From: Bacteroidales bacterium
GTDB lineage: Bacteria > Bacteroidota > Bacteroidia > Bacteroidales > JAADJA01
NCBI GenBank assembly: GCA_016783885.1
Contig: JADHVR010000005.1
Coordinates: 28,140-92,139 of the forward strand
Direction: 5' to 3'
DNA length: 64,000 nt
Shown: positions 1 to 64,000 of the stretch, piece by piece
Numbering within the stretch: the first letter of the stretch is position 1
How the letters are laid out: the number at the start of each line of letters is the position of its first letter
Made by a program: the position numbers and the translations under genes
The notes under the pieces: generated by a model
What the model saw: only the letters and a program-made list of their open reading frames with translations
Told to the model about the DNA's origin: nothing
The model's database searches: none

Positions 1-1008
1 ATTTGACTCGGCGCTGTCATAAAGACCCAGATACATTTGAACATTAGCTTTTCCTTCAATCTGGTTGGCAATATTGATCTGCCAGTCTTCTATTGAGTGA
101 GTTTTTCTTTCTTCTTTATTAAGCTTATTATATCTTTCTTGTGATTGATAAAATTTATCTAAGGATTTGTTGTGGTAATCTAATGCAGGTTCATACTTAC
201 CCCAATGATAATATGCCCGTGCAATATGACCTAAAAATTTAGCTTCAAAATAATCATTATCAATGGGTGTCAGCTCAAATTTATCAAGACTATCTAGTAC
301 TCTATTATTTGCTTCAATGGATTTTGCATAATAACCATGGCGGGTGTAATATCCTCCCAGTTTTTCAAGGTATCCAAATGCAGAAAATATATTGACATTC
401 GGACTTGTCTTAAAATGTGTAATTACCAGATTATATGTTTTTGTTAATTCTTTCAATTCGTTGCCGTAATCCCCAAATATATTATATATTCCTGCCAGCC
501 AGATATGGGCAGCAGCACGGGCAATCCATGTTTCATTGCCGGTTAATTCGGATAAAAGTCTTTGATAGTAAATAACAGCCGAGTCATATTTGTCAATATC
601 AGAATATCTCCTGCCTAATGTTAACCAAATTCTGTATTTTAAAAACCAGTCGGTTGTCGAATCGAAATATTGTTCTGAGAGCTTTAGGTACCCAATTGAC
701 TTTTCTATGGTGAATTCAGGGTTATAACTGCCGGCTAAAAGATAATAAGCATTTGATTTCCCTAAGTTATAATCAAGGCTGTCGGAAAGAGAAAGAGCTT
801 GTTTAGCGTAAGTAAATGCTTCCTTTGGAGACTTTTTAATCAATGCATTACACAGTTCATTCAACACATCCACTCTTTCAGTTCCGCTGACAGTATGAAG
901 ACAATTCCGCAGACTGTCGATGTTTTCTACGGGTTGTGGGGAAAGTTGTTTGCCCATAAGAAAACATGGCATAAGAAAAAAGAAGATATATATTGTAAAA
1001 CGAACCAT
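1..1008 (-). CDS. TPR-containing sensor protein, probably LytS-type histidine kinase (5' part; runs off window start)
   Basis: Not in the ORF track. Manual translation from ATG at 1008: MVRFTIYIFFFLMPCFLMGKQLSPQPVENIDSLRNCLHTVSGTERVDVLNELCNALIKKSPKEAFTYAKQALSLSDSLDYNLGKSNAY... This is a signal peptide plus the TPR-like periplasmic start typical of Bacteroidota sensor kinases, directly downstream of a LytTR regulator. The kinase domain is outside the window. Confidence 0.7.
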   Translation of the reverse strand, partial: MVRFTIYIFFFLMPCFLMGKQLSPQPVENIDSLRNCLHTVSGTERVDVLNELCNALIKKSPKEAFTYAKQALSLSDSLDYNLGKSNAYYLLAGSYNPEFTIEKSIGYLKLSEQYFDSTTDWFLKYRIWLTLGRRYSDIDKYDSAVIYYQRLLSELTGNETWIARAAAHIWLAGIYNIFGDYGNELKELTKTYNLVITHFKTSPNVNIFSAFGYLEKLGGYYTRHGYYAKSIEANNRVLDSLDKFELTPIDNDYFEAKFLGHIARAYYHWGKYEPALDYHNKSLDKFYQSQERYNKLNKEERKTHSIEDWQINIANQIEGKANVQMYLGLYDSAESN

Positions 1009-1099
1009 TTACTTTGTGTCATTTATGGTCATTAATTGTTTTTTCATGACAGCGAAGCGAATGACGGCGCAGCCAAATGACTATTTTTGACCTAATCAC

Positions 1100-1852
1100 T
1101 TATCCTGCGAGCCTCTCAAACATCTCCAGCAATTGTTCCCGCTTTCGTGAGGCAACCGGTACTTTGCATTCATTCTCCAGTACAACATAGCCCCCTTCTG
1201 TTTTTTCAAACCGATCGATGTGCCGCATATTTATCAAATAAGATTTATGCACCCTGAAAAAGCCTGTGTCTTTTAACAATTCGTCGTAGTCTTTTAAGGT
1301 ATTAGATACAATGATCTTTTTATCGTTCAACAGGTAGATCGCAGTATAACTGCCTTCGGATTCACAATAGTTGATATCATAAACCTTAATAAGATGGATG
1401 TTATCAAAGGTTTTTAAGATAATCTTTTTATTGGCTTTATCTTCCGATTGCAGATTTTCTGTCAGCGTATCAAGTTGTGTGTTAAAATCTATTTGTACAA
1501 GGTTTTCCGTTTTGCACACTGCATCATATAGCTCGTCCGGGTCAACCGGTTTTAGCAAATAGTCAATGGCGCTGAATTTAATGGCTTTGATGGCATACTG
1601 GTCGTAAGCCGTAATAAATATCACTTTAAAGTCGATGGGTTCAAGTTTTTTGAGCAGGTCGAACCCTGTACCGTCATTCATTTTGATATCTAACAGGACC
1701 AGGTCGGGATGGTACTTACGGATGGTTTTCACTCCACTTTCCACACCCTCGGCAGTAGCCACCAATTTAATATTGGGACAAAACCGGCTGACCATTTTCT
1801 CCAGGGTCTGTCGTATATGGGCCTCGTCATCGATGATGATGGTACGGAGCAT
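1100..1852 (-). CDS. LytTR-family two-component response regulator
   Basis: REC motifs IIIDDE, LLDI, FITAY, DYLLKP, and LytTR motif FFRVHKSYLIN. Start moved to MLRTII at 1852 because the longer N-terminus is translated intergenic repeat. Confidence 0.95.
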   Translation of the reverse strand: MLRTIIIDDEAHIRQTLEKMVSRFCPNIKLVATAEGVESGVKTIRKYHPDLVLLDIKMNDGTGFDLLKKLEPIDFKVIFITAYDQYAIKAIKFSAIDYLLKPVDPDELYDAVCKTENLVQIDFNTQLDTLTENLQSEDKANKKIILKTFDNIHLIKVYDINYCESEGSYTAIYLLNDKKIIVSNTLKDYDELLKDTGFFRVHKSYLINMRHIDRFEKTEGGYVVLENECKVPVASRKREQLLEMFERLAG

Positions 1853-1892
1853 ATTCAGGTCTGATTTTTTTGTAAAGATAGACATAATGGTT

Positions 1893-1992
1893 AAAATCCA
1901 AAAAACAAATAACAAAATCCAAAAAACAAACAACAAATTCCAAAGCACAAATAAATTCCAATAAACAAAAACCAAATTTCAAATATCAAAAA
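1893..1992. repeat. Degenerate short tandem array (AAA(A/T)TCCAAA/AAACAAA units, ~7-nt periodicity)
   Basis: aaaatccaaaaaacaaataac aaaatccaaaaaacaaacaac aaattccaaagcacaaat aaattccaataaacaaa... Confidence 0.8.
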
Positions 1993-2000
1993 CTACTTAT

Positions 2001-2177
2001 CGTAATTGCGAACTGAAGAGCTTGGCTTTTGTGTGGGCGTGAAACCCGTCCCTGCCCGTCCGGTCAGGCGGGCGAACCGGGCAGGGGCGGGCAATCTGTT
2101 TTAATTATAGTACTACCTTCAGAATAACAGATTGCTTCGCTCTTACGCATAAACCCATGCTTTGGCTCGCAATGACG
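2001..2177. repeat. Fold-back (REP/MITE-like) element, copy A, with nested GC-rich palindromic insert
   Basis: Terminal IR cgtaattgcga...tcgcaatgacg and inner IR gcaatctgtt...aacagattgc. Nearly identical to 10783-10932 apart from the inserted hairpin. Confidence 0.9.
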
Positions 2178-2196
2178 TTCATAAATTATTATTTAT

Positions 2197-2247
2197 TTAA
2201 AGTTTTATTATTTTCTTCGTTACAAATTTATTACCTGCCAACCTTCT
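2197..2247 (-). pseudogene. Orphan 3' tail of a T9SS CTD gene
   Basis: Reads RRLAGNKFVTKKIIKL*. Matches the CTD ends of neighbours (QLRVGNKMVTKKIIKVK*, RLQTGNEMVTKKVIKVK*) at DNA and protein level. An in-frame stop lies immediately upstream. Confidence 0.75.
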
Positions 2248-2302
2248 TTATACAAGGTTAATTTTTTAAATTAAAATAGCAGTTTCCACCATCCATTATA
2301 AT

Positions 2303-4294
2303 TCATTTGCGAGTAAGTACATTTTGAGTTATGTTGTTAATTATGCTTTTAGATAAAACTTTTTCGGCAAGCTTAACAAATAATTCTCTTTTTAGCACAG
2401 TGATTTGTTCCTTAATATCCTTTACGCTTCCACCAATTTTGCAAATTGAAGCCATTTTTCTCTTGTAATATTTTTCAATATCTTTATAATAATTGAATAT
2501 TTCATTTTCAAGTTGTTTTTTATTTTTATAGACCTCCAATTCTTTCTTCAGTTCTTTCATAAAATGTCTATTAAATCCTTTTTCATTCCTTAGGTATGGC
2601 TTTCTTAATTCTTGTTTATACTTTTTTTGCCATAATCTATTATTATAATCTTTTATCAGTGAAATTGTGATGTTTGGATTATCAAATAATAATCTTAAAA
2701 AATCAGTAGCAACTATGTTGGGTTCATGAAATAATGAATCATATACTATTATGCAACGATCCTGTAAGAATGCTAAAAAAGAATCTTTAAATCCTGAGTA
2801 GGCATCTTTTCCAATTATTTCAAAACTGAATTTTCGAAATTCATTCCTGTTGTATGATTCTTGATTTCCTCCAGGCAGATTAAAAGTTATACTATTGGAA
2901 CTGAATTCCTTTATATCTTCTGAGCCTGATTCCTTGGTAATCATTTTAACAGTTGCTTCATCATAACCTCCGTTTTGGGTTAGTTCGACAATTATTTCAT
3001 CTTTTATATACCCAAAATAGTATTCACACTCGGTAAGAGAACTTTTTCCCTCCGTATGCTTAACATAAAGTGCGTTAACCGGATGTTGATGTTTATAGTT
3101 ATCAGGAACTCTTTCGCATTCAACAATATTAGTTTTCATTAGGTTTTGAACGACTAAAAAAACATTAGCATAGTTTTCCCAACTAGCAGTTCCCCTTGAA
3201 AGTCGATCTCTACTTATTACCTCGTTTGCAAAAGCCGTAAAGGTATTTATTCTTGGTTGATTTACTTCTAAACTACAGCTTTTCTCAATATGATTTGAAA
3301 CAAGAGATAGTTGAAAATAGGAGGAAGTATTATCATTGAATGGTACATATAAAGTATAAATTTTCTCTCTAAAACCTTTTCCAAATTGTGGCCCATTATG
3401 TTCCTTGTGAGAACGTATATTAGTCGAACCAAAACAATCTGATAATTCTTGGAGATACAGGTTATTATCTTTTTCATAAAGAATAACCTGTCTATTATAA
3501 GTTTCCAGTGTCAGTTTTAAATCAGAAGCAATTGAGCCGTCTTTTGACATTTTAATTTCAAATGACCATGCCGGTATATCTTCATCAGAATTGTTCTTCA
3601 AAACAGTTGCTACATTTGATGATGATACGGCTAAATTGCATGAGTGTGTTATGTCTATCTCATGTGTAAAACCTCCAATGTTCCCATATTTTTGAAATCC
3701 AAGTATTTTAATTCTTTTACCGTTGCGGTCGGTTTTATATACCTTTTCATTCTTGAAATCAACTAATAGGTATGACTGAAAGTTCACTTTTTTCACATAC
3801 TTTTTTCCATCATTATAATTATGCCAGGCTCCTCGGTCTCCATAATAGGAACTTGGATTTTTACAATAACACCTTTTATAAGCAAAATTAGGGTCATAAG
3901 TGAAAATTTTTTGAATTCCATTAGAGCGGTTTCCTATTGCATAAGCAACTGCAAAGTGATCATTATGCAAACTCCAATCTTCTTGATCTATGTATAGTAA
4001 TGTAGGCTTGCCTGAGTCTATCCTTTCAGAAATCTTCTCAATTGCATGTTTCGTCTCGCCCCATCGTGATTCTTTTGTTGGATCTTTAAAAACAATGGAT
4101 GTTTGTGCATCCGATATTTCACTTTTGAAATCTCCCAATTCTGCTTCGCAATCAATTAGAACTCCATCATAGAATTTTCTAAGGGCAACAGCACACATCC
4201 CACCACAGTTGTAACCTGGTATTAATAAATGCCTACTCTTAAAATTGTCAAACGGAAATGAATGAACTTCCGGATTAAATAAACTTCTTTTCAT
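2303..4294 (-). CDS. Hypothetical protein with predicted N-terminal papain-like (Cys-His-Asp) domain and Lys-rich helical C-terminus
   Basis: Motifs FPFDN, CGGMC, DHFAVAY and IFTYDPN occur in papain-fold order. No signal peptide or CTD. AT-rich. Confidence 0.55.
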   Translation of the reverse strand: MKRSLFNPEVHSFPFDNFKSRHLLIPGYNCGGMCAVALRKFYDGVLIDCEAELGDFKSEISDAQTSIVFKDPTKESRWGETKHAIEKISERIDSGKPTLLYIDQEDWSLHNDHFAVAYAIGNRSNGIQKIFTYDPNFAYKRCYCKNPSSYYGDRGAWHNYNDGKKYVKKVNFQSYLLVDFKNEKVYKTDRNGKRIKILGFQKYGNIGGFTHEIDITHSCNLAVSSSNVATVLKNNSDEDIPAWSFEIKMSKDGSIASDLKLTLETYNRQVILYEKDNNLYLQELSDCFGSTNIRSHKEHNGPQFGKGFREKIYTLYVPFNDNTSSYFQLSLVSNHIEKSCSLEVNQPRINTFTAFANEVISRDRLSRGTASWENYANVFLVVQNLMKTNIVECERVPDNYKHQHPVNALYVKHTEGKSSLTECEYYFGYIKDEIIVELTQNGGYDEATVKMITKESGSEDIKEFSSNSITFNLPGGNQESYNRNEFRKFSFEIIGKDAYSGFKDSFLAFLQDRCIIVYDSLFHEPNIVATDFLRLLFDNPNITISLIKDYNNRLWQKKYKQELRKPYLRNEKGFNRHFMKELKKELEVYKNKKQLENEIFNYYKDIEKYYKRKMASICKIGGSVKDIKEQITVLKRELFVKLAEKVLSKSIINNITQNVLTRK

Positions 4295-4399
4295 AATAAT
4301 TATTTTTAAAGTTATTAAATTGTTTGTTTATAAAATGACTAATTCTATTTCTTAATTGTTATATGCAGGCAATTCATTACTGTTTTATTATTTTATTTA

Positions 4400-6058
4400 T
4401 CACCACACCATTACCTTTTTATAAAAATTCTTATTTCTACAGCTTACTTTTACACATAAGGGCTGTCTTTTCACATACAGTGGTATTGAATTCAGTCCGT
4501 CAATTAACCTGAAACTACCTAAACACTGTCCTGAAAGCGAATAGATCGAGACTTTAGCTTCTGCTCCCTGGTTTTGTGTCAGGTCAATGTTTACAGTTTT
4601 GCCTGATGACCAGATTTTAACATTCCCGGATTGAGCATTGCCCACCCCTGTACCGAGGAGGGTTGTAAGACCAATAATGTTAGAATAAGCTCCAGTATCT
4701 GTTGCATTGTATGACCTTAGCCTGAAAAAGTAATTTGTGTTCGAGCTCAGACCGGTTAAGGAATATGTAGTATCTAAACCTACATCCAGGTTTTCATATC
4801 CGGTTAAGAAATTTGTAAATTGTTCATTATAGGCTACATCAAGTAAATATCCCGTAGATATGCTTGCAGGTTGCCAGTTGGCATAAAAACTGCTATCGCT
4901 AATCTGGGATGCGGATTCTGCAAATACCATTAATCCTGCATATTCAAACATTTGAAGAACTATAGGATCTACATACTGTTCTGAATTGGTGGTAATAACA
5001 ATTCCGCTATTTTCTTCCTTGCAGAAATAAAAATGTGCTGCATAACCACCATCACTACCTCCATTATGGCCCCAAACGATCCTGTCTCCATAATCATCTC
5101 TTGTAAATAATCCTAAGCCGGTGGTACCATAGGAGAATGTCCAGGCTGGATTTTGTATTGTTGTCATGGAATCAACAGCATCACTTGTAAGGATATTCAT
5201 ATCATTATACATTCCTTCATTCGACAACATGATAACACAATTAGCAAGTTCCAGAGCTGTGCTGCGTAATGAAACCCCAGGATATGCGGGGTGCCCCAAA
5301 TGTTGATTCGGCACAAAATTACCTCCTGAATAACTATAGCCAATTGCTAGGTTATCAATATTCAATTCATCAAGAAACCATGCAGAGTTATTCATTTCCA
5401 ACGGTGTTAACAACGAATCACTTGCATACTGGTTAAAACTAATTCCCGTCAGTGGTTCAATAAGGTAACCATTTAATGCGATACCATAATTTGAATAGTG
5501 AAAAACTGTTCCCGGAAGAGCATTATAATAATTATTGTTGCTATAATATTCCCCACCGGGACAAAGGTAATTTTCCAGAAAGTAGTCAAGTGAAATTGTA
5601 GGATCACCTATTGTTACAAAATTATATATGTTCCCGTCATTTATACTGGAAGAATGCGACATTAGCATCCGTGCTGTTATACTGTCTGCATCGTTCCATG
5701 GATTTTCAATCTGAAAAGGCAGGAAATCATTGATATTCTGATCCAATCCCAAAAATTGTTTATCCCAAAGTTGCATTACACAAGCAGATGTCAAAGATTT
5801 TCCGATGGAAAAAACATTAAACAAGGTAGAATCATTTACCGGAATACTGTCCTCCAGATTCATAAAACCATAGTTGTTATTCCATACAACTGAGTCTCCA
5901 ATAATTATACTGGCAGATAATCCCGGTACATGAAATGTTTCCATTTTTTCCAGGATAAATTCATCCAGGTTGGCAAGCACACTGCTTTGATTTTGTCCGC
6001 TAAGGTTGACGATCATTGCGAACATTATTGCGATACTAATAAGTGTTAGTTTTTTCAT
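4400..6058 (-). CDS. Secreted serine hydrolase (beta-lactamase/AmpC-like family) + FN3 + divergent T9SS CTD
   Basis: Signal peptide; SxxK (SIGK), YSN and HNGG motifs; FN3 signature LTGLSSNTNYFFRLRSYN; C-terminal IYSLSGQ...KKVMVW. Confidence 0.88.
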   Translation of the reverse strand: MKKLTLISIAIMFAMIVNLSGQNQSSVLANLDEFILEKMETFHVPGLSASIIIGDSVVWNNNYGFMNLEDSIPVNDSTLFNVFSIGKSLTSACVMQLWDKQFLGLDQNINDFLPFQIENPWNDADSITARMLMSHSSSINDGNIYNFVTIGDPTISLDYFLENYLCPGGEYYSNNNYYNALPGTVFHYSNYGIALNGYLIEPLTGISFNQYASDSLLTPLEMNNSAWFLDELNIDNLAIGYSYSGGNFVPNQHLGHPAYPGVSLRSTALELANCVIMLSNEGMYNDMNILTSDAVDSMTTIQNPAWTFSYGTTGLGLFTRDDYGDRIVWGHNGGSDGGYAAHFYFCKEENSGIVITTNSEQYVDPIVLQMFEYAGLMVFAESASQISDSSFYANWQPASISTGYLLDVAYNEQFTNFLTGYENLDVGLDTTYSLTGLSSNTNYFFRLRSYNATDTGAYSNIIGLTTLLGTGVGNAQSGNVKIWSSGKTVNIDLTQNQGAEAKVSIYSLSGQCLGSFRLIDGLNSIPLYVKRQPLCVKVSCRNKNFYKKVMVW

Positions 6059-6073
6059 GATATTCTTGTTTTT

Positions 6074-6121
6074 ATCCCTCTCCTTACTCCCCTCCCAGTT
6101 GGGGAGGGGAAGGGGGTGGGG
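6074..6121. repeat. GC-rich intergenic palindrome (CCCTCTCC/CCCCTCCC...GGGAGGGG type), may also act as terminator or RNA stabiliser
   Basis: tcccctcccagttggggagggga core flanked by atccctctcc and gggggtgggg. Confidence 0.7.
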
Positions 6122-7426
6122 TTATTTAACTTTTATTATTTTCTTTGTTACCATTTTATTACCTACTCTTAACTGGCAAAAGAAAATGCCATCAGGCAAC
6201 GTCGAAGCATCAAATATAACTTGATGGCGTCCAGCCCTTTTGTTTCCTGTAAACAATAGTCCGACCTGTTGCCCCAGGTGATTCCAAATACTCAATTCGA
6301 TGGAACTGCTTTCAGTTAATTCGAATTGAATTGTTATATTGTTATTAAATGGGTTTGGATAATTCTTTAAATTGAATAGATCTTTACTTTCTGAAATTGG
6401 GATAATAGTTGTGTTAGAATCCGGGGACATCAGAAGCGAATCGATGAATATTAGAGCTCTTTGCTTAAATGCAAACGGCATTGAATGTCCTCCGTTATGC
6501 GAATAGAACTCATAAGGAAGATTCAATGCATCAAGCGTATCCTTCATAGCCAGATGAGCCGGGTATAGAAACAAAGCATCGTTACTTCCACACCCAAAAT
6601 AGATTCCTACACTATCGGAAGATGACAATTGGTGTATCAAATGGGCGATATTGTGGGTATCAGCTTTTGCTAATACAGTATCAATATAGTTACCATTTTC
6701 ATCTAAACAAAATTCAACGATCTGTGGATTGATGTAGGTTTGCGGGCTGTTTGTGTCCGGGGTAAAAGCACCACATATAGCAAATGCTCCTTGTGTGTAT
6801 ATACCTGTACTATAGAAATCATAGAAATATGAAGGTCCCGGTTGATTTTCCTGAAGGATCACCTGTCTGGTTTCATCCATATAATAAGGGTCCCTCATAT
6901 TGATTGGTGCAGTAGCATGAGCAGCCAGCACCCGGAACTTATCTTTGTGAAGTATCCCATACCTAAATGAACCGTATCCTCCCATGGACTGTCCCAATAA
7001 ACTTCTCCAATTTCGATGAGGCATGGCACGAAATGATGATTCCACCCAGGTGACCAAGTCATTAACCATATATTCTTCATAATTTCCCCATATAATTGAA
7101 TTTACATACCAACTGCCATAAAAAGGGTCAGGACTGTTATCGGCACAAACCATGATTAAAGGATCGATCGTTCCATTATTTATTAGTGTTTGTGTCGTGC
7201 TTAACATTTCACTCAAGCTATTCTGGTCATCAGTCCAGCCATGCAAATAATAAATTACCGGATAATACCAATCCGGGTTGTCATCGTAACCAGGCGGAAA
7301 ATATACATCATCCAACATAGTATCATTCAATGCCTCACTGTAAAAGGAAGTGTCGATTTTGTTGTACTGTGCAAACAGAAGGTTTGCTGTTATTAAAATT
7401 GCTGTAATTAGGGTAAGTTTTTTCAT
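6122..7426 (-). CDS. Secreted alpha/beta-hydrolase esterase with T9SS type A CTD
   Basis: Signal peptide, YPVIYYLHG, nucleophile elbow GQSMGG, catalytic His GGHS, CTD NYPNPF...GIFFCQL...TKKIIKVK. Confidence 0.9.
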   Translation of the reverse strand: MKKLTLITAILITANLLFAQYNKIDTSFYSEALNDTMLDDVYFPPGYDDNPDWYYPVIYYLHGWTDDQNSLSEMLSTTQTLINNGTIDPLIMVCADNSPDPFYGSWYVNSIIWGNYEEYMVNDLVTWVESSFRAMPHRNWRSLLGQSMGGYGSFRYGILHKDKFRVLAAHATAPINMRDPYYMDETRQVILQENQPGPSYFYDFYSTGIYTQGAFAICGAFTPDTNSPQTYINPQIVEFCLDENGNYIDTVLAKADTHNIAHLIHQLSSSDSVGIYFGCGSNDALFLYPAHLAMKDTLDALNLPYEFYSHNGGHSMPFAFKQRALIFIDSLLMSPDSNTTIIPISESKDLFNLKNYPNPFNNNITIQFELTESSSIELSIWNHLGQQVGLLFTGNKRAGRHQVIFDASTLPDGIFFCQLRVGNKMVTKKIIKVK

Positions 7427-7458
7427 GATATTCTTGTTTTTGTGTTTCCCGTCAGAGT

Positions 7459-10400
7459 TTATTTGGTTTTAATTATTTTCTTCGTTATCGTTTCATTCCC
7501 GACCTTAATCCTACAGAAATAAATGCCTGCCCGAAACTTACTCATATTTAATACAAAATCCTTTTGCCCGGGCTGGACATTGCAATATCTCCATGTTTTT
7601 AAACAAATGCCGGTTGTGTTGTAAATACAAATCTCTACTGAACTTTTTGATTGTAGATTCATACTTAAAACTGCCTTGTCATTGACCGGATTGGGGGAAA
7701 TTGACAGTTCAGGTTCAACAGATTCATTATTCACCGATGTTATGGAATCACAGGCATCCTCAACTTCCTGCTGGTTGTTGCAGCCGGGAGCGTTGTTTTC
7801 GATCATAACATTTGCATTCGGGCTTGCCAAATAACTGCAAATGCTTTCTGCAGTACAGTCAGATAATGAAGGGTTAAGAGTCAACATTAAACTATTAATA
7901 GAACCAGGATCTATATTGCTTAAATCTGCTATATTGGCAAGTGATCCATTTGCCTTGATCTCAATCGCTCCGTCAATTTCAGATAAATTGTCAATACCTG
8001 TCAGACTCGTCAGTTCGGGATTAAATTTTATATAAAGGCCTCCTTCAATCGAATACAGGTTGCTTAATCCGGATAAATCGGAAAGGTTTGGATTGCCCCC
8101 ACCAGGAGAAAATGTCCCTATAGTTAAACCATTATTAATAAAAGTCAAATTTTCAAGGCCAGTTAAGTTAGACAGTAGATCATTCTTATCAATAAAAAGA
8201 CCTCCCCCGATTAAATCAAGATTATCCAATCCAGTTAAATCCAACAGGGCATCATTATTATAGATATCAAGTGCTCCAGATAAGTATATCAGATTATTTA
8301 ACCCTATCAAACTCACCAGGAAAGGATTTCCGGAGATATCCAGGTCCCCGCCAAGAAAGGTTAAAACATCTAAGCCGTTCAAATTGGAAATATCATCTCC
8401 GCTGATCTTTATATCCCCATCAATTTCACTACAAAGCGGGTAGTTATATTGAAAACCATCAATCTCTGCCTGCGTATTAAATATAATACCCTCAACCAGG
8501 CAATGATATTCACATGCATCCTCTATTTCTTCCAGACTATTGCAACCTGCTGCGTTATTATATATTTGAACAGTAGCACCCGGGCTGGCTATATATTCAC
8601 AAACTTTCTGCACATCACATTTTGACAAAGAAGCATTTTCAAATATACTTAACTCATTTATTGAACCCGGTTCAATATTTTCTAAACCCCATAGATTTAT
8701 AATGGATGCATTACTTTCAATATGAATACTTCCGCCAATGGAAGTAATATTGATTAATCCTGAGAAACCATTCAGGGCATCATTACCTGCAATCCAAAGG
8801 TTTCCACCCAGGCTATTAATACTATTCAGTCCTGATAAACTGGTCAGCGTATTGTTTCCGGTAATTTCAAGGTTACCATCAATAGATATTAAAACATTCA
8901 AACCATTTAGATTTGAAATATCCTCTCCGCTTATCGTAACATTCCCTTTAATCCTGACACAATCCAGAAAATTAGACTGGAAGCTATCAATTTCAATCTG
9001 GGAATTAAATTCAATACCTTCTGGCAGACAGGAAAAAAAACAAGCTTCTTCAACCTCTTCAGGACTGTTGCAGCCGGTGGCATTGTCATGGATTTCAATG
9101 GTTCCACCTGGAGCAGTAAGGTAATCGCAAATGCTTTGGACTTCACACGTGGATAAGGTATCGTTATTTACAATATTAAGATTTCCTCCGATGGATGTTA
9201 AATTAGCAAGTCCGATTAAGTTGCTCAGCAATGGATTACCTCCCCCGCCTCCCATATCAACTACCCCAATTATTAAATCTTTTTCAATAGAATTAAGGCT
9301 TTCCATCCCTGTTAAACTGGTCAGGTCATTATTCGCATAAATCAATAGGTCTCTCCCGATGGAAGTCACATTGTCCAGCCCTGTTAAACTGGTCAGGTCA
9401 TTATTCGCATAAATCTTTAGGTCTCTCCCGATGGAAGTCACATTGTCCAGCCCTGTTAAACTGGTCAGGTCATTATTCGCATAAATCAATAGGTCTCTCC
9501 CGATGGAAGTCACATTGTTTAGTCCTGCTAAATTGTTCAGGCCATTATTCTCATAAATTAAAAGGTCTTCACCGATGGAAGTCACTGCGCTCAAACCAAG
9601 TAAATTTGTTAATCCGCTTCCTTTGATTTCAACTATCCCCTCTAAGTTTGTGCAGTTTGGGTAATTTACCTGAAAACTGTCAATATCTATTTGTTTAGTA
9701 AAATAGTAATTACCAAATGGCAGGCAAGATAGAACAATCCCACAGTTAGATGCAATTTCAGGTGGGCTATTGCATCCAGTTGCGTTATTGTAAATTGTAA
9801 CAGGGCCGCCTGGGTTAGCTAAGTAACCACAAACACTTTCTATTTCACAAAAAGATAAGTTGGAATTATTATAGATTTCTAAAAAGTCAATTGATTCAAA
9901 ATTAATGTTATCCAGTCCGGATAAGCTAGTAAGAGAATAGTTCCCATGAATAGTAATGCCTCCCTCGATAGAAGTTAAATTTTCAAGTTCAGCCAAACTG
10001 GAAAGTGATGTGGTAAAAATTTCAAGGTCTCCACCTATGAAGGTAAGGTTATCTAAGCCTATAAGACTGTTTAGGAAAAAACCACTTATTATCGCAACTC
10101 CTCCAGAAACAGACGTCAAATTATCCAGTCCGGTTAGGCTGTTCAAATAATCGTTGTTATAAATATAAAGGCCTCCACCAAGAGACGAAATATTCTCAAG
10201 ACCTGATAAATTAGTTAAAGCATCATTGCTATAAATAGTTATATTTCCTCCGATTAAAGTAAGATTTTCCAGCGCTGTCAGGCTAGCCAAAGCACTGTTA
10301 TGGAAAAGAGAAAGCGAACCTCCGATAGATGTGAGGTTCTCAAGCCCTGAAAGGCTTACAAGGTTTTGGTTTAAAAAGAAATGGAGATGTGATCCAATAG

Positions 10401-10761
10401 ATGTGAGACTTTCCAACCCAACCAGGTTAGTCAAAGAATTGCTACCTTGAATATCTAGGGTTCCCCCAATAGATGTGAGACTTTCCAACCCAACCAGGTT
10501 AGTCAAAGAATTGCTACTATGAATATATAGGGTTCCCCCAATAGCTGTTAATACGTTTAGACCATTTAAATTAGCTATACTATTCCCATAAACTTCAACA
10601 TCGCCTTCTATTTCAGTGCAATTGGGATAATTAATTTGAAAGCTGTCAATTTCTGCCTGGGTTTCAAATGTAATTCCATCGGGCAGGCAGGATTCATCAA
10701 TTTGAGCAAACAGTAAAATCTGGCTCAAAATTAAAATGATTGTAAATGTTAGTTTTTTCAT
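7459..10761 (-). CDS. Receptor-L-domain/LRR-like repeat protein, four Cys-capped modules, T9SS type A CTD
   Basis: Repeating LTSLxGLxNLTSIGGxLxI units. Four CLPxGIxFxxQxEIDxFQ...NNAxGCN modules. CTD ISPNP...GIYFCR...TKKIIKTK. Confidence 0.88.
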   Translation of the reverse strand: MKKLTFTIILILSQILLFAQIDESCLPDGITFETQAEIDSFQINYPNCTEIEGDVEVYGNSIANLNGLNVLTAIGGTLYIHSSNSLTNLVGLESLTSIGGTLDIQGSNSLTNLVGLESLTSIGSHLHFFLNQNLVSLSGLENLTSIGGSLSLFHNSALASLTALENLTLIGGNITIYSNDALTNLSGLENISSLGGGLYIYNNDYLNSLTGLDNLTSVSGGVAIISGFFLNSLIGLDNLTFIGGDLEIFTTSLSSLAELENLTSIEGGITIHGNYSLTSLSGLDNINFESIDFLEIYNNSNLSFCEIESVCGYLANPGGPVTIYNNATGCNSPPEIASNCGIVLSCLPFGNYYFTKQIDIDSFQVNYPNCTNLEGIVEIKGSGLTNLLGLSAVTSIGEDLLIYENNGLNNLAGLNNVTSIGRDLLIYANNDLTSLTGLDNVTSIGRDLKIYANNDLTSLTGLDNVTSIGRDLLIYANNDLTSLTGMESLNSIEKDLIIGVVDMGGGGGNPLLSNLIGLANLTSIGGNLNIVNNDTLSTCEVQSICDYLTAPGGTIEIHDNATGCNSPEEVEEACFFSCLPEGIEFNSQIEIDSFQSNFLDCVRIKGNVTISGEDISNLNGLNVLISIDGNLEITGNNTLTSLSGLNSINSLGGNLWIAGNDALNGFSGLINITSIGGSIHIESNASIINLWGLENIEPGSINELSIFENASLSKCDVQKVCEYIASPGATVQIYNNAAGCNSLEEIEDACEYHCLVEGIIFNTQAEIDGFQYNYPLCSEIDGDIKISGDDISNLNGLDVLTFLGGDLDISGNPFLVSLIGLNNLIYLSGALDIYNNDALLDLTGLDNLDLIGGGLFIDKNDLLSNLTGLENLTFINNGLTIGTFSPGGGNPNLSDLSGLSNLYSIEGGLYIKFNPELTSLTGIDNLSEIDGAIEIKANGSLANIADLSNIDPGSINSLMLTLNPSLSDCTAESICSYLASPNANVMIENNAPGCNNQQEVEDACDSITSVNNESVEPELSISPNPVNDKAVLSMNLQSKSSVEICIYNTTGICLKTWRYCNVQPGQKDFVLNMSKFRAGIYFCRIKVGNETITKKIIKTK
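9307..9518. repeat. Near-perfect intragenic 72-bp tandem repeat (x3)
   Basis: Unit ccctgttaaactggtcaggtcattattcgcataaatc..taggtctctcccgatggaagtcacattgt starts at 9307, 9379 and 9451. Confidence 0.95.
10394..10543. repeat. Intragenic 72-bp tandem repeat (x2)
   Basis: ccaatagatgtgagactttccaacccaaccaggttagtcaaagaattgcta at about 10394 and 10466. Confidence 0.9.
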
Positions 10762-10782
10762 GATGTTTTGTTTTTAATTTCC

Positions 10783-10932
10783 CGTCATTGCGAACTGAAG
10801 GGCTTGACTTTTGTGAGGGCGTGAAGCCTGTCTGCCGACAGGCAGGCAATCTGTTTTAATTATGGGGCTACCTTCAGAATAACAGATTGCTTCGCTCTTA
10901 CGCATAAACCCAAGCTATGGCTCGCAATGACG
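10783..10932. repeat. Fold-back (REP/MITE-like) element, copy B
   Basis: Perfect 11-bp terminal IR cgtcattgcga/tcgcaatgacg. Inner IR gaag[insert]caatctgtt/aacagattgcttc, with insert cctgtctgccgacaggcagg. Confidence 0.9.
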
Positions 10933-10940
10933 TTCATAAT

Positions 10941-13067
10941 TTATTTAACTTTAATTACTTTCTTTGTTACCATTTCGTTTCCAGTTTGCAGCCGGCAGAA
11001 ATAAATGCCTTCAGGCAAATGACCTAAATTGCTATGAATGGAATGATGGCCGGGTGTTAAGGTTTTTTTTATCAAATATTCCAGTTTCTGTCCTACAACA
11101 TCGAAAATCTGGATGGTAACATTTTCCCCGGATTGCAGATTAAACCTGATTTGAACATCAGAAGTAACCGGGTTGGGAATAATTTGAAAATTGAAATCCC
11201 TGGTATTCTTCGATAATCCTGTATTTATATCATACCAGGCTTCCCATCCCTCTCCCTGGACGCTGTTATTCGACAAAAAGGCTAGAAACATTTTTCCACT
11301 CGGAGATGTAACCGGACCGGGCGGTTCTTCATAATACCCACTTATCTCAGCAATCAGTTCCTGCGAAACACCATCAATAATTTTTAATACATCATTTTCC
11401 GCTTCGGTATCAAAATAATTGAAATGTAAAGTAAGTGGATCGGTAATTCCCGGATCTATGATCCATGTGCAGGTAGTCGAGTTGTAGTAATAAAAAGAAC
11501 CACTTCCATCATTAATGGTTGCAGCCGGTTCTGTTAATTGAGTCATTCCACTGCACCAATCGGGTCGTTCACAATTGTAGTTGAGGTAAAATCCCGGAGC
11601 TGTGTTTGCGTCATCGGTAATAAACTCAATAAAAACTTTATTACCTGTGGATTCAATGTCACCCGGAATAGTACTTCCGCTTAGTTCAACCAAAAGGGGA
11701 GCAGTATTATCTTCGCCATCGTATATATAAAGCCTGTCGCCATCATTGAACAGATCAAATCGCTTCACCATAATTACGATGTTAGTTACAGAATCATATT
11801 CAGTTTGGGGATCAATGAGCCACGAAGCCTGGGTGTTGTTCAGGTAATTATGAATTGGCCCGCTGCCATCGGTAATCGAACCTTCAAAACTCAAACAAGT
11901 ATCCATTCCCGAACAGTACTGCGGATAAGTGAACTGCAAAGAATCCGGACAAATGTTCGGAACCATGTCCTGGTCATAATTATATCCCTGGATATTGTCG
12001 ATGGTATAATAGCCATTGCTTTGGCCACCCCATCCCAGGTTAAAATGGAAATGATCTTCATCCTGATAGCCATCGCACACAAAGGCATGGCCCGAACCCG
12101 ATGATGGATTCCCTCCATAATAGACAGGGAATTTACTATCAAGCGAAGTTGTTAACAGTTCCTTCCATTGTTCAACGGGCATATTATCCCTGTAATACCA
12201 ATCGTACGGCTGTAATTTAAGATAATATGCAATTGAATCATCGGTTGAAGGAAATGAGCCTCCACCGCTAAAATTCATATGAATACCAACGGCAATATGA
12301 TATGAGTATTCAGCAATGGCCAGATTTACAGTTTGCGGCTCATCTACCATTTCACTATACCTGTACCATGTATTTTCGAAGTCAGCTGATTGTACTCCTG
12401 TTGCAGGATAGACTGTGGAAATATAGGAAGTATAACCCTGACCATGATCCGGCCATCTCCAATAATACGTAATTTGAGCTATGGCAGTAGCTACGCATCC
12501 AACCCAGGTATGACCACCCGAACCTCCCGTGGGTGTTTCGGGGCAATAGTAATTATAAGGCCAACCCTGGTCCCATTCAGTGGTAAGCAGTGGCTCAACA
12601 GCTTTGCTGCTCTTCACTGGTTTGTTTAATTCAAAACCATCATTTAAATAATAAGCCCACTGGTCAGCTGTTTTAATTTCAGGTGTTAGCTTTTTTTGTC
12701 TTACATAACGAACCTGTTCTTCAAATTGGCCGAACCACCATTTAACATTAGGTGGTTGGTTATCTGCAACAAAATTGTGTTTAAAGGAATAGCCCAAAAC
12801 CGGGCTTAAGCAATCATCGGCAGGAACAATTACAAATCCGCCTTTATTCACATGGAAAACATAATAAAAGTTTTGGATTCCATCGGATTCCACATGGGTA
12901 GAATGAATGGCTAACTGATCATACAAAACCGGCCCTTCGAACAGGTTGTATTTCTCAAAGTAGAAATTCAAGGCGACTTTTTTGGCTTGTTGAATAGTTA
13001 CATTTTCAGCAAAGAGATTAAAACTGAAAACGATTGAAATGACGAAAAGAAAAATTTTTGATTTCAT
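10941..13067 (-). CDS. C10 family (streptopain/SpeB-like) cysteine peptidase with propeptide, two CUB domains and T9SS CTD
   Basis: WDQ, GCVATA (Cys), GHAFVCDG (His), HFNLGWGG. Two DGSG...Y.N...WxI CUB-like repeats. CTD IPNP...GIYFCRL...KKVIKVK. Confidence 0.93.
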   Translation of the reverse strand: MKSKIFLFVISIVFSFNLFAENVTIQQAKKVALNFYFEKYNLFEGPVLYDQLAIHSTHVESDGIQNFYYVFHVNKGGFVIVPADDCLSPVLGYSFKHNFVADNQPPNVKWWFGQFEEQVRYVRQKKLTPEIKTADQWAYYLNDGFELNKPVKSSKAVEPLLTTEWDQGWPYNYYCPETPTGGSGGHTWVGCVATAIAQITYYWRWPDHGQGYTSYISTVYPATGVQSADFENTWYRYSEMVDEPQTVNLAIAEYSYHIAVGIHMNFSGGGSFPSTDDSIAYYLKLQPYDWYYRDNMPVEQWKELLTTSLDSKFPVYYGGNPSSGSGHAFVCDGYQDEDHFHFNLGWGGQSNGYYTIDNIQGYNYDQDMVPNICPDSLQFTYPQYCSGMDTCLSFEGSITDGSGPIHNYLNNTQASWLIDPQTEYDSVTNIVIMVKRFDLFNDGDRLYIYDGEDNTAPLLVELSGSTIPGDIESTGNKVFIEFITDDANTAPGFYLNYNCERPDWCSGMTQLTEPAATINDGSGSFYYYNSTTCTWIIDPGITDPLTLHFNYFDTEAENDVLKIIDGVSQELIAEISGYYEEPPGPVTSPSGKMFLAFLSNNSVQGEGWEAWYDINTGLSKNTRDFNFQIIPNPVTSDVQIRFNLQSGENVTIQIFDVVGQKLEYLIKKTLTPGHHSIHSNLGHLPEGIYFCRLQTGNEMVTKKVIKVK

Positions 13068-13143
13068 AACCTAATGTTTTTTGATTTATCAATAAATATC
13101 TAAAATGTAAAAATAAGAAATCTGAAAGGCGAAAATGAAACAG

Positions 13144-13196
13144 ATTTGTAAACGCCGGGGAAAAATTTGTGAACGATGAGGTTTATTTGACGAACG
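13144..13196 (-). promoter_or_regulatory. Three direct repeats with 21-bp period (putative LytTR binding boxes) upstream of the C10 gene
   Basis: atttgtaaacg, atttgtgaacg and tttgacgaacg end at 13154, 13175 and 13196. This spacing matches known LytTR (AgrA-type) operator geometry. Confidence 0.7.
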
Positions 13197-13330
13197 TATG
13201 TAAATATATTAAAAGTTCGATGTTTGATTTATAATGTAAAAGGGATTATGTTTTTAAAAGAGACTTACGAATTTTAGTGTTTAATAAAAATATACTATAT
13301 TTGGGATATGAAAAAAAACACAACCTGATT

Positions 13331-16300
13331 ATGATAACAATAAATAAATCACGAAATCTCTGGATAATCCTTATCACTATTGCTCTGATAGGAATTTCCT
13401 ATTTACTTTACCTGAATGTTTATGTCAGTAATAATGAGAACAGAATGATAAAAACCCGGTACAGGGTTTTAAGCCAGATAGGAAAAAACATCACTGAGAA
13501 AAAAGATGGTTATTATAAAAATGCTAAATATTTTAAGGATTTAGTTCAGAGCGATGTTGAGGAAAAAATTGATTCACTTATAAAACTCATACAGTCACAA
13601 AAAAGATCTAATAAGGATGAGGTCAGTCAGAAAATAAGCAAACAGGATAGTTTGAGGGAAGTATTTGATATAATAAAAGAAAGATCATCCAGTATAAATA
13701 AGAATATAGATATAGATTACGTGATAAAGAAAGACCCGTATTCTATCAGCTTTATCGAAGAACAAAGTCTGTTCGAATTACCAATTCACCTGTCATTAAA
13801 AACAAGCTTCGATGTATTTATGGAACCATTGCTCCGTGATGATGTTTTTGACGGATTAATCATCATCCGTGATTCAAGCGTTGCTTATAATTCGTTAAAT
13901 ACCAATATGCTGCTCAGCCCTGTTGATACTTTATTTATTAAAATCAAAGATTTAAAATCCGGCTTAATAAAAGAGATAGTGAACATTCCGGGCAGTGAAG
14001 GACAAAGCATAAATTATATTTATTCTGCTTCACTTACTGAAATAGAAATCTTAAACACTAAATATAAGTTATTCCTTGAACCGGTACACATCAGCCAGGA
14101 TGAATGGTGGTATTTGGGTGGCTTATTAGAAGAAAAAACCTATAATTCGGAAAAAAGAAGATTAAGCCCGGGAATCATTATATTTCTCTCTCTTGTTTTA
14201 TTAATTATTCTGTTAGGAATGCCTGTCATCAAACTTATTGTTATGGGCAGTAAGGAGCATCTTCATACTAATAATATAACCTCTTCGGCTCTGTCAGTTG
14301 TTTTAGGCTCAGCTTTCGTGCTGCTCTTTATTTTATATTTTTCAATGAACAGAGTTAATTCACGGAATAATGACAAGCAATTGAAGCAATTGGCTGATAC
14401 TATATCAGATAGTTTTATTAAAGAGTTAAAAACAATCTATTCACAACTTGAGACTTACGATTCTGATTTTAATATTACATATCAGGATGATACTATTATT
14501 AATAAAATATTAACAAAACAAAATAATGATGATAACATAAAGCAATTATATCCGGAAATCTATTCATTTTTAGATTATGCTTTCTGGGCTGATAGTGATG
14601 GACAACAAAAAATGGAATTAAATCCTTTTAAAAAGAAAGGAAAATTAATTTCAATTGCGAAAAGAAACTATTTTAAAAACAAGGATAAATGGTTATTACC
14701 CGGAGATAAAAGAGATTCACTGTTTATGTTAGAATCAATCAGTTCTTTGTCATCAGGAATAAATAAAGCAGCCATATCAAAAAGAAGCAATAAAGATACA
14801 CTTGAAGTAATAGCTATAACAACACGGCTACATTCGGTAATCGACCCGGTATTACCAAAGGATTACGGTTTCTGTTTAATTGATGAAACAGGTAAGGTAT
14901 GGTTTCATTCGGATAAAAACCGTAATATGCATGAAAATTTTATTGATGAAAGCAATAAAAATAATTTTTTAAAAGCAGCTATTTACAGCCATATAGCAAA
15001 ACCCATTAATTTGTATTATTATAACCGGTTGAACAGGGCTTATATCAAACCTTTCGAAAATATTCCATTATTTTTATTAACTTTTTACGACAAAAAGCTC
15101 AACCAATCTGCGGGTGCGCAGATTATTACCTTTACATCCCTTCTTATTACCACTTTGTTTTTTCTCCTCTTTATTCAAATCATTTTATTGTTACTGATTA
15201 ATCGGAAACAGTCCGGTTCTGACAATATAAACTTAATTATGGACTGGTCGAGGCCAAAGGTTAAATACAAAGATATTTACATAAAATTAATATTATATAA
15301 TGCTTCTGTTTTTGTTATGCTTATGGCTTTTATGTATTTTACAAAAGGTTATATAGCTGTCTTTATGATTTTTATTGCCATCCCTGTTATTTTCGCCAAT
15401 TCATACTCAGTTATAAATGAGATTTCCTTAAATAAATTATTTTCCGATCGGTTTATTCGGGCTACGGCAATTTTAGTTTTTTTGCTGAATATTGCTGCAT
15501 TTATTATCGTGAAAACACAATATGAAAATTTTATTTTACTATTGGTATTTCAGCTTGTGCTGCTTTTAATGCCGCTTTCTTATAAAATGACTCGAGAGGA
15601 ATTTTTTGAAAGATATCAGGCTGAAAAATATTTTAAGAAATATATTTTATTCTTGTTTTCTTTATTATTAATAATATCAATAATACCTACACTCAAATTT
15701 TTTGAAGTTGCTTATGACCAGGAAAAAATAATCAGGCTGAAACATCACCAGCTTTATCTTACTAAGAAAAAAGAAAACAGAAATCTTGAGTTGAGTAAAT
15801 ATTATGAATCAATTGATGACCCTAAAAATGAAATACAGGAAAAACGTACAAAACTGGGGGTTTATACAAATTTCTTTCAGTCAGCCCGTTTTTCTGATAC
15901 AATTGTAATTAAGAATGATGCCAAAAAAAATGGTTATCAAAATTATAACTATTGGGACAGCTTAGTTTGTTTTATCCGTCCATTTCTCGATCCTTCGGTC
16001 ATTGAAAATAAATACCTTGTATTTCCGGCTTCTTCCGATACTTCATGGAGTTGGACGAATAATAAAAACAAATTACAATTAAAATATACATCGCTAACTG
16101 AAAATATTGATAGTTTAAAACCGATAAACAGATTTGTAGTTTCCGATACTTTTGACTCTAATTTTTTAATACCTTTTGTTGGTTTACAAAACCGGCAGTT
16201 ATTACAAGTTGTTTTTAACCTGATATTTTGGATAATAGTTGGAGCTTTATTATTTTTCTTCTTTAAATTAATAAATTTCGGAAGCGAAAGAATTTATAGC

Positions 16301-17416
16301 GTCAGGCTGATTAAAAACTACATGCCGGATTCGTTTAAAGACAGGATTAATGAGTTAGAAAAAACCGGTACGCATATATTCGTTACAAATTTATCCAGAG
16401 TTGATAAGAATACCTTTCTTATAAACAGGTATAAAAATAACAATATTGTTAAATTGGACTGGCAGGATATTAAATCGTGTGAAGAAAAAATCAGGGTTGC
16501 CATTCTTGAGAAGAAGAAACGAATATTCATTAATAATTTCGGTGACGATTACAGGGATGTTTTATTGAATAAGAAGAAATTAAGGATATTGAACAAACTT
16601 TTACAAATTGAGGATGCACAAATAATTATCTCCTCCGTTGTTTCGCCCGAACGGATAATGTCGTTTTATGTCGAGAAAATCCATGAAACGGAAAAAAACA
16701 AAAGGACAAGCCTTGAATCGGATTATTATTTATACAAAGAAATTCTTAACCGGTTTGTAGTATTGAATTTCCCTGTTATTCTATCTGAAAGAGAAATTAA
16801 TGAAACCAATGAAGATAAACACGAAAGTATTGATGATTTTATAGATAAGGAAATGCAATACAGTGATTACCTGTTAAAACAAAAAAAGATCATAAAAGAT
16901 TATTCTGATACATGGAAATCAAAAAAAGACGGGAATAATATTAAAGAATTAATTATTTCAAAAATTATGAACATTGCTGCACCATATTATTCCGATCTTC
17001 TTAACTCCTGCACACTCGAAGAAAAATATGTACTATTCGATCTTGCAGATGATATGATTTTGAATCCAAAAAATACCGAAACGATTTATACTTTGCTTGA
17101 TAAGGGTTTGTTAATTTTAAATAAGGATCAAATATTAGTAATGAGTGAAAGTTTCAGGAGATTTTTCTTAAGCAATATAAACAAGAAAGATATTCAAAGA
17201 ATAGAAAAAGAGCTAACACAAACAGGAAGATGGTTCGGCTTAAAAACTCCTTTGATATTAATAATAATAGGGCTTTTTATATTTATAGCCATAGCCAAGC
17301 AGGATTTCCTTGAAGACCTTAACACCTTATTTATTGTAATCGGAGGTGGCGTTGCATTATTATCAGGCATTCTTGGGCTATTGTCGAAAGGGACTGCCAT
17401 GCAGGGGATAAAATAG
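13331..17416 (+). CDS. Large multi-pass membrane protein with Cache-like periplasmic domains and a degenerate NTPase/winged-helix-like cytoplasmic region
   Basis: N-terminal TM; two extracytoplasmic regions (second has GFCLIDETGKVWFHSD, PDC/Cache-like); roughly a dozen hydrophobic segments; C-terminal CTLEEKYVLFDLA...LLDKGLL...SESFRRF then 2 TM. Promoter TATATTTG at 13296-13303 supports the start at 13331. Confidence 0.65.
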   Translation: MITINKSRNLWIILITIALIGISYLLYLNVYVSNNENRMIKTRYRVLSQIGKNITEKKDGYYKNAKYFKDLVQSDVEEKIDSLIKLIQSQKRSNKDEVSQKISKQDSLREVFDIIKERSSSINKNIDIDYVIKKDPYSISFIEEQSLFELPIHLSLKTSFDVFMEPLLRDDVFDGLIIIRDSSVAYNSLNTNMLLSPVDTLFIKIKDLKSGLIKEIVNIPGSEGQSINYIYSASLTEIEILNTKYKLFLEPVHISQDEWWYLGGLLEEKTYNSEKRRLSPGIIIFLSLVLLIILLGMPVIKLIVMGSKEHLHTNNITSSALSVVLGSAFVLLFILYFSMNRVNSRNNDKQLKQLADTISDSFIKELKTIYSQLETYDSDFNITYQDDTIINKILTKQNNDDNIKQLYPEIYSFLDYAFWADSDGQQKMELNPFKKKGKLISIAKRNYFKNKDKWLLPGDKRDSLFMLESISSLSSGINKAAISKRSNKDTLEVIAITTRLHSVIDPVLPKDYGFCLIDETGKVWFHSDKNRNMHENFIDESNKNNFLKAAIYSHIAKPINLYYYNRLNRAYIKPFENIPLFLLTFYDKKLNQSAGAQIITFTSLLITTLFFLLFIQIILLLLINRKQSGSDNINLIMDWSRPKVKYKDIYIKLILYNASVFVMLMAFMYFTKGYIAVFMIFIAIPVIFANSYSVINEISLNKLFSDRFIRATAILVFLLNIAAFIIVKTQYENFILLLVFQLVLLLMPLSYKMTREEFFERYQAEKYFKKYILFLFSLLLIISIIPTLKFFEVAYDQEKIIRLKHHQLYLTKKKENRNLELSKYYESIDDPKNEIQEKRTKLGVYTNFFQSARFSDTIVIKNDAKKNGYQNYNYWDSLVCFIRPFLDPSVIENKYLVFPASSDTSWSWTNNKNKLQLKYTSLTENIDSLKPINRFVVSDTFDSNFLIPFVGLQNRQLLQVVFNLIFWIIVGALLFFFFKLINFGSERIYSVRLIKNYMPDSFKDRINELEKTGTHIFVTNLSRVDKNTFLINRYKNNNIVKLDWQDIKSCEEKIRVAILEKKKRIFINNFGDDYRDVLLNKKKLRILNKLLQIEDAQIIISSVVSPERIMSFYVEKIHETEKNKRTSLESDYYLYKEILNRFVVLNFPVILSEREINETNEDKHESIDDFIDKEMQYSDYLLKQKKIIKDYSDTWKSKKDGNNIKELIISKIMNIAAPYYSDLLNSCTLEEKYVLFDLADDMILNPKNTETIYTLLDKGLLILNKDQILVMSESFRRFFLSNINKKDIQRIEKELTQTGRWFGLKTPLILIIIGLFIFIAIAKQDFLEDLNTLFIVIGGGVALLSGILGLLSKGTAMQGIK

Positions 17417-17743
17417 TGAGATAAGAGTTTTTAAGGTTTAAAGTTGAGTCCATTCCGAAAAATCATTTTTAATTAATCATAATCACCTTACCAAACCGGT
17501 TTTTTGACCTTAACCCAAAAATCGCTCAAAAAGAACGTATCTCTTTCTGTCCGAAGGCTTTAGCCGATAAAAATACGTAATATTACACATTGATTTTACG
17601 TATATTCCCGCATGCAAATTGAGTATTTTCCCTATTTTTTATTCTATTTTGTGTGTTTAACTTTGTTGCGTAATTTGAAATTAAATATAACTGATTATTC
17701 AATATCATAAGAAAAGGAGGAAAAACAAAAAAAAATTGTTTAA

Positions 17744-18027
17744 AGTGATAATAAAAATCGTTTTATCGTTCTTTACATTACTTACTTACTGTTGATGAAA
17801 ATATTGCAGATATGTAAACATCAATTTATACAACAAAGATGTGTACGTTTTTGTAAATGAAAACACAAAATAATTATATCATAGTTTATAACACGATGGG
17901 GCAAAAAGTTGCAAATGCAACCATCAACAATGTATAGATAAGATCACTCTTGAAAAGAGCGCCTGTTACGTTGTAAAAGTGCTGAGTGACGAAAGTATAG
18001 GTAACGAGTAAAGTTTTTATTAAATAA
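17744..18027 (+). pseudogene. Decayed 3' remnant of a T9SS cargo gene (linker + CTD)
   Basis: Fragments in shifting frames: SDNKNRFIV, VDENIAD, NKDVYVFVNENTK*, IIVYNTMGQKVANATINNV*, KITLEKSACYVVKVLSDES, VTSKVFIK*. Confidence 0.75.
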
Positions 18028-18041
18028 ACCTCTTCTCTTCC

Positions 18042-18072
18042 CCAAGCTCCCTCCAAACGGAGGGGAGTTTGG
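18042..18072 (+). terminator. Hairpin after the pseudogene stop
   Basis: ccaagctccctcc-aaac-ggaggggagtttgg imperfect stem-loop. Confidence 0.5.
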
Positions 18073-18120
18073 TATGGATATAATAAATTTAGTATCTTTG
18101 TAAAATCACTTAAAATAATA

Positions 18121-18501
18121 ATGAAAAAGCTATTCAGGAAAATAGTATTATTCATCGTTATCTGTTTTGCAGCAATCCTGATCAACTTCTCTGCATTAGG
18201 AATGACAGAAAGGTATGAACGCAGGGAAAAGAAACATGGTCTTGACCCGGATTCCATTGAAATGATAGATCGGCAGGTTTTCAAATACCTGAATAATACT
18301 TTCTTCTTCGACCTTCCTTTACAACGCTTAATCGAAAAACCTGAAATTTACGTTTATGATGACAACAAAGGAACAGGACAAAAGCATATCTACAGGTTCA
18401 AAACCTTTACTACCTGTCAATTGAAGTTCGAGTTGATTAACTATGTGCGGTTTTATCCATTACGATTACCGGAGAGAACATTAATTATTCAGTATGAATA
18501 A
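18121..18501 (+). CDS. Hypothetical exported protein
   Basis: 126 aa, signal-peptide-like N-terminus, promoter TATCTTTG at 18093-18100. Confidence 0.65.
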   Translation: MKKLFRKIVLFIVICFAAILINFSALGMTERYERREKKHGLDPDSIEMIDRQVFKYLNNTFFFDLPLQRLIEKPEIYVYDDNKGTGQKHIYRFKTFTTCQLKFELINYVRFYPLRLPERTLIIQYE

Positions 18502-18535
18502 AAAATCCGATAACTCACAGTTTTCGGATTTTTTT
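18500..18535. terminator. Bidirectional intrinsic terminator
   Basis: aaaaaatccga...tcggatttttt IR with A/T tails between convergent genes. Confidence 0.7.
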
Positions 18536-19505
18536 ATACTTCCTCCACCATCATCGAAAACAACTCTTCGAGCGACAACCCGTAACTTCTCGCCATTTTC
18601 GGGACAATACTTGCTTCGGTGAGTCCGGGAATGGTGTTCACCTCTAAGAAATACAAACCCGAATCATTAAAAATATAATCGAACCTAACCACTCCTTTGC
18701 AATTCAGCTTTTCATAAAGCAAGGCTGAGGTTTCTTTGCAACTTATTTCCACATCACTTGAAATCCTGGCAGGAACTACCTCTTCTGCCAGCGCGGGGTC
18801 ATACTTTGATTCAAAATCGAAAAACTCCTTTTTACAGATAATTTCCAAAACAGGAAAAATGATGAGTTTTCCTTTGTGTTGTATAATACTACAGGTTATC
18901 TCCCGTCCTTCAATATATTCTTCAATCAATATTTCATCATCTTCCGCAAATGCCTTTTTAATTGCCGGTTCAAGTTCTTCCTGATTATGGACTTTCGACA
19001 TGCCCACACTTGAACCTCCGTTGTTGGGTTTTACAAAAACAGGGAGATTGAATTTTTGCAATATGTCAGAAATATCGGGTCTGTTTGATTTAACAAGGTG
19101 AATACTTCTCGGAGTTGCAACATCGAAATTCAGAATATAATTTTTGCAGAAATACTTATTGAAAGTTAGTGCCGAAGTTGCCTGATTGCATGATGTATAA
19201 GGGATGCCGAGCATATCAAAATATCCTTGCAGCTTCCCGTCCTCGCCGGGTGTGCCGTGAATAGCTATAAAAACGCAGTCGAACCGGATTTTCTCTGATT
19301 TAATTGTTAAAGAAAAATCATTTTTATCAATGAGTATTTTCTGATTCCTTTCATCTTTATAATACCAGTCTTTGCCATTTATTAAAATCGGATAGATATT
19401 ATACTTTTTGTTGTCAAGATATTTTTTAACCACCTGTCCGCTCTGAACCGAAATTTCGAATTCACCGGAATAACCACCTGATAATACTGCAATGTTCTTT
19501 TTCAT
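18534..19505 (-). CDS. ddl: D-alanine--D-alanine ligase
   Basis: GGYSGEFEIS, HGTPGEDG, VKPNNGGSSVG, EVNTIPG. Confidence 0.97.
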   Translation of the reverse strand: MKKNIAVLSGGYSGEFEISVQSGQVVKKYLDNKKYNIYPILINGKDWYYKDERNQKILIDKNDFSLTIKSEKIRFDCVFIAIHGTPGEDGKLQGYFDMLGIPYTSCNQATSALTFNKYFCKNYILNFDVATPRSIHLVKSNRPDISDILQKFNLPVFVKPNNGGSSVGMSKVHNQEELEPAIKKAFAEDDEILIEEYIEGREITCSIIQHKGKLIIFPVLEIICKKEFFDFESKYDPALAEEVVPARISSDVEISCKETSALLYEKLNCKGVVRFDYIFNDSGLYFLEVNTIPGLTEASIVPKMARSYGLSLEELFSMMVEEV

Positions 19506-19663
19506 TTTTCGTTTGGTAAAACTACAAAAATATGTTAAATATAAAAAGCCCTTAGGAGAAAATGAATTTTTAAATATCTTTGCCTGTTAATGATGAATAA
19601 ACTTCACCTTTAGCAGGGTACATTAGAAGAAAGAGGGGATGTTTACTTATACCATATAAACAA

Positions 19664-20467
19664 GTTAGGTGCAAGACAATGAAAACTATGAGAAAATTAC
19701 AATTAATAATCATTTTGTCATTGTTAATATTAATGGAAGGAAAGTCACAAATAAGTGACAAAGAGGAAGACTGTAATATAATTTCAATAGAACAGTTTAA
19801 GAAATTAGAAAATTATAGTGACATAGTTAATAAACTTAAGGAAGAAAACCGAATAGATGTTACTGATGCAGCCCATATTAAAATGGTAAGTAGTCATAGT
19901 TTTGTTGCTTTTAAACAGACTCCTGATTCCATTATAAATCAACATGGTAAAATTAATGAAGGTGACGTTAGTTTAATTTATCAGATTTCAATTAATAATA
20001 GTGATTATATAATAATAATATCAGCATATTTGGGCTTTTGTCATTCATTTAGATATGACATATCACTGAATAGACTTGAGAGAATCGCAAATAAGGGGAG
20101 TATAATCTTATCTGGTGCGGAAGCGATTAGACATAAAAAAATAGACAATTTAGTAATTGTCTTATTTGCTGAGAATAAATATTACGAAATTGGTAATTGG
20201 ATTAAATATTATTCTTTGGATTTGAACAGCAATACTTTTACCCATACAAAAAATTGCAGGATAGTTGATAATGAAGAGGAATGCAAAGAAATAAAGCAAA
20301 TTGATTTAAATAAATATATAAGATATGAAAGTCCAGCACCTAATAAAGGCTCATAGTGCATGCCGCAAGTTGTTGTAAATATGACCATTGAGTGCAAAAA
20401 TAAATATATTTGTAAATAGAAAAATATTACTGGAAAAGCGGTACGCACCATAGCCTAAACGTCAGAC
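19664..20467 (+). mobile_element. Solitary integron-type gene cassette (core site + ORF + attC-like site)
   Basis: GTTAGGTGC at 19664, 15 nt before the ATG, is complementary to GCACCTAAT at 20336. The attC-like imperfect palindrome at 20336-20467 has one extra-helical base. Confidence 0.7.
19679..20356 (+). CDS. Hypothetical exported protein (cassette ORF)
   Basis: 225 aa, signal-peptide-like N-terminus, very AT-rich, reads into the attC (…PAPNKGS*). Confidence 0.7.
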   Translation: MKTMRKLQLIIILSLLILMEGKSQISDKEEDCNIISIEQFKKLENYSDIVNKLKEENRIDVTDAAHIKMVSSHSFVAFKQTPDSIINQHGKINEGDVSLIYQISINNSDYIIIISAYLGFCHSFRYDISLNRLERIANKGSIILSGAEAIRHKKIDNLVIVLFAENKYYEIGNWIKYYSLDLNSNTFTHTKNCRIVDNEEECKEIKQIDLNKYIRYESPAPNKGS

Positions 20468-20667
20468 CGTACAAAAACCCCCTTTTATCAACAAGAATTT
20501 GTTTGCAAAAACAGAGAACCATTTCAAGCAGATCCAATAATTTTAAACATCATTCCGAAGCTTCGGGATCATACATCAAACTTTTTTATCTTTGCCACTG
20601 CATAAGCAATATTTCAGTGATTTTGAAGTTATAAAGAAAATTTTAAAAGGAGTATTCATCCGGGTCC

Positions 20668-21540
20668 ATGCAAATATCGAAATTTGGAAAGAGCGATTTT
20701 CTGAGATTTATATTAAGTAAGAAGTTTTTTTTAAATCTTGGCATTTCTATTATTTTACTGCTAATTATGTTGCTCCTGGCACTTAAGTTCCTTGACATTT
20801 ATACACGGCACGGCAAAGAAATAACTGTTCCTGATTTTTACGGGATGACGTTTACTGAAATTGATTCGGCGAAATACAACAGGCAGTTCGATTTTTTTAT
20901 CATTGATTCGTTATACGACGAAGATAACATGAAGGGATCTATTGTAATACAGGAACCCCTGCCCGGCTCAAAAGTGAAAAAAGGAAGGAACATATACGTT
21001 ACTATTGTTGCTTCAACACCGGAGCAGGTGATAATGCCAGATTTAAAGGATTTAACCTTACGACAGGCAATTAATATTTTGGAATCGGGTAAATTGAAAG
21101 CAGGAAGATTGATATATTCACCCAGCTTTGATAAAAACGCCGTGCTTGAGCAATTATTCAAAGGTGATACTATTATGCCGGGCGATACTTTAAAAAAGGG
21201 TTCGCTTATCGATCTTATCATAGGCACAGGTGAACGATTCTATAAGATACCCATTCCTTTCCTGATTGGTAAAACGAGAGAAGAAGCCATATACGACCTA
21301 AATATTGCTTCGTTTAACCTGGGAAACGAATTTTATATGGATAGTATTAGGGATGAACATGCCAGGGTATTTATGCAGGAGCCTGTGTGGGATTCGGATA
21401 TGCCATATTATCCGGGCGATTCAATACATCTTTGGTATAAATCGGAGGAATTTTTTAATTTTGATGAATATTTAAAAACTTTTTTACCTGATACACTAAA
21501 AGTTGACAGTATTAAAGTTTCAACTTTAATCAGTAATTGA
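20668..21540 (+). CDS. PASTA domain-containing membrane protein
   Basis: N-terminal TM, YTRHG, three PASTA-like repeats (VPDFYG, MPDLKD, IPFLIG). Promoter TATCTTTG at 20587. Confidence 0.92.
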   Translation: MQISKFGKSDFLRFILSKKFFLNLGISIILLLIMLLLALKFLDIYTRHGKEITVPDFYGMTFTEIDSAKYNRQFDFFIIDSLYDEDNMKGSIVIQEPLPGSKVKKGRNIYVTIVASTPEQVIMPDLKDLTLRQAINILESGKLKAGRLIYSPSFDKNAVLEQLFKGDTIMPGDTLKKGSLIDLIIGTGERFYKIPIPFLIGKTREEAIYDLNIASFNLGNEFYMDSIRDEHARVFMQEPVWDSDMPYYPGDSIHLWYKSEEFFNFDEYLKTFLPDTLKVDSIKVSTLISN

Positions 21541-21544
21541 TATA

Positions 21545-23668
21545 ATGAAAAAATTTATTATATATCTTTTTATTCTAATTTTTCCTTTTGTAACTTTTAG
21601 CCAGGAATACCTTACCGGCTTAGTTGGCAATCCTGTTATTAAAAGTTATTTAAAGAAAAAAAACGCAATACCTCAGTTTAAATCCTATATAAAGGAGTAC
21701 CCGCCTATCAGCCTGCCTTTTTTTGATGATTTTTCATATCCGGGAGTTTACCCTGATACAAGCCTCTGGATAGATAATGAAGCTTATGTAAATTCTCACT
21801 TCGCTATTTTCCCGGTGAATTACGGTGTGGCAACTTTTGACGTTCTGGATGCTAATGGTGATTTATATCCCGAAGCAGGTTCGTTTCCATTTATTGCGGA
21901 TCATTTGACTTCTTATCCTATTCGTTTAGATTCTATCATCGATGAAAATTATAAAATTACACCGGCTGATTCCATATATTTCAGTTTTTATTATCAGCCG
22001 CAGGGTAGGGGCGATATTCCCTTATCTTATGATTCCCTTGTGCTTGATTTTGGAATTTATAACGGAGATACAGTGTTTGCCTGGATTGATTCGGTTCTGG
22101 TATATGGATATGAATATTTAAACCCGGGGGAAGATTATATTCCACCATTATCAAAAATACAACCACCATTGGCATGTGATACAAGTATGTGGTACACTTT
22201 ATTGGATACCTTATTTTATAATGATTCGATAATGATTCCCTGTGATTCGGTTTTTGTATTAGACACTGAATGGGCTTCGGTATGGAGCGCCGAAGGAGAT
22301 TCGATAGATGTGTTTATTGAAGAAAACGATGTTTATTTTAAAAGGGTGATGATACCTGTTACTGATACAGCCTGGCTGAAGAAAGATTTTCAGTTCCGGT
22401 TTATGAATTACGGAAGCCTGTCGGTTATAAATAGCTGGCAGAGCAATACTGACCAATGGAATGTTGATATGGTTTATCTGAATATAAACAGGTCGAAAGA
22501 TGATATTTATTTAAGAGATATTTGTTTTACCGAGAATTCTCAGAGTTTTATTAAAGATTATTATTCCATGCCTTTCCGGCAATATGATTATTATTTTCAA
22601 AAAGATACGATAGAAATTTATGCTCATAATCTTGATTCGGCAGATCATACATGTACTTACACTTATTATGTTCAGAACCAGGAGGGAGATACTTTACCCG
22701 CGTTTCATTATGATGGATTTACCGGTATAATGAATCCTTATTTTAATCAAACTATTTCTGAGATACAGCCTTTTGTCAAACCGCCTGTAAACTATTTTTT
22801 TACTTCGACAATTGAAGATAGTGTAAAGTACAGGATAAGCCATGTTATTTATGATGCGGATTCTGTAACAATTGGCGATACAATGGTATTTCACCAGCAA
22901 TTCAGTAATTACTTTGCTTACGACGACGGAACAGCCGAAGTTGGATATGGGTTATCACCGGCTGGCGCTAAACTGGCATACAAGTTCAATTTGGAATATC
23001 CGGATACGCTCAGAGGAGTACAAATGTTTTTCAATAAAACTATGAATAATGCTAATGACAGATCAATTGATATTTGTGTTTGGAACGATGACAACGGCAA
23101 GCCGGGATATTTAATTTATGCATGGGAAAATCGAAAACCCGTGTTTAATAATGGATTTAATGTATTTCATACTTATATCTTTCCTGAATACCTTGTTCTC
23201 GGTGCCGGAATGTTTTATGTCGGTTGGATTCAATCGGCTAATGTGAATATGAATGTCGGGTTCGACAGAAATACAAATTCACGGACAAAGATATTTTATA
23301 ATGTTAACGGAACATGGATAAATTCAAGTTTTGGGGGTTCGTTGATGGTAAGACCCGTGGTAGGAAAAGCGCTTACCGGAAATATAACGGCATACAAAAG
23401 TCAGCCTGCTGATCTTGAGATATATCCGAATCCGCCTGCAAGCAACGGGTTAATCAGCCTGATTCTTCCTTCAGGTTATTCCGACCCTGAAAAACAAAAG
23501 TACCTCACAGTAAGAATTTTTGATATCTGCGGGAAAATAATATTCTCAGAACCTTATTCCGAAAAACCGTTAAATGTTAGCATTTTAAAGCATGGATTGT
23601 ATATTGTAAATCTTTTTGATGCGTCTTACACCAAGAATTACAGCGCTAAACTGCTCATTTTTAAATGA
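21545..23668 (+). CDS. Conserved T9SS type A CTD protein
   Basis: Signal peptide, LPFFDDFS, YFAYDDG, CTD IYPNP...GLYIV...KLLIFK. Confidence 0.85.
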   Translation: MKKFIIYLFILIFPFVTFSQEYLTGLVGNPVIKSYLKKKNAIPQFKSYIKEYPPISLPFFDDFSYPGVYPDTSLWIDNEAYVNSHFAIFPVNYGVATFDVLDANGDLYPEAGSFPFIADHLTSYPIRLDSIIDENYKITPADSIYFSFYYQPQGRGDIPLSYDSLVLDFGIYNGDTVFAWIDSVLVYGYEYLNPGEDYIPPLSKIQPPLACDTSMWYTLLDTLFYNDSIMIPCDSVFVLDTEWASVWSAEGDSIDVFIEENDVYFKRVMIPVTDTAWLKKDFQFRFMNYGSLSVINSWQSNTDQWNVDMVYLNINRSKDDIYLRDICFTENSQSFIKDYYSMPFRQYDYYFQKDTIEIYAHNLDSADHTCTYTYYVQNQEGDTLPAFHYDGFTGIMNPYFNQTISEIQPFVKPPVNYFFTSTIEDSVKYRISHVIYDADSVTIGDTMVFHQQFSNYFAYDDGTAEVGYGLSPAGAKLAYKFNLEYPDTLRGVQMFFNKTMNNANDRSIDICVWNDDNGKPGYLIYAWENRKPVFNNGFNVFHTYIFPEYLVLGAGMFYVGWIQSANVNMNVGFDRNTNSRTKIFYNVNGTWINSSFGGSLMVRPVVGKALTGNITAYKSQPADLEIYPNPPASNGLISLILPSGYSDPEKQKYLTVRIFDICGKIIFSEPYSEKPLNVSILKHGLYIVNLFDASYTKNYSAKLLIFK

Positions 23669-23679
23669 GGTAAATAATT

Positions 23680-24726
23680 ATGGCTGAAGAAAACGGATTC
23701 AGGGAAGAAGATCAGGAACTTTTCGAACATTACAGGTTTGAAGTTGATAGAGGGCAGGGTTTGCTGCGGGTTGATAAGTACCTGATGTTAAAAATTGAGA
23801 ATGCTTCAAGAAATAAGATACAAAGTGCAGCAAATGCAGGTAATATTTTGGTGAATAACAAAGTCGTTAAGCGTTCTTATAAAGTAAAGCCCGATGATAT
23901 CATCTCAGTTTTCATGGCACATCCGATTCGCGAAACAGAACTTATCCCCGAAGATATTCCAGTAGAAATATTGTATGAGGATAACGATGTGATTGTTGTT
24001 AATAAAGTTGCAGGGATGGTGGTTCATCCGGCTTATGGCAATTACCAGGGAACGCTTGTTAATGCTTTGATATATCATTTTCATCTGACAGGAGAAATAC
24101 AAAATAAGAATGGAGCCGGACCATATTTAGTACACAGAATTGACAAAGATACTTCCGGTGTGATAATGGCTGCTAAAAATGAAGAGTCACAGATAAAACT
24201 TGGAAAACAGTTTTATAATCACACCCTTGAAAGAAAATATGTTGCATTGGTTTGGGGAGATGTTAAAGAGGAGCAAGGAACAATTACAGGTAACATAGGG
24301 CGAAGTTTGAAAAACAGAAAAATTTTCAGGGTTTTTCCCGAAGGCGATTATGGTAAACATGCCGTTACTCATTACAAAGTTTTAGAAAGATTCGGATATG
24401 TTACATTGGTTGAATGTAAACTGGAAACAGGTCGTACACATCAGATAAGGGTACATCTTAAATATATCGGACATACTTTGTTCAATGATGAAACTTACGG
24501 GGGAAACGAAATACTTAAAGGGACAACCTTTACAAAGTATAAACAGTTCGTAAAAAATTGTTTTAAAATTTGTCAGCGACAGGCGTTGCATGCCAAATCA
24601 CTTGGGTTTATCCATCCGGCAACCCGAGAAAAAATGTTTTTTGATACGCCGTTACCTCCCGACATGGAAGAAGTATTGGAAAAATGGAGGAAATATGCAG
24701 TACATAAAGCGCTGGGAAAAGAGTAG
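23680..24726 (+). CDS. rluD: RluA/RluD-family pseudouridine synthase with S4 domain
   Basis: S4 RVDKYL, VNKxAGMVVHP, catalytic HRIDKDTSG, GRTHQIR, QALHA. Confidence 0.9.
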   Translation: MAEENGFREEDQELFEHYRFEVDRGQGLLRVDKYLMLKIENASRNKIQSAANAGNILVNNKVVKRSYKVKPDDIISVFMAHPIRETELIPEDIPVEILYEDNDVIVVNKVAGMVVHPAYGNYQGTLVNALIYHFHLTGEIQNKNGAGPYLVHRIDKDTSGVIMAAKNEESQIKLGKQFYNHTLERKYVALVWGDVKEEQGTITGNIGRSLKNRKIFRVFPEGDYGKHAVTHYKVLERFGYVTLVECKLETGRTHQIRVHLKYIGHTLFNDETYGGNEILKGTTFTKYKQFVKNCFKICQRQALHAKSLGFIHPATREKMFFDTPLPPDMEEVLEKWRKYAVHKALGKE

Positions 24727-24910
24727 TTTTTATGTTTATGGTGGCAGTAGCAATAGCATGATAGGTCAGAGAACCAAGAGCCAAAGTTTGGGGATCAAAA
24801 ATCAAACTCTTCAGGGCTAATTTAAGGGGCGTAACTGATACCGCTTTTTTCCTGTTCAGATTGAATAGACTTTTTGCTTAATCCCCATAAATTTAACTTG
24901 CCCCGTCATT

Positions 24911-26032
24911 TTACAATCCAAAACATGACTTTTGAATATGAGTGATCCTGCATGCCAGGTCGAGTTCCCCGGAAGCCACAATAAAAAAATCGCCTGCATC
25001 CGCAATACCACACGAAAAAACAACATCTTCAAGATATATCCGGTCTTTCATTTCCGTAGTCAATTCTTCCCTGGCTTCTAATAAAAATTGCCGGTCTTCC
25101 AATTTTATTATCCTTGATGGGTCTTCCTTATCAAGCAAAGCCCAGAATGTCCGGTAAATCCCAACCTCTCCGCTTGATTCAACTCCGTGATACAGCATCA
25201 GCCAGCCCTTATCTGTCAGGACTGGAGGTGTTCCTCCACCTATTTTGTTATTTGAGATTGTTCCTTTTCTTGCCCTGATAAATGGCTCGTCCCAGGGTTT
25301 CCAGTGAAAAAGGTCAGGTGAAGTTGCCAGTTGGATCACAGGTCCCGGGTTCCATTCGGATGAGTTGCCCGTAGCAAGGTACTGAGAACCCAACGGGCGC
25401 GTTAATGCATAATATTTGTTTCCGGCTTTTCCTTCAAACAGAAGCATATCCTTGTTCTGATGATCCAGGAGAATGCCTCCGAATTCATAGTTTAAACCAT
25501 CTTCACTTATAAAAAGTGTTGTTGCATGACGTTCGGAACTAACTGTGCAGGTGGTCATATAGTATTTACCATCAATGAATGATATCCTGGCATCTTCAAT
25601 ACCATATTCCTGACTCGACCGGTCGGGGGTTATTATTTTATCGTAATGAATTTTTATGATATCCAATCCATCCGGAGAAAGCTCTACGGGCAATAACCAG
25701 GAAATGCTTGTGAGTGCGAAAACAGGCGAGGGTTGATCTTTCAGGTAAAATTCCCTTGGATCATCTGTAACCACTTCATCCAGGGCAAAACCTTCCTCAA
25801 GATATCCTTCCGGTGTCCATCTGATGGTATGAATACTGTTATCATAAATGGGCTGTTGCAATGCTTCGGCTATCCTGACCATAATCAAAAGGTTGCCATC
25901 AGGTAAACGGGTAAGCCCCGGATTGAAAGCACCGAGAACATAAGTCTTTCCTTTAAGATCATTAAAAACAGGTGAAAACGAAAGATCAACATCCTGCGGT
26001 TTGAATACTATTTTATCGGTATCAAAAATCAT
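24911..26032 (-). CDS. GH130-family glycoside phosphorylase/mannosidase
   Basis: GAFNPG, YGIEDARI, NKDMLLF, KIGGGTPP, YHGV, VVFSCG. Confidence 0.88.
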   Translation of the reverse strand: MIFDTDKIVFKPQDVDLSFSPVFNDLKGKTYVLGAFNPGLTRLPDGNLLIMVRIAEALQQPIYDNSIHTIRWTPEGYLEEGFALDEVVTDDPREFYLKDQPSPVFALTSISWLLPVELSPDGLDIIKIHYDKIITPDRSSQEYGIEDARISFIDGKYYMTTCTVSSERHATTLFISEDGLNYEFGGILLDHQNKDMLLFEGKAGNKYYALTRPLGSQYLATGNSSEWNPGPVIQLATSPDLFHWKPWDEPFIRARKGTISNNKIGGGTPPVLTDKGWLMLYHGVESSGEVGIYRTFWALLDKEDPSRIIKLEDRQFLLEAREELTTEMKDRIYLEDVVFSCGIADAGDFFIVASGELDLACRITHIQKSCFGL

Positions 26033-26050
26033 ATCATATTAATATTTATA

Positions 26051-27157
26051 TTAAGCTATTCCACTTAACGGATCCTGCGGATAACGTTTGCAAAGAGCAG
26101 CCAGAATATCTTCATGCGATACTGCCATGTTCATCACCGTATCGTTTCCGCCATAATAAATTAAAATACTTCCGTCTTTATTTCTTAAGGCTCCACAAGT
26201 AAAAACCACTTGAGGAACATGCACATAATCTTCCGGCGAAACATTACAATCAGCAGCAGAGGGAAATAGTACCGGGATATTTGACACTTTCACGTTATCA
26301 GGATTTTCCAAATCATGGAAGGCTACTCCGAGAACATAAGGATTGCCGTCCATCGTGCTTCTGACCCCATGAAAAATATTCAGCCATCCATACTTGGTTT
26401 TTATGGGTGGTGCGCCGGGACCGATTTTATCACCAAAAGCACTGGGAACATCCCCTTGCTTCATAACCGGCTTAGGTTCTATTTCCCAGATGTTCGAATA
26501 AATATCGGAAGTTCGGGCAATCCTTATCTCCTTGAATATTCCACCTGTATGCGAACCTGAGGGATTATCATTAGGACGCATGAGAGTGTGATATTTGTCA
26601 TTTATCTTTTCAGGGAATATAACCACATTACGCATATCTACATTTAAAAGCTCTCCATGCCGGATAAAAGTTTTAAAATCTTTAGTGGTGGCAAGTGACA
26701 CTCTTACCCTGTCCTTTACCGAGCCATGATAGGCGCTGTATGTAATAAAATATGTATCACCTATCTTTGATATCCGCGGGTCTTCCACACCTCCGGCTTC
26801 ATTTTCGATAAGTTTATTAATATTCTTTCCTGCTGCGAAATTATCTTTTTCAGAACACGGTATCATAGCCGGTTTCTTCTGAACCTTCCAATCAGTTAAA
26901 CCATCTGAACTCCTGGCTAAACCAATAACTGAAATCCCGTTTCGAAGATGTGACCTGAACAGCATGATTACGTTTTCCTCAAACCGGGTTATGCCGGCAT
27001 TATGGACAGTTATTACCTGGTATTTCGGATCAGTCCAAATCTTATTCACATCATGACATGTAAGGATGGGGTTGCCTGCCCACCGCACAGCCGGTTTGTT
27101 CAGGTCAACCGTAATAACCTTGTTTTTGATGATTATTTGCCGTTTAATGTTTTTCAT
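26051..27157 (-). CDS. GH130-family glycoside phosphorylase/mannosidase
   Basis: NPIL, VHNAG, GVEDPRI, KIGPGAPP, FHGV, VPQVVFTCG, YYGGND. Confidence 0.9.
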   Translation of the reverse strand: MKNIKRQIIIKNKVITVDLNKPAVRWAGNPILTCHDVNKIWTDPKYQVITVHNAGITRFEENVIMLFRSHLRNGISVIGLARSSDGLTDWKVQKKPAMIPCSEKDNFAAGKNINKLIENEAGGVEDPRISKIGDTYFITYSAYHGSVKDRVRVSLATTKDFKTFIRHGELLNVDMRNVVIFPEKINDKYHTLMRPNDNPSGSHTGGIFKEIRIARTSDIYSNIWEIEPKPVMKQGDVPSAFGDKIGPGAPPIKTKYGWLNIFHGVRSTMDGNPYVLGVAFHDLENPDNVKVSNIPVLFPSAADCNVSPEDYVHVPQVVFTCGALRNKDGSILIYYGGNDTVMNMAVSHEDILAALCKRYPQDPLSGIA

Positions 27158-28454
27158 AAATACTTGACCAATTAACAACATATCCTATAGTAATAAATTG
27201 ATTCATAGTCAATAATGCTTCAATTGTTGATTCAGCCCCTGAATTCAGGTTGACATTGCCGGGTGAAATAATACCATCGTAACACCTGCCACTAACATAA
27301 GGATCAAACATCATTTGATTTGCAATATTATCTCCTGCAAACCAACCGGCTATTTTTTCTGCCTGCCTGAGATATTTTACATCTTGCTTAACTTTACAGG
27401 CTTCAATACTTGCCCATACCATAGGTCTGAAACCATAAGCTATCTGCGGGAACTGCTCCATTTCCAGTATTTCAAATTCATTTTCGTTTTTCTTTATACT
27501 GAAGTGGCTTAAATAGTTTTGCTCTATGAGGTAAGGATAGAAGTTATCAATCTCAATCAAGGCGCTCTGAATGTAATCATCACGTTCTAACAATTTGCCT
27601 GCTCTCAACATTGCATAAGCCTGCATATTTCCGTAGGCATGCCAAATATTATTCCAGCTAAGGTAAGCTCCGTACGGAAATGTTGTGCTATCTCCTTTTT
27701 GCATTATAAGTAATCCATCGGCAAATCGTTCAATTAGCTGAAGCACACGCTCATCTTTATTAACATTTCTGTAATACTGTTCCAATCCAACAATTAAAAG
27801 ACCTGCCTGATCACCGGCTGCTCCATGCGGAAGCCATGCAGGTATTTCAATTCCTTCAATGGTTTCGATATCCATTGGGATCTCCAGATACTCATTATAA
27901 ATATTTTCTGTTAATTTATTTAAAGCCTGCCGGACCCTTCCTGATGTGTAGTGGTAGTTTGCAGGATAACCCGATAATGCCCATAAAGCCCGCCACGACC
28001 ACCAATTAGGCTCAGGCACGGAAGTTTGATAGGTTTTGTTTATAGTGTAATCTCCCCACATAAAATTATAGAAATAACCATTAGGGGCTTGCATATAAAG
28101 CAAAAAATCAGGCATGTAAAAATACATTTCATCGCTGGTAATATCATTTAGGATTGAAAAATTTACCCTCATTGCCCTTGCCACATCATCTACGCAGGTA
28201 AATCCTTCATTTGGTTCAATGGTAAAATTATAATCAGGGTATTCACAGTAGATATGAACTATCCCAAGATTTGTATCACCGGATAATTCTATGGTTTCAT
28301 ATAAATATCTGAGGTGATTCGTATTTAGTAAGTCAAAATCCTTATTTTTATCTTTGTCCTTTTTACATGAAGAACATGATAATGATAAAATAAATAACGA
28401 AAAAAGGAATATGGGAATAATTTTTAATTTTATTGATAAACGATTTAATTTCAT
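27144..28454 (-). CDS. Lipoprotein with predicted (alpha/alpha)6 glycosidase-like fold
   Basis: Lipobox-like LSCSSC, CVDDVARA, WWSWRALWAL, CYDG...NLNSGAESTI. Lies in an operon with GH130s and sugar permeases. Confidence 0.6.
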   Translation of the reverse strand: MKLNRLSIKLKIIPIFLFSLFILSLSCSSCKKDKDKNKDFDLLNTNHLRYLYETIELSGDTNLGIVHIYCEYPDYNFTIEPNEGFTCVDDVARAMRVNFSILNDITSDEMYFYMPDFLLYMQAPNGYFYNFMWGDYTINKTYQTSVPEPNWWSWRALWALSGYPANYHYTSGRVRQALNKLTENIYNEYLEIPMDIETIEGIEIPAWLPHGAAGDQAGLLIVGLEQYYRNVNKDERVLQLIERFADGLLIMQKGDSTTFPYGAYLSWNNIWHAYGNMQAYAMLRAGKLLERDDYIQSALIEIDNFYPYLIEQNYLSHFSIKKNENEFEILEMEQFPQIAYGFRPMVWASIEACKVKQDVKYLRQAEKIAGWFAGDNIANQMMFDPYVSGRCYDGIISPGNVNLNSGAESTIEALLTMNQFITIGYVVNWSSIYEKH

Positions 28455-28464
28455 AGCTGAATGA

Positions 28465-29283
28465 TTAATCTTTTAAACCTGTTGAAGCCATACTCTGAAT
28501 AAAATGTTTCTGGAAAAACAGGTATGCAATAATAATTGGGGCAGCAAGGAATACAGCAGAAGCTAATTTTACACCCAATTGACTTTCAGCTCGTCCACCT
28601 ACGACAAACAAAGTAACCAATTGAGGCAGGGTCATAAACTGTTCTTCACGGATTACGATCAATGGCCATAGAACCTCGTTCCATGAACCCATAAATGCAA
28701 GTATCCCTACTGTTATAATAGTTGGTTTGATATTCGGCCATAAAATAAAAAAAATAATTCTTAGTTCACCGCAACCGTCAATACGGGCAGCATCTATCAG
28801 AGCCTGGGGAAGGCTTTTAAAAGCCTGACGGAACATCAAAATGGCAAAAGTATTGATTAAAAATGGTATTGTCAGGCTCAGGTAAGTATCAACCCAATGT
28901 AGTTTCACCATAATAATATAATTAGGTATCAGGGTGATCTGGAATGGGAGTGTCATGGTGAAAATGATGATCATAAAGATCAGGTTGCGTCCTTTAAATT
29001 CCATACGCGAAAGTGCATATCCCACCATAGATGAAAAAATCAGTGAAAGCCCCGTATTGACAGATGATACAAATAGACTGTTAAACAAAGCTCGTCCGAT
29101 AGGGATCTTACTGACCATGGTTGAATAATTCGAAAGGGTTAATTTGGAAGGGAAGAGGACAAGGCTGCTGATATCCGCTTCAGGAGACAATGATGCCATG
29201 ATCATCCAGAAAAACGGATAGATAAAGGTTATTGCCGCCCCCGACAGGAGTGTATATAATAATATTTTCTTCAGTACTCTCAT
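28465..29283 (-). CDS. Carbohydrate ABC transporter permease (MalG-like)
   Basis: 6 TM, EAA loop LIDAARIDGC, WNEVLWP. Confidence 0.95.
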   Translation of the reverse strand: MRVLKKILLYTLLSGAAITFIYPFFWMIMASLSPEADISSLVLFPSKLTLSNYSTMVSKIPIGRALFNSLFVSSVNTGLSLIFSSMVGYALSRMEFKGRNLIFMIIIFTMTLPFQITLIPNYIIMVKLHWVDTYLSLTIPFLINTFAILMFRQAFKSLPQALIDAARIDGCGELRIIFFILWPNIKPTIITVGILAFMGSWNEVLWPLIVIREEQFMTLPQLVTLFVVGGRAESQLGVKLASAVFLAAPIIIAYLFFQKHFIQSMASTGLKD

Positions 29284-29377
29284 CTTTCTGAATTACAGTA
29301 TCCCTTTAACCCATACGGGCTAACTTCGTGTCGCTAATAACTAATAACTTATAACTTTTGTCTATTAATTATAATTA

Positions 29378-30241
29378 TTAAATATCCTTTTCGATATATC
29401 TTTTCTGAACTATTACTACCAAAACTATCAAAAAAGCGAAAAATACACCAAGTGTAGCCGAATACCCCATGTGATAGTATTGGAATGCCTGTTTATAAAT
29501 ATACAGAACAGCCGATAATGTACTGTTCAGAGGGCCTCCTCCTGTCATTATGTAAGGCTCGATAAAAAGAGAAAAACCTCCGATAGTTGATAAAATTACA
29601 ACCATAAACATAGTAGGGTTGATCATCGGGACTGTAATTTTGATAAATTTTTGCCAATGACTTGCACCATCCAGGTCGGCTGCTTCGTAATATTGTTTCG
29701 GAACGGTTTGTAACCCAACTAAAAATAATATTACGTATAAACCTAAATTTTTCCATGTTGCCATAACTGCTATAGAGACCATAGCTATATCCGGGTCAAT
29801 AAGCCAGCCCACCTTTCCAAAACCAAGAGATACAAGTAAGCGGTTTAACACTCCATTTTCAAAACTAAAAAGTTGCTGCCATAATATGGTTACTACTACT
29901 CCGGAAACTACAACAGGCATGAAAAATGCAGCCCTGAAAAATCCTTTCAGCCGGATATTTTGATTTAGAAATTCTGCCAATGCCAGGGCTATAATGATCT
30001 GTAATGGGATATGAATCGACAGGAATTTGAATGTATTGAAAATTGATATCCAGAAAAGCCTGTCATAGAAGAGTCGTTTCCAGTTCCCGAATTCCACCCA
30101 TTCCATCGGGCCGATAATATTCCATTTATGAAATGTGAGAATGAGAGAAAAAATCACGGGAAATGTTGTGAATGCGAGCAAGTGCACCAAATAGGGCGAC
30201 ACCATAACGTAAGGCATGATTTTTTTCCTGGTATTGCTCAT
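29378..30241 (-). CDS. Carbohydrate ABC transporter permease (MalF/UgpA-like)
   Basis: EAA loop YEAADLDGA, TGGGP, multiple TM. Confidence 0.95.
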   Translation of the reverse strand: MSNTRKKIMPYVMVSPYLVHLLAFTTFPVIFSLILTFHKWNIIGPMEWVEFGNWKRLFYDRLFWISIFNTFKFLSIHIPLQIIIALALAEFLNQNIRLKGFFRAAFFMPVVVSGVVVTILWQQLFSFENGVLNRLLVSLGFGKVGWLIDPDIAMVSIAVMATWKNLGLYVILFLVGLQTVPKQYYEAADLDGASHWQKFIKITVPMINPTMFMVVILSTIGGFSLFIEPYIMTGGGPLNSTLSAVLYIYKQAFQYYHMGYSATLGVFFAFLIVLVVIVQKRYIEKDI

Positions 30242-30671
30242 CTTTAGTCTTTATCTTCTAAATGCTTTAATTGCCATAATTTTTTTTATTTCGGTCAAAA
30301 TTACGAAAAATATGCAGCCCTGACATGGCACTAAATTTTTTTGTTAATCTTCATTTACAGTTTATGTGTTATTTTGTATATTTGCATTTACATTTGAACC
30401 ATACTTACAATGAAAACCAGATTGAGCGGTTTAAGGCAGGGAGTGCGTTGAATTTAATAAGGCAGCAGAATAAATAAGTTCAAAGCTCAAGGATTTAAGT
30501 TTGAAGTTGAGTTAAATTCTATACCTTTCTTGAAATAACAGGTCTCATTACACTGGCTATCATCAACTGATTATGTTATCTGTAAACATAGTTCAACCTT
30601 TAAGAGACAACAAAGATGTTTTTGAAATAAACATTAATTTTGTATCTTTGAGATACCAAATCTATAATATT

Positions 30672-32837
30672 ATGAGACCACTATTTATATTTTGCCAATT
30701 TTTCATTTTTAGTTGTTTTATTTCCGCCCAGCAAACTCAAATGAATAATTCATATTTTGAAAACTATGGATTACTGAGTGAGACTTTTCTTAATGGCGGT
30801 TATTGCTATGAAACTGAAGTGATTGATGACCTAATGTACGTGGGAAGTGATGCAGGATTTTTGATATATGACATTTCAAATATTGATAAATATGAAATGG
30901 TTGGATTTTATAGCTGTGCTAAGGTGTGTTCTTTTTACATTAATAATGATACTGCCTATTTGGGTACCAAAGCTAGTTATCCAGGTTTAAAGAGTAAAAT
31001 TGAAATCATTGATATTTCGGATATAAGTAATCCATATCACATAGCTAGTTATGAAATTGAGGGATATACTATGGCACCGGCAAGTGGTTTACATGTGGTG
31101 GGCAATTATATTTATGTGAGCTACTATTATCTGTATATAATTGATATAAATGATTTGACTAATCCTGTCGAGCATAAAATCAACTCAGTTCATCCAAGTG
31201 ATTTAGTAGTTGAAAACAATATGCTTTATGTGGCAACCGGAGGGGATTTTGAGATTTATTACATTAATAATGATACAACAATTGTATCTATATCTTCATT
31301 GTACTGTCCGGGCTCAAAACTTCAAAAAATTGATAGTTTGATTTATATAACTAAAAATAGCCTAAAAATTGTAAACATAAGTGATCTTTATAATCCTGAA
31401 ATTTTATCCGAAACTAATTTCATAAATAATGTAGCAATTGATGTTAAAGTTGTTCAATCAAATGCTTATGTTATTGGTAAAAACAACAATAATGGTGTTT
31501 TTGCTATAGTTGATATTATTAACCCCACAGAGCCATCTATTATATATGAATCTATAGATTATTTAGGAAGTAACATTTTTATAAAGAATAACAACGCTTT
31601 TATAAGTGGATCGACAAATAATGAGTATGGAATCATTACCTTAGATATTCAAGAACCCTCAAATGTAAATCTTATAAATATTACTATTAGTTCTATAGCA
31701 CAAAAAAGTAAAGTTTATAATAGTACTGCCTATGTAGCAAATGGTTATTGTGGTGTAACATTATTTAATATTTCTGACCTGTCAAATCCTGTTGAAATTA
31801 GTTCAGTCCAAACAAAAGGTACTGCAGTTGATGTATTAAAAGATTCAAATATAGTTTACGTGGCTGAGGGTGATAGCGGAATACAAATTATTGATTACAC
31901 GAATCCTGGCCAACCTGAAATATTAAGTAACTTCAATGTATTTAATTATTGGGAAGGATTTTCAAATCTAAACAAATATGATAACTATTTATATGCCGGG
32001 GGAGCAGATTTGAATGAAATAATAGATGTTTCTGATCCTGAAAATCCCGTATTAGTTGGTCAAATACCAATAAATGATTGGAGTCCTGATATGAAGATTA
32101 TGGAAGACCATTTGTTCGTAGCAGGTTATTGGGGAGGTTTTCAGATTTTTAGCCTTGCTGATCCGGTTAATCCTGTTGAAGTTGGTTATTATCCATTAGG
32201 TTTGGCATTAAAGATTGCTATTTCAAAAAATCTTGGATATATTTATGATGGTGATGCAATTTTAATATTTGATATTAGTGATTATACTGATCCTATTCTT
32301 ACTTTTTCTCATGATCCAGGTCAATATGTAAGTGTATATCATATGTTTGCCTCAGGGGATTCATTGTATTATAGTGATGGATTATCAAGAATTAATGTTC
32401 TTGATGTAAGTAATCCATATAATCCGGTTATCGTGGATTCAATTTCGGACACAAGGGCATTGAGCTTTGATTTTTATAACAAAAATTTTGTTACTCATAA
32501 TGAATATTATATGAAAATCATTGGAGATACAACTATTGTTTCATCCGATAATAAATTGGAATTGCGGGAAGAGTATTATTTACATCAGAATATTCCAAAT
32601 CCCTGTTCTGAAAACACCAGTATCACTATATCCTTGCCAGAAACTATGAATATTAAACTGGAACTATATGATAATATTGGCAGAAAGTTAAACACAATAA
32701 TTGATAGAAGGTTAAATAAGGGAGAACATACAATCATGTACAATTCAACTTCATTAAAACAGGGCATTTATTATTACCGGTTAATTATTGCTGATAAATA
32801 TACGGAATCGAAGAAAATGTTGGTTGTTAAATATTAA
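30672..32837 (+). CDS. LVIVD-repeat beta-propeller protein with T9SS CTD
   Basis: Many IxDISxPxNP repeats; CTD QNIPNP...GIYYY...KKMLVVK. Promoter TATCTTTG at 30643-30650 supports the start at 30672. Confidence 0.88.
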   Translation: MRPLFIFCQFFIFSCFISAQQTQMNNSYFENYGLLSETFLNGGYCYETEVIDDLMYVGSDAGFLIYDISNIDKYEMVGFYSCAKVCSFYINNDTAYLGTKASYPGLKSKIEIIDISDISNPYHIASYEIEGYTMAPASGLHVVGNYIYVSYYYLYIIDINDLTNPVEHKINSVHPSDLVVENNMLYVATGGDFEIYYINNDTTIVSISSLYCPGSKLQKIDSLIYITKNSLKIVNISDLYNPEILSETNFINNVAIDVKVVQSNAYVIGKNNNNGVFAIVDIINPTEPSIIYESIDYLGSNIFIKNNNAFISGSTNNEYGIITLDIQEPSNVNLINITISSIAQKSKVYNSTAYVANGYCGVTLFNISDLSNPVEISSVQTKGTAVDVLKDSNIVYVAEGDSGIQIIDYTNPGQPEILSNFNVFNYWEGFSNLNKYDNYLYAGGADLNEIIDVSDPENPVLVGQIPINDWSPDMKIMEDHLFVAGYWGGFQIFSLADPVNPVEVGYYPLGLALKIAISKNLGYIYDGDAILIFDISDYTDPILTFSHDPGQYVSVYHMFASGDSLYYSDGLSRINVLDVSNPYNPVIVDSISDTRALSFDFYNKNFVTHNEYYMKIIGDTTIVSSDNKLELREEYYLHQNIPNPCSENTSITISLPETMNIKLELYDNIGRKLNTIIDRRLNKGEHTIMYNSTSLKQGIYYYRLIIADKYTESKKMLVVKY

Positions 32838-32927
32838 ATTCTTTAAGTTTTTCAACATAACAAATTCATTCACTCTGTTTTTCTTCGATTAGTCATGGCT
32901 GGTGCTTTGGAATTTGAAATTTTATCT

Positions 32928-34196
32928 TTATGTTTTTTGCTTCTTCTTCTTAGCAGCCGGGAAAAGCACATTGTTCAATATCAGCCGGTAGCCTGGTGAG
33001 TTAGGGTGTAGATTAAGATCCGTTGGCGGGTCGCCCACAAAATGCTGGTAATCTTCCGGATCGTGTCCGCTCAGGAATGTCCACATTCCTTTTCCAAACT
33101 CTCCGTGAATATATCTGGCTTCATTCAACGACTTATTTTCTCCCATTATCAGTATATTCGGCTTTACAAATTGCTTCCTGAAGGCAGTAGTCTGCCCCAT
33201 GAATCCTTTGATAACTTGTGTGTGATCCTGACAAAGCATGGTTGGCACGGGATCCCATTTAGCCGAAAATTCAAACAAGGAGAAATAATCGTTTCGTTGG
33301 TTTACCTTGCGCTGACGCTGAGTGGGAATAACATCGATAGAAGAAATTTCATATTCAAAGGGATTTGTGCTGATTGTAAAATCGCGAAATGCAAAACACT
33401 TGCTGTAATCTATCTTTTGCTGTGCATTGGGGTCCATCGGGTCACCATCGAACATCTGGTCGCATATATCAATGCCTTCTGCGGCAAGAGCCACATCATA
33501 GCTGTCGGGAGCCGAACACATTGCAAATAAATAACCACCGCCCGCTGTAAAATCCCTTATCTTTTTTGCTACTGCCAGCTTGCATTGTGAAACTTTACTG
33601 AATCCCAGCTTATGAGCTATTTCTTCATTTACCTTCACATCTTCCTTATACCAGTTCGCATCCCTGTATCTCGCCCAGAATTTCCCGTACTGACCTGTAA
33701 AATCTTCGTGATGAAGGTGGAGCCAGTCATATAGAGGCAAAACTCCTTCCATCACTTCTTCGTCGTAAACAATATCGTAGGGAATTTCAGCATAAGTAAG
33801 CACAAGCGTAACAGCATCATCCCAGGGCTGTTTGTTTTTTGGAGAGTAAACAGCAATTTTAGGAGCCTTATGCAGTTTTACCGCATCCATATTAACCTGC
33901 GGATCGGAAATCTCCATTAAAATTGCTGTTGATTGCACATCGGCAATGATCTGGTAGCTAACTCCGCGGATTACACATTCCTGCTCGATCAATTCATGGT
34001 ACTTGCACATAAAACTACCTCCGCGGTAATTCAGCAACCAATCTACTTCAACATCCTGCTGTAAAACCCAAAATGCAATACCATAAGATTTAAGGTGGTT
34101 TTTCTGGGTTTCGTCCATGGGTATCAAAAGGTAGGCAGCTTTTGAAATCAGAAACAAAGTGAGAAATACATATAGAAGCAGTATCTTTTTCATCAT
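32928..34196 (-). CDS. Conserved Bacteroidota exported protein with class I glutamine-amidotransferase-like fold (often labelled 'asparagine synthetase B')
   Basis: LLIPMD, WLLNYRGGSF, PWDDAV, WLHLHHEDFTGQYGKF, AMCSA, GHDPED; adjacent to dnaB. Confidence 0.75.
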   Translation of the reverse strand: MMKKILLLYVFLTLFLISKAAYLLIPMDETQKNHLKSYGIAFWVLQQDVEVDWLLNYRGGSFMCKYHELIEQECVIRGVSYQIIADVQSTAILMEISDPQVNMDAVKLHKAPKIAVYSPKNKQPWDDAVTLVLTYAEIPYDIVYDEEVMEGVLPLYDWLHLHHEDFTGQYGKFWARYRDANWYKEDVKVNEEIAHKLGFSKVSQCKLAVAKKIRDFTAGGGYLFAMCSAPDSYDVALAAEGIDICDQMFDGDPMDPNAQQKIDYSKCFAFRDFTISTNPFEYEISSIDVIPTQRQRKVNQRNDYFSLFEFSAKWDPVPTMLCQDHTQVIKGFMGQTTAFRKQFVKPNILIMGENKSLNEARYIHGEFGKGMWTFLSGHDPEDYQHFVGDPPTDLNLHPNSPGYRLILNNVLFPAAKKKKQKT

Positions 34197-34246
34197 TGAA
34201 TCCAACGTGTTTAATGTGATAATATTGCTATATCCATTAACACAAA

Positions 34247-35791
34247 TCAGAACGGGTGCTCCTCCTCCGGCATATCATTCATTCGTGATTGAACAGTGTA
34301 TGAATTTTCAGCAGGATAATCATAATCAGCAGGAAAGTCGCCCGGCACCTCAGTATCACCTGTTTCATAGTCGGTGAACCTGGCAAATTTATCTATGAAT
34401 TGAAGTTTAATTTCAGCCAGCGCCCCGTTTCTGTGCTTTGCAATGATAAGTTCAGCCAGTCCTTTTGTTGAATTGCCATCTTCATCCTGGTCTATTTTAT
34501 AATATTCAGGTCTGTAAATGAACAGCACAAGGTCGGCATCCTGCTCGATGGCTCCCGATTCACGAAGGTCGGAAAGGATAGGACGTTTGGAGCCGGTGCG
34601 TGTTTCAACCGATCTGTTAAGCTGAGAAAGGGTTATTATTGGAACGTTTAACTCTTTTGAAAGACTTTTCAGAGACCTTGAAATAGCACTGATCTCCTGT
34701 TCGCGGTTTCCCTGATTATCTCCGCCTGTTGACATCAACTGAATATAATCAACGATAACTAATTGTATATCATGCTGAGCTTTCAAACGGCGGCATTTAG
34801 CACGTAATTCAAAAATGGAAAGTGCAGGCGTATCATCAATGAATAATGGTGCATCGATCAGTTTGCCTATTTTAGCATTTAATTGCTCCCATTCGTAATT
34901 TTCAAGATTCCCTTTTTTAAGTTTATTGGCTGATAATTGCGTTTCGCTTGAAATCAACCTTGTAACAAGCTGAATTGATGACATCTCAAGTGAGAAGAAA
35001 GCAACAGGAATATTAAAATCGACAGCAATATTTCTTGCCATTGAAAGAACTAAAGCCGTTTTACCCATCCCCGGACGAGAAGCCAGAATAATCAGGTCGG
35101 ATTTTTGCCAGCCTGTCGTAACCCTGTCCAAATCGGTAAATCCTGATGGAGTTCCTCTTAAGTTTCCTTCATGGTCGCGAGCCGCTTGAATATCCTGGAT
35201 AGCTTCCCTGACCAATGTCTGCATATTGTCATAATCTCTTCTGAAATTATTTTCGCTTACGGCGAAAAGGTTTTTTTCGGCTTTATCGAGAAGATCAAAA
35301 ACATCAGTCGTATCTTCAAAAGCATCTTTAATGATCTCTGAGGAGATTCTGATCAACTCACGCTGAATATATTTTTGAGTAACGATCCTTGCATGATATT
35401 CGATATTTGCAGTTGAAGCAATCCTGTTGGTTAATTGAGTGATATAATAGGCTCCTCCAATTAATTCCAGTTCGCCGCTCGATTTTAATTCATTGGTAAC
35501 GGTTAAAATATCGATAGGTTCTGATTTGGCAAACAAACGATGTATTGCTGCATAAATAACCTGGTGGGCTTCTTTGTAAAAAACTTCAGGTTTTAAAATA
35601 TCGATAACAGAGGTAAGTGCATTTTGTTCGAGCATTAGTGCACCGAGAATGGCTTCTTCAAGTTCAACAGCCTGGGGTGGTATCCTGCCGTGCTCGGCAA
35701 AAACTTGTGTTAAGGCATTTTTTTGAATCCTTTTTTTGACTTTCCCCTGAATATCAGTAACTTTATCCGCTTTTTTTTCTTGTTCAATCAT
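34247..35791 (-). CDS. dnaB: Replicative DNA helicase
   Basis: PPQAVELE, SRPGMGKT, SLEM, VDYIQL, LSQLNR, DLRESGAIEQDAD; no intein. Confidence 0.98.
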   Translation of the reverse strand: MIEQEKKADKVTDIQGKVKKRIQKNALTQVFAEHGRIPPQAVELEEAILGALMLEQNALTSVIDILKPEVFYKEAHQVIYAAIHRLFAKSEPIDILTVTNELKSSGELELIGGAYYITQLTNRIASTANIEYHARIVTQKYIQRELIRISSEIIKDAFEDTTDVFDLLDKAEKNLFAVSENNFRRDYDNMQTLVREAIQDIQAARDHEGNLRGTPSGFTDLDRVTTGWQKSDLIILASRPGMGKTALVLSMARNIAVDFNIPVAFFSLEMSSIQLVTRLISSETQLSANKLKKGNLENYEWEQLNAKIGKLIDAPLFIDDTPALSIFELRAKCRRLKAQHDIQLVIVDYIQLMSTGGDNQGNREQEISAISRSLKSLSKELNVPIITLSQLNRSVETRTGSKRPILSDLRESGAIEQDADLVLFIYRPEYYKIDQDEDGNSTKGLAELIIAKHRNGALAEIKLQFIDKFARFTDYETGDTEVPGDFPADYDYPAENSYTVQSRMNDMPEEEHPF

Positions 35792-35910
35792 GCTTCAAAA
35801 GTATATTATAAAACAAGTATTATTTTAAAATTAAACGTTTTTTTTTATTAACATTATTTTCTATTTTTGAGAATTTTATTAACTAAATTTTGTTAATAAA
35901 TAATTTTGAT

Positions 35911-36522
35911 ATGAAAATTATTTGTATAGGAATGAATTACGTTGAGCACGTTAGAGAATTAAACAACGTGCTGCCAAAGAAGCCTGTTTTTTTCCTCAAA
36001 CCGGAAACGTCTTTATTATTAAGAAACCGTCCGTTTTATTATCCGGGATTTTCTAATGAAATTCATTATGAGATTGAACTGGTAATAAAAATCAACAGAA
36101 ACGGAAAATTCATACAGGAAAAATTCGCACCTTTATATTATAATGAAATTGGTCTTGGTATTGACTTTACAGCAAGGGATATTCAAAGGCAATGCAAAGA
36201 AAAAGGATTACCCTGGGAAATAGCTAAAGGATTTGATAGTTCGGCGCCGCTTAGTAAATTTATTTCGTTTGAAGAACTTAAAAATAGGGACAATATTAAA
36301 TTTCATCTTGATTTAAACAGTAAAACGGTTCAGTGTGGAAATTCAAAAGACATGGTATTTACTTTCGATAAAATTATTTCGTATGTTTCTCAATTCATGA
36401 TGTTAAAGATGGGAGATTTAATTTTTACAGGGACACCTGCCGGTGTAGGTCCTGTTAAAATCGGTGATCGCCTCGAAGGATTTATTGAGAGTAAAAAAAT
36501 GTTTGATTTTTGTGTTAAATAG
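35911..36522 (+). CDS. Fumarylacetoacetate hydrolase family protein
   Basis: IGMNYxEH, FLKP, HYEIEL, DFTARD, AKGFD, TGTPAGVG. Confidence 0.95.
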   Translation: MKIICIGMNYVEHVRELNNVLPKKPVFFLKPETSLLLRNRPFYYPGFSNEIHYEIELVIKINRNGKFIQEKFAPLYYNEIGLGIDFTARDIQRQCKEKGLPWEIAKGFDSSAPLSKFISFEELKNRDNIKFHLDLNSKTVQCGNSKDMVFTFDKIISYVSQFMMLKMGDLIFTGTPAGVGPVKIGDRLEGFIESKKMFDFCVK

Positions 36523-36527
36523 GAGTA

Positions 36528-36547
36528 ACCCCGATAGCTATCGGGGT
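36528..36547. repeat. Perfect 20-bp palindrome of the CCCGA-N-TCGGG family
   Basis: accccgatagctatcggggt between convergent genes. Related hairpins at 20555, 45638, 46739 and 61289. Confidence 0.8.
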
Positions 36548-36594
36548 CAGTCGGCAGTATTCAAATGACACGATGTAAATGACTAATGGACGAA

Positions 36595-37074
36595 CTATTT
36601 TTTCTTAACAAGAGCTATGGCATAAGCTGCTATTCCTTCCGCGCGTCCGGTAAAACCTAATTCTTCAGTAGTAGTTGCTTTAACTGAAATATCATCTTCC
36701 GAAAGTCCTGCCGTTTCAGCCAAAGTTTTTTTAATTTCAGGGATATATGAAGATATCTTTGGTTGTTCTAAACAAACCGTTGAATCAATATTATTAATAG
36801 AATAATCATTTTGGGCTACAAGCTTGCAAACTTCCGTTAAGAGTTTTTTACTGTCAATCCCTTTATATTGAGGGTCTGTGTCGGGGAAAAGAAAACCAAT
36901 ATCCCTGAGATTAATGGCTCCAAGCAATGCATCACATATAGCATGTATCAAAACATCGGCATCGGAATAACCAACAGCGCCCCTCTCCGATTGAATTTTT
37001 ACTCCCCCAATCCAAAGGTCGGCGCCTTTTTTTAGCTTATGAACATCAAATCCAAATCCTACCTTAATTTTCAT
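36595..37074 (-). CDS. ispF: 2-C-methyl-D-erythritol 2,4-cyclodiphosphate synthase
   Basis: GFGFDVH, SDADVLIHA, DIG..FPD, KATTTE. Confidence 0.96.
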   Translation of the reverse strand: MKIKVGFGFDVHKLKKGADLWIGGVKIQSERGAVGYSDADVLIHAICDALLGAINLRDIGFLFPDTDPQYKGIDSKKLLTEVCKLVAQNDYSINNIDSTVCLEQPKISSYIPEIKKTLAETAGLSEDDISVKATTTEELGFTGRAEGIAAYAIALVKKK

Positions 37075-38291
37075 TCGCTTTGACTCTTAAAGCCTTCAAA
37101 ATTAAATGTTAATGTAAATCGGAGTGTGTTTTGTAAAGGGTTTTGCTGTTCTGTTGGAATCAGGTAAGAAAAATCCAGGCCAAAAATATTATATCTTAAT
37201 CCTGCTCCGAGGGTGAAAAATTTCCTGTTACCTTTCATAGAGCTTTCATGAAAATATCCTGCTCTGACCGCAAATTGTTTATCATACCAGTATTCCACAC
37301 CTACTACCCATATAATTTCCTTTAGTTCTTCAGTTAATCCGCCCGGTGCATCGTAAAATGACTGGATCATACCCTGTACAACAGAAACATCAGGATTTTT
37401 ACCTTTTAAAATCACTTTATTACCAGCACCATCCAAGATTGGATTACCCAAAGTATCGGTTTCGTAAATAGGCGGAGTTGGAACAAGCAATTTGTTTAAA
37501 TCAAATTGAAAAGTGAAAGAGTTATAATCATCAATGTCAATATGGAATGACGGTCCGATACGAAGGTTAGTCGGAATAAAATCCTTAGTCATATCATCAT
37601 TCGAATAGGAAATTTTTGCGCCGATATTTGAAATATTAATTCCCCAATTCAACCTTGCAGATTCAAGCCCGTTAATGTTTAATTCATTTGTATGGAATAT
37701 TGCCACATCAGTAGCAATTGAAGTACCAGCTTTTGTAGCTGTACCCTGAACAAATTGTCCCTGTGTAAGGTTTGAATATATAAACCTTAATGAAACAGCG
37801 CCGGATAATTTTGGTGAAAATTTTCTTGAATAATTACCATCAATTGAAAACTCGCTGGGGCGATAATTACCTATTGTCTCACCCTGAATATCAGTAAAGG
37901 TTATATCGCCTAATGAAAAAAACGTCAATGATGCACTAACAGCCGACTTATCATCTATTTTATAAAAACCGGCTAAATAAGCCAGATTTATATCATTAAC
38001 CAGTTTCCTGAGCCAGGGGCTGTATGATACCGCAAAACCCATCTTTTTGTTAATAAATGGATACTTCGCGGGATTCCAGTGCATTGAATTTGCATCAGGG
38101 GTAGTGGCGGCTCCAAGTTCACCCATGCCTCCCGAACGGGCGTCTGGCCCAATCATAAGAAATGGCACTGCAGTGGTTATTGTGTTTTGAGATTCCTGTC
38201 CTACGTAATTTGGTTTTTTATTCTGTGCAACAGAATGATAAGATATTGTTAGTAAAACTGCCCCCAATAATAGAATGAAACTCTTTCTCAT
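37071..38291 (-). CDS. porV: T9SS outer-membrane shuttle PorV (LptO)
   Basis: ITTAVPFLxIxPDARxGGMG, WNPAKY, PWL, KLLVPTPP, GNRKFFTLG, DFSYL; overlaps ispF as usual. Confidence 0.93.
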   Translation of the reverse strand: MRKSFILLLGAVLLTISYHSVAQNKKPNYVGQESQNTITTAVPFLMIGPDARSGGMGELGAATTPDANSMHWNPAKYPFINKKMGFAVSYSPWLRKLVNDINLAYLAGFYKIDDKSAVSASLTFFSLGDITFTDIQGETIGNYRPSEFSIDGNYSRKFSPKLSGAVSLRFIYSNLTQGQFVQGTATKAGTSIATDVAIFHTNELNINGLESARLNWGINISNIGAKISYSNDDMTKDFIPTNLRIGPSFHIDIDDYNSFTFQFDLNKLLVPTPPIYETDTLGNPILDGAGNKVILKGKNPDVSVVQGMIQSFYDAPGGLTEELKEIIWVVGVEYWYDKQFAVRAGYFHESSMKGNRKFFTLGAGLRYNIFGLDFSYLIPTEQQNPLQNTLRFTLTFNFEGFKSQSE

Positions 38292-38628
38292 ATTAACTTC
38301 TTGTAGTTCAACTTAAAATTTTTTGATGTGCAAAAGTAACGATTATTTAAATATTATATTGTAATATAAAATATAACTTAATTTGATAAAAATTATATTA
38401 TAAGCAATTTGAGAATAAATTGATAAATCATTTTAACTTTATTTAAAAATATTTATTGTATTTGTCAAAATCTTATTTCTAAAAAATGGCTAATGAAAAA
38501 TGCCTAATGACTACCAATGACCAATTAACCCAGCACCCAATATCTGACAGTTTATAAATATTACTTGATCTATAATTTTCGGTAATAAAAATTTCTATCT
38601 TTGCGCCAATTTTTTAAAACCTGTGGTT

Positions 38629-40098
38629 ATGATTCTCGATAAAGACAAATTTTCAGGTGAAGGGCTTACTTATGACGATGTCTTACTTTCTCCGGCATAC
38701 ACCGAAGTTCTTCCCCGTGAAGTTGATACTTCGACATTATTCGCTAAAAACATTCGTTTAAATATACCTATTATTTCTGCTGCCATGGATACTGTTACTG
38801 AGCATACAATGGCAATTGCTATGGCACAGGAAGGGGGCATTGGAGTTATTCACAAGAACATGACCATAGCAGATCAGGCGAATGAAGTAAAAAAGGTAAA
38901 ACGGGCAGAGAATGGAATGATCCTCGATCCGATAACACTTAACAAGGACGCTATTGTCAGTGATGCATTACAGATAATGAGCGAATTTAATATTGGTGGC
39001 ATTCCTGTTGTTGATGCCGAAAATATTCTTGTTGGTATTGTTACAAACAGAGATTTGCGATTTGAAAGAAATCACGAAAGACCCGTTAAAGAAGTGATGA
39101 CGAAGGAAAAAATTATCACAACCACCGAATTCACCGATTTTGAAAAAGCTGCCGATATTTTACAGGAACATAAAATTGAAAAACTTCCGGTTGTTGATAA
39201 TAATTTTAGGCTGGTTGGTCTGATTACATATAAAGACATTATAAAAATAAAGGAGAGACCGAATGCCTGTAAGGATAAACGCGGCAGATTACGTGTTGCT
39301 GCGGCTGTAGGTGTTGCCGCCGATACAATCAGCAGGGTTAAAGCCCTTGTTAATGCAGAAGTTGATGCCATTGTTATTGATACTGCTCACGGTCATTCAA
39401 AAGGAGTGATGAATATAGCACGGGAGGTTAAAGAGCATTTCCCCGCCATTGAATTAGTGGTGGGAAATATTGGTACGGTGCAGGCAGCAAGAGACCTCGC
39501 AAATCTGGGTGTTGACGCAGTGAAAGTAGGCGTTGGCCCGGGTTCTATTTGTACTACACGTGTTATTGCGGGTATAGGGATTCCTCAACTGTCAGCTATT
39601 TATGAAGTTGCAAAAGGATTGAAGGGCACTGGGATTCCGGTAATTGCTGATGGCGGCATAAGGTACACCGGTGATATTGTAAAAGCAATAGCTGCCGGTG
39701 CTCATTCTATTATGGCAGGGTCAACATTTGCAGGAGTGGATGAGTCAGCGGGTGAAACCATTATCTTCGAAGGACGCAAGTACAAGACATATCGCGGTAT
39801 GGGTTCCATCGAGGCTATGCAAAAGGGTTCGAAAGACCGGTATTTCCAGGATATGGAAGACGATATTAAAAAATTCGTTCCGGAAGGAATTATTGGGAGA
39901 GTTCCTTATAAAGGCGGATTGTCGGAAGTGATACATCAAATGGTTGGCGGTCTCAGAGCAGGTATGGGCTACACCGGTTCAAAAAATATTTCGGACTTGC
40001 AAAAAGCAAAATTTATTAAAATAACTTCTGCCGGTGTTGTTGAAAGTCATCCGCACGATATTACTATTACACGCGAAGCTCCCAATTATAGCAGATAA
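38629..40098 (+). CDS. guaB: IMP dehydrogenase
   Basis: [11 protein letters not shown] pair, [22 protein letters not shown]. Confidence 0.98.
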
Positions 40099-40103
40099 GG
40101 AAG

Positions 40104-40245
40104 AATTTTAGATTTTAGATTGAAAAATTAGATTATCAATATTCAAATTTTCTAATGACCGATGACTATTGAATGACTATTAATGACAGCGAAGCTAATG
40201 ACGATAAATGACTATAAATGACAGCGAAGCTAATGACAACAAATG
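40104..40245. repeat. Intergenic AATGAC-type degenerate tandem array
   Basis: About 9 atgac units. The 20-mer atgacagcgaagctaatgac occurs at 40183 and 40218, and 19/20 identical at 1046. Confidence 0.85.
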
Positions 40246-40334
40246 AAAATAAAGACAATTATCTTTTTATTGTTACTAAAAAAATTATATTTGCGCCTCG
40301 AAATTATTAAACATTAACTTAAATATTAATTAAT

Positions 40335-42317
40335 ATGAATTTTTTAAGGTATTTGATTTTAGGAATTGGAATCTTTCTCGTAGTATCAATGAATGCACAG
40401 GAAAACAGGGCATTGGTTACGATTGCCGGTGAAGATATTACAGTTGATGAATTTATGTATGTGTATAAGAAAAACAATACTCAGGGCGATGTCATTGATA
40501 AAAAGTCTGTACAGGAGTATCTCGATCTTTATATCAATTTCAGGTTAAAAGTTAAAGAGGCAGAAGAGCTGGGATATGATACGGTTACGGCATTCAAAGA
40601 GGAACTGGCAGGCTACAGGGAACAGCTTGCAGAGCCTTATTTTGTAAATGAAGATATAATTGAAGATTTGCTGGTTGAGGCTTATGAGAGAAAAAAAGAA
40701 GATATCAGGGTAAGTCATATCCTTCTCATGATAGGACCCAATGCCATGCCTGAAGATACGCTTGATGCCTATTTCAAAATAATGGAAGCCAGGGAAAGAA
40801 TAGAAGCCGGTGAAAGTTTTGCCGAAGTTGCAAAAGATGTTTCTGAAGATCCGTCAGCTCGTGATAGAATATCACCACGCGGAGGAAGAATCATACCCGG
40901 TAATGGCGGAGATCTTGGATATTTTACGGTTTTCGACATGGTTTATCCTTTCGAAACGGGCGCATTCAACACTGCGGTTGGAGAAATGTCAATGCCGGTT
41001 CGTACCGATTTTGGTTATCATATTATTAAGGTTACCGACCGCATTCCGGCTTTGGGTACAATGGCGGTTGCCCATTTATACCTGAAAATGCCTGATAGCG
41101 CTACTGCTCAGGATTCAACCGATATCAGACTTAAAATAGATTCGCTGTATCAGAGAATTCAGGAAGGTGATAGTTATGAAGATTTGGTTAAAGAGTATTC
41201 TGATGATAAAGGTTCATCAGGAAGCGGCGGATTATTGCCTAAGTTCGAGGTAAATCGTATGGTTCCAGAATTTATTGAGGTGATAAATACATTACAGGAT
41301 TCAGGCGATGTTTCCAAACCCATTTTAACAGCTTATGGATGGCATATTATAAAACTCTACGAAAAAACCGGAATAATGCCCTTTGAGGAAGTTGAAAATG
41401 ACATGCGTAAGAGGTTGGAAAAAGACCGGCGAGCACAAAAGAGCGAGGATATTATAATCAGCGATATCAAAAATGAATATGGATTTACTTTAAATGAAAA
41501 GGCAATAAGAGAAATTTGCGATATTATCGATTCAACAATTTTTATTGGGAAATGGGAAGTTCCTGAAGATATAATATTAAAAGATGTTGTATTTACTCTT
41601 GATGACCAAACTTATTCGCAAAAGCAATTTGCAGATTATATTGCCGCCAATCAGGATATATCAAGCGGTGAAAATATTAATGAGTTTGTAAATAGAAAAT
41701 TTAAACAATTTACTGATGAAGAGTGCAAAGCTTATGAAGACAGCCGCTTAGAAGAAAAACATCCGGATTTTAAAGCCATAATGAAAGAATACAGGGATGG
41801 CATCCTGTTGTTCGAACTGACCAATAATAAAATATGGTCGTTTGCTACAAAAGATACTACCGGATTAAAGGAATACTATGACAAGCATAAAAAAGAATTC
41901 TTATGGGATACTCGCTTAGACGCATCTATCTATACGTTTAATGACACTAACTATATTGAAGCGACGAGAGAATTGATAATAAATGGTAAAAGTGAAGATG
42001 AAATACTTACTGAGATTAATAAAGATACACTGGATATAGTACGTATTGAGCATAAGAAATTTCAAAAAGAAGATAATGATCTTATTGATTCTATAAAGTG
42101 GAAAAAGGGAATTATAGATAATATGGAGCATGGTGGCAGAACTGTTTTTATTGTGGTTCATAAAAAGATTGCCCCCGAGCCAAAGTCATTTAATGAAGCA
42201 CGTGGTTTAATTACCGCCGGGTACCAGGAATATCTGGAAGAAAAATGGATAAAAGAATTAAGAGCTAAATATCCTGTGGAAATCCATAAAGAAGTCTTGT
42301 CATCTTTGACCAATTAG
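40335..42317 (+). CDS. Periplasmic parvulin-type peptidyl-prolyl isomerase (SurA/PpiD-like)
   Basis: Signal peptide, two parvulin domains (SHIL...GGDLG...FGYHII; GGLL...YGWHII), EYRDGILLF. Confidence 0.92.
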   Translation: MNFLRYLILGIGIFLVVSMNAQENRALVTIAGEDITVDEFMYVYKKNNTQGDVIDKKSVQEYLDLYINFRLKVKEAEELGYDTVTAFKEELAGYREQLAEPYFVNEDIIEDLLVEAYERKKEDIRVSHILLMIGPNAMPEDTLDAYFKIMEARERIEAGESFAEVAKDVSEDPSARDRISPRGGRIIPGNGGDLGYFTVFDMVYPFETGAFNTAVGEMSMPVRTDFGYHIIKVTDRIPALGTMAVAHLYLKMPDSATAQDSTDIRLKIDSLYQRIQEGDSYEDLVKEYSDDKGSSGSGGLLPKFEVNRMVPEFIEVINTLQDSGDVSKPILTAYGWHIIKLYEKTGIMPFEEVENDMRKRLEKDRRAQKSEDIIISDIKNEYGFTLNEKAIREICDIIDSTIFIGKWEVPEDIILKDVVFTLDDQTYSQKQFADYIAANQDISSGENINEFVNRKFKQFTDEECKAYEDSRLEEKHPDFKAIMKEYRDGILLFELTNNKIWSFATKDTTGLKEYYDKHKKEFLWDTRLDASIYTFNDTNYIEATRELIINGKSEDEILTEINKDTLDIVRIEHKKFQKEDNDLIDSIKWKKGIIDNMEHGGRTVFIVVHKKIAPEPKSFNEARGLITAGYQEYLEEKWIKELRAKYPVEIHKEVLSSLTN

Positions 42318-42356
42318 TGGCGGCATTAAAGTTATTGAAATTATATAAGTGAGAAT

Positions 42357-42454
42357 AGCGTGGGGCATGGAACGTTGAGCGTGGAGTTAGTTTATTGTTA
42401 TAGTTTTTTTAATCTATGCACCAAGCACCACGCTCCATGCACCTCGCTCCACGC
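42357..42454. repeat. Inverted pair of heptamer arrays
   Basis: gcgtggg/gcatgga/gcgtgga units facing ctatgc/ccaagc/ccacgc/ccatgc units across a short spacer. Confidence 0.75.
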
Positions 42455-42499
42455 AACTATTTGTCACTCTTTTGTATTGTTCAGTCAGTTAATAAGTTT

Positions 42500-43342
42500 A
42501 TGCGTTTCAGTTTACTTATACCGGTACTAATTTTATTAACCTCTTGTATTAATGGTCCGAACAAGAGTTCTGAAAATATTTTAGCACGCGTTTATAACGA
42601 ATATTTGTACGAATCGGAAATAAAAGACATAGTTCCTCCGGGAACCAGTGTAAAAGACAGCCTTTCCATCGTACAGAATTACATCAACAACTGGATATCA
42701 CAGAAGCTTTTCCTGCATAAAGCAGAAAAAAATTTATTAGAAGAAGATATACAGTTCAGGAAACAATTGGATGAATACCGGAACTCTCTTATTATATACC
42801 AGTACGAGTCGAAACTTATCAGCCAGTATCTTGATACCGTGGTGTCTTATGTTGAAATTGAAGATTACTATAATGATAATATTGGAAATTTTCAGCTCAA
42901 GGATAACATTGTTAAAGCTTTTTATGCCCGGTTTGAGAGTGATGAACCGAACCTTGCTATGATAAGGAGGTTCTTTTATTCCAATAAACCTGAAAGCAGG
43001 GATTCGCTCGAGGTATATATTGAGAAATATGCTGACCTTTATTTTCCGGATGATGAAACCTGGATTTTATTTGACGATTTGTTAAGGTTTGTTCCAATAA
43101 AAACTTATAACAAAGAAGCATATCTCCAAAATCATTTAAAAATTGAATTAAAAGAAGATCTTTATATTTACTTTGTTAGTTTTTCTGATTTCAAAATTAA
43201 GGAGGGTATATCGCCTTTAAGTTTTGAAAAGGAAAATATAAGACGGATCATTATTAATAAAAGGAAGCTGAATATTATCAGGCACATGCGGGATGAAGTA
43301 TATCAAACAGCCCTTGAGAACAATGATTTTGAAATTTATTAG
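42500..43342 (+). CDS. Lipoprotein of the conserved PPIase operon (SurA-associated)
   Basis: Lipobox LTSC, ARVxxxYLY, YRNSLIIY; lies between the two PPIase genes. Confidence 0.8.
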   Translation: MRFSLLIPVLILLTSCINGPNKSSENILARVYNEYLYESEIKDIVPPGTSVKDSLSIVQNYINNWISQKLFLHKAEKNLLEEDIQFRKQLDEYRNSLIIYQYESKLISQYLDTVVSYVEIEDYYNDNIGNFQLKDNIVKAFYARFESDEPNLAMIRRFFYSNKPESRDSLEVYIEKYADLYFPDDETWILFDDLLRFVPIKTYNKEAYLQNHLKIELKEDLYIYFVSFSDFKIKEGISPLSFEKENIRRIIINKRKLNIIRHMRDEVYQTALENNDFEIY

Positions 43343-43393
43343 TTTGTTTATATTTAAATAATTAGTAATAATTTTCGTTTTAATCCAGTGATT

Positions 43394-43476
43394 AAGACCT
43401 GACAGGTTTTTTTAATTAATTGCTTGTCAGATTGATACATTTTAATCATATAGGTAAGTTAAACCTGTCAGGTCTT
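43394..43476. repeat. REP-like doublet: 16-bp perfect inverted repeat with self-palindromic arms
   Basis: aagacctgacaggttt (43394) and aaacctgtcaggtctt (43461). Confidence 0.85.
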
Positions 43477-43515
43477 TTTTGACTGCACAATTAAAACTTA
43501 TGCAATATTAAATTT

Positions 43516-44871
43516 ATGCGGAAAAAAAACAGGATCACATTATTATTAATTTCTCTGGTTATCCCCTGGATCAGTCTGAACGCACAGGACGAAGATAAGG
43601 TGATTGACCAGGTTATTGCCGTAGTCGGAGGTAACATTATCCTTGATTCGGATATTGAGTCGCAATACATGCAGTACAGGATGCAGGAAGGAATAAAGGG
43701 GAGCAGTTCTACGATTAAATGTTATATGTTTGAAACTATGCTTTACCAAAAATTATTGTTAAACCAGGCAGAACTCGATAGTGTGGAAGTTTCCGATGTT
43801 ATGGTAGAATCGGAAATGGACAGAAGGTTAAGGCATTATATTTCTTTATTTGGCTCGCAGGAGAAATTCGAGGAATTTTATAAGAAATCAATTTTTGCTT
43901 TTAAGGAAGAATTGAGAGAACAGGTTAAAGAGCTAATGTTAGTGGAAAATGTACAGCAATCAATTACCAAAGATGTTAATATTACTCCATCGGAAGTTAA
44001 GTCATTCTTTAAAGATATTCCCCGGGATAGTTTACCGTTTATCAACTCGGAAGTAGAGATGTTGCAAATTGTAAAAATGCCTCCTGTTAATCCTGAAGAA
44101 GTTGAAAGAGTAAAAAATAAATTAAATGAATTAAGGTACAGGATTTTAAATGGGGAGAATTTTGCCACACTGGCAATTTTATATTCTGAAGATCCGGGAT
44201 CAGCAAAAAACGGAGGCGAATTGGGTATGTACAGCAGGGGAGACCTTTATCCTGAATTTGAAGCGGTAGCTTTTAACCTTAAAGATGATAAAGTATCGGA
44301 ACTCGTGGAAACAGAAGCAGGTTTTCATATTATCCAGTTAATTCAGAGAAGGGGTGAATTTATTAATGTGAGGCATATTTTAATTCGTCCTAAAGTATCT
44401 TCAATGGATTTAGCCAGGGCTAAGGTTAAACTCGACAGCATTGCAAACATTATTGAAGATGGAAAATACACATTTGATGAGGCAGTCGTTGAATTCTCGG
44501 ATGATCCGAGTAAAAACAACGGAGGGCTGTTGATAAATCCCATGACGGGAACTTCGCTGTTTGATGCAGACCAGTTAGACCCGAAGGTATTTTTTGTTAT
44601 CGACAAACTTGAAGTCGGAGATATTTCTACACCGGTGCAGTTTCAAACTCAGGAAGGTAAGGACGCATACAGAATACTTTACCTGAAAAAAAGAACAGAA
44701 CCACATACTGCAAACTTAAAACAGGATTACGACAAAATTCAGGAATGGGCGCTGGAACAAAAAAAACAGGAAACTATCACAAATTGGATCAAAGAAAAAG
44801 CTAATGAAACTTATGTAAAAATCAATGATAAGTATAAAGATTGCGAGTTTACGAACAATTGGGAAAATTAA
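43516..44871 (+). CDS. surA: SurA-family chaperone/PPIase
   Basis: IDQVIAVVG SurA N-domain and two parvulin domains (YSEDPGSAKNGGELG, RHILI, SDD...NGG). Confidence 0.88.
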   Translation: MRKKNRITLLLISLVIPWISLNAQDEDKVIDQVIAVVGGNIILDSDIESQYMQYRMQEGIKGSSSTIKCYMFETMLYQKLLLNQAELDSVEVSDVMVESEMDRRLRHYISLFGSQEKFEEFYKKSIFAFKEELREQVKELMLVENVQQSITKDVNITPSEVKSFFKDIPRDSLPFINSEVEMLQIVKMPPVNPEEVERVKNKLNELRYRILNGENFATLAILYSEDPGSAKNGGELGMYSRGDLYPEFEAVAFNLKDDKVSELVETEAGFHIIQLIQRRGEFINVRHILIRPKVSSMDLARAKVKLDSIANIIEDGKYTFDEAVVEFSDDPSKNNGGLLINPMTGTSLFDADQLDPKVFFVIDKLEVGDISTPVQFQTQEGKDAYRILYLKKRTEPHTANLKQDYDKIQEWALEQKKQETITNWIKEKANETYVKINDKYKDCEFTNNWEN

Positions 44872-44976
44872 AAAAAGAGATTACCTTTGTGTTTGAATAG
44901 CAATTAGAACTGAATAATATGTATTACAGGGTGTCTATAAAAATATATGTAAATCAATATTAATTTCGAAATATTT

Positions 44977-45234
44977 ATGAATACTACGGAAAACATAAAA
45001 ATTTATAACGACATGTCTTTAACAGAAAAGGCTAAAAAAATTTATACGGAGAAATATAAAAAAGTGTTTGAAAAACAATATAAAGGCAAAATAGTAGCAA
45101 TAGAACCGGAAAGTGGAGATTGCTTTATAGGGGATAATACAAAAGAAGCATATTATAAAGCTATTTTAAAACATCCTGATAAATTTTTTCATTTTATAAA
45201 GATTGGTTATAAAGGTGTCTATAAAAGAAGATAA
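44977..45234 (+). CDS. Small DUF5678-like protein
   Basis: 85 aa with YKGKIVAIEPESGDCFIG...HPDKFFHFIKIG pattern, paired with the aspartic protease gene. Confidence 0.65.
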   Translation: MNTTENIKIYNDMSLTEKAKKIYTEKYKKVFEKQYKGKIVAIEPESGDCFIGDNTKEAYYKAILKHPDKFFHFIKIGYKGVYKRR

Positions 45235-45236
45235 TA

Positions 45237-45599
45237 ATGAAAGGATATATAGATGATAACCTTACTCCCCAGATTGAGAATATTTACATTGTTGGTAAAG
45301 AAAAAGTAATTCAACTGAAATGTGTTCTTGATACAGCTTTCAATGGTGAATTCTGTTTGCCAAAAAAATACTTCAAAGAATGTAAGTTACAATATATTGG
45401 TAATGAAGATTTTATTTTGGCTGATGGTTCAATTGTGTTAGAAAAGATTTATTTAGGACAGATCATAATCGATAATAAGCCGGAAATAGTTACCTTAAGC
45501 CTGACTGAAGATAATGAAGCATTGTTAGGAACACAGTTATTAGATAATAAGATTGTAACCTTGAATTTCAAAAATAAAACATTTATTGTAGATGAATAA
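45237..45599 (+). CDS. Clan AA retropepsin-like aspartic protease (AF0612-like)
   Basis: VLDTAFNG (DTG-type motif), LADGS flap, ALLGTQLL. Confidence 0.85.
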   Translation: MKGYIDDNLTPQIENIYIVGKEKVIQLKCVLDTAFNGEFCLPKKYFKECKLQYIGNEDFILADGSIVLEKIYLGQIIIDNKPEIVTLSLTEDNEALLGTQLLDNKIVTLNFKNKTFIVDE

Positions 45600-45664
45600 A
45601 GTTGAGAAAGTACCGTATTGAATATTCCCGATCCCGAATCCCGAAGTTTCGGGATGGAAGAGTC

Positions 45665-45752
45665 TGGAGCAGGAAGCAGGGAATAGGAAGTTAACTCCAC
45701 GCTTTCAAACAGTAAACAGTAAACACCAAACAGTAAACACCAAACATAAAAC
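45665..45752. repeat. Heptamer tandem arrays
   Basis: agcagga/agcaggg/aatagga, then aaacagt aaacagt aaacacc aaacagt aaacacc aaacat. Confidence 0.85.
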
Positions 45753-46715
45753 ATGTACAAGTCAGACGTAGAAGCATTAGATGCATTTGTTGAAAAATAT
45801 AAAGCCCTTAGGGCAGAAATAGCCAAAGTAATCATAGGTCAGGATAGAGTTGTGCAGGATGTGCTTCTCACCATTTTCAGCAAGGGACACGGCTTGCTAA
45901 TAGGAGTACCCGGATTAGCAAAAACCTTACTGATAAATACTATTTCAAAAGTCCTGGGTTTGAGCTACAGCCGTATTCAATTCACACCCGACCTGATGCC
46001 TTCGGATATTATCGGTACGGAAATTTTAGATGAAAGCAGGCATTTCAGGTTTATAAAAGGACCTGTATTTGCCAATATCATTCTTGCCGACGAAATAAAC
46101 CGGACTCCACCTAAAACGCAATCAGCTCTTTTAGAGGCTATGCAGGAAATAGGTTTAACTGTGGCAGGCAAAAGGTATCAGCTTGAAGAGCCTTTTTTCG
46201 TATTAGCAACCCAGAACCCGATTGAGCAGGAAGGCACTTATCCGTTACCGGAAGCTCAGTTAGACCGTTTTATGTTTAATATCTGGCTCGACTACCCTTC
46301 GTTTGCAGAAGAGATAAACGTGGTGAAAACCACTACTTCGGAATATAATCCCGAACTGCAAATAGTACTAAAGGCTGAAGATATCATTTTTTTCCAAAAC
46401 CTGATAAGGAGAATACCTGTGCCGGATAATGTATTTGAATATGCAGTTAACTTAGCTTCTAAAACCCGTCCGGGTACCAATGGATCACACCCATGGGCTA
46501 ATGATTACATTACATGGGGTGCAGGTCCCAGGGCTTCGCAGTATTTAATCATCGGGGCAAAGTGCCATGGCGCTATTCATGGTAAGTATTCACCGGATAT
46601 CGAAGATGTTCAGACAGTGGCAGCTACTGTGCTCAGGCACCGGATAATAAGAAATTATAAAGCAGAAGCCGAAGGAATTAATGTAGAACTTATTATTGAG
46701 GAGCTTTTAAAATAG
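45753..46715 (+). CDS. MoxR-family AAA+ ATPase
   Basis: GVPGLAKT, RIQFTPDLMPSD, DEINR, ATQNPIEQEGTYPLPEAQLDRF. Confidence 0.96.
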   Translation: MYKSDVEALDAFVEKYKALRAEIAKVIIGQDRVVQDVLLTIFSKGHGLLIGVPGLAKTLLINTISKVLGLSYSRIQFTPDLMPSDIIGTEILDESRHFRFIKGPVFANIILADEINRTPPKTQSALLEAMQEIGLTVAGKRYQLEEPFFVLATQNPIEQEGTYPLPEAQLDRFMFNIWLDYPSFAEEINVVKTTTSEYNPELQIVLKAEDIIFFQNLIRRIPVPDNVFEYAVNLASKTRPGTNGSHPWANDYITWGAGPRASQYLIIGAKCHGAIHGKYSPDIEDVQTVAATVLRHRIIRNYKAEAEGINVELIIEELLK

Positions 46716-46773
46716 AAGTTGAATTTTGAGTGCCTAATCCCGTCCCGTCACGAAGTTGCGAGATCGGGAATAA

Positions 46774-47208
46774 TCAGTCCATCAACCTCACATCAATATA
46801 ACCTCCCTGGAAATAATAACAAGGTTCATCGCATTTGTCGGAGGTATGTTTGAGCTTTAGTTTATCACCATCCACCGCAAAAATGATTTTATCGCCATCT
46901 TTATATTCTGCTGTAACGGAATAATATTGGTCAGGCTTAACATCAACCCAGAAATCGCTTGAACAAGCCTTATCTGTCCAGTCGAGATTTCCTTCTTCGA
47001 AATTGCCAATATAGACCTTCAAAGGGACGTAAGGATTTTGGTCGTTAATGGTAACTGTAATGTTCAATGGTCCCCATTCCGGTTTGTCCTGGTAACATTC
47101 TGAGCAATCTATTTCACTCAGGTTAACCGGCTCCTGCCTTTCGCAGCTGCTATTAAAGATAAAAAGTTGCAATGTTAACAGAAATAGTATTATTTTTCTT
47201 TTTTTCAT
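46774..47208 (-). CDS. Hypothetical Cys-containing lipoprotein
   Basis: Lipobox FNSSC, CSEC and CDEPC; 3 bp downstream of the ankyrin gene. Confidence 0.75.
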   Translation of the reverse strand: MKKRKIILFLLTLQLFIFNSSCERQEPVNLSEIDCSECYQDKPEWGPLNITVTINDQNPYVPLKVYIGNFEEGNLDWTDKACSSDFWVDVKPDQYYSVTAEYKDGDKIIFAVDGDKLKLKHTSDKCDEPCYYFQGGYIDVRLMD

Positions 47209-47211
47209 AAT

Positions 47212-48633
47212 CTACAACTCCGGCTCCTTCTTTAATTTTATTTTATCTTTTGCTATATTAATAATAAATCCCACCGACAGATTAATCCTGTGTGATGAAA
47301 CCTTTGTGTTTTTTAGTTTCATATATTCATAATTCAATTTGAAGCTGAGTTTTTTGTAATTCCAGAAAAAACCTGCTTCAGGAACTACCAGGAAGCGGTT
47401 TTCGGGTTTTTTGTCTGAACCCCGGAAATTGCCGTAAGTATAAACGCCATTAACACCAATAAAAATACCACCGTAATTTTTCAGGGATGATCTTTGCAGC
47501 ACAAAAAGTTTATCCAAACCAAGATTCGCACACGATCGTTTTTCCCAGAACTGGTAAAATGTTTTTTCATCCACTTCGTACAGTACGCTTCTTACCCATG
47601 GTCGTGTTTTATATCCCAATTGAAGTTGCAATCCGTATTTCGATTCGTTGAGGCATACATTACCGCCCGTCATAAAATCATTTATATTACCGTTAAAATC
47701 AGCTCCTATCAATAGTTTATCAATCCTGGGTTTTGGATTTTTATCCGCTCCGTATTCCATAAGTAATTGCCTGATATGTTTCCCACAGAATTCCATGGCA
47801 ATAGACATTTGATTTCTTGCTTTCGAGATTGAGTGGTTGACATTCGCTCCGTTATCTAACAGGAGTCTGGCAATTTCATAATTCCTGTTGATGATGGCTA
47901 AAGAAAGTGCTGTTAAATTATTTTCATTTTCAGCATCGATATTAGCTCCTTTATAGATCAAATAATCCACGTGTTGGAGATAACCGTTTTGTGCTGCTAC
48001 CATTAAGGGAGTAAATCCATTATTATCTGTTGTGTCGATGTTTGCACCGTATTCAAGAAGCAGATCGGTAATTTCAAGGTTATTGTAATAAACTGCATGC
48101 AGGAGAGCTGTATTTCCCCGTAAATCCTTTTGATTCACATCAGCGCCGTAAAATATCAGCACATCAGTTAGTATAAAATTATCAAAAGCAGCTGCATACA
48201 TAAGGGGTGTTACCAGGTCTGTATTTTTGGTATTAACATCAGCGCCGTTCAGGATTAAAGTGTCGGCAACCATAACATGTCCGGCAATACAAGCCCCCAT
48301 GAGTGCACTCACTTGATTATAGGGTAAAATATTTACTTTGGCTCCGCTGTCTATAAGAATTTCAACCGCCCTGAGATGACCGTTTTGTGCGGCGTACATC
48401 AATGGAGTAACACCATCGTAAGTTGCGGTGTTTACATCCGTACCTGTTTCCAGCAGGGCTTTAACTTTGGAAGTGTCTTCTTCTGTTGCTGCCATAAGTA
48501 GTTCGAAATCAGGGTCGGTTATTTCGTAAGTGGTATCGGGAAGGATAAGAAGATTTGTGTTCTGTGCAATGCTGATGTTCGAAAAAAGCAATACAAAAAG
48601 TGAGAGTATAAATTTGTTATAAGAAATAGCCAT
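47212..48633 (-). CDS. Exported ankyrin-repeat protein with C-terminal beta-barrel-like domain
   Basis: Signal peptide, about 8 GxTPLMxAAxxG...GADVN repeats, then alternating beta-strand region. Confidence 0.85.
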   Translation of the reverse strand: MAISYNKFILSLFVLLFSNISIAQNTNLLILPDTTYEITDPDFELLMAATEEDTSKVKALLETGTDVNTATYDGVTPLMYAAQNGHLRAVEILIDSGAKVNILPYNQVSALMGACIAGHVMVADTLILNGADVNTKNTDLVTPLMYAAAFDNFILTDVLIFYGADVNQKDLRGNTALLHAVYYNNLEITDLLLEYGANIDTTDNNGFTPLMVAAQNGYLQHVDYLIYKGANIDAENENNLTALSLAIINRNYEIARLLLDNGANVNHSISKARNQMSIAMEFCGKHIRQLLMEYGADKNPKPRIDKLLIGADFNGNINDFMTGGNVCLNESKYGLQLQLGYKTRPWVRSVLYEVDEKTFYQFWEKRSCANLGLDKLFVLQRSSLKNYGGIFIGVNGVYTYGNFRGSDKKPENRFLVVPEAGFFWNYKKLSFKLNYEYMKLKNTKVSSHRINLSVGFIINIAKDKIKLKKEPEL

Positions 48634-48687
48634 TTAGTCGCTGTTTGAAAGCGTTGCTAAATTAACAAAAAAGAATTAAGAATTAAG

Positions 48688-49701
48688 TTACCGAAACGCT
48701 TGAGCATCAAACTCCACCCAGTAAATATTACCCAGTCCGTTTTTTATTCCATCGGCTAATTGAAGGATAACGCCTAAATTTTTACGGTAATTTGTTTTGA
48801 AACCAGGATCGATGCGCTGGCTGGTAAAAAACAGGTACTTATTGTCATACGTAACAAACGGGCAGTAGTCGAGTTTATCGGAATTAATTGTTTTGCCGAG
48901 ATTCCGGGCTTTTGTCCATAAGGTATCATTTATTTTATATGAGATGTATAAATCACCGTCTCCCAAATCATCTTCTCTGCCAAAAGATGAGAACAAAATG
49001 TAGCTTTCGTCAGGGGCAACAAAGGCATTAAATTCGTATAATGATGAATTTATGGAATCGCCGGCATTAACAGGTAAAGTATAATTATTTTCTTCCATTC
49101 GTGAATAATAAATATCCTCAGCGCCGAGTGAGTTATCGTAGCCTGCCGTGAAATAAAGCGTACCATCTGATGTAACTGAAGGGTAATACTCACTTTTTAT
49201 AGTGTTTACAGGCGCTCCTATATTAACCGGTTTAGACCAGTCAGACATTGTTTTATCAACGAACCAGATATCATAGTCACTTTTCTCCTTTCCATCAGTT
49301 AGCGGTCTGTTCGAAATAAAAAATAATTTTTTACCGTTGGGAGAAAAGGCAGGTTCCAAATCGTTATATTGCCCTGAGAAAGGGGCAACCTGAGGTTCCG
49401 ACCAGAAAAACCCATCAAAATACATATAAAGAATTACATAATGATTTTTATCTGGTAAAACCAACGTATAGAATATTTCATTTCCGGCAGGAGATATTGC
49501 AAAATCCCTTTCATTTCGTCTCGTTGAAATAATGTCGGGGGAAAAAAGATGTGGCTCGCTGCCCGGAGAAGTTTGTCCGAAATATTGCCAGTTGGATACG
49601 CTTACCGGGTCGGTTGTTTGTTCCGTTTTATTTTGGCAGGATACAAGTGTTATAACAAAACTTATTAATAATATTTGGAATATTGTATGGGTTTTGATCA
49701 T
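48688..49701 (-). CDS. PD40 (TolB/WD40-like) beta-propeller lipoprotein
   Basis: Lipobox LVSC, PAFSPNGKKLFFISNR, DIW/DIY/DLY repeats. Confidence 0.88.
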   Translation of the reverse strand: MIKTHTIFQILLISFVITLVSCQNKTEQTTDPVSVSNWQYFGQTSPGSEPHLFSPDIISTRRNERDFAISPAGNEIFYTLVLPDKNHYVILYMYFDGFFWSEPQVAPFSGQYNDLEPAFSPNGKKLFFISNRPLTDGKEKSDYDIWFVDKTMSDWSKPVNIGAPVNTIKSEYYPSVTSDGTLYFTAGYDNSLGAEDIYYSRMEENNYTLPVNAGDSINSSLYEFNAFVAPDESYILFSSFGREDDLGDGDLYISYKINDTLWTKARNLGKTINSDKLDYCPFVTYDNKYLFFTSQRIDPGFKTNYRKNLGVILQLADGIKNGLGNIYWVEFDAQAFR

Positions 49702-49832
49702 TATTAGTATAGTATATTTGTTAATGTAGCAAAGATAATAAATATTGATTTGAAATAAGAAAAACAAAAGATAAATAATGTATATTTTATATCTTTTTCT
49801 TAACAAGCCTTTATTATACAATTTCAAGTCTT

Positions 49833-51080
49833 TTAGCTTTGATGATATCGAATCTTATCCAGAGCCTTCAACCTTTGCAATAACGTCGGATGAGAATAAT
49901 AAAAGAAAACATAAGCAGGGTGGGGGCGGAGGTTGCTCAGATGATTAACTGATAATTTAATCAATGCTTCCTGTAGTGCTTTAGGAAAATAATTTTCTCC
50001 TGCAAAACGGTCGGCGGTAAATTCATTTTTCCTGGAAACAATATTCATCACCAAACCTAAAATCAATGATAACGGGCTGTACAGCAATCCAAAAGCCAGA
50101 ATGCTTATATGAAAGCTTGCTTCTTTTGCTCCAAGAGCCTCAGAAAGTAAAGGATTACCAATAAACAAAGATAAAATATAGAGCATTAATCCTGTTTGCA
50201 GAAGTGAAATGATTGTGCCGGTTAAGGTATGTTTCTTTTTGTAATGCCCGATTTCATGGGCAAGAATCCCGACAAGTTCTTCGTTTGTATGGTCTTTTAT
50301 CAGGGTGTCAAAAAGGACGATTCTTTTCTTAGCGCCTAAACCGCTGAAATATGCATTTGCTTTAGATGAGCGTTTCGAACCATCCATTACAAAAATGTTT
50401 TTAAGCCTGAATCCAACTTTTTTAGCAAAGGATTCGATAGAGCTTCTCAGACCGCCTTCTTCCAGAGGTGTTTGCTTGTTGAACAAGGGAACAATTAAAT
50501 TAGAATAAAACATAGTCATAAAGATGGTAAATCCTCCAATCGCTGCCCATGCAATCACCCAGAACCATTCGCCGGTTGATTCGTATATCCAAACTACCAA
50601 TGCCAGCAATCCGCCACCGATGATCAAAGCCAGCAGCCAGCCTTTAAGCTTATCCAGAATAAAAGTCTTTGGAGTGGTTTTATTGAACCCGAATTTTTCT
50701 TCAATAACAAAAGTGCTGTAAACAGAAAACGGAGTGGTGAGAATGTCGGCTGCAAATCCCAGAATACCAAAAAACAATAATGCCATTAAAATCGGATTTT
50801 GAGTGTATTGCCTGACCAAATCATCCACAAAGGCAAATCCGCTTAAAAACAGCATCAGCAACATAAGGATCAAATTAAAAGAATCGGTAACAAAGGAAAA
50901 ACGTTGCTTTGTCTTTTCGTATTCCTGCGATTTTTTATATTTTTCTGCATCATAAATACCTTCCAGTTCTTTGGGAAGTTTATTGCTCCAGTATGTACTG
51001 TTCAGGTAATCGAGAATTCTCTCCAGGAAATAATCGAAAATAATTATCCCGACAATAATATAAAAGATTGTTTGAGCCAT
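49833..51080 (-). CDS. M48 (Ste24/CAAX prenyl protease-like) membrane metallopeptidase
   Basis: DGSKRSSKANAYF, HEIGH, EFxAD, YSHP. Confidence 0.95.
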   Translation of the reverse strand: MAQTIFYIIVGIIIFDYFLERILDYLNSTYWSNKLPKELEGIYDAEKYKKSQEYEKTKQRFSFVTDSFNLILMLLMLFLSGFAFVDDLVRQYTQNPILMALLFFGILGFAADILTTPFSVYSTFVIEEKFGFNKTTPKTFILDKLKGWLLALIIGGGLLALVVWIYESTGEWFWVIAWAAIGGFTIFMTMFYSNLIVPLFNKQTPLEEGGLRSSIESFAKKVGFRLKNIFVMDGSKRSSKANAYFSGLGAKKRIVLFDTLIKDHTNEELVGILAHEIGHYKKKHTLTGTIISLLQTGLMLYILSLFIGNPLLSEALGAKEASFHISILAFGLLYSPLSLILGLVMNIVSRKNEFTADRFAGENYFPKALQEALIKLSVNHLSNLRPHPAYVFFYYSHPTLLQRLKALDKIRYHQS

Positions 51081-51235
51081 ACCATATCTGTTATTAAAAA
51101 AGATTGCAAATGTATGAAGTTTTAGATATAAGAATAAAGATAAAAAAAGAAAACCCACAAATGTTGCAAGCGTCCATGCTTACATAACACCAAACTTTAC
51201 AATAATTCCAATTATAAATCAATATTCATTAAATT

Positions 51236-51865
51236 TCAATGAAAATCTTTATATTTAATTTTAGTAATAATGCGTTTACCGTTTCTGGCTGCCAATTCAA
51301 TTTTTGGCCTTGCTACAATTCCTTCTGCTAAAAAATCACCCCAAACCGAATTAAACTTCTTTCGTGCTTTTTTTACCATTTCCCAAAGTGTTCCTTCACC
51401 AATTACCGGAACAACATCTATTCCTAATTTTTTGCCAATATCTTCAACATCTTTACGCTGCAACCACCATTCACCTATTCTAATATCAAACAATACATAA
51501 CTTTGATCACTCCTGTAATTACCGCCTCCCTTTTGAATTTTTGGACCATAACCCTCGCCATACAAACAAACTTCAGCATCGTTGAATAACTCCACGAAAG
51601 TTTCTTTTTGCGTCAAAAAAATTTCATTCAACTTTTTTTCAAGTGATGATTGTAATTGCGCTTTATCCGTTTTACCACCAAAAGTAATTTGCTTATTTTC
51701 AAAATTCACCCGGATATTTGTTCCGTCAACCTTTTCGGTAAAAACCCATGTATTGTTTTGAAGATATTGAAGTTCCGGTGTGGCAAATTGCCCTTCAATC
51801 AAAGTTTTGTATTTAGTTTCAGGGTCTCGTGAAAATACTGTTGGAATTTTGTGATATTCTTTCAT
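51236..51865 (-). CDS. ATP-dependent RNA ligase family protein (Rnl2-like nucleotidyltransferase core)
   Basis: Motif I EKVDGTN, III YGEGYG, IIIa LFDI, IV AEGIV, V KIK. Confidence 0.85.
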   Translation of the reverse strand: MKEYHKIPTVFSRDPETKYKTLIEGQFATPELQYLQNNTWVFTEKVDGTNIRVNFENKQITFGGKTDKAQLQSSLEKKLNEIFLTQKETFVELFNDAEVCLYGEGYGPKIQKGGGNYRSDQSYVLFDIRIGEWWLQRKDVEDIGKKLGIDVVPVIGEGTLWEMVKKARKKFNSVWGDFLAEGIVARPKIELAARNGKRIITKIKYKDFH

Positions 51866-51907
51866 TGTTTTAATATGATGAATTTAAGTTGAAAAGCCTT
51901 TTATCAT

Positions 51908-51928
51908 CAAAAGTAATAATTATCTTTG
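51908..51928. promoter_or_regulatory. Back-to-back Bacteroidota -7 promoter elements
   Basis: TACTTTTG on minus (51908-51915, towards the RNA ligase) and TATCTTTG on plus (51921-51928, towards yicC). Confidence 0.6.
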
Positions 51929-51948
51929 TTTTTTTAAATAAGCATGTT

Positions 51949-52824
51949 ATGATTAAATCAATGACGGGTTTTGGAAAAGCTGAATGTGAATACCAAAACC
52001 GAAGAATAATTGTGGAAATAAAATCGCTGAACAGTAAGCAGATTGACATCAATGCAAGGACACCCAACGGATTTCGTGATAAAGAAGTTGGTATCAGAAC
52101 AATTTTATCAAATAGCCTTAAAAGAGGAAAGATAGACATTACAATTACTGTTGAAAATATGGATGATGTTTCTAACTATTCGATTAATAAACCTCTTGCC
52201 CGTAAATATTACAATGAATTGAAAGAATTAACAACCGGGTTTGAAGAAAAAGAGTTTACTGATTATTTAACGGTTTTAATGCGTATGCCGGAAGTTCTTG
52301 TTCCTGAAAAGGATGAAATGACCGAGTATGAATGGGAATTTTTAAAAAAAACTATCGAAGAAGCAATCGAAAAAGTAGATGAATTCAGGAGCGGAGAAGG
52401 AAAAGCATTAGAGATTGATTTTCAAAAAAGAAACATGAAGATTTTGGAATTATTAACAAAGGTCGAACCTTTTGAGAAGCAAAGAATTGAAAATTTAAAA
52501 ATTAAAATAAAGAGGGATTTATACGAATTAGCTGATAAAGAAGACATCGATAAAAACCGGTTTGAGCAAGAACTTGTTTATTATTTAGACAAACTCGATA
52601 TTACCGAGGAAAAGGTCAGGTTAAAGAAACATTGCGAATATTTTAGCGACACTTTAAATGAACCGGTTTCACAAGGTAAAAAGTTAATATTTATTTCTCA
52701 GGAAATGGGCAGGGAGATCAATACACTGGGATCAAAGGCAAATGAAGCAAACATTCAAAAAATCGTTGTTCAAATGAAGGACGAACTGGAAAAGATAAAG
52801 GAGCAGTTGTATAATATTCTTTAA
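51949..52824 (+). CDS. yicC: YicC/YloC family endoribonuclease
   Basis: MIKSMTGFG, EIKSLNS, RGK, KLDITEE, QEMGREINTLGSKA. Confidence 0.95.
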   Translation: MIKSMTGFGKAECEYQNRRIIVEIKSLNSKQIDINARTPNGFRDKEVGIRTILSNSLKRGKIDITITVENMDDVSNYSINKPLARKYYNELKELTTGFEEKEFTDYLTVLMRMPEVLVPEKDEMTEYEWEFLKKTIEEAIEKVDEFRSGEGKALEIDFQKRNMKILELLTKVEPFEKQRIENLKIKIKRDLYELADKEDIDKNRFEQELVYYLDKLDITEEKVRLKKHCEYFSDTLNEPVSQGKKLIFISQEMGREINTLGSKANEANIQKIVVQMKDELEKIKEQLYNIL

Positions 52825-52887
52825 TTTATTATTTTTGTACAAACAAAAGTTAAATCCATTCATATGATAAATGCATGAAAAAATTAA

Positions 52888-53496
52888 ATGGAAAAACCAT
52901 ATAACAAAATAATAAATGGAAAACTCGTCATCTTCTCCGCTCCCTCCGGTGCAGGAAAAACAACCATTGTTCACAAACTCCTGGAATCGGATTTAGGACT
53001 TGAATTCTCTGTGTCAGCAGCCAGTCGCCCTAAAAGACAGAACGAGGTTGACGGAAAAGATTATTACTTCATATCGGTTAAAGATTTCAAAGAAAAGATA
53101 AAAAATGAAAAATTCCTTGAATGGGAAGAGGTTTATAAAGACCACTTTTACGGCACATTAAAATCGGAGGTGGAGAGAATTTGGGCAAAGGGGCATCATG
53201 TTATTTTTGATGTGGACGTTTACGGTGGAATCAATATTAAAAAATATTACAAGCAAAAGGCATTGGCAATTTTTGTTATGCCACCTTCAATTAAGCACTT
53301 AGAGCAGAGACTTAGAGAAAGGTCAACGGAGAGCGAGGAGAATCTAAGCAAAAGATTTGAAAAAGCGGAGCATGAAATGTCGTTTGCACATGAATTCGAC
53401 AGAATAATTATTAATGACAATTTAGAAACCGCAATAGCTGAGGCAAAAGAAATTGTGACTGAGTTTCTGAATAAAAAAGAGGAAAAAGCATCATGA
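52888..53496 (+). CDS. gmk: Guanylate kinase
   Basis: SAPSGAGKTT, EVDGKDYYF, YGT, DVDV. Confidence 0.97.
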   Translation: MEKPYNKIINGKLVIFSAPSGAGKTTIVHKLLESDLGLEFSVSAASRPKRQNEVDGKDYYFISVKDFKEKIKNEKFLEWEEVYKDHFYGTLKSEVERIWAKGHHVIFDVDVYGGINIKKYYKQKALAIFVMPPSIKHLEQRLRERSTESEENLSKRFEKAEHEMSFAHEFDRIIINDNLETAIAEAKEIVTEFLNKKEEKAS

Positions 53497-54185
53497 AAAC
53501 AATAGGACTCATAGGTGGGATAAGCTGGAACTCAACAGTTGATTACTACAGGATAATAAATCTTGAAGTGAATAAAAGGCTGGGCGGGAAACATTCGGCA
53601 AAGATACTGCTTTATTCATTGAATTTTGCTGATATTGAAAATTTGATGCTTAAAAGTGATTATGTTCAACTCAGGGCAGAGATATTGAAAGTAGCAAAAA
53701 AATTGGAAAATGGCGGTGCGGATTTACTTCTTTTATGTGCTAATACTGCGCATAAATTCGCAGATGATATTAAAAAAGAAATAAAAATACCCTTAATACA
53801 TATAGCTGATTCTACCGGCAATAATATACAGAAATCCGGAATTAAAAAAGTTGGTCTTCTTGGAACAAAATTTACAATGGAGGAAGATTTCATACTAGCC
53901 AGGATTAAAGAAAGATACAATGTTGATATTTTAATACCATCAAGTGAGGAAAGACAAGTTGTTAATGAAATAATATATGAAGAACTTGTTATTGGCAATT
54001 TCCTGAATTCTTCCAAAGTTAAGTTTTTAAACATTATAGAGAATTTAAAGCTAAATGGTGCAAAAGGAATTATTTTAGGATGCACTGAACTACCGCTGAT
54101 TATTAAACCGCAAGATTGTACTTTGCCATTATTTAATACAACCGAAATTCATGCGCTTGCGGCTGTTGATTGTGCATTAAGTTGA
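53493..54185 (+). CDS. Aspartate/glutamate racemase family (RacX/YgeA-like)
   Basis: IGLIGG, two-Cys motifs CANTAH and GCTE; ATGA overlap with gmk. Confidence 0.93.
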   Translation: MKTIGLIGGISWNSTVDYYRIINLEVNKRLGGKHSAKILLYSLNFADIENLMLKSDYVQLRAEILKVAKKLENGGADLLLLCANTAHKFADDIKKEIKIPLIHIADSTGNNIQKSGIKKVGLLGTKFTMEEDFILARIKERYNVDILIPSSEERQVVNEIIYEELVIGNFLNSSKVKFLNIIENLKLNGAKGIILGCTELPLIIKPQDCTLPLFNTTEIHALAAVDCALS

Positions 54186-54218
54186 TTATAGGAAGTTTTT
54201 CAGGAAAAGCCTGATGTA

Positions 54219-56129
54219 TTAGTAAATGATCAGCTTTTCTCTCTCAACAAATTTATCGTTAAATAAAACCATCACATAAGTCCCTTTTGGTAAGTTCTCA
54301 AAATTAAATGTTCTAATAAATGAGTTTCCGTTTATTTTGAACTCATAATCATAAACCAGCTTTCCTGAAATATCACATAATATCATTTTAACTTTTTGCC
54401 GGTCCAGGTTTTCTGCTGAAATTGTAAACCGTCCATTACAAGGATTTGGATAAATTACAAAATCATTCTTTAAGTCAATAAGTACATCAATACCTGTGTT
54501 TGAAAAATCGATAAAACTTAAATTGTTGCCCTCTGTGAAAGTTATTCCTAAATCATCAGTCAATTCGTTATAATATAATCCGTTTGGAGAATCGTAATTT
54601 ATAGTAATTATTGTATAATCTGAAAATATACTGTCAAATTTATATACCAGGCTTTCTTCACTGTTAGAAACATAATAATTACCCGATTCGGTATAAATAA
54701 TATCTTTTAATTCATATATGGCAGTAAACAAAGTATCGGTTATGTTCCCATTTATATCAGAAGCAATAATATAAGACTCCATTTCAGTTGTTGAGTAGGA
54801 AATAAAAATCAGTTCGTCGGTATTATCTTTATAATAAATCCCTGTTGGATTTTCAACATTTGTAATAAATTCGGAAGATGATTGTGTAATAATATCGAAT
54901 TTTAAAATATTGTTTTTAATGTAATCCGTTATGTACAAATTATTATTATCATGAGTTAAAAATTCGAGAAAGCTTTCACTTGTATCGATTTCCGTTTCCA
55001 TCACTATTTCATTTGTGTTAATATCAATAGCTGTTAAAAAGGAAGAAGAACTGTCATTAGGAATTCCTGTATTGTTTAAAACAAAAAGCAATTGATCGAA
55101 AATACATAATCCGGTGGGATGGTTAAGATCGTTAAAATAAGTATGAACTGTATCTCCGGGGCTTTTAATTGTAATTATGTTTCCTGTAACAGAATTATCA
55201 GATATGCAACTGTTTGTTATAAAATACCGAAAATTATTATTATCAAACACGATATCAAAAGGTTGCTTAAACGGCGATTCAAAACCTGAAGTTTCGATAA
55301 AACTTAAAGTATGCTCTCCCCAGTTACAAACTACAAGGCAGGTATCCTTTCCGATACACATACCGAAAGGTCGGTTATGATTATTCGATATTTCATATTT
55401 CCAGCTAAAGTCGTGATTTGTTTTATACACAGGTTCATTCCCCCATTGGTAATCATTGCCCCAACTGGATAAATAAAAGTTTCCTTCGTCATCCATAGTG
55501 ATCCCTTCAAGATAACCATTGTGATAAAAAACAGTAGTAATTTCACCTCCTTGCGGGCTTTTTGATTTGATATAAGAATTTGTGAAACTACTGTTTGTAA
55601 ATAAAATTCTATCGCTAATATAATCATAAAAAACTCCGAAAGGATTTGTAATGTTGGTAACAAAATCAGTAACTAAACCTGTTTGCAGGTTATATTTATA
55701 AATTTTCATTTTTTCGCTGTCACCTATATACAAATTTCCATTGTTATCGGTAGTCATCAGGTCTAAATAAGTTCCACCCGTTGAAATCTCAAAATTCAGA
55801 ATACTGACGCCGGTATTAATGTTAATCCCAACAAGATAGGATGGCTGAGAACCGCCATACAAATCCATGTTGTTGGTAATATAAAGAATATCGTTAATAA
55901 GACAAAGTCCCCCGACGTAATTAAGTTCGTCGTAAAAAGTACCTGTAATCTGACCTTCCGAATTTAATTTGAGAATATTTCCGGCAGTATTATCCGCCCA
56001 GTTCGAGACATAATACTGTTCGGATTGTTCATGGTAAACAATATCAACTGGATAACGAATTGTATCCTGTGTATGCGCGAAAAACGGTAACAAGATAATG
56101 AATGTAATAAAATATCTGATAAGTTTCAT
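54219..56129 (-). CDS. T9SS cargo with two tandem SMP-30/NHL-like beta-propellers
   Basis: Internal duplication (PxDIV...YxxN...GNI twice); CTD IYPNP...GTYV...EKLII. Confidence 0.85.
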   Translation of the reverse strand: MKLIRYFITFIILLPFFAHTQDTIRYPVDIVYHEQSEQYYVSNWADNTAGNILKLNSEGQITGTFYDELNYVGGLCLINDILYITNNMDLYGGSQPSYLVGININTGVSILNFEISTGGTYLDLMTTDNNGNLYIGDSEKMKIYKYNLQTGLVTDFVTNITNPFGVFYDYISDRILFTNSSFTNSYIKSKSPQGGEITTVFYHNGYLEGITMDDEGNFYLSSWGNDYQWGNEPVYKTNHDFSWKYEISNNHNRPFGMCIGKDTCLVVCNWGEHTLSFIETSGFESPFKQPFDIVFDNNNFRYFITNSCISDNSVTGNIITIKSPGDTVHTYFNDLNHPTGLCIFDQLLFVLNNTGIPNDSSSSFLTAIDINTNEIVMETEIDTSESFLEFLTHDNNNLYITDYIKNNILKFDIITQSSSEFITNVENPTGIYYKDNTDELIFISYSTTEMESYIIASDINGNITDTLFTAIYELKDIIYTESGNYYVSNSEESLVYKFDSIFSDYTIITINYDSPNGLYYNELTDDLGITFTEGNNLSFIDFSNTGIDVLIDLKNDFVIYPNPCNGRFTISAENLDRQKVKMILCDISGKLVYDYEFKINGNSFIRTFNFENLPKGTYVMVLFNDKFVEREKLIIY

Positions 56130-56320
56130 TTGTTGGATGTTTATCATTTGGGCTTCAAAGTTAATAACAATATTTATTTATACTAAAAAGCATCCTGAAT
56201 ACTCAGGACTTACTTCGTGTTGTCCATACGGACTTGCCCGCCTGAAAGACGAAGTCGGGCAGGCTTCGCTTCGTAAACTTTATAAATATCACATTAATTA
56301 ACTGCCGACTGAGAACTGAA

Positions 56321-56725
56321 TTAATACCTCGGACCTACGCCCCAGAAATTCTGATATTCATCTGCATCTTCACCAAAAGCCTCTATAATGTTTTGGTCTT
56401 TAATCTTAATGGTACACTTTTTACCGGCTATTTCAGAAAAGACTATCTTGTATTCAACATTTTTTTCGTCAATCATTATCACTTCGGCAAGGTCTTTATT
56501 TACTTCGGGTATGGCAAGGCTGGAACGACATACAGGGCAGAAAAAATCAATGTGCTCACCTTCTTCATACTTGAAATTATCATCGTGTATTATTGTGTAA
56601 TCGCCAAGTTTGGGGCTAAGCAATATAATCCCTTTTATTCCTTTCTCGGTTTCAGCAGAAAAAATGATATAATCTTTGATCTTGAGTTCTGCTCTGCATT
56701 TTGGGCATAAATAATTATTTTTCAT
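56321..56725 (-). CDS. Conserved hypothetical protein with two CxxC motifs
   Basis: YLCPKC and FFCPVC, LSPKLGDY, FSEIAG. Confidence 0.75.
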   Translation of the reverse strand: MKNNYLCPKCRAELKIKDYIIFSAETEKGIKGIILLSPKLGDYTIIHDDNFKYEEGEHIDFFCPVCRSSLAIPEVNKDLAEVIMIDEKNVEYKIVFSEIAGKKCTIKIKDQNIIEAFGEDADEYQNFWGVGPRY

Positions 56726-56854
56726 AACTTCTGATATTTTAAAAAAATACTTTAATCTATCAGCGACAAAATTATACAATTATTGCTAATTTATTTTAAT
56801 CGATATAAATAAAAAAAAATACTGTACTTTTGAATACATTAATACATTATAATT

Positions 56855-58030
56855 ATGATCATCAAACAGAACAAATTATTGATAAGATCCGCGTTGACCT
56901 CTGTTGCTTTGTTTTTATTTATTTGCAGTAATGCACAGATCAATGTGTTTCATGTAACAGCCGATTTAAATTTAAATGATAAGGAAGGTGTTTTTTATGC
57001 CCTGCCAATGACAATGATTAAAGTGGATGTAACGGTTAAAAAAATGGAACATTATGCAGGGCCATATTCTGAATATGCCGGCAAGTACCTCGATCTTGAA
57101 GATATTATTTCAACTGATTATAATGAATATGAGATCACAGGTGTGAAGTTAAGCACTTTGGTTGAACCTGATCCTGACCACTACTATTTTGTGGAGACCG
57201 GTGAGAAAACAACCAAAGAAGAAAAAGCTATTATTATTTCGTTATCCGAATCAGGATTGATAATGGGATTGAACGGTTCACTGTCAAAAAAGCAGGCTAA
57301 AGAATTAATAGTAACAAATCTTGAGGAAAACGGTGATTTGTTTCAATATTTTGCTGAAACTAATTTGTACGAAAAAATTGATACGATAATTCGGAAGGTA
57401 GTTGTGGATACTGTGTCGGTTGAAAAGATATACTTAGACAGAAAATGGGTTGAAAAGAGCAATGAACAAAAAGCCGTTGAAGCAGCAAATATGATCGGCA
57501 AAATAAGGGAAAGCCGGTACAATCTGTTAACAGGCTACCAGGAAATTCCTTATGATGCGGGAAGCATTGCATATATGGACAAGGAGCTAAATAAGATGGA
57601 AAAAGAGTATCTCTCTTTGTTCACAGGTATAACTATTGAAAAAATATTTTATTATTCTTTCTCTATTCTTCCCAATCCTAATGAACAAACTACGTTAATA
57701 CCTGTTTTCGTATTTTCGGAAAGAAGTGGTATTAAAGATGCTAATGCTGCCGGTGGTGAAAATATTTTTCTTAGAATAGAACGAACCGAAAGCACCCGAC
57801 AATTGATTAGTCAGATAAATAAAAGGAACCAATCAGATAAAAGCGTACATGGGTTTTATTATAGAATTCCGGAAGGAGTTGAAGTTAGCCTTGAGATAAA
57901 TAACGATTTGAAAGTAAATTGTAATTTCCGGATAAGTCAATTCGGAACGGTAACCTTCCTTCCTGCGTCAATTACAGCAGTTCAGTTCCATACTGAAACG
58001 GGAGGGGTGAAGAGTATTATTGTTGAGTGA
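56855..58030 (+). CDS. DUF4831-like exported protein
   Basis: YALP, GPYSEYAxKYL, EYLSLFxG, YYRIP, QFG. Confidence 0.75.
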   Translation: MIIKQNKLLIRSALTSVALFLFICSNAQINVFHVTADLNLNDKEGVFYALPMTMIKVDVTVKKMEHYAGPYSEYAGKYLDLEDIISTDYNEYEITGVKLSTLVEPDPDHYYFVETGEKTTKEEKAIIISLSESGLIMGLNGSLSKKQAKELIVTNLEENGDLFQYFAETNLYEKIDTIIRKVVVDTVSVEKIYLDRKWVEKSNEQKAVEAANMIGKIRESRYNLLTGYQEIPYDAGSIAYMDKELNKMEKEYLSLFTGITIEKIFYYSFSILPNPNEQTTLIPVFVFSERSGIKDANAAGGENIFLRIERTESTRQLISQINKRNQSDKSVHGFYYRIPEGVEVSLEINNDLKVNCNFRISQFGTVTFLPASITAVQFHTETGGVKSIIVE

Positions 58031-58069
58031 GAGGCAAAAAGCCACCAATGACAGATTTTGATTAAATCA

Positions 58070-58375
58070 TTAGTTTAACCCTTTGAAAATGTTTTGGTAG
58101 AACTCACCTACTATAGGAACCGGCTTTTTCTCGCCTTGTATGGCATTAACCAAACCTATTATCCAGAATACAAAAACTATGATGTTTAGTATCCATCCGA
58201 TAATTGGAATGAACCATAATATTATACCGGTTAAAATCAATCCTAAAGATTGCCTAAGATGGAATGCACCAAACTCTGTTCGATTATTATTATGTAAAAT
58301 AATTGCGATGATCCATCCGAGTAATGTAATGTAACTTACAATAGCAACTGTTTTGTCTTCAGAAACTGTATTCAT
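58070..58375 (-). CDS. DUF4870-like small membrane protein
   Basis: AIVSYIT..GWIIA, FHLRQSLGL, GEKKPVPIVG. Confidence 0.8.
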   Translation of the reverse strand: MNTVSEDKTVAIVSYITLLGWIIAIILHNNNRTEFGAFHLRQSLGLILTGIILWFIPIIGWILNIIVFVFWIIGLVNAIQGEKKPVPIVGEFYQNIFKGLN

Positions 58376-58418
58376 AATTATTTGTTTTAATGATACATGA
58401 AACAAAAATAAGATAAAA

Positions 58419-59228
58419 TTATAAAATAGCCTGCCGGATTCCGGCTAACTTTATCAGCAGGTTTTCAAGCAGGTCAATCCGGAGCATATTTGCTCCGTCC
58501 GAAAAAGCACTTGCCGGGTCGGGATGGGTTTCGATAAAAATACCATCCACTCCAATGGCAACTCCGGCTTTGGCTATGGTTTCTATCATTTCGGGTTTTC
58601 CGCCTGTTATGCCGGCAGTCTGATTAGGCTGTTGCAAGGAGTGCGTGCAATCCAGAATTACAGGAACTCCAAATTTTTGTATAACCGGTATCCCCCTGTA
58701 ATCCACCACCAGGTCCTGGTATCCGAAGGTTGTACCTCTCTCTGTTACAAAAATTTTATCATTTCCTGATTCTCTTACTTTGTTGATAGCAAATTTCATC
58801 GTATCAGGCGAAAGGAACTGCCCTTTTTTTATATTTACCGGTTTACCGGTTTTAGCGGCAGCAACCAGTAATTCTGTTTGCCTGCATAAAAAGGCGGGTA
58901 TTTGCAGAATATCAACATATTCAGCCGCCAGTTCGGCTTCATGGGTAGAATGAACATCTGTTAAAACCGGAATATTCATTTTATCACCGACCTCCCGGAT
59001 GACTTCAAGCCCTTTAATATCACCAATTCCTGTAAACGAATCTAATCGCGACCTGTTTGCCTTTTTATATGATGCTTTGAAAATAAAGGGTATTTTAAGT
59101 TTATCTGTTATGGAGATGATCTTTTCAGCAATTTCAAGTGGCATATTTTCATTTTCCACTATGCACGGTCCGGCTATCAGGAAGAAATTACCTGAACCGG
59201 TGTGTTTTAATTTTGGAATTTTAAACAT
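58419..59228 (-). CDS. kdsA: 3-deoxy-8-phosphooctulonate (KDO8P) synthase
   Basis: AGPC, KASYxKANRS, QIPAFLCRQT, KKGQF, THSLQ, ETHP, SDG. Confidence 0.97.
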   Translation of the reverse strand: MFKIPKLKHTGSGNFFLIAGPCIVENENMPLEIAEKIISITDKLKIPFIFKASYKKANRSRLDSFTGIGDIKGLEVIREVGDKMNIPVLTDVHSTHEAELAAEYVDILQIPAFLCRQTELLVAAAKTGKPVNIKKGQFLSPDTMKFAINKVRESGNDKIFVTERGTTFGYQDLVVDYRGIPVIQKFGVPVILDCTHSLQQPNQTAGITGGKPEMIETIAKAGVAIGVDGIFIETHPDPASAFSDGANMLRIDLLENLLIKLAGIRQAIL

Positions 59229-59290
59229 GATTTAGTTCAAATTTTAAAGTTCAAAGTTAGTGCTTTTTGAAAAAACAGATAATTCTTTTA

Positions 59291-59899
59291 TTAATTTTCT
59301 ACTATTTCAAAAGTGTTAACCAATTGCTTTAACCGGCATATTCTTTCTCTGAAATTCTCTGTCTTATAAACAGAAGACTGGATGAGGTATATTTCGTTTG
59401 ATTTTTCTCTTTTAATAAAAACAACTAAGTTTACGATATCTCCATCTTTAAAATTATTTTCAAACAATACCCAGTATCCGTTCCTGTCATTTATTGTCGT
59501 TTTTCCCATCTCGTTTACAGAAATTGAAGTGTCTTTTTTTAAAGAAGTGAGTTCTTTTTCAACATAAACTTTGAGGGAGTCGTTGGTAGAATATCCTGTT
59601 ATTGATATTGATTGTAATTTCTTTGGATCGTTACCCGTTTCAAATATGTTAGATGCAAAAATCCCAAAGAGTGTGTCGAAATAGCTTTCCTGAATATCCC
59701 AACTATACGGAAGGCTGATCATAAATTTATCGCTGGGATCACCTATGGTTATTATTACACCAAAATCAATAATCGCATCGCAATTATTATAATAAGTCGT
59801 TATAGGAATTTCCCTTATGGCATTATTTTGCTGAACACAACCTGAGCATATCACAAAAATAAAACTCACGTAATTAATATAATTTTTTCTTCTGAACAT
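59291..59899 (-). CDS. Hypothetical lipoprotein (possible PsbP/DUF1795-like fold)
   Basis: Lipobox CSGC, FxISLPxSW, C-terminal VNTFEI. Confidence 0.6.
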   Translation of the reverse strand: MFRRKNYINYVSFIFVICSGCVQQNNAIREIPITTYYNNCDAIIDFGVIITIGDPSDKFMISLPYSWDIQESYFDTLFGIFASNIFETGNDPKKLQSISITGYSTNDSLKVYVEKELTSLKKDTSISVNEMGKTTINDRNGYWVLFENNFKDGDIVNLVVFIKREKSNEIYLIQSSVYKTENFRERICRLKQLVNTFEIVEN

Positions 59900-59985
59900 T
59901 TTGTTAGAGTTTCTATATCTTAAAATTTAACTTATTACAATTAACTATTAACGTATAACAATTTAACAATTTAACCATGAAACCA

Positions 59986-61260
59986 TCAATACCCATATTT
60001 ATTTTTCCAAAACTTTCTTAACCGTGCCCTGAGTTCATTTTCCCTGGAGTTATTTCCCGGATTATAAAATCTTGTACCTTTAATTTTATCCGGCAAAAAC
60101 TCAAGATTTGCAAAATTGTCCTTAAAATCATGTGCATATTTATATCCCTTTCCATATCCTATTTCCTTCATTAAATTAGTCGGAGCGTTTCTGATATGCA
60201 GAGGAACAGATAAATCACCGGCTTTGTTCACCATTTGCTGAGCATTTTGTATTGCCATGTACGATGCATTGCTTTTAGGAGATGAAGCGAGGTAAATAGC
60301 CGTTTGAGATAATATGATCCGGCATTCGGGATACCCGATCATATTTACGGCATCAAAACAGCTTTGTGCCAGCACCAATGCTGTTGGATTGGCATTACCA
60401 ATATCTTCAGAAGCGAGAATAACCATCCTGCGTGCAATGAATTTGGGGTCTTCGCCAGCCTCCACCATACGTGCAAGCCAGTACACTGCTGCATTCGGGT
60501 CGCTGCCTCTCATGGATTTAATAAAAGCGGAAATAATGTCGTAGTGCATTTCGCCGGATTTATCATATATGGCAAGGTTTTTTTGAATAACCTTCTGAAC
60601 CTTTTCATTGGTAACAGTAATCTCTTTATTTATATTGATCTCAGCATTAACAACCAGTTCAAGGGCATTTAGTAATTTTCTTGCATCGCCGCCCGAAATT
60701 CTTAACAAGGCTTCGTCTTCTTTAATGATGATCTTTATGGCTTTATCAGTCTCAAGTTTTATTTTGCCTCTTTTGAGCAATTCGAGCAGATGTTCTTTCT
60801 CTAAGTCCTTCAAAATATAAACCTGACAGCGCGATAGGAGAGGGGAGATCACTTCAAATGAAGGATTTTCAGTAGTAGCGCCGATAAGAGTAATAATTCC
60901 TTTCTCAACTGCTCCGAGGAGTGAATCCTGCTGTGATTTGTTGAACCGGTGAATCTCATCAATAAAAAGAATTGCACCTCCGGCGCTTTCCTTCGCATTT
61001 GCTATCACCTTTCTCACATCTTTCACTCCTGAACTCACAGCGCTTAAAGTAACAAAAGGGCGGCTTAATTGTTGAGAAATTATAAAAGCCAGTGTTGTTT
61101 TCCCAACACCCGGAGGTCCCCAAAAAATCATGGAAGGTATATTGCCCGATTCAATTGCCTGTCTTAAAATTGCATTTTTGCCTGCAATGTGTTCCTGCCC
61201 GATGTATTCATCAAGTGTTTTCGGACGAAGCAGTTCAGCTAATGGGATGTTTTGTGTCAT
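59986..61260 (-). CDS. rarA: Replication-associated recombination protein A
   Basis: PLAExLRP, WGPPGVGKTT, IDEIHRF, GATTENP, SAFIKSMRGSD. Confidence 0.96.
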   Translation of the reverse strand: MTQNIPLAELLRPKTLDEYIGQEHIAGKNAILRQAIESGNIPSMIFWGPPGVGKTTLAFIISQQLSRPFVTLSAVSSGVKDVRKVIANAKESAGGAILFIDEIHRFNKSQQDSLLGAVEKGIITLIGATTENPSFEVISPLLSRCQVYILKDLEKEHLLELLKRGKIKLETDKAIKIIIKEDEALLRISGGDARKLLNALELVVNAEININKEITVTNEKVQKVIQKNLAIYDKSGEMHYDIISAFIKSMRGSDPNAAVYWLARMVEAGEDPKFIARRMVILASEDIGNANPTALVLAQSCFDAVNMIGYPECRIILSQTAIYLASSPKSNASYMAIQNAQQMVNKAGDLSVPLHIRNAPTNLMKEIGYGKGYKYAHDFKDNFANLEFLPDKIKGTRFYNPGNNSRENELRARLRKFWKNKYGY

Positions 61261-61288
61261 AAAAGTTTGTTCGATGTTTCAGGTTCCA

Positions 61289-61319
61289 CCCCGAATACCG
61301 ATATTTATCGGTATCGGGG
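61289..61319. repeat. Nested mini-palindrome
   Basis: ccccgaat-accgatatttatcggt-atcgggg. Confidence 0.75.
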
Positions 61320-61379
61320 CAAAATTCAATTGAATTCAGGGGAGACTAAAGTAATACTTTTCCTTTAACGAAATTAAAT

Positions 61380-61883
61380 TTAAATCCTGGCTGATTTGGT
61401 TTTTTCTTTCTTTTCTTCAGGAGGTATATATTTGTTGGGCTTCGCCTCCGGAATTGAATCCTTTTTATCATAAGGTGTGCGAAAATATTTATCTATCAGT
61501 TTCTGATGTTCTTCTATGTAATCATTGTAACGTTTCCTGAAATTTTCTTGTTGTTCGCTGAATTGCTCCATGAATTCTTCATCCCAGAAATGGTGAAATT
61601 TTTGATTAAGGTTTCTGAATAATGAATCCAGTTTAGCATCAGGAAAATCCCTGCCAGACCAATACCAGGAATAAGTGGAATCATACCGTGTTAAATTGCT
61701 TTCTTCGTCAAATTGCTTTTTAATATCAATATGGACTTTCGGATTGTTAGTATCCGGTTCATCTTCCTGAGCCAAAACAGGGTTTATCAAAATAAAGATG
61801 CTTAATAGCGACAGTAAAGCAGCATAGCTGTAAACTATCCTTTTTGTGAAGCTCATGTTGAGCGGATGTTTTAAAGATTTCAT
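61380..61883 (-). CDS. Hypothetical exported protein
   Basis: Signal peptide (VLA-Q), PKVHIDI..RYDSTYSWYWS, helical C-terminus. Confidence 0.7.
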   Translation of the reverse strand: MKSLKHPLNMSFTKRIVYSYAALLSLLSIFILINPVLAQEDEPDTNNPKVHIDIKKQFDEESNLTRYDSTYSWYWSGRDFPDAKLDSLFRNLNQKFHHFWDEEFMEQFSEQQENFRKRYNDYIEEHQKLIDKYFRTPYDKKDSIPEAKPNKYIPPEEKKEKTKSARI

Positions 61884-61974
61884 AGCTGATAAATATTTTA
61901 ATATTCTGACAATAAAATTAGTAATTTATTAAGTTACAGTAGAATGATTTAAGAATTCTTAACAAAAATTAACA

Positions 61975-63132
61975 TCATTTGCTTTTCAACATCAAAACAA
62001 AAGGTATAGCTCCGACTGCCAGGAACGCAGAAAGTTTATAAGTGTTTTCCAAACCTATCCAGTCGCCAAGCAATCCGGCGAATACTACAGATAATGAGGC
62101 GGTAATAAAGCTGATTGTCATAAAAATGCTGTTGATAAATACAGGTTTTTCTTTACCGATATCCTGAACAAGGGCAAGCAATACTGGTCCGGGAGCGAAA
62201 ATAAAAAATCCTAATAAAATTAAAAACGGAAAACTTAACAAACCTTTCGAAGATATGAACAGATACATCAGAAACGGAGTTACAATGGCTATGATAAGCA
62301 GTGATGTCTTTCTGCCGATTTTATCTGAAACAGTTCCTGAAACTAAAGTTCCTATGGCACCGGCTAACTGAAATATGGAAAGGGCGGAATTGGCAAACCA
62401 CAAGGTCTCACCCTTTTCAGTGAAATAATAAGTCGGGAGAAAAGCAGATAACCCTGATTTCATTATCGCCCTGAAGAATGTTATTCCAATTAATATGAGA
62501 AAGAAGGGGAGATATTTTTTAAATGTTTTCCAAAATCCTGTTTGTTTTGCATTTTTCTGAAAGTCCGAAGATATCTTGATCTTTCTTAATCTTAAATAAA
62601 GAATAAATGATGCAACCAAACCAAAAGGAATTAACTTCCATGTGCCTTGAAGCCCCCATAACGAAACTGCACCGGTGATAACTAACGGACCAATGGTTCT
62701 TGCCATTTCCCCTCCGAACATGTAGAAGCTCATTCCTTTGCCTGTTCTGTCGCCTGAAATTTTTTTCACCATAACAGGTGCAGGGACATGAAAAAGCGCT
62801 CCGCTGATTCCACTTACAAAAAGCAGGATAGAAACAATTGTGAAAGTAGGAGCAACGCCCAGCAAACTCATTGTTACAGCCGTTATTGCCGGAGTAACAA
62901 TGATAAAATACCTGGCAGCAGTTTTTTCGGCAATAATCCCGATAAGCGGATTCAGTAGCCAGGGTATTCGTTGAAACAAATCCCATAAGGCTGCTACGGA
63001 AAGTGAAATTCCAAATTTTTCAATTAAAAGCGGGCGAAGCGGTGCGAGGAAAGATGAATAAATATCGTGAAGATTATGAGAGAGGGAGATAAGGATTAAA
63101 TTGCTTGTCTGGAATTTTTTTGAAGATGTCAT
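61975..63132 (-). CDS. MFS transporter (Fsr-like)
   Basis: About 12 TM, HxxHD, ALFH, GTVSDKIGRK. Confidence 0.92.
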   Translation of the reverse strand: MTSSKKFQTSNLILISLSHNLHDIYSSFLAPLRPLLIEKFGISLSVAALWDLFQRIPWLLNPLIGIIAEKTAARYFIIVTPAITAVTMSLLGVAPTFTIVSILLFVSGISGALFHVPAPVMVKKISGDRTGKGMSFYMFGGEMARTIGPLVITGAVSLWGLQGTWKLIPFGLVASFILYLRLRKIKISSDFQKNAKQTGFWKTFKKYLPFFLILIGITFFRAIMKSGLSAFLPTYYFTEKGETLWFANSALSIFQLAGAIGTLVSGTVSDKIGRKTSLLIIAIVTPFLMYLFISSKGLLSFPFLILLGFFIFAPGPVLLALVQDIGKEKPVFINSIFMTISFITASLSVVFAGLLGDWIGLENTYKLSAFLAVGAIPFVLMLKSK

Positions 63133-63137
63133 TAATG

Positions 63138-63186
63138 CTGGTTACTGGTTTCTGGTTACTGGTTTCTGGTTACTGGTTTTTGGTTA
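63138..63186. repeat. Heptamer tandem repeat (CTGGTTW x7)
   Basis: ctggtta ctggttt alternating. Confidence 0.9.
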
Positions 63187-63249
63187 AATGTTATAAGTTA
63201 TAAGTTTTTTTATCCTAATTTGAAACTGTTACTGCTACTGGCACAATTC

Positions 63250-64000
63250 TTAATTCTTATCACGTATTATTTTAATATTGGCAAGTTTGTTTTCTTTTGT
63301 TTCAATAGGATTATTTATTATAAAAAGATGATATAGTAGTTGTGTCGATAAAATTCCTGCAATAGCCATATTGTCCACCTCTGAAATATTCTTCCCGATT
63401 CTCGCTTTTTCAACAAGTTTGAGCACTTTCCCGGGGTCAAAAATACCAAAAGATTTTATCTTGTGTTCTGACAGCAGATCATCAACATAATCCGGCGACC
63501 GTTCACCAAAGAAACTTGTAGAAATGGGTGCCCTGTATGCCTGCTTGCTTCTGTTTAAAATAGATTCAGGTATTTTACCTTTCATCATTTTTTTCAGAAG
63601 GTATTTCTCATTTAGTCCTTTCAGTTTAAAATCATCAGGTAAATTGGCACAGAATTCAATTACCCTGTGATCCAGGAATGGGTATCTGCCTTCCACCGAA
63701 TTAGCCATAGCCATTCTATCGCCCTGTGATGAAAGTAAATACCCCGACATAAAAATTGTTGTTTCTAAATATTGCGATTTAGCGAGATCATTCCATTTTG
63801 TAAATTCCGTATCCAGGATATTCTGGATTTTTTCCATAGGATCATAATCGCCGATATTTGATTTTATTTCATCCGAAAAGTAGTTTTTAATGCGTGAAGT
63901 ATTATGCCAGCGAAGGATATGTGAATAAAGAGGATTATGTGTATCATTCAATTTATAACCGAAGAATAACTTTAACATATTGCCGGTTGCATTTTTCATT
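63250..64000 (-). CDS. Asparagine synthase (glutamine-hydrolysing) family amidotransferase, C-terminal part (5' end outside window)
   Basis: GDRMAMANSVEGRYPFLD, EKYLLK, RSKQAY. Confidence 0.9.
   Translation of the reverse strand, partial: MKNATGNMLKLFFGYKLNDTHNPLYSHILRWHNTSRIKNYFSDEIKSNIGDYDPMEKIQNILDTEFTKWNDLAKSQYLETTIFMSGYLLSSQGDRMAMANSVEGRYPFLDHRVIEFCANLPDDFKLKGLNEKYLLKKMMKGKIPESILNRSKQAYRAPISTSFFGERSPDYVDDLLSEHKIKSFGIFDPGKVLKLVEKARIGKNISEVDNMAIAGILSTQLLYHLFIINNPIETKENKLANIKIIRDKN

Follow-up and report, generated by a model that had tools for sequence, protein, structure and literature searches.

The closest described systems are the KLIKK protease arrays of Tannerella forsythia, in which T9SS cargo genes with unrelated catalytic domains are clustered (Ksiazek et al. 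2015, PMC4404884); the first-pass annotation of this DNA had known of no named system of the kind. Passages of that paper contain the proposal that enzymes already in existence acquired common SP and CTE sequences by fusion. As in the present locus, the KLIKK proteins have a signal peptide and a C-terminal extension in common, with a CTD that ends in a stereotyped basic/hydrophobic motif (PMC4404884). However, a passage of the same paper describes the KLIKK CTDs as nearly identical, whereas those of the locus are 36-40% identical apart from the tail. According to a passage of PMC9890683, each KLIKK gene is preceded by a gene for an inhibitor lipoprotein (potempin), whereas the gaps between the cargo genes here are 32-179 nt long with no ORF inside. 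Neither a LytTR system nor phased boxes nor a post-stop palindrome is described in the KLIKK passages of PMC4404884; all three are present here. The locus is an operon of a shuffling paralog family, with which the KLIKK proteases are comparable.

LytTR operons of the agr, com, blp, pln and fsr type occur mainly in Firmicutes and sense a dedicated secreted peptide encoded at the same locus. With these operons the locus has in common a LytTR regulator and kinase in or beside the controlled operon, direct repeats ~21 bp apart just upstream of the promoter and a secreted output. Unlike in them, the TPR domain of the sensor is large and extracytoplasmic, a gene for a small peptide is not evident and T9SS cargo (large enzymes and LRR proteins) is the output. 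Searching the literature by title brought up none that connects T9SS cargo arrays with LytTR regulators. The fold-back palindromes of the locus are similar to REP/BIME elements and MITEs in being short, dispersed and intergenic, often right behind stop codons inside operons, with a tendency of the copies of one genome to resemble each other; for REP hairpins, stabilisation of the mRNA segments upstream of them is known. In contrast to those elements, the fold-back is composite and low in copy number (~6 in this genome) and has no RAYT-type transposase beside any of its copies in the genome. Integron arrays and Rhs/CDI orphan-module arrays are also alike in their co-oriented genes, palindromic or conserved junctions and displaced orphan 3' fragments. 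In contrast to these arrays, there is no integrase on the contig here, the ends of the genes are paralogous, each gene has its own leader and the orphan pieces are remnants of 12-19 codons and not stored functional modules.

Organization of the locus

The source genome (4.15 Mb) belongs to a marine, uncultured Bacteroidales, and the locus is located on a 99-kb contig (C136). Genes for a C10 peptidase, an LRR protein, an esterase and a beta-lactamase-fold hydrolase follow each other 5' to 3' on the minus strand, and then those for a LytTR regulator and a TPR histidine kinase. We give a probability of about 0.6 to the reading that the locus is one regulated operon of T9SS-exported proteins within a clade-specific family of paralogous modules. 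Membership of this family, which is tied to a two-component regulator, would be the reason why the cargo genes have their start, end and spacer sequences in common. Re-checking showed all previously given gene coordinates to be correct. Positions below are those of the window (the whole stretch of 64,000 nucleotides that was analysed).

1..1008, minus: sensor gene, 5' part only; the full-length protein has 836 aa (L001:1-2508) and extends beyond the window start
1100..1885, minus: response regulator with REC and LytTR domains, 261 aa, start ATG at 1885
1886..1985, minus: 21-nt tandem repeat of TTGGAATTT-type units (3-4 copies at 1892-1969; 4-5 units counted over the whole interval), ending immediately before the LytTR start codon
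about 1997..2181, no strand: fold-back copy 2, composite palindrome with a nested GC-rich palindrome at ~2046-2090
2197..2253, minus: orphan CTD tail, ..RRLAGNKFVTKKIIKL and stop, the stop at 2197
2303..4294, minus: 663-aa gene of no family, low G+C (28-33%), missing from the relatives' loci
4377..4415, minus: second canonical tail, out of frame, GNGVVINKIIKQ and stop, overlapping the stop of the beta-lactamase-fold gene, then a TAATGAAT stub
4400..6058, minus: cargo 4, beta-lactamase-fold serine hydrolase with fn3 domain, start MKKLT, weak and atypical CTD
6059..6121, minus: junction 3, GC hairpin (6074-6121) and leader AAAAACAAGAATATC
6122..7426, minus: cargo 3, esterase, start MKKLT, type A CTD ending TKKIIKVK-stop
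7427..7458, minus: junction 2, fold-back stub TGACGGGAAA (7445-7454) and the same leader as junction 3
7459..10761, minus: cargo 2, four Receptor-L/LRR modules, start MKKLT, type A CTD ending TKKIIKTK-stop
10762..10940, minus: junction 1, fold-back copy 1 (~10781-10936) and leader AAAAACAAAACATC
10941..13067, minus: cargo 1, Spi inhibitor-like propeptide, C10 peptidase and CUB domains, type A CTD ending TKKVIKVK-stop
13068..13276, minus: conserved promoter region, three 21-bp-phased boxes (13148-13196), then a conserved TAnnTTTA-like element

The description of four co-oriented T9SS cargo genes holds in coordinates and domains, with the exception of the CTD of cargo 4, which reaches 12.9 bits with the custom CTD HMM and has no Pfam or NCBIfam match. 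PorP-family proteins of the T9SS are encoded in the genome (four matches above cut-off). The array is closed, as had been described, by a REC-LytTR regulator and a sensor with a hydrophobic N-terminus, TPR repeats, His_kinase (PF06580) and HATPase_c. A TTG at 1975, the start of the regulator given by the ORF finder, was rejected as it falls within the tandem repeats.

The orphan tail ends in ..AGNKFVTKKIIKL and stop, has an in-frame stop 16 codons upstream and is taken for what is left of the LRR cargo gene adjoining LytTR in most relatives. The 663-aa gene was considered as cargo and rejected, since no hydrophobic signal-like stretch is visible at its N-terminus (by eye) and no CTD match was obtained; we read it as an insertion which displaced a cargo gene. 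The out-of-frame tail with its TAATGAAT stub is read as a rearrangement scar.

Common ends of the cargo genes

The MKKLT start stands behind AAAAACAA(G/A)A(A/C)(T)ATC in three genes of the locus. The degenerate leader/start motif has three matches in the genome and the exact 26-mer two, all at the locus, and the latter number is unchanged when up to 3 mismatches are allowed. The tail TKK(I/V)IK(V/T)K-stop is present in 3/224 CTD-bearing ORFs, collected with a custom iterative HMM, and all three are at the locus. The three common starts and three common ends first noticed are therefore real, and in this genome they are confined to the locus. They are not restricted to it in the genus, where many paralogous cargo-LytTR-sensor modules have the same tail, leader and post-stop palindrome.

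The near-identity of the CTD DNA, reported earlier for the CTDs as such, is limited to the last 8-14 codons. Since the whole CTDs of the c10, lrr and esterase genes are just 36-40% identical in protein, the stretches shared exactly at the DNA level are short, with 26 nt for the starts and about 24-40 nt for the tails. The tail is kept at the protein level, with synonymous variation. In a tree of 25 CTDs, those of c10 genes form a clade (95/93), every CTD behind an LRR module falls in one clade (96/96) with any N-terminal enzyme, and the three CTDs of the locus are placed in three separate groups. The grouping of CTDs thus follows the neighbouring domain, not the locus. In a relative (est gene of G004b) the leader is also found before a first gene directly behind the promoter and is therefore part of the gene 5' end and not of the junction. 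One signal peptide (MKKLTLITAILI..) is present in front of unrelated passengers in three genomes.

Fold-back palindrome

Each junction had been said to hold a palindrome. The fold-back, its stub and the GC hairpin are indeed present, but the full fold-back occupies just 2/4 post-cargo junctions and the GC hairpin is weaker (z = -1.94; 11/200 shuffles as good). Fold-back copy 1 reaches -59.8 kcal/mol (z = -6.05; 0/200 shuffles as good). Copy 2, located behind the orphan tail as reported, has z = -4.38, and the two copies are 93% identical across 105 nt. The element consists of two inverted half-units of ~45-55 nt, each bounded by boxes GTCATTGCGA / GAAGCAATCT, with an AT-rich loop between them, and its ends are ACGTCATTGCGA / TCGCAATGACG. 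A covariation check found both stems sequence-invariant across copies, and no Rfam family matched the fold-back. The strict pattern was detected in 19/29 genomes of the genus (0-8 per genome) and in 8/251 of the phylum, and the fold-back is a generic intergenic palindrome of a phylum-wide repeat family. One relative has an array whose palindromes are 96% identical or mosaic (left half 97%, right half 73%) despite divergence of the adjoining CTDs, and the junctions look recombination-active.

Promoter boxes and regulator

The three CGTTyryCAAAT boxes lie 21 bp apart, and as a triplet they occur nowhere else in this genome. They are kept upstream of c10 in 6 genomes (orthologous promoters), and in most of the paralogous modules that were inspected, 21-bp-phased direct repeats stand before the first cargo gene. 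The tandem repeat at the LytTR start, with 2 units in relatives as compared to 4-5 counted here, places phased repeats at both ends of the array, which agrees with the earlier description. The regulator-sensor pair that closes the array bears out the impression that the locus looks inducible. Among 80 fetched loci, a CTD gene was directly upstream of LytTR in 3/3 with a LytTR at least 58% identical and in 0/77 others. The sensor type paired with LytTR varies between species, and in two relatives no LytTR match was found beside the orthologous sensor; the cargo-LytTR-sensor module is not fully fixed.

Cargo arrays in relatives and metagenomes

The same-genus genomes contain 27 tails in 14 loci. 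The leader and ATGAAAAA are present at 13/13 cargo-to-cargo junctions, and a full fold-back follows 15/27 tails by regex, or 17/27 with two atypical copies added by eye. The number and order of cargo genes vary from species to species, as the first-pass annotation had expected, with c10 keeping its place beside the promoter and a LytTR gene mostly at the 3' end. That annotation had also expected breakpoints in the conserved ends acting as homology arms. Shuffling breakpoints are mostly between enzyme and LRR module, although two rearrangement scars are located exactly at CTD tails, and with CTDs that follow their neighbouring domain the proposed role as homology arms is not borne out. A 105-aa gene of one relative combines a c10 start with a CTD; as this CTD is of the c10 type, the gene represents an internal deletion of c10. 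The compared species are about 70-76% identical in DNA, and ordinary gene turnover can therefore explain the cargo differences. Contigs from four metagenome runs (four studies) match the locus with 0-1 differences, one of them bridging 2128-9336, and no credible variant arrangement was found in these contigs.

Proposed working and alternative explanations

The module would consist of a phased-repeat promoter, 1-5 cargo genes, a LytTR response regulator and a TPR/LytS-type histidine kinase. The extracytoplasmic TPR sensor may phosphorylate the regulator, which would bind the three phased CGTTyAy boxes (putative sites) upstream of the first cargo gene and turn on the cargo genes, probably as one transcript; the regulator pair itself could be expressed by read-through or from an internal promoter. 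Export is predicted to proceed through Sec by the MKKLT signal peptide and then, by means of the type A CTD, through the T9SS. The stereotyped ends are probably family features inherited by descent, the 5' feature being an A-rich translation leader with the signal-peptide start and the 3' feature a CTD subfamily tail (GNxxxTKKIIKxK), directly followed in this genus by a REP/MITE-like composite palindrome. This palindrome is most likely an intercistronic RNA hairpin that would act as a stabiliser or partial terminator. The family may diversify through domain shuffling, for example of an enzyme with or without LRR module and CTD, and further through deletions, insertions and recombination at its repeated segments. 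Such processes would account for the varied cargo sets, orphan tails and palindrome stub, and no dedicated cassette-exchange machinery would be needed.

The palindrome could instead be a mobile element (MITE or REP-like) repeatedly inserted behind stop codons, with palindrome, cargo and regulator functionally unlinked and the remainder being common signal-peptide and CTD conservation. Its low-copy dispersal in genus and phylum, the higher similarity of copies within genomes (mean 77%, 12 pairs) than between them (68%, 141 pairs) and the presence of Y1 transposase genes in the genome (7 matches) are consistent with such an origin. We consider it unlikely, as none of the Y1 matches is on a contig carrying a fold-back box, leader and tail are kept at several junctions without palindrome, and promoter boxes and LytTR link are left unexplained even if the spacers are not. 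Moreover, the same position behind 17/27 tails points to co-inheritance or strong targeting. It is quite unlikely, too, that, in a recombinase-free version of the first-pass idea, CTD tail, palindrome, leader and signal-peptide start form a portable homology unit by which RecA-type recombination or gene conversion moves whole cargo genes within and between paralogous LytTR modules and re-loads the secretome behind a fixed promoter and regulator. Cargo that varies while the c10/promoter end is fixed and the LytTR end mostly so, junction motifs restricted to this module family, near-identical or half-by-half mosaic palindromes, one signal peptide on unrelated passengers, scars at tails and the 105-aa gene all fit this idea. 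Against it stand the CTDs, which track the neighbouring domain and fall in three groups at this locus, the shortness of the common DNA, shuffles that mostly split enzyme from LRR module, the 105-aa gene being a c10 deletion, the sufficiency of ordinary turnover and the lack of a credible structural variant in the metagenome contigs.

An integron-like or CALIN-like cassette array, with the fold-backs as attC-type sites for a site-specific recombinase encoded elsewhere, is very improbable. Imperfect palindromes of 110-180 nt do lie directly behind the stop codons of successive co-oriented genes, and two invariant stems are what recognition by a protein would predict. However, half of the post-cargo junctions here are without the element, which stands behind non-cargo genes at 11/20 other loci (table read by eye) and is absent in more distant modules with a retained order of cargo and LytTR. 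Of the 15 PF00589 (tyrosine recombinase) matches in the genome, not one is on the 99-kb contig, the element's ends are unlike attC core sites as generally described, and the genes have their own leaders and form one family, in contrast to promoterless, unrelated integron cassettes. While the features noticed at first are confirmed, their interpretation is thus only partly supported: with a generic palindrome, no tyrosine recombinase match on the contig and no credible variant in the contigs of the four metagenome runs, a dedicated re-loadable cassette mechanism is not supported. The locus is of interest, but it is for the most part an ordinary case of gene families evolving in modular fashion and not a new cassette system.

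Cargo arrays are frequent in this genome, with 98/224 CTD ORFs in co-oriented runs of at least 2 and 17 runs of at least 3. Several other arrays have their own stereotyped tails, for example one of 8 genes (C104:81287-93890), among which most pairwise similarity is confined to the last ~76 aa, at 60-90% identity.

Gene content of the locus

Seven genes, all on the minus strand, lie within positions 1-13300 of the window, and the domains of their products were called with Pfam and NCBIfam profiles. The genes and one additional coding remnant are listed below.

Features of the locus, in the order of transcription
10941-13067, minus strand: cargo 1 (c10), C10 peptidase with a Spi-type propeptide, CUB domains and a type A T9SS C-terminal sorting domain (CTD)
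7459-10761, minus strand: cargo 2 (lrr), 1100-aa Receptor-L/LRR protein with a type A CTD
6122-7426, minus strand: cargo 3, esterase with a type A CTD
4400-6058, minus strand: cargo 4, beta-lactamase-fold hydrolase with an fn3 domain and only a weak CTD
4377-4415, minus strand: second, out-of-frame canonical tail GNGVVINKIIKQ, followed by a stop and overlapping the hydrolase stop
2303-4294, minus strand: 663-aa protein without family
1100-1885, minus strand: REC-LytTR response regulator
1-1008, minus strand: 5' part of the sensor gene (L001:1-2508; 836 aa in full, extending beyond the window start), with TPR repeats, His_kinase (PF06580) and HATPase_c

The gene coordinates and motifs reported by the first-pass annotation were correct on re-check. 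The cargo genes are separated by gaps of 179, 32 and 63 nt in which no ORF is present, so that no inhibitor lipoprotein gene precedes each cargo. Cargo 4 stays well under the cut-offs of all resistance families, its best score being 59 bits where 415 are required.

The 663-aa protein shows no visible signal peptide, its gene is low in G+C (28-33%) and no Pfam or NCBIfam family matched it. Among 5.8 billion proteins it has 8 homologues only, at 31-40% identity and none with a name, while its N-terminal ~200 residues give a weak structural lead to papain-like/Peptidase_C39_2 proteins. A DNA search of 41 genomes, including this one (G000), listed no match to the coordinates of this gene in any relative, and it appears to be a recent insertion in the array. 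Divergent from c10, and sharing with it the intergenic region of the c10 promoter, is a 1379-aa ORF (13277-17416, plus strand) which matched no Pfam family and reached only 21.6 bits with the NCBIfam HpsJ family (cut-off 60).

Export signals and T9SS cargo of the genome

The c10, lrr and esterase products carry the type A sorting domain of T9SS cargo, with CTD scores of 48.6, 40.0 and 45.0 bits for TIGR04183 (curated cut-off 23) and of 50.0, 42.2 and 48.6 bits for PF18962 (cut-off 27). Cargo 4 has no Pfam or NCBIfam CTD match and gave a weak 12.9 bits with an HMM derived from the genome when filters were turned off. By eye, the cargo N-termini are candidate Sec signal peptides, with MKK or MKS ahead of a hydrophobic stretch and then A-Q or A-E. 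T9SS machinery is present in the genome, as seen from four matches over the cut-off to TIGR03519 (PorP/SprF family).

A PF18962 search of the genome (4.15 Mb in 155 contigs, the window being positions 28140-92139 of contig C136) gave at least 150 matches among 248 candidates, all of those listed being over the cut-off, and an iterative HMM search over all stop-to-stop ORFs of at least 100 aa gave 224 CTD-bearing ORFs. T9SS cargo repertoires are large (at least 224 candidate genes in this 4.1-Mb genome), and their regulation and diversification are poorly understood.

Stereotyped gene ends

The first-pass annotation had proposed searching the genome for the junction motif. The degenerate start motif was found three times, always at this locus, and the tail TKK(I/V)IK(V/T)K-stop in three of the 224 CTD-bearing ORFs. 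The exact start 26-mer AAAAACAAGAATATCATGAAAAAACT has two matches, to which up to 3 mismatches add none, while ATGAAAAAA alone occurs 663 times. About 16 LytTR regulators (at least 150 aligned residues) are encoded in the genome and a single one, at this locus, belongs to the module family, a module being a phased-repeat promoter, cargo genes, LytTR regulator and TPR sensor. The start and tail motifs therefore look unique in the genome because only one LytTR module of the family is present there.

The likeness of the CTDs, described earlier as near-identical DNA, is restricted to the last 8-14 residues, which are indeed stereotyped, but the whole CTDs share only 36-40% protein identity over 78-80 residues. 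The three local CTDs are mutual best matches in the genome, scoring 58.5-69.3 bits as compared to 61.6 bits for the 99th percentile of all CTD pairs. Across 14 loci (this one, L001, and the relatives' loci L009-L021), 27 TKKIIK-type tails were identified by regular expression. Their codons vary for Thr (ACA in 12, ACG in 11) and Ile (ATA in 13, ATT in 13), the Lys-Lys pair is AAG AAA in 24 of 27, and the conservation of the tail is at the protein level. In the same loci the A-rich leader AAAAACAA(G/A)AA(C/T)ATC stands before ATGAAAAA at all 13 cargo-to-cargo junctions. Since this leader is also found 5' of an esterase gene standing first behind the promoter in another module, it belongs to the 5' end of the gene and not to the junction. 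A metagenome scan with the degenerate junction 26-mer retrieved four stretches, one being the start of a distant LRR gene and three being unrelated AT-rich contigs, and hence no close strains to compare.

Fold-back palindromes

The two fold-backs (~10781-10936, at junction 1, and ~1997-2181, behind the orphan CTD tail) are real palindromes, with z-scores of -6.05 and -4.38 and none of 200 shuffles as good for each. By BLASTN the genome contains no other full copy of their sequence, and their family comprises four full and two half copies there. The first-pass annotation described a palindrome at each junction, be it the full fold-back, a stub of it or a GC hairpin; a full fold-back is present at two of the four post-cargo junctions, and the GC hairpin of junction 3 is weaker (z = -1.94).

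Among the 27 tails of the 14 loci, 15 directly precede a complete fold-back by regular expression, and two further atypical copies were judged by eye, namely the long copy of this locus and another whose right end has decayed. In an alignment of 18 copies chosen by regular expression from these loci, with one decayed copy and off-pattern copies left out, the outer stem (ACGTCATTGCGA / TCGCAATGACG) and the inner stem (GCAATCT / AGATTGC) are invariant, and several types of variable arm separate them. As the stems never vary, RNAalifold found no informative covariation in this alignment. The two halves are units bounded by two boxes and combine freely. In the relative G007, two fold-backs of one array are 96% identical and another pair is 97% identical in the left half and 73% in the right, and the CTDs adjoining them are divergent. 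Mean identity of fold-backs is 77% within a genome (12 pairs) as compared to 68% between genomes (141 pairs).

A strict fold-back pattern, which misses long copies including both copies here, was detected in 19 of 29 genomes of the genus (0-8 per genome); of 251 genomes sampled across the phylum, 8 gave a match. Contexts of 20 other copies, read from the table, place 11 after non-cargo genes, six after CTD genes with different tails and three with a truncated LytTR gene on one side and a full one on the other; each copy inspected has an intergenic or post-stop position. The fold-back is dispersed, intergenic, palindromic and multi-copy, as are REP/BIME elements and MITEs. No Rfam family corresponds to it in a scan of positions 1-20000 at E <=1, which returned two chance-level matches only, and a literature search with the palindrome box found only unrelated primer matches. 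A link to RAYT was rejected, the seven Y1_Tnp matches of the genome all lying on contigs without fold-back boxes. An integron or CALIN appears very unlikely, with none of the 15 PF00589 (tyrosine recombinase) matches of the genome on contig C136 and fold-backs at only half of the post-cargo junctions. On these grounds, and because it is dispersed but low in copy number, we read the fold-back as a REP/MITE-like palindrome carried along and homogenised in the arrays. It would most likely act as an intercistronic hairpin.

Nested in the orphan fold-back (2046-2090) is a GC-rich palindrome of the CTGCCCGTCCGGTCAGGCGGGC type, which occurs six times in the genome at up to 4 mismatches and also in a junction of the relative G022, and which makes up a further small family of palindromic repeats.

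Cargo turnover among relatives

Relatives were compared by the DNA search of the 41 genomes and by fetched stretches, tabulating ORFs of at least 200 aa and shorter ones with a match. Orthologous genes of the genus are ~70-76% identical in DNA, and each species carries one to several modules of the same build, with at least five in G004 (L013, L020, L021). This build consists of 1-5 co-oriented cargo genes ending in ..GNxxxTKKIIK(V/L/I/T)K-stop, then LytTR, then one or two TPR sensors. The content of the orthologous locus differs between species, in agreement with the variation in cargo number and order that the first-pass annotation had suggested looking for.

Cargo order at the locus in this genome and its relatives
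This genome: c10, lrr, esterase, hydrolase, 663-aa gene, orphan tail, LytTR
G014: c10, hydrolase+LRR chimera, esterase+LRR chimera, LytTR
G007: 105-aa c10 remnant, esterase, hydrolase+LRR, LRR, LytTR
G008: c10, esterase+LRR
G009: c10 ~1.1 kb from sensor

The order of cargo, LytTR and sensor is kept in three distant MAGs (LytTR 58-79% identical), in which neither fold-back nor leader is present. Of the 80 loci fetched with the LytTR protein, 71 of which have at least 1.5 kb of upstream sequence, three have a CTD gene ending within 700 nt upstream on the same strand, and these are exactly the ones with LytTR at least 58% identical. Of the records that have a name, the nearest are MAGs of uncultured Bacteroidales or Bacteroidetes.

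A maximum-likelihood tree was calculated from the C-terminal 85 residues of each of the 25 CTD-bearing ORFs in L001 and L009-L021; L002-L008, which are duplicates, and the distant L042-L044 stayed outside it. The CTDs of c10 group in a single clade (95/93) which includes the 105-aa remnant, and this gene is therefore an internal deletion of c10. All CTDs behind an LRR module form another clade (96/96) regardless of the N-terminal enzyme, which identifies the LRR module together with its CTD as the moving unit. Each of the three CTDs from this locus belongs to a different group of the tree, and the breakpoints of the chimeras (esterase or hydrolase, with or without LRR) lie between the enzyme and the LRR module. 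Taken together, tree and chimeras speak against CTD conversion across the whole locus, and also against breakpoints lying usually at the CTD end. These enzyme/LRR/CTD chimeras are a natural series showing the assembly of secreted proteins.

Scars of such changes are visible at the locus. Since an LRR-type gene ending in TKKIIKL-stop abuts LytTR in most species, the orphan tail (..GNKFVTKKIIKL, stop at 2197) is best read as a remnant of such a gene, and the 663-aa gene is best read as having displaced it. The hydrolase has an atypical in-frame CTD beside the out-of-frame canonical tail at 4377-4415, and a stub of the fold-back start (TAATGAAT) follows the latter. The stub at junction 2 is compatible with a deletion between short repeats TGA(A)C and is not a clear target duplication.

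The DNA was found in runs labelled as marine, aquatic and estuary metagenomes, with no RNA run among those listed. Over positions 1-16000, contigs of four DNA runs from four studies, two of which may be the source of the assembly, show 0-1 base differences. Positions 2128-9336 and 10883-16000 are bridged by these contigs, which are interrupted at both fold-backs. An assembly artefact was rejected, as independent contigs reproduce the arrangement. Contig joints were also rejected as variants, since they lie in LRR repeats and palindromes and have short sides of 21-39 letters (likeness 90%). No sign of an alternative cargo arrangement was seen in the contigs of the four runs, which is weak evidence because the strains are nearly identical.

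LytTR two-component system and promoter

The regulator (REC 76 bits, LytTR 75.2 bits) and the adjoining sensor, a PF06580-type kinase (His_kinase 83.3 bits, plus HATPase_c), form a LytTR two-component system. The sensor has its orthologues in G009 (873 aa) and G022 (885 aa), whose fetched loci (L016, L018) contain no LytTR match, and is not orthologous to the 670-690-aa sensors which follow the closest LytTR orthologues. The pairing of regulator and sensor therefore also shuffles. A cleaved CTD tail could be the ligand of the TPR sensor but does not look a likely one, since the sensors are very divergent or of other types between modules while the tail is constant.

LytTR operators are direct repeats ~21 bp apart upstream of the controlled promoter. 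Upstream of c10, three boxes 21 bp apart (CGTTCGTCAAAT, CGTTCACAAAT and CGTTTACAAAT; 13148-13196) are followed by the conserved ATCTGTTTCAT and a TAnnTTTA-like element. This block is kept whole in six genomes, including one with a c10 only 48% identical and one with the c10 remnant. Phased boxes also precede the first cargo gene of most paralogous modules inspected, whose first genes differ; an automatic test found box pairs in seven of the nine upstream regions having sequence, and partial boxes were seen by eye in the other two. The triple box is unique in the genome, and a looser two-box pattern has five matches as compared to 12 in a reversed-sequence control. We infer that the triple box is a putative LytTR operator, to which the regulator would bind.

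A 21-nt tandem repeat of the TTGGAATTT type lies before the LytTR start (1886-1985, minus strand), with 3-4 copies by TRF and 4-5 by our own count, and the TTG start chosen by the ORF finder at 1975 falls inside it. The repeat has two units in relatives, is present in two of the three distant MAGs and is expanded at this locus; it could be a second operator or an internal promoter. A scan for sigma-70 promoters and intrinsic terminators, unsuited to Bacteroidota promoters, remained at shuffle level (50 vs 52.4 and 9 vs 8.5).

Another type of LytTR module, consisting of a truncated REC-only gene (~139 aa), 1-4 fold-backs and a full LytTR gene, was observed in G007 (L025, contig C46), G008 (L028, C145) and G044 (L041, C19), downstream of cargo genes ending in ..EKMVEVGK(I/M)(V/I)K(Q/E).

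Origin of the array and comparison with other cargo arrays

We read the stereotyped ends as export and translation signals which a clade-specific paralog family has inherited, together with a generic palindrome, and attribute changes in the array to ordinary shuffling, deletion and insertion. The junctions may nevertheless be recombination-prone, and a stronger proposal sees in the whole junction unit (CTD tail, composite palindrome, A-rich leader and signal-peptide start) a cassette boundary that is active in recombination without needing a recombinase. Whole cargo genes would then be moved, duplicated or deleted by gene conversion and unequal crossing-over between junctions, either within one LytTR module or between paralogous ones, so that each sensor/regulator pair could acquire another set of secreted tools within a short evolutionary time. 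Mosaic and near-identical palindromes within arrays and the tail scars could be footprints of this process, as could the signal peptide MKKLTLITAILI.., common to the esterase here and to two unrelated passengers in other genomes. However, the CTDs group by their neighbouring domain and the shuffles break between enzyme and LRR, and we consider such a boundary improbable. For the inducible, re-loadable secretome locus envisaged by the first-pass annotation this means that the putatively inducible part is well supported by the comparative evidence, but the re-loadable cassette is not upheld, since the CTDs follow the neighbouring domain and the palindrome is generic.

The first-pass annotation knew of no named system like this array. 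A published counterpart of array-specific CTDs on unrelated passengers is provided by the KLIKK proteases of Tannerella forsythia (PMC4404884). The KLIKK proteases are described as carrying a nearly identical CTD on unrelated catalytic domains, whereas here the identity is much lower outside the stereotyped last residues. A small inhibitor lipoprotein gene precedes each KLIKK gene (PMC9890683), in contrast to the ORF-free cargo gaps here. The locus is a KLIKK-like cargo array coupled to a LytTR two-component module. It defines a clade-specific unit of a LytTR two-component system and variable secreted enzymes and LRR proteins, which can be recognised from a putative operator, the tail of a CTD subfamily and a palindrome between cistrons. 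The locus offers a testable regulon of sensor, regulator, boxes and cargo, and its operon junctions are a possible case of concerted evolution; its value is limited as the organism is uncultured and the mechanism comes from comparative inference.

Array-specific CTD families on unrelated passengers are a general mode of T9SS cargo evolution in this genome, as judged from co-oriented runs, their own tails and best matches between neighbours. Runs of at least two contain 98 of the 224 CTD ORFs, 17 runs have at least three, run-specific tails elsewhere include (V/I)TKKMIVE (three times) and (L/I)RKI(V/A)V(E/K) (three times), and 39 of the 224 CTDs find their best CTD match in a neighbour no more than 15 kb away. 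Outside the window, at 81287-93890 of contig C104, eight co-oriented cargo genes all end in LKGEKVF(R/W/K)(G/S)K(M/I/L)VV(K/R)-stop, and for most pairs the similarity is confined to the last ~76 residues, at 60-90% identity. This array, to which no LytTR gene is adjacent, is a stronger case of the same phenomenon.
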